Below, in pieces: positions 1 through 32,000 of a stretch of 32,000 nucleotides of DNA. Source of the stretch: Sinorhizobium meliloti (GTDB lineage Bacteria > Pseudomonadota > Alphaproteobacteria > Rhizobiales > Rhizobiaceae). The stretch's first letter is position 1. Each line of letters opens with the position of its first letter. Location of the stretch: NCBI RefSeq assembly GCF_017876815.1, contig NZ_JAGIOS010000003.1, forward strand, positions 300,001 through 332,000. The letters run 5' to 3'. A model generated the notes under the pieces. The model made no database searches, was not told the origin of the DNA, and saw only the letters and a list, made by a program, of their open reading frames with translations. Both the position numbers and the translations under genes were made by a program.

Positions 1-244
1 CAAGCCTCGATCGTTCGAGAACAAGCCCTACATTCGCAGCGATCGAGAGAATTTCCTCCATCCAGTGACAAATCGTTTCGACGCCGCGCACCTGAAGCAG
101 GCCGGCGGCACCCTTGAGGCTATGCGCCACTCTTAGAAGCTGTTCCTGCAGATGCCGTTTCCGATCTGCGTCGCCGGACGCCTCAATTGCGAGCACGGCG
201 TTCTCCATCTCCGACGCACGTTCCCGCACTTCTTGAGTGAACAT
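1..244 (-). CDS. cheA: Chemotaxis histidine kinase CheA. Only the N-terminal Hpt (P1) domain is present; the gene runs off the left edge.
   Basis: Hand translation of the minus strand from the ATG at 244-242 gives MFTQEVRERASEMENAVLAIEASGDADRKRHLQEQLLRVAHSLKGAAGLLQVRGVETICHWMEEILSIAANVGLVLERSRL, open to position 1. AHSLKGAAG is the phospho-accepting His box of CheA Hpt domains. The gene starts 25 nt downstream of the MCP stop. It is absent from the ORF track because it has no stop codon in the window. Confidence 0.75.
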   Translation of the reverse strand, partial: MFTQEVRERASEMENAVLAIEASGDADRKRHLQEQLLRVAHSLKGAAGLLQVRGVETICHWMEEILSIAANVGLVLERSRL

Positions 245-269
245 GGTCAATAAGCCGGGGTCGAGTTCT

Positions 270-1910
270 TCAGGTGTTATCATGTTCGTTGCCGTGGTCG
301 GTGAGCATTTCCTTCAGCCTCGAGCCGAGTTCATTCAGATCTTTTGCGGCCTCCTCTGCCTGGCGTATCGCCGAGAGGTTCTGGCTGCTGGTCTGTTCGA
401 TGTAATGCATCGCTTCGTGAATCTGCTTCATTCCGGCGCGTTGCTGACCAGCCGAGGCGGCGATTTGAGCGACCGATCGCGCGGAATCGGCGACGATTGC
501 CTCGAGTTGCCGAATGGTTTCGCCCGCTTCGCTGACCGTCTCGAGCGCACGGCTGACGCTCTTGGATCCATCCTCGGCGCCGATCACCGCGGAGTTTGTC
601 GATTTTTGAATTTCCATGAGGATGCGGCGGACCCTGGTGGTCGCAGATTTCGACTGGTCGGCAAGCGTCCGGATCTCGCTGGCGACAACATTGAAGCCCC
701 TGCCGTGTTCGCCGGCACGCGATGCCTCGATCGCAGCATTCAATGCCAGGAGGTTCGTCTGGTCCGCGATCTCGGCAACGACCGAGACGATTTCGCCGAT
801 TTCGAGGCTGTTTTCCGCAAGCGACAGAATATCCGCAGCGATCGTCTCCGTCCGGGCACTAACGGCATTCATCACCTGCACCGTGTCGTCGAGCGCTCTG
901 CGGCCCTCATTGCTGATCTTGACGGCGTTGTCGTAGGAGGCGGCAACGTGCTGCGCGCGCTGTGCTGCCTGTTCCGACGTCTGCAATACCTCGTCGACGC
1001 TCGTGACCGTCTGGGCAACGGCCGAGGACTGCTCGCGCATGCCTTCGACCTGCTGCGTGGTGCCGGCGAGAATTTCGGCAGCTGACGATGAGAGGTGTTG
1101 CGCCGTTTCAGAAATCGTGGCGAGCAACTTCTCGAGCCGCTCCCTGCTGCCCCGCTCGTTGTCGATCATACCGGCAAGCCTTGCGGTCATCGCGTTGAAG
1201 GAGTCGCCGAGAACCGCGAGCTCGTCGCTGCCCTCCACGGATGCCTTCTGCGCCAGGTCGCCGGCGCTGACCTTTTCCGCCAGGACCGCGAGCGCGCGCG
1301 TGCGGCGGGCCAGACGGCGCACGACCCGCAGCACGTGAAGGAGCAGCAGCAGGGCGAGTGCCGAAAAACCAAACTGCAGCAATTGGGAGCGCTGGAGCCG
1401 GGTCACTCCGGCCTGTTCGATGCGGCTGATCAATCCGTCCAGACGCGCCGCAAACGCTCTGATCACGGGATCCAGCTCGTCCAGTGCGCCGCGACTGCGC
1501 GGTGCGCTGGCCATAACGCTTTCCAGACCGGGCCTGACTTCATCCAGCCATTGTTGGCGGGCTTGCTCAAGCTGCGTGAGAGCAGCAGGATCGTTCGCCG
1601 CCGCCAGACCGATCCCTTCTTCGCTATTCGCCAGGCTCGCAAGAAGCCGCTCATTGCGAGCCATCAACCGGCGCAGCTCATCGGTAGCAGCGGCCCGAGC
1701 CGGACCCTCCGCTCGTTCCAGGTGACTGGCCGTGTAGATCATCTGGTAGGCGAGCCGTTCCTTGCCAAGCGAGGACGTTGCCGCGAGATCGGCCCGCACG
1801 CGTTCCAGAGCAATGAAGCTGGACCCGACAAGCAGCGCCGATGCTGCCAGGAATAGGAGCATTGCCAACCCCAATGCGCCATAGAGGCTATTCGCTGGTC
1901 GGGGACTCAT
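270..1910 (-). CDS. Methyl-accepting chemotaxis protein: two TM segments, a ~170-aa periplasmic helical sensor, a HAMP domain and an MCP signalling domain.
   Basis: The track ORF is 270..1979. It carries the highly conserved hairpin-tip motif [43 protein letters not shown]1 is [19 protein letters not shown] and TM2 is [15 protein letters not shown], followed by a HAMP-like segment ([17 protein letters not shown]). I prefer the ATG at 1910 ([11 protein letters not shown]...), which has an AAGGA about 10 nt upstream. The 1979 start would overlap cheW by 92 nt. There is no C-terminal NWETF-type pentapeptide. Confidence 0.93.
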
Positions 1911-2556
1911 GGAACTCGGTCCTTTCCGTCTCGTCGCTGGCGGTGATCTGCTCATCCTCAAGAAAGAAGCGGCGGTCATCCAAAAGGCGGCGGCCGTCGA
2001 GAATGACCGCCCCGATTTTCGTCGCCGCCCAATGCCATGGTTTGCCTGGAGCGGGCTCCGCTGCTCGGATTTCCTCCAGCGGCAGCGTCGATATTTCTGG
2101 GGCGGCTTCGGAAAGTATCAGGAATTCGGGCCGTTCCTGCCCGCACACGATCGCCCAGTCGTCGGCGATACGGGCCTCTTGCGGGAGATCGAGCGGTCCG
2201 CGCAGATCGAACACGGGAAGCAGTTGACCGCGCAGGTCGTAAACGCCACAGGCATGCGGGGGCATTCCGGGGAGCGGGCTGACGCGTGCCCTCGAAACGA
2301 TTTCGCAAACGTAGCGGATCTCCAAGGCAAAGTGGCGATCCGCCAGGACGAAGATCACAAGACCGACGGCCTGTTCTTCGCTTTGCCCGGCGGATACGTC
2401 AACGGCCACACGGGGTGATCGTTGCTCGTATTGCGCTTCCGAATCCTGTTGTGCCGCTTCCAGAAGCGCCTCCGTCTGTTCTATCGCGGCTGCCATACGG
2501 CTTCTGACGGCGGTCCAGTCGAGCGGACGCGCGGCGGGACGGCAAGGTGTCTTCAT
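1888..2556 (-). CDS. cheW: CheW-like coupling protein with a ~65-aa N-terminal extension.
   Basis: The CheW domain is visible from [57 protein letters not shown]. Its start codon overlaps the cheR stop (ATGA at 2553-2556). Confidence 0.88.
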
Positions 2557-3983
2557 CCGGCTTCGCTCCCGAGATGTTGGCGTATCGTGGCGATCTCTCG
2601 CCGTGCACGCTGTGCCAGATGGCCGGCCGTTGCCTCGGGCATCAACTCAACGTGTTCGCGCGGCGAGCGAGATAGGCAGGACGAGAGCGCATTTTCGAGG
2701 GCGCGCAGGGCCGCCCGCGGATCGCTGTCCTTGAGGCAGACACCGAGTAAGAACTGTGCAGCCGCCAGTTTGCCGTCGAGATATGCCACCCGCCGGAGTG
2801 CTGCCTTCGCCGCATCGGTCTCGCCGCTGGCCATCCGGGAGACACCTTCAAGGAAGTGCAGTTCCGCTGATAGCGGATGCCTCTCGATCGCTCGGGCGGC
2901 AAGGCGCGCGGCCTCGCGGGGCTCACCCAGGTCGAAACGCGATCGGATTTGCCGGGCGATGGCCTCGGCCGTATCGTCGCCGGTCGTTTTTCCCGAGGCC
3001 GCGGCGCGAGCCCGGGCGAGCGGAACGCCCGCGACCGGGTTGCCGGTTTGGCGTTGGACGGGAGCGACGCACGCGGTCGAGCTTTTGCGTGTGTCCGGAG
3101 CCATGATGCGGCGGTAGACAATGCCCGCGGGCGTGATCGACGTCTCGAAGGGGGCGTATTTCCACAGGGGCGGGTCGGTCGGGGCCGTCAGCAGCCAGCC
3201 GCCATCGGAAAGGGAACCCAGAAGCTGACGGGCGATGCGGCGCACTGCGCTCGCTTCGAGATAGACGAGCACGTTGCGGCAAAGGATCAAATCGAAGTCA
3301 GACAATCGCTTTTCCGGTGCCGGAAGCGCGTCGGTGCCGAGGTTCAGATGAGCGAAGTCGACCTGCCGGCGCAATCGCTCGTTCAGTCGAAAACGCCCCT
3401 CGCACGAAGTGAAATACCGCTGCCTCAGCCTCGGGCCCGTATTCCTCAAGGCCCACTCGCCGTAGTCGCCAGCCTTGGCCGCGGCGAGAGCCCTCCTCGA
3501 AATATCGGCTGCATCGATCCGGACGCCGTCCAAGAGGCCTTCCTCTTCGCATAGAATGGCAAGCGAATACGGTTCCTCGCCCGTCGCGCAGCCGACGCTC
3601 CAGATTCGCAGAGGAGACCCCTCGGGCCGACGTCGCAGCAATTCCGGGAGAATTGTTTGCCGTATCAGCTCGAATTGCTCGGGCCCGCGGAAGAAATGCG
3701 TTTCGGCAACTGTGACCGCGGAGATCACGTCCTCGGTCAAATCCTCGTCCGATCCCAGCCGGTCGAGAAGCAAGCGACCCTCGCCAATGCCGCGCCGCAC
3801 CATGACCCGGTCTATCGCCGAAGCGACGGTTTCTTTCCGGGATGCCGAGAAGCTCAGGCCGACCCTGCCTGCAACCTGTTCAGCGAGCTCCAGCGACGGG
3901 CCGTGCCTGGTCACTGGACACCTCGTTGCCCGTTCGGGATGAAGCTCTCTGTCGAAACCGGCTGGCGCATTTTCGTTCCACAT
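2553..3983 (-). CDS. cheR: CheR-type chemoreceptor glutamate methyltransferase fused to a C-terminal TPR-like domain.
   Basis: It has a SAM-binding motif (RIWSVGCATGEEPYSLAI) and the CheR core (ILCRNVLVYL). The C-terminal ~150 aa is a helical repeat region (AARLAARAIERHPLSAELHFLEGVSRMASGETDAAKAALRRVAYLDGKLAAAQFLLGVCL) of the kind seen in WspC/FrzF-type CheRs. An internal GTG start is possible. Confidence 0.92.
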   Translation of the reverse strand: MWNENAPAGFDRELHPERATRCPVTRHGPSLELAEQVAGRVGLSFSASRKETVASAIDRVMVRRGIGEGRLLLDRLGSDEDLTEDVISAVTVAETHFFRGPEQFELIRQTILPELLRRRPEGSPLRIWSVGCATGEEPYSLAILCEEEGLLDGVRIDAADISRRALAAAKAGDYGEWALRNTGPRLRQRYFTSCEGRFRLNERLRRQVDFAHLNLGTDALPAPEKRLSDFDLILCRNVLVYLEASAVRRIARQLLGSLSDGGWLLTAPTDPPLWKYAPFETSITPAGIVYRRIMAPDTRKSSTACVAPVQRQTGNPVAGVPLARARAAASGKTTGDDTAEAIARQIRSRFDLGEPREAARLAARAIERHPLSAELHFLEGVSRMASGETDAAKAALRRVAYLDGKLAAAQFLLGVCLKDSDPRAALRALENALSSCLSRSPREHVELMPEATAGHLAQRARREIATIRQHLGSEAG

Positions 3984-4067
3984 ACATTGACTGCTGTCGT
4001 CACTACGTCCTGGCGTGCATTTGCGCTATTCGTCCGGATGACCTAGAGGGCGGCCTATCCAAGCGGA

Positions 4068-4751
4068 CTATTGTCGGTTTTCGGTCATCGGCAAAAGACG
4101 TGCTCCGGCTGCGGCCGCCTCCTGGCGGTTCCTGACCCGCAGGCTTCGGAATAGTGCTGCCATGTGGATCTTCACGGTGCCTTCGCCGAGTTTCAGCTTG
4201 CGTGCGATTTCCTTGTTCGAGAAGCCCTGTACAAGGAGCTGCAAGACTTCGCGCTGCCTCGGCGTGAGGAATTCGATCGTACGGTGGCGTTCGTTCTGGA
4301 CGCCCCCGCCAGGCGCGGGCGTCTCTGCCTCGGAAGGGGAGGCGCGGCCTGCGATGGAGGGCGGGACATAGACGGATCCGTTGAGAATGGCGCGAACCGC
4401 CTCGGCGAGATCGGTCGCGCCGAGCCCCTTGGGGACATAACCGTTTATGCCTGCCGTCAGGGCGGAGAGGATATCCGATCGACGCGACGATGCCGAAACG
4501 ACCGCGACTTTCAAATCCGGGTGGACGTCGCGCACGGCAGCAAGGCTGGCAACGCTTTGCATGCCCGGCATCGCCAGGTCGAATAGTGCCAGCGAGACGT
4601 CTTCGCGTTCGGAAAGCCTCTCGATTGCCTCGTCGAGTGACCCAGTCTCGATAATCTCGGTAAAGCGCAATTTGCTCTTCAAAATGAAGCCAAGCGCAAT
4701 CCTGAAGAATTCATCGTCATCGGCAATAAGTGCGACGCCTGAGGCATTCAT
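4068..4751 (-). CDS. NarL/FixJ-family response regulator (REC domain plus LuxR-type HTH).
   Basis: REC motifs are present: ALIADDDEFFR and a phospho-acceptor context LALFDLAMPGM. The LuxR HTH is LTPRQREVLQLLVQGFSNKEIARKLKLGEGTVKIHMAALFRSL. The track ORF extends to a GTG at 4883, but that 44-codon extension has low GC3 and no RBS. The ATG at 4751 has GGGGA 7 nt upstream and gives a typical length of 227 aa. Confidence 0.9.
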   Translation of the reverse strand: MNASGVALIADDDEFFRIALGFILKSKLRFTEIIETGSLDEAIERLSEREDVSLALFDLAMPGMQSVASLAAVRDVHPDLKVAVVSASSRRSDILSALTAGINGYVPKGLGATDLAEAVRAILNGSVYVPPSIAGRASPSEAETPAPGGGVQNERHRTIEFLTPRQREVLQLLVQGFSNKEIARKLKLGEGTVKIHMAALFRSLRVRNRQEAAAAGARLLPMTENRQ

Positions 4752-4941
4752 TACGCTATCCCCGCTCGCTGGCTCACGCCAAGGGCTTCCGAACCCGTCT
4801 AGTCGACTTGCAACTAACGATCGTCTCCGCGAATGAGTTCCCGCCATTTCCATCAATGACTGGTAGTAATTGGATTGTGCCACACACGCCGCGAGACGTG
4901 TAGGGCTAATTCCTGCCCTGTTGGCAACTGCGGCAATCGAG

Positions 4942-7900
4942 TTAGAGGGAACCGGCCGCGATCAGCTTGGAAATTTCCGCGGCGGGCAGGGGGCGAGAAA
5001 AGAGGTAGCCCTGCACCTCATTGAAGCCCTCCGAATCCACCACCGCCAGCTGATCCTCCGTTTCGACGCCCTCGACCGAGGTCGTCATGCCAAGGCTTTG
5101 CCCAAGGCCCGCGACGGCCTTGACGATCGCGAGGGACTCCTTGCCGTGCGGCAGGTCCCGGACAAAGGCCTGGTCAACCTTGATCTTGTCGAACGGAAAG
5201 CTGCGCAAGTACCCAAGTGAGGAATAACCCGTTCCGAAATCGTCCATCGCGATCTTGACGCCGAGCCTTCGCAAGTCCTGTAGCAGCTCGAGATTATGCT
5301 CACTCTCGTCCAGGAGAACCGTTTCCGTGATCTCCAGTTGCAGACGAGCGGGATCAAGCCGGGTGGCTGAAAGGGCCTTGGCGACGGCCCTCACCAGGTT
5401 GCGATGCTTGAACTGGACAGGGGAGAGGTTTACGGCAACACTCACACGTTCCGGCCAGCGCGCGGCCTGGCGGCATGCCTCGCCCAGGATCCACTCGCCA
5501 ATCGGAACGATCAAGCCGGTTTCTTCGGCAATTGGAATGAATTCGGACGGGGCGATCATTCCACGGTCGGGGTGCCGCCATCGCAACAACGCCTCGCAGC
5601 AGCTCACGCAACGCGACTCCAAGCTCACCAGCGGCTGATAGTGCAGCTCGAACTCTCCCCTCGCCAGCGCGTCCCGCATTGTGATCTTCATCTGCTGGTG
5701 TGTTTGCAACTGCGCATGCATCGCCACGTCGAAAAGCTTGTAGGTGCCGCGGCCGCTAGATTTCGCACTGTAGAGTGCGATATCAGCCGCCTTGATCAAC
5801 TCATCTGCAGAGGTTCCGTCTTCTGGCGCAAAGGCAATTCCGATGCTGGTCCCGACGGTTGCGGCGGCGCCCTCGATACTGAAGGGCTCGGAAAGGGTAT
5901 CGATCAGTCGCTGTGCGAGGCGGAAAGCTTCGTCACGTGACTCCATCAGAGGTTGTATTATAGCGAATTCGTCACCCCCAAGTCGCGCGACGGTTTCCGT
6001 GCTCCTGACTGCCTGGATCAGTCTTGTGGAAACCTGGCGCAGTAAAGCGTCGCCGGCCGGATGGCCGAGCGTGTCGTTGACGGCCTTGAAGCCGTCAAGG
6101 TCCAGGCAGAGCACTGCCATACGCGCATGGTTGCTCTCGTTCAGCGCTTCCTCGAAGCATTCGCGGAAGAACATCCGGTTCGCGAGGCCCGTGAGCATGT
6201 CGTGCCTGGCCATATGCGCCATCTGCTTTTGGGCGAGCAGGGTGTCTTCTTCCGCGCGACGCCGCTCGGTTATGTCTCGGCAGAAAATGGAAATGCCGTC
6301 TCGCGTTGGGGAGGCGTTCGCTTCGACCCAGCGGCCGAGCGACGACAAATGGTCCTCAAAAAAGGAGCGGACCCGTCGGTCCATCACTTCGCGGCAATGC
6401 TTGGCGAAGCTCCCCTCCTCCTCTTCGGGGAAGAGTTTCCAGAACACTCTTCCGAGGGCCTCGTCTCCGACCTGCAGGAGCTTCCGGGCATTCTCGTTGA
6501 GATAGCGCACGCGCCAGTCTGCGTCGAGCAGCATGACGCTATCCATGGTGCTCTCGAGAACCGAGGAAAGTTGGTCGGCAGCGGCTTCGGCGTGCCTTTG
6601 CGCACGGCTGATTTCGTCGCTTGCTCGCTTGGCATCGGTAATGTCGCGCCAGATCGACAGGATTCTGAACGGCTTTCCGTGATGGTCTGTGATCGGGGCC
6701 GAGATCACGTCCATGCATCTTTCTTCACCGCCAGCATCCCGAACGGAAATCTCGAAACGCGCTGTCTTGCCGCGTCTGACGCTTTCCCAGGCCGCCTCGA
6801 CCTTGTCGGCGTCGGAAGCTCGCCCGATTGAGTCCCATGTCTGCCCCGTCACCGGCGCGCCTTCATTCAGTCCGAAGATACGCCGCCCGGCCTCGTTCAT
6901 GAGCAGGGGCCGTCCCTCCATGTCGAGCACGCGCACACAGTCGGGGCTGCTGTCAAAGATGCTTCTGATAAACGCCTGAGCTTCCTGTTGAGCGATCTCC
7001 GCGGCTCGGCGTTCCGTGATGTCGAGAACGGATCCAACATAACCGAGGAAGGTTCCGTCGGGGGAGAAGCGCGGTTGCCCGACGTCGATGACCCATGCCC
7101 AGCTTCCGTCGGCTCGTCGCAACCGGTACTCGCTGCGCACCGGTTCCTTGCCCGCAGTCGCCCTAAAGAATGTCTCCTGGACTGCCTGGCGGTCATCGGG
7201 ATGGATGACGTCGACCCAACCGAAACCGAGCGCCTCAGCCTCTGTTTGCCCAGTCGTTTCCAACCACAAGCGATTAAAGAAGCTTGTGTCGCCTGTGGGG
7301 TCCGCTACCCAGATCATGACGGGGGCGTCGTCAGCGATGGCTCGAAAGCGGGCCTCGCTTTCGCGCAAGTCGTCGGCAGCGCGCCGCCTTTCGTCGATAT
7401 CCTCCAAAACGCCGTACCAGCGCACGATTTTTCCATCCGCGTCACGCTTTGCGGCTGCGCGAGCGCGGAACCATCGATAATCGCCGGTCTTGGTCAAGAG
7501 CCTGAATTCGCAGTCGAACGGTGCACCGCTTGCCAGGGACCGGCGCCATTCCTCTTGCAAAGCCTCCGCGTCCTGCGGATGAACCGCTTTGGCCCATCCG
7601 CTGCCGAGTGTCTCTTTTTCGCCCAGTCCGGTCAGTTCGCTCCATCGCGGGCCAACCTCCAGGACCTCTCCCGCCGTGTCTGCGGTCCAGGGAACTTGCG
7701 GGTGAAGGTCGACCAGAGAGCGATAATGCTCTTCGCTCGCTCGGAGGGTCTCTTCGGTCCTGCGCAGGTTGGTGATATCCACGATCGTTACGACCACGAA
7801 CTTCTCTTGTGTCGAACCGGCGGGAATGCTCACGCACCGTTTTTTCGTCAGGAGCGTGCGCTGTGTCCCATCGGGCGTCGTGATTTGCTCTTCGAGCTCG

Positions 7901-8157
7901 TGGCCTTCGCTTGTCGAAAGTACGATCCTGTCGAGCGAGACGATCCTGTCTGCCTGCTCCCCCGGTAATATGTCGTGGTCGGTCCGTCCAATGAGCTGGT
8001 TCCGGTCTTTCCCCAGAAGGTCGCATGCCGCGTCGTTGATGAAGACGAACCGTGACGCATCGTCCTTGATAATCACCGGTTCGGCGATGCCATCCAAAAG
8101 CCGCTGGAAGAGATCATGGGATCTATGGGAGGGCGGTTCGGGCGTCGGTGCGTTCAT
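4942..8157 (-). CDS. Cytoplasmic multi-PAS (about five PAS/PAC modules) GGDEF-EAL protein, a c-di-GMP cyclase/phosphodiesterase.
   Basis: There are repeated PAS/PAC blocks, for example RWFRARAAAKRDADGKIVRWYGVLEDIDERRRA and WAWVIDVGQPRFSPDGTFLGYVGSVLDITERR. The GGDEF motif is intact (RLGGDEFAII) and no RxxD I-site sits upstream of it. The EAL signature residues are intact (CCEALLRW, LQLEITE, DDFGTGYSSL, EGVETEDQ, QGYLFSRP). No TM segments are evident. Confidence 0.95.
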   Translation of the reverse strand: MNAPTPEPPSHRSHDLFQRLLDGIAEPVIIKDDASRFVFINDAACDLLGKDRNQLIGRTDHDILPGEQADRIVSLDRIVLSTSEGHELEEQITTPDGTQRTLLTKKRCVSIPAGSTQEKFVVVTIVDITNLRRTEETLRASEEHYRSLVDLHPQVPWTADTAGEVLEVGPRWSELTGLGEKETLGSGWAKAVHPQDAEALQEEWRRSLASGAPFDCEFRLLTKTGDYRWFRARAAAKRDADGKIVRWYGVLEDIDERRRAADDLRESEARFRAIADDAPVMIWVADPTGDTSFFNRLWLETTGQTEAEALGFGWVDVIHPDDRQAVQETFFRATAGKEPVRSEYRLRRADGSWAWVIDVGQPRFSPDGTFLGYVGSVLDITERRAAEIAQQEAQAFIRSIFDSSPDCVRVLDMEGRPLLMNEAGRRIFGLNEGAPVTGQTWDSIGRASDADKVEAAWESVRRGKTARFEISVRDAGGEERCMDVISAPITDHHGKPFRILSIWRDITDAKRASDEISRAQRHAEAAADQLSSVLESTMDSVMLLDADWRVRYLNENARKLLQVGDEALGRVFWKLFPEEEEGSFAKHCREVMDRRVRSFFEDHLSSLGRWVEANASPTRDGISIFCRDITERRRAEEDTLLAQKQMAHMARHDMLTGLANRMFFRECFEEALNESNHARMAVLCLDLDGFKAVNDTLGHPAGDALLRQVSTRLIQAVRSTETVARLGGDEFAIIQPLMESRDEAFRLAQRLIDTLSEPFSIEGAAATVGTSIGIAFAPEDGTSADELIKAADIALYSAKSSGRGTYKLFDVAMHAQLQTHQQMKITMRDALARGEFELHYQPLVSLESRCVSCCEALLRWRHPDRGMIAPSEFIPIAEETGLIVPIGEWILGEACRQAARWPERVSVAVNLSPVQFKHRNLVRAVAKALSATRLDPARLQLEITETVLLDESEHNLELLQDLRRLGVKIAMDDFGTGYSSLGYLRSFPFDKIKVDQAFVRDLPHGKESLAIVKAVAGLGQSLGMTTSVEGVETEDQLAVVDSEGFNEVQGYLFSRPLPAAEISKLIAAGSL

Positions 8158-8298
8158 GACACGACACTTAGACCGGTGAGGCGCTGTAGCGCATTGAAGA
8201 AATCCCCACTAGGTTGTGCAAACTCGGTCAACTGATCGCGACTGCAAATTGTTCCCGGAGAATAGATACAGCCTCTCCTGCGGCAGGGTACGCGCGCC

Positions 8299-8970
8299 TT
8301 AGACCGCCTCGAGCTTGCTGAACCGAACCGGGATGAGTTGCCGCGCCAGGAATTGCCCTTCCGAATCCTTGTCGATGACAGTCAGCACCTGTTCTTCCGA
8401 ACCCACAGGAAGAACAAGGCGGCCCATTGGCTTGAGCTGCTCGAGCAAAGCCGGAGGCGGCTCCTCAGCCGCCGCCGTGACCAGGATCTTGTCGAATGGA
8501 GCGTGCTCAGGCCAGCCGCGTGAACCGTCGCCGATACGAATGCCGACATTAGACATGCCGAGGCCGTGCAGGAGAGCCTCGGCATGGCTTGCGAATTCCT
8601 CAATGATCTCGACGCTCCAAATCTTCCCGGCGAGTTGAGCGAGGATTGCGGTTTGATAGCCCAGGCCGGTGCCGATCTCAAGCACGGCCTCATGCGGTTT
8701 GGGAGCAAGGAGATCGGTCATGAGTGCGACCATGAAGGGCTGCGACACGGTTTTATCGAAGCCGATCGGAAGCGGCATGTCCTGGTAGGCAAAGGGCGCA
8801 GCTTGGGCGGGCACGAACAGATGCCGCGGTACCCGCAGCATCGCTGCCATTACCCGTTCATCGAGCGCCGCCTTGCCGAGTTCTTCACTTGCAAGGTCGG
8901 CATAGATTGCGACCACCTCGACCATGTGCCTGCGCAGAACGGCGAGGTGCTCTTCGTTCATTGGCTTCAT
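8299..8970 (-). CDS. pcm: Protein-L-isoaspartate O-methyltransferase.
   Basis: Pcm family signatures are present: VSQPFMVALMTDLL, the SAM motif VLEIGTGLGYQTAILAQL, and GDGSRGWPEHAPFDKILVTAA. Confidence 0.93.
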   Translation of the reverse strand: MKPMNEEHLAVLRRHMVEVVAIYADLASEELGKAALDERVMAAMLRVPRHLFVPAQAAPFAYQDMPLPIGFDKTVSQPFMVALMTDLLAPKPHEAVLEIGTGLGYQTAILAQLAGKIWSVEIIEEFASHAEALLHGLGMSNVGIRIGDGSRGWPEHAPFDKILVTAAAEEPPPALLEQLKPMGRLVLPVGSEEQVLTVIDKDSEGQFLARQLIPVRFSKLEAV

Positions 8971-9145
8971 GAGGGCGCGCTCTCCTCAGCCAGTTGGCCG
9001 GCAATGGCCTCTCGAACATTAAAGGGTGACGAGCCTGCAATAGCAAGGCCAAATGGCGCGAACAATTCGCTAGCGATCCGGCGCCGCGCAGGCAAGGTCT
9101 TAAGGGTGTGAGCCGACGGCCGCAGAACGGATAGAGCATCGGAAT

Positions 9146-9199
9146 TTGTCAGAGCGACAATAATCTTGTGAAAAATCCGATACTAGGGCACAATTTGTG
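9146..9199. promoter_or_regulatory. Cluster of TTGT(C/G)/(G/C)ACAA half-sites in an AT-rich patch upstream of nuoJ; candidate operator or promoter region.
   Basis: TTGTC (9146), GACAA (9156) and TTGTG (9166) are spaced exactly 10 bp apart. They are followed by the palindrome CACAA-T-TTGTG (9189-9199). The cluster lies 65-120 nt upstream of the nuoJ ATG. Confidence 0.3.
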
Positions 9200-9264
9200 A
9201 GTGCGGCGCTATCTCGACTCCGGCCGTCTTGCGCCGAGAGTTCGTGGGCGAAAGGTCGGCGTCG

Positions 9265-9765
9265 ATGCATCAGGGGTTCTTTCTTCTGTTCGCTACGGTG
9301 TCCGTGGTCACAGCCCTGACGCTGGTCCTGGCGCGCAATCCGGTTCACAGCGCATTGGCGCTGATGGCGTGCTTCCTGCAGATTTCCGCAATCTTCGTTA
9401 TGCTCGGCGCGCCGCTGCTCGCGGTCATCCAGATCTTCGTCTATGTCGGCGCGATCATGGTCCTGTTCCTGTTCGTGATCATGATGGTCGACGTGCGCGA
9501 AGCGGTGCTGCAGCGTTTCATGCCCGGCGGCAACTTGCCGGCGCTCGCCCTTCTCGTCCTGCTCGGTGCTGAGATGGTCGTGCTGGTGCTCTGGAGTGAT
9601 CGCTTCATCGAATCGCCGCCAGTCGCCGAACGCGGAGGCGATGCGATCAGAGATCTCAGCAAGACGCTCTTCTCGGACTATCTCCTGCCGTTCGAAGTCG
9701 CCTCCGTCATCCTGCTGGCGGCTCTCGTCGGCGCCATCGTGCTGGCGCGGAAGGAGCCTGGCTGA
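9265..9765 (+). CDS. nuoJ: NADH-quinone oxidoreductase subunit J.
   Basis: The sequence [74 protein letters not shown] is typical of NuoJ. I chose the ATG at 9265 rather than the track's TTG at 9229. The stop overlaps the nuoK start (TGATG). Confidence 0.9.
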
Positions 9766-10067
9766 TGGTCCCGCTCTGGTGGTCGATCCTGCTCGGAGTG
9801 GCCCTGTTTGTGATAGGAGCGGGGGGCGTCCTTCTAAGGCGCAATATCCTGATCGTGCTGATGTCGCTGGAGCTTCTGCTCAATTCGGTCAACATCAATT
9901 TCATCGCCTTCGGGCAGTACTACGACGACTTCCGCGGACAGATCTTTGCGATCTTCGTCATCGCGATCACCGCGGCGGAGGTTGCCGTGGCCCTCGGCAT
10001 ATTGGTCGCGCTGGTGAGGAACAAGTCCACCCTCAAGGTAGACGACGTCACCATCATGAAAGGATAG
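9765..10067 (+). CDS. nuoK: NADH-quinone oxidoreductase subunit K.
   Basis: It is 100 aa with three TM segments and the NuoK signature [19 protein letters not shown]. Confidence 0.95.
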
Positions 10068-10071
10068 CGGC

Positions 10072-11535
10072 TTGGACCCGGTGATATCGACCCGGCCGCT
10101 GCTCGCCGTCGCCGTCGCCGGACTGGCGGCCCTCGCCATTCTCTTTCTCAACAAGCGCGAAAAACTCCGCGACGCGGTATCGCCGATCGCCGCGGTCGCC
10201 ATGTTTGCGATCGTCGTCTCCATGGCGCCGACGGTGCTGGCCGGCGGCACCGTCGAACTGCGGTTGTTCGAGGTCCTGCCAGGGATCGACGTCGCTTTGC
10301 GGGCCGATGCGCTCGGCATGGTATTCGCCACTGTCTCTTCGCTTCTGTGGATCGTGGCCGCGGTCTACTCCATCGGTTATATGCGGCACTTGCACGAGCA
10401 CGCGCAGACCCGCTTTTTCGCCTGCTTCGCCACCAGCCTCGCGGCCGCAGTGGGCGGCGCCTTCGCCGCAAATCTGTTCACGCTGGTTATCTTCTACGAG
10501 GTGCTGAGCCTCGTCACCTATCCGCTCGTCTACCACCACGAGGACGAAGAAGGATGGCGGGGCAGCCGCAAGTATCTCGTCTATCTGATGGGCGCTTCGA
10601 AAAGCGTGCTTCTCGCTGCTTTGGCGCTGACCTATCACATCGCCGGGTCGCTCGACTTCGTGAGGGGCGGGTTGCTGACCGGCGCCAATGCCTCGGCGAC
10701 GCTGCTCACTGTCGTCTATTTCTGCTATCTGTTCGGCTTCGCCAAGGCGGCGGTGATGCCGATGCATGCCTGGCTGCCCGCCGCAATGGTGGCGCCGACG
10801 CCTGTCAGCGCGCTCTTGCATGCCGTGGCGGTCGTCAAAATGGGCGTCTTCTGCGTGCTGCGGGTGATCTTTCATGTTTTTGGCGTCAGCACGGTCGGGG
10901 AACTGGGCCTTGGGGTCGCCACGGCCTATTTGGTCTCATTCACCATCCTGATGGCATCGGTCTACGCGCTGACGCGCGACGACCTGAAGGCGAGGCTTGC
11001 CTATTCGACCGTCAGCCAGCTCTCCTACATCGTGTTGGGCGCGGTACTCCTATCGCCGCTGGCCATGGTCGGCGGGATCATCCACATCGCCGCGCATGCA
11101 TTCTCCAAGATCACGCTCTTTTTCTGCGCGGGGTCGATCTATTGCGCGTCCGGAAAACGCAACATCAGCGACATGGCGGGCATCGGCCGGAGGCTTCCCT
11201 GGACGATGGGGGCATTCTTCGTCGCGTCGCTGAGCATGATCGGCATCCCGCCGACGGCAGGTTTCGTCAGCAAGTGGTATCTGGCGGAGGGCTCGGTAGA
11301 GGCCGGACAGATGGCTTTCCTGGCCGTGCTGCTCGCAAGTTCGGTCCTCAATGCCGCCTATTTTCTGCCGGTCAGCTACACCGCCTTTTTCGAGGCGGAG
11401 ACCAAGGAGAGCCGGGCGCCGGTCCGCGAAATCCCGCTTGTTGCGATCCCGCTGGTCGCGACCGCGATCCTATCAGTGCTGATGGGCATCTTCCCCTACT
11501 ATTTCCTCACCCTCGCGGACGGAGTGATCCGATGA
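10072..11535 (+). CDS. Extra antiporter-like subunit of the NuoL/MrpA-MrpD family (Proton_antipo_M type), with no lateral helix.
   Basis: It is 487 aa and polytopic. The TM5 Glu context is LVIFYEVLSLVTYPLV. The TM7-8 signature FGFAKAAVMPMHAWLPAAMVAPTPVSALLHAVAVVKMGVF is of NuoL/MrpA type. The protein ends right after the pump core, so it lacks the C-terminal amphipathic helix. The TTG start at 10072 sits 7 nt after AAAGGA, and a GTG at 10081 is an alternative. Confidence 0.85.
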   Translation: MDPVISTRPLLAVAVAGLAALAILFLNKREKLRDAVSPIAAVAMFAIVVSMAPTVLAGGTVELRLFEVLPGIDVALRADALGMVFATVSSLLWIVAAVYSIGYMRHLHEHAQTRFFACFATSLAAAVGGAFAANLFTLVIFYEVLSLVTYPLVYHHEDEEGWRGSRKYLVYLMGASKSVLLAALALTYHIAGSLDFVRGGLLTGANASATLLTVVYFCYLFGFAKAAVMPMHAWLPAAMVAPTPVSALLHAVAVVKMGVFCVLRVIFHVFGVSTVGELGLGVATAYLVSFTILMASVYALTRDDLKARLAYSTVSQLSYIVLGAVLLSPLAMVGGIIHIAAHAFSKITLFFCAGSIYCASGKRNISDMAGIGRRLPWTMGAFFVASLSMIGIPPTAGFVSKWYLAEGSVEAGQMAFLAVLLASSVLNAAYFLPVSYTAFFEAETKESRAPVREIPLVAIPLVATAILSVLMGIFPYYFLTLADGVIR

Positions 11536-11786
11536 TCAAGCCTGTCGTCGATTTCTTTGGTGACGCGCAATATGCGAGGTTGCGCCGGCGGCTGTTCTAT
11601 CTGGTGCTCGTCCTGATCGTCGCCGCCGACTTCCTGGTTCCCCGCGACCACGCCGAATACCTGTGGGAGCGGCTGCCGGGCTGGCCGGCGGCGTACGGCT
11701 TCGGCTCCTGCGTGCTGCTCATCTTCGTTTCCAAGTTTCTCGGTCATCGCGCCGGGCTGATGCGGCGCGAGGACTACTATGATTGA
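11532..11786 (+). CDS. Small (84 aa) predicted two-TM membrane protein of unknown function, embedded in the nuo membrane-arm operon.
   Basis: The sequence is MIKPVVDFFGDAQYARLRRRLFYLVLVLIVAADFLVPRDHAEYLWERLPGWPAAYGFGSCVLLIFVSKFLGHRAGLMRREDYYD. Its ATG overlaps the upstream stop (ATGA at 11532-11535) and its stop overlaps the next gene's start by 8 nt. Third codon positions are strongly G/C-biased. In the track it appears only as the tail of the out-of-frame ORF 10347..11786. Confidence 0.55.
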   Translation: MIKPVVDFFGDAQYARLRRRLFYLVLVLIVAADFLVPRDHAEYLWERLPGWPAAYGFGSCVLLIFVSKFLGHRAGLMRREDYYD

Positions 11787-13539
11787 TTTCGTCCACCCGG
11801 CTCTCATCTTCATTCTAGGCGCTCTGCCGATCCCGTTCTTAACGGGACCGGTGCGTAAAGCCTATCTCGTGCTGATCCCGGTACTGGCGATCGTCGCCGT
11901 CACGGCGATAGAGCCCGGCAGTCATGGCGAGACGCAGTTCCTCGGCCAGGACATTCTGGTTGCGAAGGCCGACAAGCTCAGCATCGTCTTCGCGACCGTC
12001 TTCACCATCATGGCGCTGATCGGCACGGTCTATGCATTGCACCTTTCCGGCGCCGGCCAGCATGTGGCCGCCTTCGTCTATGTCGGCAGCGCGCTCGGGG
12101 TGGTGTTCGCAGGCGACTATCTGACCCTCTACCTGTTTTGGGAGGGCATGGCATTCGCCTCGGCTTATCTGGTCTTCGCTCAAGGAGGCCGACAGGCGAT
12201 CCGCGCCGCTTTTCGGTATCTTATGGTCCACGTCACCGGCGGCGTCGTCCTGCTCGGGGGAATTCTGCTCCATGGGGCAGCCGCAGGCTCGCTGCTCTTC
12301 GGTCCGGTCGAGGGCCCTTTGGGCGCGGGTGCCTACCTCATTCTTGCCGGTTTCCTGCTCAACGCGGCGGTGCCGCCGCTCAATGCCTGGCTGACCGATG
12401 CCTACCCGGAGGCGACCGTCACCGGGGCGGTGTTCATGAGCGCCTTCACGACCAAGACCGCCGTCTACGTGCTGGCGCGGGCGTTTCCGGGTATCGAACT
12501 GCTGGTCTGGCTCGGCACGGTGATGGCGCTCTATGGCGTCATTTATGCGGTGCTGGAAAACGACTGCCGCCGCCTTCTTGCCTATCATATCGTCAGCCAG
12601 GTGGGCTACATGGTCGCGGGCATCGGCATCGGCACCGAGCTGGCGGTGAACGGAGCCACCAGTCACGCCTTCGCGCACATCCTTTACAAGGGGCTCCTGT
12701 TCATGGGCGCCGGGGCGGTGATCTACGTCACAGGCCGGCGCAAGCTCACGGAGCTTGGCGGGCTCTACAAGGCAATGCCGCTGACGGTGGCGCTCTATAT
12801 GATCGGCGCCTTTGCGATCTCGGCATTTCCGTTCTTCTCGGGTTTTGTCAGCAAATCGATGGTGGTGGCCGCTGCAGGGCAGGATCACCGCGCGCTGGTG
12901 ATGCTGGCGCTGACGATGGCGTCATCCGGGACGTTCCTGCACACCGGGCTCAAACTCCCCTATTACATGTTCTTCGGTACCGACCGGGGGCTGCAGGCAC
13001 GGGAGCCGCCCGGCAACATGCTGGCCGCGATGGGCATGGCGGCGGCGCTTTGCATTGCCATCGGCGTATTCCCCGGACCGCTCTACGCGCTTCTGCCCTA
13101 TCCTGTCGATTTCGAGCCCTATACCGGCGTCCACGTGACCGAGAGCCTCGGGATCCTGATGTTCACGGCTCTGGGCTTTGTGATCTTCCTCCGGGCGCTC
13201 GATCCCGAAAACACGATCAGTCTCGACATCGACTGGTTCTATCGCAAGGGCGCCCGCGCCTTCATGTGGTTCGCAGAAAGACCGTTGGCGCGCTATGAGA
13301 AGGCGGTCAGCGACGTGTCGGAGACCACGGTTCTGCCCTTCCTGCACGGCTCGGCGCGCACGGGGATGCGGCTCGATCTCAATGGCGTGGATGGAGTCGT
13401 CAATGGCGTCGCCCGATCGATCCTCGAAGGCGGCGGCGTATTGCGGCGCTTGCAGACCGGCGTCATCAGCCATTACGTGCTGGCGATGATCGCCGGTCTG
13501 ATCGCGGCCATCCTCGTCTTCGCGGTCGTCTGGAGGTAG
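11779..13539 (+). CDS. nuoL: NuoL-like antiporter subunit carrying the C-terminal lateral (HL) helix and a terminal TM anchor.
   Basis: It is 586 aa. The pump core shows LYLFWEGMAFASAYLV and NAWLTDAYPEATVTGAVFMSAFTTKTAVY. The C-terminus reads DIDWFYRKGARAF...LNGVDGVVNGVARSILEGGGVLRRLQTGVISHYVLAMIAGLIAAILVFAVVWR. The DG-VNG...LQTG...Y motif followed by a final TM is characteristic of NuoL/MrpA lateral-helix regions. Confidence 0.85.
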   Translation: MIDFVHPALIFILGALPIPFLTGPVRKAYLVLIPVLAIVAVTAIEPGSHGETQFLGQDILVAKADKLSIVFATVFTIMALIGTVYALHLSGAGQHVAAFVYVGSALGVVFAGDYLTLYLFWEGMAFASAYLVFAQGGRQAIRAAFRYLMVHVTGGVVLLGGILLHGAAAGSLLFGPVEGPLGAGAYLILAGFLLNAAVPPLNAWLTDAYPEATVTGAVFMSAFTTKTAVYVLARAFPGIELLVWLGTVMALYGVIYAVLENDCRRLLAYHIVSQVGYMVAGIGIGTELAVNGATSHAFAHILYKGLLFMGAGAVIYVTGRRKLTELGGLYKAMPLTVALYMIGAFAISAFPFFSGFVSKSMVVAAAGQDHRALVMLALTMASSGTFLHTGLKLPYYMFFGTDRGLQAREPPGNMLAAMGMAAALCIAIGVFPGPLYALLPYPVDFEPYTGVHVTESLGILMFTALGFVIFLRALDPENTISLDIDWFYRKGARAFMWFAERPLARYEKAVSDVSETTVLPFLHGSARTGMRLDLNGVDGVVNGVARSILEGGGVLRRLQTGVISHYVLAMIAGLIAAILVFAVVWR

Positions 13540-13545
13540 GGCGCG

Positions 13546-15021
13546 ATGTCGATCCCGCTGCTGAGCCTCATCGTCTTCGTGCCCGTCGCCGGGGCGGCCG
13601 TTCTGATGTTCATGCGCAGCGACGATGCGGTGCGGTGGACTGCGCTCGGTTTCGGGATTGTCGATCTCGCTCTCTGCGTGGTGATGCTGGCAGGCTTCGA
13701 CACGACGACCCACGAAATGCAGTTCACCGAGAGCCGTCCCTGGGTGCCCGCGCTCGGGATCACCTATGCGCTCGGCGTCGACGGCATCAGCGCGCTCTTC
13801 CTGTTCCTGACGGCGCTGTTGAGCTTGATCTCCGTGCTCGCTTCCTGGGTGGCGATCGACCGCAAGGTGAAGGAGTTCATGGTCAGCCTGCTGGTCATGC
13901 AGGCGCTGATGCTCGGTGTCTTCTGCGCGCTCGACCTGTTCCTGTTCTACGTCTTCTGGGAAGCGATGCTGATTCCGATGTATCTGATCATCGGCGTCTG
14001 GGGCGGCGAAGGCCGGGTCTATGCTGCGTTCAAGTTCTTCCTCTACACGCTGGCCGGCAGCATCCTCTTCCTGATCGGCGTCATCGTGCTCTATTTCCAG
14101 GGGGGCGAGACCTTCGACATACTCGCCCTGACGGGGCAGGATCTGCCCTTCGGCGTCCAGGCCTGGCTGTTCTTCGCCTTCCTGGTGGCCTTCGCTGTCA
14201 AGGTGCCGATGGTGCCGGTGCACACGTGGCTGCCGGACGCCCATGTGCAGGCGCCGACTGCGGGCAGCATCATTCTCGCGGGCGTGCTCCTGAAGATGGG
14301 TGCTTACGGATTCCTGCGCTTCTCGCTGCCGATGCTGCCGGAAGCATCGCTCTATTATTCGACGCTCATGCTCGCGCTTTCGGCTCTTGCGATCGTTTAT
14401 GGCGGCCTGCTGGCTCTGGCCCAGGACGACCTAAAAAAGCTGGTGGCCTATTCCAGCATCAGCCATATGGGATTCGTGACGCTCGGGATTTTCGCGCTGA
14501 ATCTGCGCGGGCTCGAGGGCAGCATCCTGCAGATGTTCAATCACGGGATAACGACGGGCGCATTGTTCCTGTTCGTGGGCCTGATCTACGAGCGCACGCA
14601 TACCCGCAGCATCGCGAATTACGGCGGGCTGATGAAGGCGGCGCCCGTCTATACCGCCTTTCTTGCGCTCTTCACCCTGTCTTCGATGGCGCTGCCGGGG
14701 ACGAACGCTTTCGTGGGCGAACTGCTGGTGCTGTCAGGCGGGTTTGCGGCAAACCTCGCCGCGGGCGCCGCGGCCGTAGTGGGTGCGTTGCTGAGTGCCG
14801 CCTACCTGCTCGGCATGTACGGGAAAGTGGCGCTTGGTCCGCCGAGTGTGAGTGCGAAGTATGAGATACATGACGTGAACGGCCGCGAGATCGCTGCCAT
14901 CCTGCCGCTCGCCATCTTCGTGCTCTGGGTTGGGCTCTATCCGCGCCCGTTCCTCGGGATCATCGATGCGTCGGTTCGAAATCTGCTGGTGCAGGTACAC
15001 GGTGAAGGGAGTGGTCAATGA
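13546..15021 (+). CDS. nuoM: NADH-quinone oxidoreductase subunit M.
   Basis: It carries VFWEAMLIPMYLIIGVWGG and the NuoM-type signature VHTWLPDAHVQAPTAGSIILAGVLLKMGAYG. GGAGG lies 6-10 nt upstream of the start. Confidence 0.93.
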   Translation: MSIPLLSLIVFVPVAGAAVLMFMRSDDAVRWTALGFGIVDLALCVVMLAGFDTTTHEMQFTESRPWVPALGITYALGVDGISALFLFLTALLSLISVLASWVAIDRKVKEFMVSLLVMQALMLGVFCALDLFLFYVFWEAMLIPMYLIIGVWGGEGRVYAAFKFFLYTLAGSILFLIGVIVLYFQGGETFDILALTGQDLPFGVQAWLFFAFLVAFAVKVPMVPVHTWLPDAHVQAPTAGSIILAGVLLKMGAYGFLRFSLPMLPEASLYYSTLMLALSALAIVYGGLLALAQDDLKKLVAYSSISHMGFVTLGIFALNLRGLEGSILQMFNHGITTGALFLFVGLIYERTHTRSIANYGGLMKAAPVYTAFLALFTLSSMALPGTNAFVGELLVLSGGFAANLAAGAAAVVGALLSAAYLLGMYGKVALGPPSVSAKYEIHDVNGREIAAILPLAIFVLWVGLYPRPFLGIIDASVRNLLVQVHGEGSGQ

Positions 15022-16457
15022 CTGCTGCCGCGCTTCTCCAATGGGCCCTGGCGAGCGTCCCCGAGATCATCGTGGTCACCGGTGCCTGCGTCCTGCTGAT
15101 TGTCGGAGAGCTTGTGCGCAAGGGACGCGACGATCTGCTCCTGTGGGCTTCAGTAGCGATCGTGCTCCTCGCCGCGGTAGCCACGCTCATGCTGGCAGGC
15201 GAGATGCAGCCAGCCTATGCGGGCATGTTCATTTCCGACCGCTTCGCCGTCTTCTTCAAGTTGGTGTTTTATCTGGCGACCATCCTGACCTTCTTCCTGT
15301 CGCGGAAATACGCCGAGATAGAGGGGATCGGCAGGAGCGAATATTATGTCCTGCTGCTCTTTGCCCTTGTGGGAATGATGATCATGGCCTCGGCGATCGA
15401 CCTCCTGTCGATCTATGTGGGTCTCGAGTTGATGGTGCTCTGCACCTATGTGCTGACAGGCTTCCTGCGCAAAGAGCGGCGGTCGAACGAGGCGGCGTTG
15501 AAATATGTGATCCTCGGCGCGGTCTCGACGGCGATTTTCCTTTATGGAGTCTCGCTCATCTACGGGCTCACCGGTACGACCCAGCTGAACCGGATGGCTG
15601 AGGCGGTGAGCGGCGGTCCGCTCGATCCCGCCCTGCTGCTGGCGGTCGTTTTCATCGTTGCGGGGCTCGTCTTCAAGATCGGCGCCGTGCCGTTCCATAT
15701 GTGGGTGCCGGATGTCTATGAAGGCGCGCCGACGACGATCACCGCCTTCATGTCGGTCGCGCCCAAGGCGGCCGGATTCGCGGTGATTCTCCGGGTGTTC
15801 CTCAATCCGCTTGTCGAAGCCTCGAACGCCTGGATCATCGTCGCGGCCATTGCGGTGGCAACGATGGCGCTCGGCAGTTTCGTCGCGCTTGTGCAGGATA
15901 ATTTCAAGCGCCTGCTCGCCTATTCCAGCATCGCCCATGCGGGTTTCGCTATTTTCGGCGTGGTGGCCGGCGGCCAGGACGGGATCGCCAGCGTAATGCT
16001 CTATCTGCTCATCTACACTTTCATGAATCTCGGCATTTTCGGCGCGGTGATCATGATGCGGAACGGCGACTTTTCCGGCGAAGTCATCGAAGACTACGCG
16101 GGTTTCGCCAAGTTCCATCCCGGACTCGCGCTTCTGATGCTCCTTTATCTCTTCTCGCTCGCTGGCATTCCGCCGACGGCCGGGTTCTTCGCCAAGTTCT
16201 ATGTGCTGGTCGCGCTGGTCGAGCGCGGTTTCGTCGCGCTGGCGGTGATCGCAGTCCTGCTCAGCGTCGTCTCCGCCTATTTCTATATCCGCATCGTCAT
16301 GGTGATCTACATGCGTGAGCCGGAAAGGGCGTTCGAACCTGCGTTGACGCCGCTCGTCAGCGCCACGCTCGCCTTCACCGCCGCCGGCACCATCGGCATC
16401 GGCCTGTTTCCGGCGTGGTTCCTGAGGCTTGCTCAACAGTCGGCTTTCGGCGGGTAA
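15018..16457 (+). CDS. nuoN: NADH-quinone oxidoreductase subunit N.
   Basis: It has the NuoN-type signature FKIGAVPFHMWVPDVYEGAPTTITAFMSVAPKAAGF. Its start overlaps the nuoM stop (ATGA). Confidence 0.92.
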   Translation: MTAAALLQWALASVPEIIVVTGACVLLIVGELVRKGRDDLLLWASVAIVLLAAVATLMLAGEMQPAYAGMFISDRFAVFFKLVFYLATILTFFLSRKYAEIEGIGRSEYYVLLLFALVGMMIMASAIDLLSIYVGLELMVLCTYVLTGFLRKERRSNEAALKYVILGAVSTAIFLYGVSLIYGLTGTTQLNRMAEAVSGGPLDPALLLAVVFIVAGLVFKIGAVPFHMWVPDVYEGAPTTITAFMSVAPKAAGFAVILRVFLNPLVEASNAWIIVAAIAVATMALGSFVALVQDNFKRLLAYSSIAHAGFAIFGVVAGGQDGIASVMLYLLIYTFMNLGIFGAVIMMRNGDFSGEVIEDYAGFAKFHPGLALLMLLYLFSLAGIPPTAGFFAKFYVLVALVERGFVALAVIAVLLSVVSAYFYIRIVMVIYMREPERAFEPALTPLVSATLAFTAAGTIGIGLFPAWFLRLAQQSAFGG

Positions 16458-16504
16458 GGCGGGTTTTCGCTGCTGTATCGGCGTTTGCTACAGGCGGGCC
16501 GATT

Positions 16505-16545
16505 CGGATCATGCATTACTAATCAATTGGATTTGCATTGATCCG
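16505..16545. promoter_or_regulatory. Imperfect palindrome CGGATCATGCA-N18-TGCATTGATCCG around an AT-rich core, in the nuoN-nuoA spacer; candidate operator, internal promoter or RNA hairpin.
   Basis: The arms pair over 11 bp with one bulged base. The core TTACTAATCAATTGGATT is very AT-rich for this genome. No T-run follows, so it is not an obvious intrinsic terminator. Confidence 0.3.
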
Positions 16546-16672
16546 CCCGACGGCATAGACTCGCCTTGGAGGAAAAGGATTGCCAAGGCCGCCTATCGAG
16601 GCGCCGGCATCCCCGGTTCCGAAGGGGCCGATCGCGGCTGAGAAAAGCCGCTGGTTGGCCAAGGCCAACGCT

Positions 16673-17038
16673 ATGACGGCAATGGAGTTCCTGCCGGTTC
16701 TGTTTATGGTTACCGGGATAGTCCTGGTGGCGGCGGCGACGCTTTTCGTCTCATCGCTGTTGCGTCCGTCCAATCCCTATCCCGAGAAGAACGCCCCTTA
16801 CGAATGCGGTATGGAAGCGGCGGGCGAGGCCGCAGGCGGGCGCTTCCGGGTTCCGTTCTTTATCCTCGCTATCCTCCTCGTGGTCTTCGATGTCGAAGCG
16901 ATGTTCCTCTTTCCCTGGGCGGTCGTCCTGAAGGAGATCGGCTTCGTCGGCTATATCGAGATGTTCGTCTTCATGTTGCTGCTACTTGTGGGCTTCGCCT
17001 ATGCCTGGCTGAAGGGGGCGCTGGAATGGCAGGAGTAA
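16673..17038 (+). CDS. nuoA: NADH-quinone oxidoreductase subunit A.
   Basis: The sequence [30 protein letters not shown]...YECGMEAAG...[23 protein letters not shown] matches the NuoA pattern. The track's TTG start at 16580 adds a Pro/Ala-rich 31 aa that is unlikely to be real. Confidence 0.9.
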
Positions 17039-17529
17039 ACGACGCGATTCGCGACAGCGTACTGTTCACCACGGCCGACAGCATCATCAGTTGGAGCCGG
17101 AGGTCGGCCCTGTGGCCCGAAACCTTCGGCATTGCCTGCTGCGCCATCGAAATGATCTCGGCCGGTTGCGCGCGCTACGACCTCGACCGGTTCGGCGTGG
17201 TGTTCCGGCCTTCTCCGCGGCAGTCCGATGTGATGATCATTGCCGGCACAGTCACTCGGAAATTCGCGCCCGTCGTGCGGCGGCTTTACGACCAGATGCC
17301 GGAACCGCGTTGGGTGATTGCGATGGGGACCTGCGCAATTTCGGGCGGAGTCTACAACACCTATGCCGTGGTGCAGGGATCGGAAACCTTCGTCCCCGTC
17401 GACGTGCATGTGCCCGGCTGTCCGCCGCGGCCGGAGGCGCTGATGCACGGTTTTCTCCTGCTTCAGGAAAAGATCAAGAAGTCCCGTGCACTTACCGGGA
17501 CGCCCCTAGGACGGGTTATAGCATCATGA
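17026..17529 (+). CDS. nuoB: NADH-quinone oxidoreductase subunit B (N2 cluster subunit).
   Basis: All N2 ligand motifs are present: [18 protein letters not shown] and [11 protein letters not shown]. The ATG at 17026 overlaps the nuoA end by 13 nt. The track ORF 16804..17529 begins upstream in the same frame. Confidence 0.95.
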
Positions 17530-18074
17530 CCGGGGAGCGGCCCGTCCATCTCACGGCGATCATTGGGAGCTTCGGGGGAGCGGTCGAGAATCTCGGCGCT
17601 GCGCATGGTATTTACGCTTTTGCCGTCCCACCGGAGCAGATCGTCGAGTTCTGTCGGTTCCTGAAAGAACACCCGGCGCTTGAGTTCGATTTCCTCTCGG
17701 ACATATGCGGCGTCGATCACTATCCCGAGACGCCGCGCTTCGAGACGGTTTACCATCTCTATTCGCTGAAGAACAAATGGCGTGTTCGCATCAAGTGCCG
17801 CCTCGGCGAGCCGCCGCATGTTCCCACTGTCACGGGAGTCTGGCGAACCGCCAACTGGCATGAGCGCGAGGCCTGGGATATGTACGGCATCCGCTTCGAG
17901 GGGCATCCCGATCTGCGCCGCATCTACATGTGGGAAGGCTTCGAGGGCTTTCCGCAACGGAAGGATTTCCCCTTGAGGGGCTACAAGGACAAGCTGAACC
18001 CCTTCGGTGCCGAGGGGCCGCCGCCGACGCAGCCGGACCTCGCCACTAACGATATACCCCAAGGAGGCCGCTAG
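17526..18074 (+). CDS. nuoC: NADH-quinone oxidoreductase subunit C (not fused to D).
   Basis: It shows NuoC signatures: [48 protein letters not shown] and [12 protein letters not shown]. Its ATG overlaps the nuoB stop (ATGA). Confidence 0.92.
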
Positions 18075-18090
18075 ACGCCGGAGAGTTGAG

Positions 18091-19305
18091 ATGACCGAAG
18101 TCACCGAGCTCATGAGGCCGGAAGGCGAAGCGCTCAATACCAAGGAGGTGCTTCTCAATCTCGGTCCGCAGCACCCGAGCACCCACGGGGTTCTGCGGCT
18201 CGTGCTCCAACTCGACGGCGAATATGTCGAGCGCGTCGACCCGCATATCGGCTATCTCCACCGTGGCACAGAAAAGCTCGCGGAGAGCTTCACCTATACG
18301 CAGATCTTCCCGCTGACCGACCGACTCGACTATCTCTGTCCGCCTTCGAACAATCTGGCCTTCGCGCTCGCCGTGGAGAAGCTGCTCGGCATAGAAGCCC
18401 CGATCCGGGCGCAATATATCCGCGTCATGATGGCCGAACTCGCACGGATTTCCGGCCATCTCCTGATCACCGGCGCGCTGCCTATGGACCTGGGCGCCAT
18501 GACGGCGCTGCTTTACGCCATGCGCGAGCGCGAAATGATCATGGACCTCCTGGAAATGATCACCGGTGCGCGCATGCACACGTCCTACTGCCGCGTCGGC
18601 GGGGTGCGCGAGGACCTGCCCGATGGGTTCCTTCCGAAGATCCGGGAGTTCTGCGAGATATTCCCGAACCGGATCCGTGACTATGAGCGCCTGATAGAGA
18701 ACAATCGGGTGTTTCTCAGCCGTACGCAAGGGGTCGGCGTGATCTCCGCAACGGACGCGATCGACCTCGGCCTGAGCGGGCCGAACCTGCGTGCCTCCGG
18801 CGTCGACTGGGACATCCGGCGCGACGAACCCTATGAAATCTACGACCGGCTCGACTTCGACGTCATCACGCGCGAGGAGGGCGATTGCTATTCGCGCTGG
18901 CTTTGCCGGGTCGACGAGATGCGCGAGAGCATCCGCCTTATCGAACAATGCATGGAGCAGATGCCGGAGGGGCCGTTTCAGGTCGATATTCCGACGATCG
19001 CCTTCCCCGTCGATAAAGAGCGCGTGCATTGCTCGATGGAGGCCCTGATCCAGCATTTCGATCTCTCCGCCTATGGCTTCGACGTACCCGCGGGTGAGGT
19101 CTATTCGGTAATCGAGGCGCCCAAGGGGGAACTCGGCTTCTACATCATCAGCGACGGATCGCCGAAGCCGTTCCGCATGAAGGTGAGGGCGCCTTCCTTC
19201 GTCAATCTCCAGGCGCTCTTCGGCGTCACCAATGCACGCTACCTCGCCGACATGATCGCGGTGCTCGGCAGCCTCGACCCGGTGATGGCGGAGGTGGACA
19301 AGTAG
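18091..19305 (+). CDS. nuoD: NADH-quinone oxidoreductase subunit D.
   Basis: It carries LNLGPQHPSTHGVLRLVLQLDGE, HIGYLHRGTEKL and a C-terminus GSLDPVMAEVDK. GGAGAG lies 6 nt upstream of the ATG at 18091. Confidence 0.96.
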   Translation: MTEVTELMRPEGEALNTKEVLLNLGPQHPSTHGVLRLVLQLDGEYVERVDPHIGYLHRGTEKLAESFTYTQIFPLTDRLDYLCPPSNNLAFALAVEKLLGIEAPIRAQYIRVMMAELARISGHLLITGALPMDLGAMTALLYAMREREMIMDLLEMITGARMHTSYCRVGGVREDLPDGFLPKIREFCEIFPNRIRDYERLIENNRVFLSRTQGVGVISATDAIDLGLSGPNLRASGVDWDIRRDEPYEIYDRLDFDVITREEGDCYSRWLCRVDEMRESIRLIEQCMEQMPEGPFQVDIPTIAFPVDKERVHCSMEALIQHFDLSAYGFDVPAGEVYSVIEAPKGELGFYIISDGSPKPFRMKVRAPSFVNLQALFGVTNARYLADMIAVLGSLDPVMAEVDK

Positions 19306-19323
19306 CAGGGAGGATCGGACGCG

Positions 19324-19830
19324 ATGACGATGCGCGAAGAGATCGAGGCGGCGGCGGCACGATACCCCGACCGGCGGTCGGCGATCATGCCCGCGCTCAT
19401 GATCGCGCAGAAGGAGCATGGTCATCTGCCCGGCCCGGTTCTCGAAGAGGTCGCCCAAATCCTCGGCGTCGAGCGCGTTTGGGTCTATGAACTGGCGACC
19501 TTCTACACGCTCTTCCATACCGAACCGATCGGCAGGTTCCACCTGCAACTCTGCGACAACGTCTCCTGCATGCTGTGCGGATCCGAGGCGCTGCTGACGC
19601 ATCTGGAAACGACACTGGGGATCAGGAAGGGCGAGACCACGCCGGACGGTGCGTTCACGCTTTCGACCGTCGAATGTCTCGGGGCCTGCGAAATGGCTCC
19701 GGTTATGCAGGTCGGCGACGATTACCACGGCAACCTTGATGCCGCGCGGCTCGATGCGCTGCTGGAGAGCTTCCGCGCGGCGGAGCGGGTGACGAGCGTC
19801 GAGCGCGCTGCTGCGGCGCCAGGAGAGTAA
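19324..19830 (+). CDS. nuoE: NADH-quinone oxidoreductase subunit E (2Fe-2S, N1a).
   Basis: The thioredoxin-like 2Fe-2S motifs are LQLCDNVSCMLCG and VECLGACEMAPVMQV. Confidence 0.95.
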   Translation: MTMREEIEAAAARYPDRRSAIMPALMIAQKEHGHLPGPVLEEVAQILGVERVWVYELATFYTLFHTEPIGRFHLQLCDNVSCMLCGSEALLTHLETTLGIRKGETTPDGAFTLSTVECLGACEMAPVMQVGDDYHGNLDAARLDALLESFRAAERVTSVERAAAAPGE

Positions 19831-19833
19831 GCC

Positions 19834-21099
19834 ATGTTCGAGCCTGTCCTGCTCAGGAATGTCGATGTGCCGGACGGTCATCTGCTGTCGACGTACGAGG
19901 CCGGCGGCGGCTACCGGGCGCTCAGGAAGGCGCTCGGCGAATATACGCCCGACGAGATCGTCGAGCTCGTCAAGGAGTCCAACCTGCGCGGCCGCGGGGG
20001 TGCCGGGTTCCCCACGGGCATGAAGTGGAGCTTCGTGCCGAAAGCGGCCGGCAAGCCGAAATACCTCTGCTGCAATGCCGATGAAGGGGAACCCGGCACC
20101 TTCAAGGACCGCATCATCATGGAGCGTGACCCGCATCAGCTCATCGAGGGGCTGGCGGTCAGCGCCTATGCAATCGGAGCCGAGACGGCTTACGTCTACA
20201 TTCGCGGAGAATATGTGACGGCTATACGCCGCATGGAACAGGCGATCGCCGAGGCACATGAAAACGGCTATCTGGGCATCGGCATTCTTGGCTCGGACTT
20301 CAATTTCATGGTCCACATCCATCGCGGTGCCGGCGCCTATATCTGCGGCGAGGAGACCGCAATGCTCGAGTCACTCGAGGGCAAGCGGGCGCAGCCGCGA
20401 CTGAAGCCGCCGTTTCCGGCCGTGGCCGGGCTCTATGCCAGCCCCACTGTCATCAACAATGTCGAGACGCTTGCCTGCGTGCCGCATATCGTGACGCGCG
20501 GATCGGCATGGTTCCGCGGCATAGGGCCGGACAGGAGCCCCGGCCCGAAACTCTACTGCCTCAGCGGTCAGGTTCGCAAACCCGGCCTCTATGAGCTGCC
20601 GATGGGCATATCGCTGCGGGAGCTCGTCGAGGAGCACGCCGGCGGACCCCTGCCGGGGCGAAAGGTCAAGGCGGTGATTCCCGGTGGGGTATCGGCGCCG
20701 GTTATCCCGGAGGGCGAGCTCGAGGTGAGCATGGATTTCGACTCGCTCACTGCCGCCGGTTCGATGCTCGGCTCGGCAGGCGTGGTCGTGATCGACGACT
20801 CGACCTGCATGGTCAAGCTCGCCACGCGGATCATCGAGTTCTTCCACCATGAGTCCTGCGGCAAGTGCACGCCATGCCGGGAAGGATTGGACTGGACCGT
20901 GAAAGTCCTGCGGCGCATTGAGGCAGGCGAGGGTGAAACCGGCGATCTGGAGCAGTTGGAGATGCTCTGCAAGGGCATTTTCGGCAACACGTTTTGCGCC
21001 CTGGGCGACGGTGCGGCCATGGGATTGCGGGCCGCGCTCAAGCATTTCCGCGCGGAGTTCGTCGCCCACATCGAAGAGCGGAGGTGCCCTTTCCACTGA
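19834..21099 (+). CDS. nuoF: NADH-quinone oxidoreductase subunit F (FMN/NADH site, N3).
   Basis: It has GRGGAGFPTGMKWSF, CNADEGEPGTFKDR and ESCGKCTPCREG. Confidence 0.97.
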   Translation: MFEPVLLRNVDVPDGHLLSTYEAGGGYRALRKALGEYTPDEIVELVKESNLRGRGGAGFPTGMKWSFVPKAAGKPKYLCCNADEGEPGTFKDRIIMERDPHQLIEGLAVSAYAIGAETAYVYIRGEYVTAIRRMEQAIAEAHENGYLGIGILGSDFNFMVHIHRGAGAYICGEETAMLESLEGKRAQPRLKPPFPAVAGLYASPTVINNVETLACVPHIVTRGSAWFRGIGPDRSPGPKLYCLSGQVRKPGLYELPMGISLRELVEEHAGGPLPGRKVKAVIPGGVSAPVIPEGELEVSMDFDSLTAAGSMLGSAGVVVIDDSTCMVKLATRIIEFFHHESCGKCTPCREGLDWTVKVLRRIEAGEGETGDLEQLEMLCKGIFGNTFCALGDGAAMGLRAALKHFRAEFVAHIEERRCPFH

Positions 21100-21128
21100 A
21101 AGGGAACCGGGCCGGTCTGGGAGGAAGT

Positions 21129-23690
21129 ATGGTCAAGGTTACGATCGACGAACAATCGCTGGAGGTCGAGGCTGGCTCCACGGTGCTCGCCGCCGCCGAG
21201 CGGCTGGGCATTGAGATCCCCACCTTCTGCTATTGGAAGCGGCTGCCGCCACTCGCCTCGTGCCGCATGTGTCTGGTGGAGATCGAGGGACTGCGGCGGC
21301 TGCAGCCGGCTTGCGCCACTGTGGCAGCGGACGGCATGGTAGTTCGGACAAATACGCCGCTAATTGAGGAAACGCGCTCGTCCATGCTCGACATGCTGCT
21401 CGCCAATCACCCGCTCGATTGCCCGATCTGCGACAAGGGCGGCGAGTGCGAGCTTCAGGACATGGTCATGGCGTATGGACCCGGCGAAAGCCGGTTCCGC
21501 GACCCAAAACGTGTGTTTCATTCGAAGGACATCCGTCTGAGCCCGGTCATCATCATGAATGTCAACCGGTGCATCCAGTGCCAGCGCTGCGTGCGCATGT
21601 GCGAGGAGGTCGTGGGCGCGGTGGCGCTGGGCACGGTCGAAAAGGGGATGGACACGGCCGTCACCGGTTTCGAGGGGAGTCTCGCAAGCTGCGACCAGTG
21701 CGGCAATTGCGTCGAGGTCTGCCCCGTCGGCGCGCTGATGAGTTTCCCCTATCGCTACAAGGCACGGCCCTGGGATCTCGCCGAGACCGACACGATCTGC
21801 CCGCATTGCGGCACCGGCTGCCAGCTCACCGTCGGAGCGCGCAAAGGTGAGTTCATGCGGGTCCGCTCGGACTGGGAACATGGCGTCAACCGCGAAACGC
21901 TTTGCGTGCGCGGCCGCTTCGGCCTCGACTTCATCGAGAGCCGGAATCGGATCAAGCGGCCGATGATCCGCCGCGATGGGGCGCTCACGCCGGTGTCATG
22001 GGAGGAGGCGGGCGATTTTCTCCGCCAGCGCCTCGGGGTAGCGGAGGGCAAGGCCGCCGGCGGGCTCATCTCGCCGCGTCTGCCGAACGAGGTGCTCTAC
22101 CAGTTCCAGAAGCTGATGCGGACGGTGTTGCGCACCAATAATGTCGACTGCTCGTCGCGCTGGTCCGCGCCCCTCGACATTCTGGTCCCCATAGTGGCAA
22201 GCTTTTGCAGCCGCGACCCTCTCGAACAGGTGATCGGCAAGGACTGCGTCCTTATCATCGGCGGCAATGTGACCGAGGAGAACCCGGTCACCGAATACCT
22301 CCTGCGCGATGCCGCGCGGCGGCGGCATACCCGCTTGCTCATGCTTTCGGCGCGGCCATCGCGCCTCGATGCCGATGCCCGGGCGGTCCTTCGCGCCCAT
22401 CCAGGCGGCGAGGGTCAGAGCCTTGCCGCGGTCGTGGCTGCTCTCGTGGCCGTAACCGATGAGGGCTTGCCAGACGATATCCTTGCGAAGACCAGCGGGA
22501 CGATCGCCAGTTCCGGCGCCAATGACGCGTTGGACCGTCTGGTCTCAACGCTCAAGGAAGGTCGGAGCGTCACTCTCCTGGTAAGCGTCGATCTGCTGAG
22601 ATCACCGCTGGCGCGGAAGACGCTCGAGCAGCTCGGCAATCTCCTGCAACTCCTGCGCCTGCTCGGCAAGGAACCCTCGCTGCAGTTCCTCTTCGATCGT
22701 GCCAATCAGATGGGCGCCTGGGACATGGGTGTTCTGCCGGGAGTTTTGCCGGGACTGGGCCCCATCGCCGATGAGGCAACACGCACGAAGTTCGAACGGA
22801 GCTGGGGCGCAGAGATCCCTCGCGAACCGGGCGCCGATGTCGACGCGATGCTGGAACTCTGCGAAAAGGGGGGGATGGGCGTGCTCTATGTGGTCGGAAG
22901 CGACCCGCTGATATCCTATCCCGACCGGGAGTTCGTGGAGCGCGCACTCGGTGCCGCCAATCTTCTGATCGTGCAGGACGCGTTTCTCACCGATACGGCC
23001 GGACTGGCCGACGTCGTGCTGCCTGCGGCCGGTTACGGCGAAGAATCCGGCACGTTCACCAACAATGAAGGTCGTACCCAGGCGCTCCGCAAATTCCGCG
23101 AACCGGCTTTTGACGCCAGGAGCAATCTGGCGATCTTCGGCTTTATCGCGGCGCTTCGGGAGCAGCCGCTGCAGCCATCGACCGAGACCGTCATCTTCGA
23201 GGAGATGACCCGGTTGGTTCCCGCCTATGAAGGCTTGACGTGGGAAGGGCTTGGTGCCGACGGTGCCTTCACCACGTCAGCCCCGAAGCCTTGGACAAGC
23301 GGGTTCTTCGCTCCTCTGTCTGCACCTGGGGTGACGGACGTGCTCCAGCTGATCACCGGCAACTGCCTGTTCCACAATGGCTATGTTTCCGAGCGCTCGG
23401 AAACCCTGAATTCGGTCGCAGATGACCCTTTTATCGAGATGAGCGCTCAGGATGCCGCTGGTCTCAGCCTTTCGGACGGCGATCAGGTGCTCGTGCGATC
23501 TGCCCGGGGCGAGCTGACGGCGAAGCTCAAGGTCAACAGGCGCTTTCCGCACGGGCTCGTGTTCGTTCCCGAAAACTACCGCGCCCTGCGGCTCAACAGT
23601 CTGATGCGGCGGGGCGAGTATCCATGTCCGGTGGAGATCCGAGAGTGCGCGAAGCGCGCTGCGTCTGCTCTGGATGAAGAACGGGTCTGA
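21129..23690 (+). CDS. nuoG: NADH-quinone oxidoreductase subunit G (853 aa, long form with a molybdopterin-oxidoreductase-like domain).
   Basis: N1b ligands: CYWKRLPPLASCRMCLVEI...CATV. N5: HPLDCPICDKGGECELQD. N4: CIQCQRCVRMC...CDQCGNCVEVCP. N7-like: CPHCGTGCQL...CVRGRF. The ATG at 21129 follows GGGAGGAAGT. The track ORF begins upstream in frame at 20994, inside nuoF. Confidence 0.95.
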   Translation: MVKVTIDEQSLEVEAGSTVLAAAERLGIEIPTFCYWKRLPPLASCRMCLVEIEGLRRLQPACATVAADGMVVRTNTPLIEETRSSMLDMLLANHPLDCPICDKGGECELQDMVMAYGPGESRFRDPKRVFHSKDIRLSPVIIMNVNRCIQCQRCVRMCEEVVGAVALGTVEKGMDTAVTGFEGSLASCDQCGNCVEVCPVGALMSFPYRYKARPWDLAETDTICPHCGTGCQLTVGARKGEFMRVRSDWEHGVNRETLCVRGRFGLDFIESRNRIKRPMIRRDGALTPVSWEEAGDFLRQRLGVAEGKAAGGLISPRLPNEVLYQFQKLMRTVLRTNNVDCSSRWSAPLDILVPIVASFCSRDPLEQVIGKDCVLIIGGNVTEENPVTEYLLRDAARRRHTRLLMLSARPSRLDADARAVLRAHPGGEGQSLAAVVAALVAVTDEGLPDDILAKTSGTIASSGANDALDRLVSTLKEGRSVTLLVSVDLLRSPLARKTLEQLGNLLQLLRLLGKEPSLQFLFDRANQMGAWDMGVLPGVLPGLGPIADEATRTKFERSWGAEIPREPGADVDAMLELCEKGGMGVLYVVGSDPLISYPDREFVERALGAANLLIVQDAFLTDTAGLADVVLPAAGYGEESGTFTNNEGRTQALRKFREPAFDARSNLAIFGFIAALREQPLQPSTETVIFEEMTRLVPAYEGLTWEGLGADGAFTTSAPKPWTSGFFAPLSAPGVTDVLQLITGNCLFHNGYVSERSETLNSVADDPFIEMSAQDAAGLSLSDGDQVLVRSARGELTAKLKVNRRFPHGLVFVPENYRALRLNSLMRRGEYPCPVEIRECAKRAASALDEERV

Positions 23691-23776
23691 TTGCATCCGG
23701 ATCCGGGCAGAGGGGGTATATGCTGCAGCCTTGCTGTTGATCTCGACTCCCAGGCAATCTGCGGCAGGCGACTTCG

Positions 23777-24217
23777 TCAGCGATAGTTTGCTCCGCAAAT
23801 GTAATCGTGCATGTCCCGCTCCGCTTGCAATGCCTCTTCGAGCCGGTGTTTGACCACGTCGCCGATGCTGACCACGCCGACGGCATCGTTGCCGTCCATG
23901 ACTAATACATGGCGCGTGCGCCGCTCGGTCATGATCGACATCACGAATGGGAGGAAATCCTCCGTCGAGCAGGTCGCGACAGTGCGGTTCATGATTTCTC
24001 CCACCCGCATCAGGGGTGCTTCGGTGCCGTACTCGGCCACGGCATGGCAGCAGTCCCGCTCCGAGAGTGTGCCCAGGCATTCCCCTGGCGAACGGCCGAC
24101 GACGACGAAGCCGATATTCTTGTCGCGAAACAGCCGCAATACTTCCACCATCGTGTGGTCCGGCGTGACCGAGAAGATTTCGGGAGACTTGCTCCCCAGG
24201 ATTTGGCAGATGTGCAT
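23777..24217 (-). CDS. Stand-alone CBS-pair domain protein (146 aa), downstream of nuoI in the same operon.
   Basis: Two CBS motifs are present: LGTLSERDCCHAVAEYG and VGVVSIGDVVKHRLEEALQAERDMHDYI. The ATG at 24217 is preceded by GGAGG with a 5-nt spacer. The track ORF extends to 24325, inside nuoI. Confidence 0.88.
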   Translation of the reverse strand: MHICQILGSKSPEIFSVTPDHTMVEVLRLFRDKNIGFVVVGRSPGECLGTLSERDCCHAVAEYGTEAPLMRVGEIMNRTVATCSTEDFLPFVMSIMTERRTRHVLVMDGNDAVGVVSIGDVVKHRLEEALQAERDMHDYICGANYR

Positions 24218-24260
24218 CTGAACCTCCAGTCCCTGCTTCGGCGCAACGCCCGGCGCGCCT

Positions 24261-24827
24261 TCACTTTCGTCGAATATTCCGCCACCAATTGTACCCGCGC
24301 GGCTCGCTGGCCTCGACCAGAACATCCCGTTCGGTGTTCAGGCGCGCAGCCACGACACCGCCGCCGGTCATCGCCTTGCCCGGCTTGGCGAGCAGATCGT
24401 CACGGCCGATCACCAAGTCGCGCGAGGAGAAACTCGAAAATTCATATTGTTGGCCAAGAGCGATCGCGTCCGCCGGGCAGGCGTCCTCGCAGAGCCCACA
24501 GAAGAGACAGCGGGCCGTGTCGATTTCGAATTTGGCAGGGCGCCGATTGCCCTTCTCGTCCTCGTAGGGGACCACTTCGATGCAGTCGCAGGGACAGATC
24601 CGCGCGCAAAGTTCGCAAGCGACGCATTTGATCTCGCCCTCGTCGTCACGCTTGAGGAAATGATGCCCGCGATAGCGCGAATAGGGCAGCCACTTCTCCT
24701 TGTCCGGATATTGCATGGTGACGGGTCTGGAAAACATGTAGCCGAAGGTCAAAGCCAAACCATTCGCCAGATCGGCGAAGAAGGCCCAGCCGATCCATCT
24801 TCCAGCTTTGTCCAGTGCGCGCGACAT
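24261..24827 (-). CDS. nuoI: NADH-quinone oxidoreductase subunit I (2x 4Fe-4S ferredoxin).
   Basis: It carries CVACELCARICPCDCIEV and CLFCGLCEDACPADAI, plus YRGHHFLKRDDEGEIKC. The ATG at 24827 (MSRALDKAGRW...) has GAGG 5 nt upstream and gives a canonical N-terminal length. An alternative ATG at 24893 lies 3 nt after the nuoH stop. Confidence 0.93.
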   Translation of the reverse strand: MSRALDKAGRWIGWAFFADLANGLALTFGYMFSRPVTMQYPDKEKWLPYSRYRGHHFLKRDDEGEIKCVACELCARICPCDCIEVVPYEDEKGNRRPAKFEIDTARCLFCGLCEDACPADAIALGQQYEFSSFSSRDLVIGRDDLLAKPGKAMTGGGVVAARLNTERDVLVEASEPRGYNWWRNIRRK

Positions 24828-24896
24828 GGCCGCCTCGCTGCGGCTCCTGAGAGTCGTCTTGCATGTCCGTGCCCAGAGCTTCCGGGACGGCATGCA

Positions 24897-25883
24897 TCAA
24901 GAAAATACAACACCGCTGATGATTATGTTCGCCAAAGACAGGGGAAGCAAGACCTTCCATCCGATCGCCATCAGTTGGTCGTAGCGGTAACGGGGGAAGG
25001 TGAAGCGGAACCACATGAACAAATAGACGAAGAAGGCAACCTTCAGCAAAAACCAGAGGAGCGGCGGCAGCGGGATGAGCACGCCGTTCCACCCGCCGAA
25101 GAACAGGATCACGGTGAGGACCGACACCAGCACCATCACGACATATTCGCTGACCATGAACAAGGCGAAGCGAATGCCGCTATATTCGGTGTGGAACCCG
25201 GCTCCCAGATCGCCTTCGGCTTCCGCAAGGTCGAAAGGAATTCGCTGCGCTTCTGCAAGGCCCGCGACGAAGAACACGAAACATCCGATCGGCTGATAAA
25301 CGACATTCCAGACGTCGGTTTGCGCCCGCACGATATCCAGCAGGCTCATGGATTGCGCCAGCATGACGACACCGATGACCGCGAACCCCATCGGGATTTC
25401 GTAGCTGATCATTTGCGCGCAGGTCCGCAGAGAACCAAGGACCGCATATTTGCTGTTTGCCGCCCAGCCGCCGAAGATGACGCCATAGACCTCCAGCCCG
25501 ATCACCGCGAAGACGAAAAGCAGCGCTACGTTCAGGTTGGAAATGTAGAGCGTGATCTCGTTGCCGAGGACCGAAACGCTTTCGCCGAACGGGATTGCTG
25601 CAAACACCACGAAGGGCGGGGCAAGCGCCAGGATCGGTGCCAGTTTGAACAGGAAGCGGTCGGCTTCGGCCGGTATATGATCCTCCTTGGTCAGAAGCTT
25701 GATCCCGTCCGCCACCGGCTGCAGCAGTCCGTGCCAGCCCACGCGCATCGGTCCCATCCTCTGCTGCATGTGCCCGGCGATTTTGCGTTCCAACCACGTC
25801 AACGGCAGGGGCAGCAACAGGAGGATCGCGATCACCAAGGCGACCTTGAAGACGATCACGCCGAGGGCGACGATAAGTTCCAT
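24897..25883 (-). CDS. nuoH: NADH-quinone oxidoreductase subunit H.
   Basis: It shows NuoH signatures: LTWLERKIAGHMQQRMGPMRVGWHGLLQPVADGIKLLTKED, and FDLAEAEGDLGAGFHTEYSG in a conserved loop. Confidence 0.96.
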   Translation of the reverse strand: MELIVALGVIVFKVALVIAILLLLPLPLTWLERKIAGHMQQRMGPMRVGWHGLLQPVADGIKLLTKEDHIPAEADRFLFKLAPILALAPPFVVFAAIPFGESVSVLGNEITLYISNLNVALLFVFAVIGLEVYGVIFGGWAANSKYAVLGSLRTCAQMISYEIPMGFAVIGVVMLAQSMSLLDIVRAQTDVWNVVYQPIGCFVFFVAGLAEAQRIPFDLAEAEGDLGAGFHTEYSGIRFALFMVSEYVVMVLVSVLTVILFFGGWNGVLIPLPPLLWFLLKVAFFVYLFMWFRFTFPRYRYDQLMAIGWKVLLPLSLANIIISGVVFS

Positions 25884-26236
25884 GACTTTGCGTCCGTTGC
25901 CCGGCCCCGCGCATGTTGTCGGACGCGCAGAGCACGATGTGGCACTCTGGATCGCTGCATGACTTCATCCTTGGCTCGGCCAGCTTCTTAAGGCAACATG
26001 CAGCAGCGCGCGTTTTGCGCACCTTTCAGCCTCACGGTACAGCCGTCACGCTCCACTTGCAATGAGGGGGCAAGGAACCGGCGTCGACAGCATCTGCCGG
26101 CGGTATGCTGAACCCGATCCCCACATGGCGGAGGCGGCCTCGCGGGTGATCTGGTTTTCAGCAATCCGCGCGGCCGTTGCTTCCTTGTTCACGCCCCTTC
26201 TCCTACAATCACTTCCAGAGACAGAGGAGTCCTGCC

Positions 26237-26428
26237 ATGAGCGAAGATGCCTTCAATATGTCGATCCGCAAGTTCCTGAAAGAAGTTGGAGTCACGTCGC
26301 AGCGAGAGATCGAGGAGACGGTGCGCAAGGGGCAGATCGACGGCAACAAGTTGAAAGTCCGCATGACGCTGACGGCGGAAGGCACCGATCTCAATCACGT
26401 AGTGGCGGGTGAGATAGAGCTTCCATAA
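26237..26428 (+). CDS. Small conserved hypothetical protein (63 aa), DUF6494-like from my recollection of the family.
   Basis: The sequence is MSEDAFNMSIRKFLKEVGVTSQREIEETVRKGQIDGNKLKVRMTLTAEGTDLNHVVAGEIELP. AGAGGAG lies 7 nt upstream of the ATG at 26237. The track ORF begins further upstream at 26177. Confidence 0.6.
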   Translation: MSEDAFNMSIRKFLKEVGVTSQREIEETVRKGQIDGNKLKVRMTLTAEGTDLNHVVAGEIELP

Positions 26429-26473
26429 CCCGAGAGCGGAAGCTCCAGCATCACCGCCACCTTTCCTGGAACG

Positions 26474-27394
26474 CTAGCTCGCCGCCCGGAATGGCTTTGC
26501 CAGCGACGCCGGGAAGTGCAGCGTCAGCAATTGGCGATTTTGCGAGATGATCACGAGAACTATGATCGTCGCGAGATAGGGAAGCGCCGAGAGCAGCTCC
26601 GAAGGGACCGCGATGCCGAGAGCCTGGCCCTGCAGCTGCAGGATCGTCATGCCGCCGAACAGCCAGGCGCCGATCAGCACGCGCAACGGCCGCCATGTCG
26701 CAAAGACGACGAGTGCCAGCGAGATCCAGCCCTTGCCGGCCGTCATGTTTTCCACCCAGAGCGGCGTGTAAGCGACCGACAGGTATGCCCCGGCAAGGCC
26801 AGCCATCAGACCACCGAAAAGCACCGCCAGATATCTGATCCTGATGACAGGATAGCCGATCGCGTGCGACGTCTCGGGCGACTCGCCGATGGTGCGCAAG
26901 ATGAGGCCTCCCTTGGTGCGGTAGAGGAACCAGGTGATGAGGCCGAACATCCCGATTGCCAGATAGACCATCGGATCGAAGCGGAAGAACATCGGCCCGA
27001 CCACCGGGATATCGGAGAGGAAGGGGATATGGACGCGCTTCAGCGCATCGATCGGCGCGCTGCCGAACCCGCGGCCCAGAAACGCCGAAACCCCCGACCC
27101 GAATATGGCGAGCGCCAAGCCGGCGGCATATTGGTTGGTCAGAAACGTCAGCGCCAGCACCCCGAAGAGAAGCGAGGTGGCGGCGCCGGCGAGTGCGCCG
27201 GCGGCGATGGCCACGGGCATCGGCAGGCCGGCGATCACCGCCCAGAAGGCGAAGGCCGCCCCCATCAGCATCATGCCCTCGAGTCCCAGGTTGAGCACGC
27301 CGGACTTCTCGACGACGAGCTCGCCAAGGGCTGCGAATATCAATGGCGTCGCGGCGATAATGGTCCCGGTGAAAATGGCAATGAAAAGATCCAT
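26474..27394 (-). CDS. ABC transporter permease, second permease of a BMP-family (nucleoside/simple sugar type) importer.
   Basis: It reads MDLFIAIFTGTIIAATPLIFAALGELVVEKSGVLNLGLEGMMLMGAF... and is polytopic at 306 aa. Its start overlaps the upstream permease stop (TGATG at 27392-27396). The track fuses it into the 599-aa ORF 26474..28273. Confidence 0.88.
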   Translation of the reverse strand: MDLFIAIFTGTIIAATPLIFAALGELVVEKSGVLNLGLEGMMLMGAAFAFWAVIAGLPMPVAIAAGALAGAATSLLFGVLALTFLTNQYAAGLALAIFGSGVSAFLGRGFGSAPIDALKRVHIPFLSDIPVVGPMFFRFDPMVYLAIGMFGLITWFLYRTKGGLILRTIGESPETSHAIGYPVIRIRYLAVLFGGLMAGLAGAYLSVAYTPLWVENMTAGKGWISLALVVFATWRPLRVLIGAWLFGGMTILQLQGQALGIAVPSELLSALPYLATIIVLVIISQNRQLLTLHFPASLAKPFRAAS

Positions 27395-28482
27395 CAGGCG
27401 TGCTCCGGAAGACGAAGACGATAGTAGATGAAGAAGTCGGCAGCGAGCAGGAAGAACAGGAGGATGCCCTGGAAGATGCGGGTGAGCGCCGCCGGCAGGC
27501 CGAGGGTCATCTGGACGGTTTCGCCGCCGAGGAAGAGGAGCGACATCAGCAGCCCCCCGAGCACGATGCCAAAGGCGTTCAGCCGTCCGATGAAGGCGAC
27601 GATGATGGCGGCAAAGCCGTAACCGGGCGAGATCTGGGGCGACAATTGTCCGAGCGGGCCGGCCACTTCCGCCATACCGGCGATGCCTGCCGCAGCGCCA
27701 CCCGCAAGCAGCCCTGTCCAGACTGCGGAGGACTCGCGAAAGCCCGCATAGCGTGCCGCAAGCGGAGCGGCGCCGCTCACCGACATCTTGTAGCCGAGAA
27801 AGCTGCGATCGGTGAAGAGCCACATCATGACGACCGCCACGGCCGTGATGAAGATCGACGGATTGAGCCGGTAGGAATAATCGAAAGGCTCGAACATTGC
27901 CGCCGCGGGCAGGAGCGCCGTTTGCGGATAGTTGAAGCCCGCCGGATCGCGCCACGGGCCGTGCACCAGAAAGGACAGCAGCAGCGTCGCGATATAGGTC
28001 AGCATGAGCGTGACCAGGATCTCGTTGGTGTTCATGCGGGCTCTGAGAAATGCCGGGATCGCTGCCCATGCCATGCCGGCTCCTGCGCCGGCGAGAAACA
28101 TCAGGGGAATGAGGAGCGGGCTTTCGGGATCGGGATATAAAAGGCCGACGCCACAGGCTGCGATAGCGCCGATGATGAGTTGTCCCTCGGCGCCGATGTT
28201 CCAGATGTTGGCACGGAATCCGACCGCCAGTCCGCAGGCGATCAGGATCAGAGGCGAAGCCTTGAGCAGCCACTCCGAAAGGCCGTTGGTGGAATTGATG
28301 GGCGCCACGAAAAAGGCGTGCAGCGTCGCCAGCGGATCATAGCCGAGTGCGGCAAACAGTACGGACCCGGCGAGAAAGGTCAGCGCGGTGGCGATCACCG
28401 GAGCGGCGATGCGCATCTGGGCGGATGGTTCCTGCCGTTGTTCAATCCTCAAGCGCAACTTCGCTTCTCCTCGTTTCGCCAT
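27394..28482 (-). CDS. ABC transporter permease, first permease of the BMP-family importer.
   Basis: It is 362 aa and polytopic (IWNIGAEGQLIIGAIAA, NTNEILVTLMLTYIA). It overlaps the ATPase stop by 41 nt. An alternative start lies at 28416. Confidence 0.88.
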   Translation of the reverse strand: MAKRGEAKLRLRIEQRQEPSAQMRIAAPVIATALTFLAGSVLFAALGYDPLATLHAFFVAPINSTNGLSEWLLKASPLILIACGLAVGFRANIWNIGAEGQLIIGAIAACGVGLLYPDPESPLLIPLMFLAGAGAGMAWAAIPAFLRARMNTNEILVTLMLTYIATLLLSFLVHGPWRDPAGFNYPQTALLPAAAMFEPFDYSYRLNPSIFITAVAVVMMWLFTDRSFLGYKMSVSGAAPLAARYAGFRESSAVWTGLLAGGAAAGIAGMAEVAGPLGQLSPQISPGYGFAAIIVAFIGRLNAFGIVLGGLLMSLLFLGGETVQMTLGLPAALTRIFQGILLFFLLAADFFIYYRLRLPEHA

Positions 28483-29977
28483 GGCCGACCCGGGTCATCA
28501 ACAGGCCGATCTCTTCGCGATTGGTCTGCTTTCTGATCAATGGAGGGGAAACGCGGCCGTTGGAAATGACCAGCAAACGGTCGCAAATCTCGAACAGTTC
28601 ATCGAGCTCCTCCGATACGACGAGCACCGCGGCGCCGCCGCGGCTTAGATCGACAAGCGTCTGGCGGATGAAGGCAGCTGCACCGACATCCACGCCCCAG
28701 GTCGGCTGGGACACGAGAAGAATCTTCGGCTCCAGGGTGAGTTCGCGGCCGACGATGAATTTCTGCAGGTTGCCGCCGGAGAGGCTTTGCGCGCTCGCTT
28801 GCGGTCCATTCGCCTTCACCTTGAAGCGCTCGATAATGTGCCTCGCGAACTCGCCGGCCCGCCTGCGGTCGACGAGAGCGTTGCGCACGAGGCCCGCCCG
28901 GTGGGCCGTCAGCACTGCGTTTTCCCATAGGGCATGGGGCGGAACCGCGCCACGGCCGAGGCGTTCCTCCGGGACGAAGGCCATGCCGAGCTTGCGCCGT
29001 TCGCCGGCGTTGAGATGGCCGGACGGTCTGCCGCCGATGAGGATCGTCTCCGCACGCGGATGGGTCCGCTCGCCGCTCAACAGCGCGATCAACTCCGCCT
29101 GGCCATTGCCCGACACACCGGCCAGTCCGACGATCTCGCCGCCATGCACCTCGAGGGATACATCCGTCAGCTCGGTGCCGTACTTGTCCCGGGCGGGAGC
29201 GGACAGCCCGCGAACTTCCAGCAGCGGCTTGGCGCTCGGGGCTGAAGGACTGACATGCATTTGCGGAAGCTGCGAGCCGACCATCATCCGGGCGAGCTCC
29301 AGCGACGTCGATTCCTTGGGTTTTGCCGTGCCAGTCACCTTGCCGTTGCGCAGCACGGTGGCGGTGTCGCAAAGTTCCTGCACTTCATCGAGCTTGTGGC
29401 TGATATAGACGATGCTGCAGCCTTCGCTTGCCAATTGGCGAAGCGTTTCGAAGAGCTTCACCACGGCTTGCGGCGTAAGCACCGAGGTCGGCTCGTCCAG
29501 GATCAGAAGTTTGGGTGACTGCAGGAGGCATCGCACGATCTCGACGCGCTGCCGCTCGCCGACGGAGAGATCGTGCACCCTGCGGTGCGGATCGATTGGC
29601 ATGCCGTAGCGTGCCGAGAGGGTCTTGATCTCGGCCGCGAGCCGGTCGAGGTCGAAAGTGCCTTTGACCGCCAGGGCGATATTCTCGACCACCGACACGG
29701 ATTCGAAGAGCGCGAAATGCTGGTAGACCATCTCGATCCCGAGCGAACGCGAGATTGCGGGATTGTGCGCTTCGATCCGTCTGCCGTCGCAATAGATCTC
29801 GCCCGAATCGGCTTGAGCTGCGCCATAGATGATCTTCATCAGCGTCGATTTGCCGGCGCCGTTCTCTCCGAGGACGGCGTGTATCTCTCCCGGCAGGATC
29901 GACAGCGAGACGGCGTCGTTCGCGACGGTGCCGGGAAAACATTTGGTAATGCTGCGCAGTTCGAGGCGGGGGATCAT
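28442..29977 (-). CDS. ABC transporter ATP-binding protein with duplicated ATPase domains.
   Basis: Walker A is GENGAGKST, the signature motif is LSVGERQRVEI, and Walker B is LLILDEPTS. The second domain has GVSGNGQAEL, LSGGNLQKF and LLVSQPTWGVD. AGGAG lies 7 nt upstream of the start. Confidence 0.93.
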   Translation of the reverse strand: MIPRLELRSITKCFPGTVANDAVSLSILPGEIHAVLGENGAGKSTLMKIIYGAAQADSGEIYCDGRRIEAHNPAISRSLGIEMVYQHFALFESVSVVENIALAVKGTFDLDRLAAEIKTLSARYGMPIDPHRRVHDLSVGERQRVEIVRCLLQSPKLLILDEPTSVLTPQAVVKLFETLRQLASEGCSIVYISHKLDEVQELCDTATVLRNGKVTGTAKPKESTSLELARMMVGSQLPQMHVSPSAPSAKPLLEVRGLSAPARDKYGTELTDVSLEVHGGEIVGLAGVSGNGQAELIALLSGERTHPRAETILIGGRPSGHLNAGERRKLGMAFVPEERLGRGAVPPHALWENAVLTAHRAGLVRNALVDRRRAGEFARHIIERFKVKANGPQASAQSLSGGNLQKFIVGRELTLEPKILLVSQPTWGVDVGAAAFIRQTLVDLSRGGAAVLVVSEELDELFEICDRLLVISNGRVSPPLIRKQTNREEIGLLMTRVGHGETRRSEVALED

Positions 29978-30012
29978 GGCCGCTCCTGCCGTGGTTGTGC
30001 GTTGGCGACGAC

Positions 30013-30043
30013 GTGTCCGCGGCGCGGATTCCGCCGCGGCACG
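30013..30043 (-). promoter_or_regulatory. GC-rich intercistronic hairpin between the binding-protein and ATPase genes.
   Basis: A perfect 8-bp stem, CCGCGGCG (30017-30024) pairing with CGCCGCGG (30032-39), closes a 7-nt loop and has two further flanking pairs. No U-run follows on the minus strand. This fits an mRNA stabiliser or partial attenuator of the kind common after binding-protein genes. Confidence 0.4.
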
Positions 30044-30061
30044 CCGATTTCAGGACGCGGC

Positions 30062-31156
30062 TCAGCTGAGCTTGCCGATCATTCCCCTGACGAACCAGTT
30101 CATCCCCCGGATGTCGGTATCCGAAAGAACCGACCCGGCAGCGACCTTGGTGTTGCCGTCCTGGTCCTTGAGCTCGCCGGCATAGGGATGGATCTTGCCC
30201 GCTGCGATATCGGCTTCGAGCTGCTTCAATTTGGCCTGGATGTCGGCAGGGATCGCCTCGTTATAGGGGGCCATCTTGACCACGCCGGCGGCAAGCCCAT
30301 CCCAACGCGCCTCGGCCTTCCAGGTGCCCTCCGCGACGCCTTTTGCGGCACGCAGATACTCACTGGACCAGTCGAGCGTAAAGGCCGTGAGTTGTTTGCC
30401 GGAGCCGAACTTGGCCATGTCGCTGGCGTAGCCGATCGACCAGGCGCCGCCTTCGCCGGCCACCTGTACGCCGGTTGCCGTATCGGTCATCGAACAGATG
30501 ACGTCGCAGCCTTGCGACAGCAGCGTATTGGCGGCTTCCTTCTCCTTGCCCGGGTCGAACCAGGAGTTGAGGAAGATGGCGTTGCAGGTGACCTCCGGAT
30601 TGACGCTCTGCGCGCCGAGAAGAAGCGCATTCGCCGGCCCGACAATGTCCGGGATCGGGAAGCCGCCGATGAAGCCGATCTTGCCGGACTTGCTCATATG
30701 CCCGCCGGCAGCGCCCGCGACGAAGGTGCCCTCGTAATATTTGGCCTCGAAGGTGCCGAGGTTTGCGCGGTGCACGATGCCCGAACAGTGTTCGAAGGCC
30801 GTCTTGGGGAAGCGCGGCGCCACCTTCTGCATCGGCGTGCCGTGCGAGAAGCTGGTCCCGAAAATCAGCTGATTTCCCGAGGCGGCGAGCTCGCGGAAGA
30901 CGCGCTCGGCATCCTGGGGCATGAAGATGTTGTCGATGACCGTTATGGCGACTTTGTCGCCGAATTCCTTCTTGATCGCGTCGACGCCCAGGCTGTGCTG
31001 TTTGGTCCAGCCAATCTCGGCGATCGGCGAGACATAGACGACGCCGATCTTGAGCGGCTCCTCTGCGCCCGCGAAGCTGGCAAGGCTTCCGGTTCCGAGT
31101 GCCACACCGGTCGCGCCGGAATATCGAAGGAATTGTCGTCTGGTCAGGTTGAACAT
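30062..31156 (-). CDS. BMP-family (Med/PnrA-like) ABC transporter substrate-binding protein with a Tat-type signal peptide.
   Basis: The N-terminus is MFNLTRRQFLRYSGATGVALGTGSLASFAGA (twin-arginine motif). The mature part has the typical BMP pattern (LKIGVVYVSPIAEIGWT, GFIGGFPIPDIV, FLNSWFDPGKEKEAA). Confidence 0.9.
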   Translation of the reverse strand: MFNLTRRQFLRYSGATGVALGTGSLASFAGAEEPLKIGVVYVSPIAEIGWTKQHSLGVDAIKKEFGDKVAITVIDNIFMPQDAERVFRELAASGNQLIFGTSFSHGTPMQKVAPRFPKTAFEHCSGIVHRANLGTFEAKYYEGTFVAGAAGGHMSKSGKIGFIGGFPIPDIVGPANALLLGAQSVNPEVTCNAIFLNSWFDPGKEKEAANTLLSQGCDVICSMTDTATGVQVAGEGGAWSIGYASDMAKFGSGKQLTAFTLDWSSEYLRAAKGVAEGTWKAEARWDGLAAGVVKMAPYNEAIPADIQAKLKQLEADIAAGKIHPYAGELKDQDGNTKVAAGSVLSDTDIRGMNWFVRGMIGKLS

Positions 31157-31209
31157 GGCAGTACCCCTTTGTCGGTTCGTGTCGTTTCTCCGGCTTGTGT
31201 CCGCCGGAT

Positions 31210-31980
31210 CTATTTCGTGGCGTGAACGTGGCGACCCGCGCCGGTCCAGCCGCTTTCTCCCGTTTTCCTGCGCGGCGCCGGCTTAGGCGCCTCGTCGGCT
31301 TTGCCGTCGAGATAGGGCTGAAGCGCCTCCCGCGGCGTCAGCTCCGGAAAGACCTGCCGATCCATGATATAACCGCGTACGACGCTGCGGTGATGGGTGT
31401 CGATCAGTTCCATGACGGGCTTCAGCCGGCCCTTTTCGAGCAGATCGATCACGCGCTGGTGGTCGTCCAGCAGATTGCAATAGTCGAAATCGGCGGAGAT
31501 CAGTGAGCGCAGGAGCGTGGTGCGCCGCACGAGCTGCGCGTGAATTTCCTGCATGACCTTGTTTCGGCTGAGGCGAACGAAGAGAGTATGAAACTCCTGG
31601 CCGAGAACGTCGGCAAGCGCGTCGTTGCCGGATGCGACGGCCTGGCGTTGCCGCTCCACGTGCTGGCGCAACTCGGCGAAGCCGGCGGGCCCGAGCCGGT
31701 CGCAGAGCTGGGCGGCGACGCCCTGTTCCACGAGCGTCAGCGCGTCGTATATCTCCATCGCCTCTTGCATGCTCGGGCGCGCGACGAAGGCGCCGCGATT
31801 GCGCTCGATCTGCGCCAGCCCGTCGTCGGCAAGCCTGATCAGCGCCTGGCGGATGACGATGCGGCTGACCTCGAAGATTTCCGCAAGTTCGCGCTCGCCG
31901 AGCTTGCATCCGGGTACGAGCCGGTGATCGATGATCGCCCGGGTCAGGATATCGGCAATCGCCTGCGAACGGCTGCTCAT
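31210..31980 (-). CDS. GntR-family transcriptional regulator, FadR/FCD subfamily, with a basic, Pro-rich C-terminal tail.
   Basis: The wHTH is LGERELAEIFEVSRIVIRQALIRLADDGLAQIERNRGAFV, followed by a helical FCD-type domain. The ATG at 31980 (MSSRSQ...) has GGAGAG 7 nt upstream. The track start at 31995 has no room for an RBS. Confidence 0.9.
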   Translation of the reverse strand: MSSRSQAIADILTRAIIDHRLVPGCKLGERELAEIFEVSRIVIRQALIRLADDGLAQIERNRGAFVARPSMQEAMEIYDALTLVEQGVAAQLCDRLGPAGFAELRQHVERQRQAVASGNDALADVLGQEFHTLFVRLSRNKVMQEIHAQLVRRTTLLRSLISADFDYCNLLDDHQRVIDLLEKGRLKPVMELIDTHHRSVVRGYIMDRQVFPELTPREALQPYLDGKADEAPKPAPRRKTGESGWTGAGRHVHATK

Positions 31981-32000
31981 GACGGGTCTCTCCATCTCCC

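Follow-up and report, generated by a model that had tools for sequence, protein, structure and literature searches.

Green complex I is the published rhizobial form of complex I with a pair of MrpD-like genes in the place of nuoL. The rhizobial operon was reported as symbiosis-induced (PMC7415380), and pairs of MrpD-like subunits, whose nearest relatives are reported to be those of rhizobia, were also described for the terminal oxidase TO_2 of 'Ca. Manganitrophaceae' and for Complex_I_3 (Yu et al. 2022, PMC9040806). Since extra pump subunits alter the number of ions moved per electron pair, complexes I with four or five pumps are of particular interest (PMC7419157, PMC9040806). While the accessible descriptions of green complex I name the two MrpD-like subunits only, the locus analysed here harbors a small gene between them. 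Such a gene is mentioned neither in these descriptions, an earlier mention in the original paper being possible, nor in Yu et al. 2022 (PMC9040806).

Organization of the Operon

The window, i.e., the whole stretch of 32,000 nucleotides that was analysed, is located on a Sinorhizobium megaplasmid, and its positions 10000-13600 were 100% identical to plasmid NC_017327.1 of S. meliloti SM11. The operon revealed the gene order nuoJ-K-D1-D2-M-N followed by nuoA-G, with nuoH-I on the opposite strand. Based on the two MrpD-like genes in place of nuoL and the rearranged nuo order, it was assigned to green complex I; the window itself contains no second, standard nuo operon.

The first genes of this operon part are nuoJ and nuoK (9229..10067, plus strand, as all features given below). 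They are followed by the upstream pump gene D1 (10072..11535; 487 aa), encoding an antiporter-like protein without a lateral helix, which matched NF006236 (PRK08375.1-1) with 854.7 bits at a cut-off of 663. The downstream pump gene D2 (11779..13539; 586 aa) encodes an antiporter-like protein with a NuoL-type C-terminus and reached 793.3 bits against NF009310 (PRK12668.1), for which the cut-off is 564. Both proteins matched their own family model from end to end. On the NuoL model of 615 positions, the alignment ended at position 468 for D1 and extended to position 612 for D2. The final two hydrophobic segments of D2 comprise residues c. 453-474 and 567-585, and the lateral-helix region (residues c. 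475-566) together with the last TM helix (567-585), as judged from hydrophobic segments, corresponds to 13201..13533. D2 is followed by the canonical pump genes nuoM and nuoN (13546..16457).

The Small Open Reading Frame between D1 and D2

A small ORF of 84 codons plus stop was identified at 11532..11786 based on its reading frame, codon signature, homologues, dN/dS, and family searches; its product, with a mass of 9.8 kDa, is MIKPVVDFFGDAQYARLRRRLFYLVLVLIVAADFLVPRDHAEYLWERLPGWPAAYGFGSCVLLIFVSKFLGHRAGLMRREDYYD. Both overlaps described in the first-pass annotation, an ATGA with the stop of the extra pump gene and 8 nt with the start of the nuoL-like gene, were found in the sequence. At 11532..11535, the ATG of the small ORF (11532-11534) shares an ATGA with the TGA of D1 (11533-11535), and at the other end, its TGA stop (11784-11786) lies downstream of the D2 ATG at 11779, resulting in an 8-nt overlap (11779..11786, ATGATTGA), in which the small-ORF Y-D-stop contains the D2 start (M-I-D). 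This overlapping start could account for part of the conservation in the last two codons of the small ORF. A GGAG is located 7 nt 5' of the small-ORF ATG and an AGGA 5 nt 5' of the D2 ATG. The ORF had been taken for unannotated, but PGAP already calls it a "hypothetical protein" with exactly the same coordinates, and it is found in public records as QND35365.1 and WP_223730526.1 and as SM2011_a6338 in strain 2011.

The GC content at codon positions 1, 2, and 3 was 0.67, 0.39, and 0.81, respectively, a signature which the small ORF shares with the neighbouring nuo genes (GC3 of 0.80-0.83) and which is absent from every other frame of this stretch. Its third positions are indeed GC-rich, but the initial description of nearly all of them as G/C went too far; a share of 81% is what the genes of this operon usually have. 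The small ORF was intact with identical overlaps (ATGA or GTGA; 8 nt) in 80 of 80 rhizobial loci, namely those retained from a scan of species-representative genomes. The dN/dS check proposed at the outset, which refers to these rhizobial loci only, resulted in 0.17 for the small ORF, far below 1, compared to 0.11 for D1 and 0.13 for D2. The intact frame with unchanged overlaps in all 80 related genomes and the low dN/dS show that the ORF is more than a chance frame; it represents a genuine gene on which purifying selection acts.

The opposite view, that the ORF is a chance frame in GC-rich DNA or a mere spacer coupling translation of D2 to that of D1, could draw on the fact that the same reading frame is also open upstream, spanning 479 codons in total (10347-11786), which illustrates that long spurious ORFs arise in such DNA. 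Moreover, a translation signal was absent in one Ribo-seq dataset, obtained with free-living S. meliloti 2011 in minimal medium: the small ORF displayed footprints of 0 and 7.8 RPKM at mRNA values of 66 and 181 (TE 0.02) and was not called translated, and nuoK2 of the same operon also remained under the paper's cut-off with a TE of 0.2 (PMC10117765). Because the whole operon is poorly expressed there, we regard this condition as uninformative rather than negative for the small ORF. Against a non-functional frame stand the dN/dS value, the coding-type codon-position GC signature, and the amino-acid motifs of the family described below, which are kept down to c. 35-40% identity, across phyla and in the archaeon; neither the invariance of a tyrosine nor the conservation of one helical face would be expected of a spacer. 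We therefore consider a non-functional frame highly improbable. No structure, co-purification, or proteomic detection of the small protein was found.

Family Breadth and Comparison with Known Families

Profile searches for the small-protein family yielded 1229 and 2947 proteins. The family comprised 315 clusters at 50% identity and ranged over Alpha-, Gamma-, and Deltaproteobacteria, Nitrospinota, and one archaeon, its members being two-TM proteins of c. 70-120 aa without a family name. As family signature, we used the C-terminal [LI]-M-[KR]-x-E-D-Y-Y-[DE] together with the core P-G-[FW]...Y-G-F...S-K; in the window protein, the C-terminus reads LMRREDYYD, and the core is represented by PGW, YGF, and SK. 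In species-representative genomes, the C-terminal signature retrieved at least 538 relatives (538 of 600 candidate stretches), and in metagenomes, it recovered relatives on its own in 510 of 600 candidate stretches. Natural fusions with a pump gene were detected neither among the matches listed nor in 80 loci.

The claim that no canonical complex I core subunit matches the small protein held true, and no known small subunit of complex I or Mrp matched either. Pfam and NCBIfam contained no family for the small ORF at E <= 1, scans including 84 family members revealed nothing meaningful, and a profile search of the PDB as well as a Foldseek search of the predicted model against the PDB gave no relevant match. 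By profile-profile comparison, nine small-subunit families and both ends of D2 were covered. NuoA, NuoJ, and NuoK (PF00507, PF00499, PF00420), of which the operon has its own genes, were rejected with hhalign probabilities of at most 2%, and so were MrpB/MnhB, MrpC, MrpE, MrpF, MrpG, MbhD, and MbhE (0.1-5.4%), for which the 84 members displayed no Pfam matches. An MbhI-type lateral-helix protein would be recognized by a match to PF10125 (NADHdeh_related) and by two TM helices linked by a long amphipathic lateral helix; the families listed in the 84-member scan did not include PF10125, and the AlphaFold2 model revealed an inter-helix loop of about 15 residues without a long helix. A split-off piece of D2, either its N-terminus or the lateral-helix/TM16 region, was rejected as well, with hhalign probabilities of at most 0.5% against the N- and C-terminal segments of D2 and with D1 and D2 both complete with respect to their models. 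The Pfam 2TM domain did not match the window protein (E <= 1) and was likewise absent from the families listed in the 84-member scan. The name "2TM domain-containing protein", which is attached to some UniRef members, is a label of the source only.

Synteny and Genomic Contexts

For the analysis of synteny, 80 diverse metagenome loci were obtained with a consensus-sequence query, of which 73 could be tested upstream and 71 downstream. It had been asked whether homologues sit between an antiporter-like gene without lateral helix and a NuoL-like gene, and this was the case: a pump gene ended at the start of the small gene in 72 of 73 loci, and a pump gene began at its stop in 71 of 71. The start overlapped the upstream pump gene by 4 nt in 47 of the 72 loci, while in a further 21 the spacing was between -1 and +1 nt, and the overlap with the downstream pump gene amounted to 8 nt in 49 of the 71 loci and to 11 nt in 13. 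In five of five contexts (the window and four others), NF006236 was the best match of the upstream neighbour, scoring above the cut-off in two of the four non-window contexts, and NF009310 that of the downstream neighbour, with all four non-window ones above the cut-off.

Complex I clusters with the triad of D1, small gene, and D2 were found in Deltaproteobacteria and other metagenomes, and Mrp-type clusters with the triad in Shewanella, in Oleiphilus, and in an archaeal genome assembly, where the cluster is accompanied by mtr genes. A Nitrospinota locus displayed the order cyt b, cyt c, bd-like oxidase, D1, small gene, D2. Gene order and flanking pump families are constant across these three kinds of complex. 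The C-terminus of D2 is NuoL-like in complex I, different in Mrp, and absent in the bd-like oxidase context, and the small gene is retained throughout. The Mrp-type clusters with the triad additionally encode the full set of Mrp/MBH small subunits. Since the triad also occurs in stand-alone Mrp-type and bd-like oxidase clusters, the small gene appears to be part of a portable cassette, for which the presence in Mrp-type antiporter clusters suggests an Mrp origin. The proposal of a complex I accessory subunit in the first-pass annotation was thus right in part: the small protein can fairly be read as an accessory protein that is linked to the extra pump and has not been described, but it is no invention of complex I, as the triad is also found in Mrp and bd-like clusters.

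Based on these comparisons at the sequence level, the small protein is probably (at roughly 60%) a stoichiometric accessory subunit that ties together the D1-D2 pair of an Mrp-derived cassette. A dedicated chaperone, however, would show the same synteny and translational coupling, and the small protein could accordingly be an assembly factor, which assists in the membrane insertion or the pairing of D1 and D2 and departs afterwards, so that the mature complex does not contain it. The position of the gene among structural genes, with overlaps on both sides, rather points to production in amounts equal to those of D1 and D2; this would be unusual for a catalytic helper. Further evidence on an assembly factor comes from a haloarchaeal plasmid Mrp cluster of the same architecture, with a D2 relative of 43% identity, from which the small gene is absent. 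A row of three pumps can thus function without the small protein, and its absence from this related cluster fits a helper better than a core part. The middle pump of Haloarcula (550 aa) was considered as a possible fusion with the small protein, but its extra length is due to an acidic loop insertion, and no match to the family was found in any frame of this locus. Altogether, an assembly factor seems possible, though with a low probability.

Predicted Structure and Putative Role of the Small Protein

Hydropathy analysis revealed a basic stretch, hydrophobic segments at residues c. 17-36 and 51-72, and an acidic C-terminus, in agreement with the basic N-terminal part, two hydrophobic helices, and acidic tail claimed at first sight. 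Topology, which had been suggested for checking, was predicted as two-TM with high confidence: the AlphaFold2 model is a helical hairpin with helices 12-34 and 51-72 and a mean pLDDT of 93.6. TM helix 1 (residues c. 17-36, 11580..11639; hydropathy and AlphaFold2) has the K/R-rich R16-R20 before it and the conserved D33 near its end. It is followed by a predicted periplasmic loop (residues 37-50, 11640..11681) with conserved H40, F/Y43, W45, E/D46, P49, and G50, and by TM helix 2 (residues 51-72, 11682..11747), the most conserved part according to column conservation and delimited by AlphaFold2. A conserved helical face of TM helix 2 comprises F51, A53, Y/F55, G56, F57, C60, I63, I64, S/A67, K68, L70, and G71. 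The predicted cytoplasmic tail (11748..11783) ends in the family signature L-M-[KR]-x-E-D-Y-Y-D, in which Y83 is invariant (84/84 family sequences). In the family alignment, K/R residues are rare in the loop (1.2 per sequence) and enriched ahead of TM1 and past TM2; both ends of the protein are predicted to be cytoplasmic and the conserved loop to be periplasmic.

A stoichiometric accessory subunit might function as follows. The small gene occupies the middle position in a conserved cassette of three genes and encodes a two-TM inner-membrane protein between D1 (NF006236, without lateral helix) and D2 (NF009310), and tight translational coupling would deliver this protein in step with both pumps. 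The conserved face of TM2 and the invariant C-terminus, which is acidic and rich in tyrosine, may pack against the D1-D2 pair. The lateral region of D2 has about the length of that of NuoL, and the rhizobial MrpD2 is reported to be without the 26-residue extension found in complexes with an additional pump (Yu et al. 2022, PMC9040806). With this NuoL-like length, the lateral helix would reach NuoM and NuoN only and leave D1 unclamped, and the small protein would then hold or stabilise the two pumps that the lateral helix leaves unclamped to each other. From the data presented here, we infer its presence in the finished complex, its contact with D1 and D2, and its structural role. The all-round conservation of TM2 and the free C-terminal motif resemble a permanent docking surface, which again speaks for such a subunit and against an assembly factor.

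Among the best-conserved positions are also D33 (D or E in 75 of 84 sequences), H40 (64 of 83), and K68 (75 of 84), all at helix ends, and these residues might extend or gate the lateral charge relay from one pump of the pair to the other. The small protein would then be part of the ion pathway and be needed for coupling, beyond stability. That it accompanies the pump pair whichever redox module is attached would be in line with this role. The three residues are, however, located at the predicted membrane boundaries and not in mid-membrane, where the relay residues of antiporter-like subunits are found, as established for complex I and Mrp structures (e.g., PMC7419157). In addition, the haloarchaeal cluster works without the small protein, provided that this cluster is functional. 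A part in the ion pathway therefore seems unlikely.

Going beyond the tie between D1 and D2 that we favor, the small protein could even be indispensable for the working of a self-contained unit of two pumps that can be transferred as a whole, with D33, H40, K68, and the docking tail completing the coupling of D1 and D2. We consider this doubtful; if true, energy sources as unrelated as an NADH dehydrogenase, a bd-like oxidase, and the base of a cation antiporter could each be fitted with the cassette, and no lateral helix would be needed to link the pumps.

Comparison with Known Systems and Significance

The structural question of what keeps an additional pump in place and coupled applies directly to the rhizobial D2 because its lateral helix is only of NuoL length, and a conserved protein travelling with D1 and D2 into three kinds of complex would be the obvious candidate for the link. 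As such a candidate, it would belong in expression, purification, and structure work on green complex I, on Shewanella-type Mrp antiporters, and on the bd-like oxidase complexes of Nitrospinota and Manganitrophaceae. Omission of an 84-codon "hypothetical" from constructs could explain failed assemblies. In genome annotation, a C-terminal EDYYD between two pump genes may serve as a sequence marker for such cassettes. Given the reported symbiosis induction (PMC7415380), a role in energy conservation of bacteroids is possible. The small-protein family is thus a good candidate for a subunit of the portable module of two pumps that has so far been missed.

With regard to described systems, the TO_2 cluster of 'Ca. 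Manganitrophaceae' and that of Complex_I_3 have the same kind of layout as the Nitrospinota locus. The small subunits of Mrp, MBH, and MBS (MrpB, C, E, F, and G; MbhD and MbhE; MbhI) are likewise short, membrane-bound, and encoded beside antiporter-like subunits, and they are required to build their complex. The small gene is an extra in clusters that already have the full set, and the solved Mrp and MBS structures derive from cluster types without it.

The small transmembrane subunits NdhP and NdhQ of cyanobacterial NDH-1L are specific to the NdhD1/NdhF1 pair and stabilise that version of the complex. They offer the closest analogy to the role proposed here, but each possesses one TM helix, they are known only from cyanobacteria and plastids, and their sequences are unrelated, with no Pfam link to the small-protein family. 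KdpF is a small stabilising membrane subunit as well. Another small stabilising subunit is known from cytochrome bd oxidase, namely CydX (PMC10117765). Like the small protein, CydX and KdpF are very short, are encoded inside the operon of their partner complex, and were long missed in annotation; unlike it, they belong to other complexes, possess only one TM helix, and are unrelated in sequence.

Operon organization and annotation of the small ORF

In Sinorhizobium meliloti, the region from 10000 to 13600 is found with 100% identity in strain SM11 (plasmid NC_017327.1) and with 99.6% identity on pSymA of strain 1021. The genes of the operon are arranged in the order nuoJ, nuoK, D1, small ORF, D2, nuoM and nuoN, followed by nuoA to nuoG; nuoI and nuoH are read from the other strand. 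The operon has been published as the rhizobial "green complex I", where two MrpD-like subunits take the place of NuoL. The upstream antiporter-like pump gene D1 (10072–11535, 487 aa) matched NCBIfam NF006236 (PRK08375.1-1) with 854.7 bits (cut-off 663) and, since its alignment to NuoL models ends at position 468 of 615, lacks the lateral helix (HL). The downstream one, D2 (11779–13539, 586 aa), matched NF009310 (PRK12668.1) with 793.3 bits (cut-off 564); its alignment to the NuoL model runs through position 612 of 615, and it therefore carries a NuoL-type lateral helix and the last TM helix. As nuoI (24261–24827, minus strand) and nuoH (24897–25883, minus strand) are convergent with nuoG (21129–23690, opposite strand), there are at least two complex I transcription units facing each other, and a gene for a CBS-domain protein (23777–24217, minus strand) lies after nuoI. 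Upstream of the nuo genes, a signalling block (270–8157, minus strand) encodes a methyl-accepting chemotaxis protein, a CheW-like protein (1888–2556), CheR, a response regulator and a 1071-aa protein that combines GGDEF and EAL domains with about five PAS domains (4942–8157, minus strand), the gene for which does not appear in the PLSDB gene table.

The small ORF comprises 84 codons from the ATG at 11532 to the TGA at 11786 (plus strand). Overlaps with both pump genes, as described in the first-pass annotation, were found again: its ATG has three bases in common with the TGA of D1 (ATGA at 11532–11535), and the D2 ATG at 11779 is located eight bases ahead of the end of its stop codon. Both overlapped starts are preceded by Shine-Dalgarno-like motifs, GGAG for the small ORF and AGGA for D2. 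The GC content at codon positions 1, 2 and 3 was 0.67, 0.39 and 0.81, matching the flanking nuo genes (GC3 of 0.80–0.83) and absent from every other frame of the stretch; the description of "nearly all" third positions as G/C was overstated, 81% being the norm of the operon. The ORF had also been called unannotated, but it is present with exact coordinates in the public annotation (QND35365.1, WP_223730526.1 and, in strain 2011, SM2011_a6338), always as "hypothetical protein", and is thus uncharacterised rather than unannotated. Its frame is open for 479 codons (10347–11786, plus strand), back through most of D1; this is a GC-rich artefact, so that ORF length alone is no evidence in such DNA.

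A widespread protein family under purifying selection

No Pfam or NCBIfam model matched the small ORF. A word-indexed search resulted in 275 relatives, the best 120 of which were rhizobial proteins of 83–84 aa with 79–98% identity, and an exhaustive phmmer search over 1.84 billion cluster representatives revealed 315 clusters at E ≤ 0.001, mostly of 70–120 aa. Profile searches with two alignments reached 1229 and 2947 proteins at E ≤ 1e-5. Scanning one genome per species for the signature M[KR][RK]EDYYD confirmed at least 538 relatives among 600 candidate stretches, the best 80 belonging to Rhizobiaceae, Phyllobacteriaceae, Mesorhizobium and Microvirga. In A1, which aligns 84 diverse members, the C-terminal consensus is …DF…H..F.W..IPGF.A.YGF..CVLII..SK.LG…L.K.EDYYD with Y83 invariant. 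None of these 84 members had a meaningful Pfam match, the family profile found nothing below E = 5 among all PDB sequences, and the source names were "hypothetical protein", "transmembrane protein", "2TM domain-containing protein" or plainly wrong. The family is real, widespread and nameless, with no model, structure or described role. Both the operon and the annotation of the gene as hypothetical were already known; the gene is not mentioned in the accessible literature on green complex I, Mrp diversity, TO_2 or complex I distribution, though an earlier mention is possible.

In regard to selection, the ORF was intact in all of the best 80 rhizobial-type loci (of at least 538 relatives), its start lying over the upstream stop as ATGA in 76 and GTGA in four, and the ATG of the next gene was found eight bases before its end in the 76 loci scored. 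By the Nei-Gojobori method over 2626 pairs, the small ORF has a dN/dS of 0.17 (D1 0.11, D2 0.13), well away from the value near 1 that had been named beforehand as speaking against the gene. Neither a chance ORF nor a mere spacer is compatible with this ratio. Published Ribo-seq of S. meliloti 2011, grown free-living in minimal medium, gave SM2011_a6338 footprints of 0 and 7.8 RPKM against 66 and 181 RPKM for mRNA, below the translation threshold (TE ≥ 0.5 and RPKM ≥ 10), as was nuoK2 of the same operon (TE 0.2) (PMC10117765); the green complex I operon was reported as symbiosis-induced (PMC7415380). A non-functional ORF is contradicted by the 315 clusters, the conservation in A1 and the low dN/dS, and its probability is close to nil.

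Genomic contexts of the D1-small-D2 cassette

Look-ups of diverse members outside rhizobia revealed three kinds of setting. The first is complex I in the standard order nuoD/E/F/G/H/I/J/K, D1, small gene, D2, nuoM, nuoN, seen in assembled genomes of Deltaproteobacteria and on other metagenome contigs. The second is a stand-alone Mrp-type cluster (MnhE, MrpF, MrpG, fused or separate MbhD/MbhE/MnhB, MrpC, a first antiporter-like gene, D1, small gene, D2), which is present in Shewanella gelidii and Oleiphilus messinensis and, adjoining the mtr operon, in an archaeal genome assembly. The third, from Nitrospinota, combines Rieske/cytochrome b, cytochromes c and a 789-aa cytochrome bd-like oxidase with D1, small gene and D2, and resembles the Manganitrophaceae TO_2 complex with "two MrpD-like subunits" (PMC9040806).

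A metagenome scan with the family consensus put first identified 510 relatives among 600 candidates, of which 80 loci were analysed (complex I 41, Mrp-type 15, bd-like oxidase 1, too short 23). In this test, which had been proposed at first pass, homologues sit between two antiporter-like genes: the upstream one ends within a few bases of the small-gene start in 72 of the 73 loci with enough sequence (4-nt overlap in 47, −1 to +1 nt in 21), and the downstream one starts at the small-gene stop in 71/71 (overlap of 8 nt in 49, 11 nt in 13). Since the best NCBIfam match was NF006236 upstream and NF009310 downstream in each of four non-rhizobial contexts tested, the conserved unit is the triad D1-small-D2 and not complex I. 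Of the proposed "undescribed complex I accessory subunit", "undescribed" seems fair, but the restriction to complex I does not hold, as the triad also occurs in Mrp-type and bd-like clusters.

A Haloarcula plasmid Mrp cluster of the same architecture (D2 relative 43% identical) lacks the small gene, the family profile matching no frame of the 17-kb locus, which shows that this architecture can exist without it. The 550-aa middle pump of Haloarcula marina (locus L180, 6178–7830) was considered as a fusion with the small protein and rejected, its extra length coming from about 60 acidic, low-complexity residues inserted as a loop before the last TM helix; no natural fusion of the small protein with a pump gene was seen among the hits listed or in the 80 loci.

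Two further genes, both unexpected within a nuo operon, were observed in Deltaproteobacteria-type complex I loci (L009/L010, L182), namely a 245-aa ORF without Pfam match between D2 and nuoM and a gene for a cNMP-binding protein between nuoG and nuoH (11094–11831 and 3852–4322, respectively, in L009/L010; 5201–5671 in L182). In locus L132 (contig Ga0208765_1000085), a complex I operon with D1-small-D2 is directly followed by an Mrp-type cluster (MnhE, MrpF, MrpG, MbhD/E-MnhB, MrpC and a pump gene truncated at the end of the locus), so that two kinds of host cluster adjoin on one contig.

Predicted structure and conserved residues

The basic stretch, two hydrophobic segments and acidic end (…REDYYD) noted at first pass are present in the product, with the basic stretch rich in K/R, and the two-TM topology agrees with a confident AlphaFold2 model from A1 (mean pLDDT 93.6), which predicts a hairpin of helices 12–34 and 51–72 with about 15 loop residues between them and short helices at the N-terminus (3–10) and C-terminus (80–83). 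Foldseek of this model found no PDB match. In the family, K/R residues are concentrated before TM1 (positions 16–20) and after TM2 (K68, position 78/79), and the loop has few K/R and more D/E. The positive-inside rule would place both termini in the cytoplasm and the loop in the periplasm.

Conservation is much higher in TM2 than in TM1, and one helical face (positions 53, 56, 57, 60, 63, 64, 67, 68, 70, 71) appears as expected for tight packing on a partner. Other conserved positions are D33, H40, W45, P49-G50-F51, K68 and E80-D81-Y82-Y83-D84; that D33, H40 and K68 take part directly in ion transfer or coupling seems improbable. In the overlap ATGATTGA at 11779–11786, the last codons Y-D-stop also encode M-I-D/E of D2 (likewise in comparison loci L015–L179), TAT GAT TGA being read as ATG ATT GA. 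in the D2 frame, and the last two small-gene codons overlap the D2 start. This may add constraint on Y83 and D84, and part of the C-terminal conservation may be dual-coding; the overlap does not reach E80-Y82, however, and members with extra residues after the YY pair still keep it.

Putative role and comparison with known subunits

We used hhalign to compare the family profile with alignments, made from fetched loci, of MrpC, MrpE, MrpF, MrpG, MnhB, MbhD, MbhE, NuoA, NuoJ, NuoK and the N- and C-terminal parts of D2. Probabilities of 0.1–5.4% rejected any of these known subunits in disguise and, with NuoA, NuoJ and NuoK in this range, agree with the first-pass statement that no canonical complex I core subunit matches; clusters holding the small gene also hold the full known Mrp small-subunit set. 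A broken-off piece of D1 or D2 was rejected as well, since each of the two matches its family model over the full length.

The D2 C-terminal extension varies with context. Complex I loci have a NuoL-like form, which carries the VDG..NG…LQTG motif and separates the last two hydrophobic segments by about 92 residues. The Mrp loci have another sequence there, of about 79 to 103 residues, and in the bd-like oxidase locus D2 (501 aa) ends just past TM15 without the extension. The small gene is kept in all three contexts whatever the D2 C-terminus, so that the lateral helix or TM16 is unlikely as its partner surface.

With a probability of roughly 60%, D1 and D2 are bound as a pair by the small protein, a membrane subunit synthesised alongside both. 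A NuoL-length helix spans two pump subunits, and the D2 lateral region is of about NuoL length. If the D2 helix reaches NuoM and NuoN as that of NuoL does, D1 would sit beyond D2, unclamped by any lateral helix, and a two-helix protein at the D1-D2 junction would be the missing tie. We infer this from helix length; rhizobial MrpD2 is reported to lack the 26-residue extension that occurs where an extra NuoM needs spanning (Yu et al. 2022, PMC9040806). The bd-like oxidase version, which keeps the small gene with no lateral helix, likewise points to a tie between D1 and D2. A helper that acts in assembly and then leaves the complex is clearly less probable, though still more probable than an ion-transfer role.

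Occurring in three complex types and two domains of life, the finding is concrete and broad, if unsurprising in principle; the family bears on the attachment of extra pump subunits and is readily testable. NdhP and NdhQ of cyanobacterial NDH-1L, CydX and KdpF are small membrane subunits stabilising particular versions of energy-converting complexes. The small protein belongs to none of these families, but is like them in kind.

Follow-up and report, generated by a model that had tools for sequence, protein, structure and literature searches.

Complex I variants with extra pumps bear on two matters, the number of protons moved per NADH and whether the lateral helix (HL) is a structural strap with a length that depends on how many pumps there are. 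According to published accounts, more than three antiporter-like subunits are present in the 2M type of complex I, known from Nitrospira among others (Chadwick et al. 2018, ISME J 12:2668), and in Complex_I_3 of 'Ca. Manganitrophaceae' (Yu et al. 2022, PMC9040806), and the HL is there the element whose length reports the added pumps. [quoted passage not shown] Its up-regulation in symbiosis and its function as an NADH:quinone oxidoreductase are literature reports (PMC7415380). [quoted passage not shown] The general rule has been that the HL spans all antiporter-like subunits (PMC8165549).

The window analysed here is a stretch of 32,000 nucleotides from Sinorhizobium meliloti that belongs to pSymA (100% identity) and also matches the S. 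meliloti megaplasmids RU11/001 and SM11 at 100%. Matching plasmid records numbered 99, in Sinorhizobium, Rhizobium and Ensifer; one annotated S. meliloti plasmid record with the order J-K-D1-hyp-D2-M-N-A-G is 99.6% identical over the cluster. On the forward strand, nuoJ and nuoK (9229..10067; PF00499, PF00420 and the annotation of the 99.6%-identical record) lie directly 5' of the gene for D1, an MrpD-like antiporter subunit of 487 residues (10072..11535) that matches NCBIfam NF006236 end to end. An ORF for an 84-residue protein with two transmembrane (TM) segments (11532..11786), kept in relatives, separates D1 from D2 (11779..13539). The latter is MrpD-like by NCBIfam NF009310, has 586 residues and a NuoL-like C-terminal tail of TM15, HL and TM16, and corresponds to the 'MrpD2' of green complex I. 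A single nuoM (13546..15021; TIGR01972, 640.5 bits) and nuoN (15018..16457; TIGR01770, 530.2 bits) follow, with nuoA-B-C-D-E-F-G 3' of nuoN (16580..23690; plasmid record annotation, Pfam for NuoA and NuoG). On the other strand, nuoI and nuoH (24261..25883; Pfam Fer4_7, PF00146 and annotation) sit beside a CBS-domain gene.

The claim of the initial annotation that the cluster encodes four antiporter-like subunits was confirmed with Pfam and NCBIfam, the four being D1, D2, NuoM and NuoN. No NuoL-family gene was found in the cluster among the ORFs, the Pfam and NCBIfam matches or the plasmid annotation, and no second nuoM either, with one NuoM (TIGR01972) and one NuoN (TIGR01770). Two MrpD-like subunits replace NuoL inside the nuo cluster, and the operon, on a rhizobial replicon, is rearranged to J K ... 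M N A B C D E F G, while I and H are located separately, by the order within the window. Green complex I is likewise rhizobial and located on an S. meliloti megaplasmid; its genes are rearranged in the same way, two MrpD-like subunits substitute for NuoL, and nuoM and nuoN are each single. The window differs from it in no feature found. The cluster is an instance of the known rhizobial 'green complex I', and the system itself is not new, because the window is a rhizobial example already in the literature. The accounts of this enzyme in PMC9040806 and PMC7415380 make no mention of a 13-residue proximal insertion or a helix mosaic. The present analysis offers a correction, as the rhizobial MrpD2 helix lacks a one-pump extension, and a modest refinement, namely that the proximal helix carries a conserved insertion of 13 residues and that the tail is an Mrp/NuoL mosaic.

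D2 had been described as a NuoL-like subunit, a label that the family models do not bear out. It scores 135.7 bits on TIGR01974 (NDH_I_L), where the cut-off is 407.5, and 157.7 on NF005141 (NuoL), where the cut-off is 556. A bona fide MrpD is not indicated either, with 144.1 bits on NF009306 (cut-off 542) and a gene that sits among nuo genes rather than in an mrp operon, as MrpD (NF009306/TIGR00944) would. The matching model is NF009310 (PRK12668, 'Na(+)/H(+) antiporter subunit D'), with 793.3 bits over a cut-off of 564 and an end-to-end alignment of D2 residues 1-581 to profile positions 3-583 of 584. A frameshift or pseudogene was also considered for D2 and rejected, as the ORF is intact and the family model is matched end to end; this ORF is 100% identical in RU11/001 and SM11 and at least 99.5% identical in the remaining S. 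meliloti records listed.

By these profiles, D2 is not a NuoL. It shares with canonical NuoL, Nqo12, ND5 and NdhF the C-terminal architecture of TM15, amphipathic lateral helix and TM16; full-length NuoL and MrpA chains are matched by the D2 model in Foldseek, and collinearity and detectable homology extend over the distal helix, from FDxLY past IDG and QTG as far as TM16. However, the core of D2 is MrpD/HyfB-like, Asn stands in place of the TM7 Lys, and the proximal helix differs by the motif DxDWFYR and 13 extra residues. In the Pfam search D2 had PF00361 only, and PF00662 (Proton_antipo_N) was absent from it, whereas this domain is present in D1.

D1 scores 854.7 bits on NF006236 (cut-off 663) and carries PF00361 together with PF00662, the latter named by Pfam for the N-terminus of NADH dehydrogenase chain 5. 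Its core is NuoL/MrpA-like, and the lateral-helix tail is missing. The TM8 motif PTPVSALLHA includes H250, and a TM8 His of this type is listed as specific to NuoL and MrpA (PMC4938563). The channel residues of D1 are complete (E143, K225, K256, H338, H342, K346 and K401).

The size of the surplus in the D2 helix depends on the register in which the tails are compared. Positions 13201-13476 (+) translate to residues 475-566 of D2, the TM15-HL-TM16 tail region. The initial annotation had counted 92 residues for this stretch and 77 from DIDW to QTG, and both raw counts are correct by translation and recount; by its own TM limits (TM15 end at L471, last TM start at V567) the gap is 95, not 92. 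The distance from D485 (DIDWFY) to G561 (QTG) in D2 is 77 residues, that from D542 to G589 in E. coli NuoL is 48. From such a comparison a surplus of 25 residues over canonical NuoL had been deduced, a figure that fails because DIDWFY was taken as the counterpart of the canonical FDxLY. When a profile of seven D2-type tails was searched against the PDB chains of NuoL and NdhF, the canonical 'YFDELY' fell on D2 residues 510-514 (VSDVS), not on DIDWFY at 483-488. Profile positions 59-70 up to 137-138 align with 6tjv_F, 7wff_F, 6hum_F, 8e9g_L, 8qby_L and 4he8_L, and the five alignments printed from this search are gap-free over 69-78 positions. The profile was used in place of the D2 tail alone, of which only the last approximately 50 residues aligned with the PDB by phmmer. 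MAFFT in three modes, run with six canonical NuoLs, gave the identical register. In this register D2 and six further D2-type sequences of four-pump loci all have 51 residues from FD to QTG, the homologous interval, and the six canonical NuoLs have 48, 48, 51, 51, 53 and 53. The distance from motif to QTG lies inside the normal range, and the specific claim of the initial annotation is thereby not supported on its own terms.

The region is nonetheless longer than canonical, as had been claimed. Counted from the charged residue that first follows TM15 up to the Q of QTG, D2-type sequences (n=7) have 87-88 residues and canonical NuoLs 67-76 (a small sample, n=6), which places the D2 type 11 residues above the top of a sample that itself spans 9 residues. 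This surplus is a single 13-residue insertion, MWFAERPLARYEK, in the proximal HL at about residues 496-508 (13264..13302, +), where the exact placement of the gap inside the proximal helix is approximate. The block comprises the only alignment columns that are filled in 8 of 8 D2-type sequences and gapped in 6 of 6 canonical NuoLs. It is constant across seven D2-type sequences of 25-61% identity, and the alignment of their tails is gap-free before the C-terminal end. What did not survive from the earlier estimate was the size and the place. The surplus amounts to 13 residues, about 20 Å or roughly half a pump width, rather than about 25 residues and one pump; it lies in the proximal helix at about 496-508 rather than at residues 504-533, to which it had been assigned, and the segment then named as surplus, ARYEKAVSD...MRLD, is mostly ordinary NuoL-like helix core.

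All elements of the tail lie on the forward strand. TM15 (residues about 450-474; 13126..13200) is an AlphaFold2 helix at 450-469 (pLDDT 92-97) with a hydropathy run at 456-471. The family motif LDIDWFYRK (residues 482-490; 13222..13248), recognised by its conservation in the family, marks the start of the lateral helix. The proximal part (residues 484-509; 13228..13305), delimited by a search with residues 446-509 and by AlphaFold2, is common to D2-like proteins of Mrp operons. The distal NuoL-like part (residues 510-560; 13306..13458) contains, by the profile search, the FDxLY-equivalent at 510-514, VDGVVNG at 537-543 and the Q and T of QTG (559-561). The terminal anchor, TM16 (residues 561-585; 13459..13533), is an AlphaFold2 helix at 561-585 and aligns with TM16 of canonical NuoL and NdhF. 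The TM limits are taken from hydropathy and the AlphaFold monomer; automatic hydropathy calling gave inconsistent limits for TM15, and a uniform rule with alignment columns was used instead.

The AlphaFold2 model of D2 was made from a diverse alignment of 94 sequences and has a pLDDT of 90.3; a model from 27 close homologues (83-95% identity) had a pLDDT of 46 and was discarded. In the HL region, helices are predicted at 484-533, 537-550 and 553-558. Together with a mean hydrophobic moment of 0.405 versus 0.248 ± 0.052 in shuffles, they uphold the initial assignment of the region as an amphipathic lateral helix. The pLDDT is 80-83 to about residue 510 and lower beyond, with 43-59 in the distal helix, a pattern consistent with a predicted packing of residues 484-510 on D2 itself. 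A Foldseek search of the PDB confirmed the NuoL/MrpA-type fold. The RMSD over the tail was about 17 Å because nothing constrains the helix in a model of the monomer, and the search therefore gave no geometry.

Searches with the two halves of the tail region gave different results. Alignments to D2 end at residues 490-519 for 94 of about 127 full-length family representatives. A query of residues 446-509, the region with LDIDWFYRK, found 114 of 150 family representatives and had no match among six canonical NuoLs, while the tail from 509 to 586 matched NuoL-type tails only. Of 94 diverse family members, Mrp-operon relatives included, 89-90 have kept D483, D485 and R489. The relatives with divergent tails that are not of the NuoL type are located in mrpEFG-mbhD-mbhE-mnhB-mrpC-mrpD operons. 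In Mrp-type operons with a D1-small-D2 module (L016, L017), the core, TM15, DxDWFYR and proximal helix are as in D2, and L017 also has an adjoining D1-like subunit and a small two-TM ORF. In contrast, their tails past about residue 510 are not NuoL-like and have neither FDRxxIDG nor QTG, and their neighbours are mrpE/F/G/B/C/D, not nuo genes. These comparisons show the D2 tail to be a mosaic at the level of sequence, with TM15 and the first approximately 26 helical residues like those of the Mrp relatives and the part from about 510 to the end, with its FDxLY-equivalent, an FDRxxIDG-like motif, QTG and TM16, collinear with NuoL/NdhF. Such a mosaic could stem from uneven divergence rather than recombination.

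The relation between helix length and pumps was examined across related loci, with length expressed as helical residue counts. Four-pump loci of the order D1-small-D2-M-N keep 87-88 residues, and the five-pump locus D1-small-D2-M-M-N has 26 extra residues between IDG and QTG. In P0124, a carrier of this insert, FD-to-QTG is 77. By these counts, helix length is shown to track the M/N subunits and not D1, because the D1-small-D2-M-N relatives keep 87-88 residues and the M-M-N relative gains 26. An insert of approximately 26 residues between IDG and QTG is absent from D2 (interval 51 versus 48-53 canonical). Published accounts of the 2M and Manganitrophaceae complexes describe a second nuoM and a 26-residue HL insert (IDG to QTG in P0124 and P0137), whereas the D2 cluster has neither. 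As aligned here, the D2 helix is without the known one-extra-pump extension, because the surplus is only about 13 residues once aligned correctly. HL-region length as a general pump counter in D2-like proteins was rejected: L019, a D2-like protein of 735 residues in a three-pump cluster, has a region of 244 residues.

The preferred reading, with a probability of about 0.8, is that D1, D2 and the small two-TM protein take the place of NuoL in this variant of complex I, with a mosaic helix longer by 13 residues, D2 adjoining NuoM and D1 distal. The order of the subunits is inferred only from collinearity, the order of the genes and signature residues, and the contacts of the 13 residues are likewise deduced. 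D2 would take the NuoL position beside NuoM, its distal helix of NuoL length would strap D2, NuoM and NuoN, and TM16 would be planted at the usual site. The whole surplus would lie in the part of the helix that runs over D2 itself, and this half-pump extension (13 residues, about 20 Å) would shift TM15 toward the D1 side. D1, the core of which is more NuoL/MrpA-like, would be distal beyond the strap, a placement supported by PF00662 and the NuoL/MrpA-type TM8 His, which are found in D1 and not in D2. The initial annotation had proposed a different order, with a NuoL-like D2 in the distal position and a helix longer by about one pump that runs over D1, NuoM and NuoN and clamps four pumps. The four antiporter-like subunits of the cluster and a helix region of 87-88 versus 67-76 residues agree with this, as do the solved relatives, in all of which the subunit with the HL is terminal and the HL lies over all pumps (PMC8165549). 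It is nevertheless judged improbable: the surplus of 13 residues is about half a pump, compared to 26 where a pump was added (PMC9040806; P0124, P0137), it falls in the segment packed on D2 itself in the AlphaFold2 model, and the N-terminal domain and TM8 His of the NuoL/MrpA type belong to D1. Nor does a clamp on a fourth pump fit the segment between the FDxLY-equivalent and TM16, which is collinear with that of three-pump NuoL and is the part that in complex I lies over NuoM and NuoN.

A less remote alternative, though still a doubtful one, is that the 13 residues have no role in the four-pump architecture and are either an inherited trait of the Mrp-type D2 lineage or ordinary length variation of the linker between TM15 and HL, brought into complex I together with the module. 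A proximal helix with DxDWFYR is indeed common to the D2-like proteins of Mrp operons, canonical NuoLs vary by 9 residues (67-76), and other D2-like proteins vary widely in HL-region length, independent of pump number. However, the length of 87-88 is invariant in seven sequences with tail identities as low as 25%, which argues for constraint, and exceeds the top of the canonical sample by 11 residues. D1 and the small ORF are also present in the Mrp-operon relatives, so that the surplus is always accompanied by D1.

In the preferred architecture D1 would lie beyond the helix, and the rule that the HL spans all antiporter-like subunits (PMC8165549) would therefore be broken. Tentatively, green complex I might then be the first complex I-type enzyme with a non-terminal helix-bearing subunit. 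Its chimeric HL would strap only D2, NuoM and NuoN, and the distal D1 would be fastened by TM15 at the D1/D2 boundary and by the 84-residue protein, a mechanism unseen in solved structures; D2, which has no TM7 lysine, may be a connector more than a full pump. This raises the structural question of what holds the fourth pump, D1, if the strap falls short of it, a question that matters to models of the energetics of nitrogen-fixing bacteroids only if the stoichiometry of the enzyme is eventually measured. The 84-residue protein itself has no match in Pfam or NCBIfam. An ORF of 64-90 residues occupies the same position in relatives of 38-51% D2 identity and in one Mrp-type operon, and an RxEDYYD-like C-terminal motif is common to four aligned proteins of this type.

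The segment studied (13201-13476, + strand) encodes residues 475-566 of D2, a 586-residue MrpD-like antiporter subunit with a NuoL-like tail (11779-13539, + strand), and its translation gives the 92 residues read in the initial annotation. The cluster runs nuoJ, nuoK, D1 (antiporter-like, 487 aa, 10072-11535), a small ORF (84 aa, 11532-11786, + strand), D2, and then nuoM, nuoN and nuoA-G. On the strand opposite to nuoJ-nuoG lie nuoI, nuoH and a CBS-domain gene (23777-24325, - strand); this gene separates nuoG from the inverted nuoI and nuoH. The DNA of the window is 100% identical to the megaplasmids of Sinorhizobium meliloti RU11/001 and SM11, and the nuo cluster is carried by 99 plasmid records from the genera Sinorhizobium, Rhizobium and Ensifer. 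End-to-end matches well above cut-off were obtained for D2 with NCBIfam NF009310 (PRK12668, 'Na+/H+ antiporter subunit D') and for D1 with NF006236; D2 fell far short of the NuoL family cut-off (135.7 vs 407.5 bits). The system is the rhizobial green complex I. The four-pump complex I sensed at the outset was correct, though already described.

The claim that the lateral helix (HL) of D2 is about 25 residues longer than that of canonical NuoL came from counting 77 residues between D485 (DIDWFY) and G561 (QTG), while E. coli NuoL has 48 from D542 to G589. Both ends were counted correctly, but the premise that DIDWFY equals the canonical FDxLY is contradicted by three tests. A profile of seven D2-type tails (25-61% identity, without gaps before the C-terminal end) aligned with NuoL/NdhF chains of solved structures (6tjv_F, 7wff_F, 6hum_F, 8e9g_L, 8qby_L and 4he8_L) from profile positions 59-70 through TM16, and the five printed alignments were ungapped. 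It is 'lvselyrti' of the profile, D2 510-518, that stands opposite 'YFDELYEAV' of 6hum_F. D2 relatives retain E-[LIMV]-Y at this FDxLY-equivalent place, and its spacing to FDRxxIDG is that of canonical NuoL. Set against six canonical NuoLs in MAFFT, D2 took the identical register in all three modes; the six come from E. coli, Acinetobacter, Neisseria, Paenibacillus, Tsukamurella and Shinella, the last of the Rhizobiaceae. So anchored, D2 and six other four-pump D2-type sequences all have an FD-to-QTG interval of 51 residues, against 48, 48, 51, 51, 53 and 53 in the canonical six; the D2 value lies within the 48-54 given for NuoL in the initial annotation.

A real surplus is nevertheless present, of another size and place. 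Measured alike in all sequences, from the first charged residue after TM15 to the Q of QTG, the HL region has 87-88 residues in D2-type proteins versus 67-76 in the six canonical NuoLs. The whole difference is one 13-residue alignment block, approximately D2 496-508 (MWFAERPLARYEK), filled in 8/8 D2-type sequences and empty in 6/6 canonical NuoLs. An AlphaFold2 model of D2 (94-sequence alignment, pLDDT 90.3) places TM15 at 450-469 and TM16 at 561-585; between them it predicts one uninterrupted helix, 484-533, followed by two shorter ones, 537-550 and 553-558. Helix pLDDT is 80-83 to about residue 510 and then drops to 43-59, as expected if residues 484-510 were to pack on D2 and the rest to need neighbouring subunits. 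The HL is amphipathic, with a mean hydrophobic moment of 0.405 vs 0.248 ± 0.052 in shuffles. Taken together, the initial annotation is partly confirmed: its counts were right, and the region is helical by prediction and modestly longer than in canonical NuoL. The extension is likewise helical, but it amounts to 13 residues (~20 Å, half a pump) in the proximal part; a gain of 25 residues that would suffice for clamping a fourth pump is not supported.

The tail of D2 is a mosaic. Alignments with D2 end at residues 490-519 for 94 of about 127 full-length family representatives. Residues 446-509 (TM15 and the proximal helix) match 114/150 family representatives and none of the six canonical NuoLs, and residues 509-586 match only proteins with a NuoL-type tail, one canonical NuoL among them. 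The tail thus joins a proximal helix of Mrp lineage to a distal helix that is NuoL-like. Its two halves are the W/Y-rich motifs behind the misleading count; the proximal one, DxDWFYR, is kept in 89-90 of 94 family members. Relatives whose tails are divergent and not of NuoL type sit in Mrp-type operons (mrpE-F-G, mbhD, mbhE, mnhB, mrpC, mrpD, D1-like, D2-like). At L016 (3716-8710) and L017 (6732-11758) the operon closes with D1-like and D2-like subunits, in L017 with a small ORF between them, which suggests that the module replacing NuoL in green complex I is of Mrp origin.

Most likely, D2 would take the place of NuoL, adjoining NuoM, and its distal helix, of NuoL length, would pass across NuoM and NuoN and reach TM16 at its usual site, with D1 placed distally. 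This arrangement is proposed because the D2 distal helix is collinear with that of three-pump NuoL, the gene order D1-D2-M-N parallels L-M-N, and D1 has NuoL/MrpA-type features. D1 carries PF00662, and its TM8 motif PTPVSALLHA contains the His that has been listed as specific to NuoL and MrpA (PMC4938563). Against a D1 lying beyond the HL of D2 stands the generalisation that every antiporter-like subunit of a complex is integrated by the HL (PMC8165549). The 13-residue extension would shift TM15 by about half a pump towards D1, and D1 might be fastened to D2 by the small two-TM protein, which is always present. Its ORF overlaps both genes and matched no Pfam or NCBIfam family; distant relatives and an Mrp-type operon have an ORF of 64-90 aa at the corresponding place, and an RxEDYYD-like motif recurs at the C-terminus of the four members aligned.

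D2 itself may not be a standard pump, judging from its channel residues. It has Asn (N195, nt 12361-12363) at the position of the TM7 Lys (K229 in E. coli NuoL), which pairs with the TM5 Glu and is present in E. coli NuoL, NuoM and NuoN, in the NuoM and NuoN of the window, and in D1. Across the D2 family this position is Asn in 70/94 and Lys in 18/94. E122, K226, H296, H300, K304 and K359 are retained.

Inside the NuoL-tailed D2 subfamily, HL length tracks the pumps. Five loci with D1-small ORF-D2-M-N, or its visible part, have an HL region of 87-88 residues. At a D1-small ORF-D2-M-M-N locus, D2 has 636 aa, with 26 extra residues between IDG and QTG. The same insert occurs in P0124, a D2-type protein (L010, 894-3593) encoded directly after nuoJ-K, whose FD-to-QTG interval is 77; no D1, small ORF, nuoM or nuoN lies near it, and unrelated genes follow. 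These observations fit those of Yu et al. (PMC9040806), who reported the 26-residue insert in Manganitrophaceae MrpD2 and its absence from rhizobial MrpD. HL length therefore follows how many M/N subunits lie on the proximal side of D2 rather than the presence of D1. Outside this subfamily the length does not count pumps. A 735-aa D2-like protein (L019, 9596-15127) has 244 residues from TM15 to the QTG-equivalent ETG, with about four tandem 'PATEFDxxIDxGY' repeats, in a nuoA-B-CD-H-I-J-K cluster of only three pumps and without D1; HL-region length is therefore no universal pump counter. Six pump modules come together in a metagenomic complex I-like cluster (L018, 1160-12085). Besides nuoJ-K it has three antiporter-like genes, a gene of 1014 aa in which two antiporter-like units are fused, and a 121-aa ORF; its D2-like protein is 694 aa long, and 196 residues separate TM15 from QTG.

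Upstream of the nuo cluster, all on the - strand, lie genes for a CheR methyltransferase (2553-3983, close to a response regulator and a chemoreceptor), a multi-PAS GGDEF-EAL protein of 1071 aa (4942-8157) and a protein-L-isoaspartate O-methyltransferase (8299-8970), which may give the cluster a sensory or regulatory setting.
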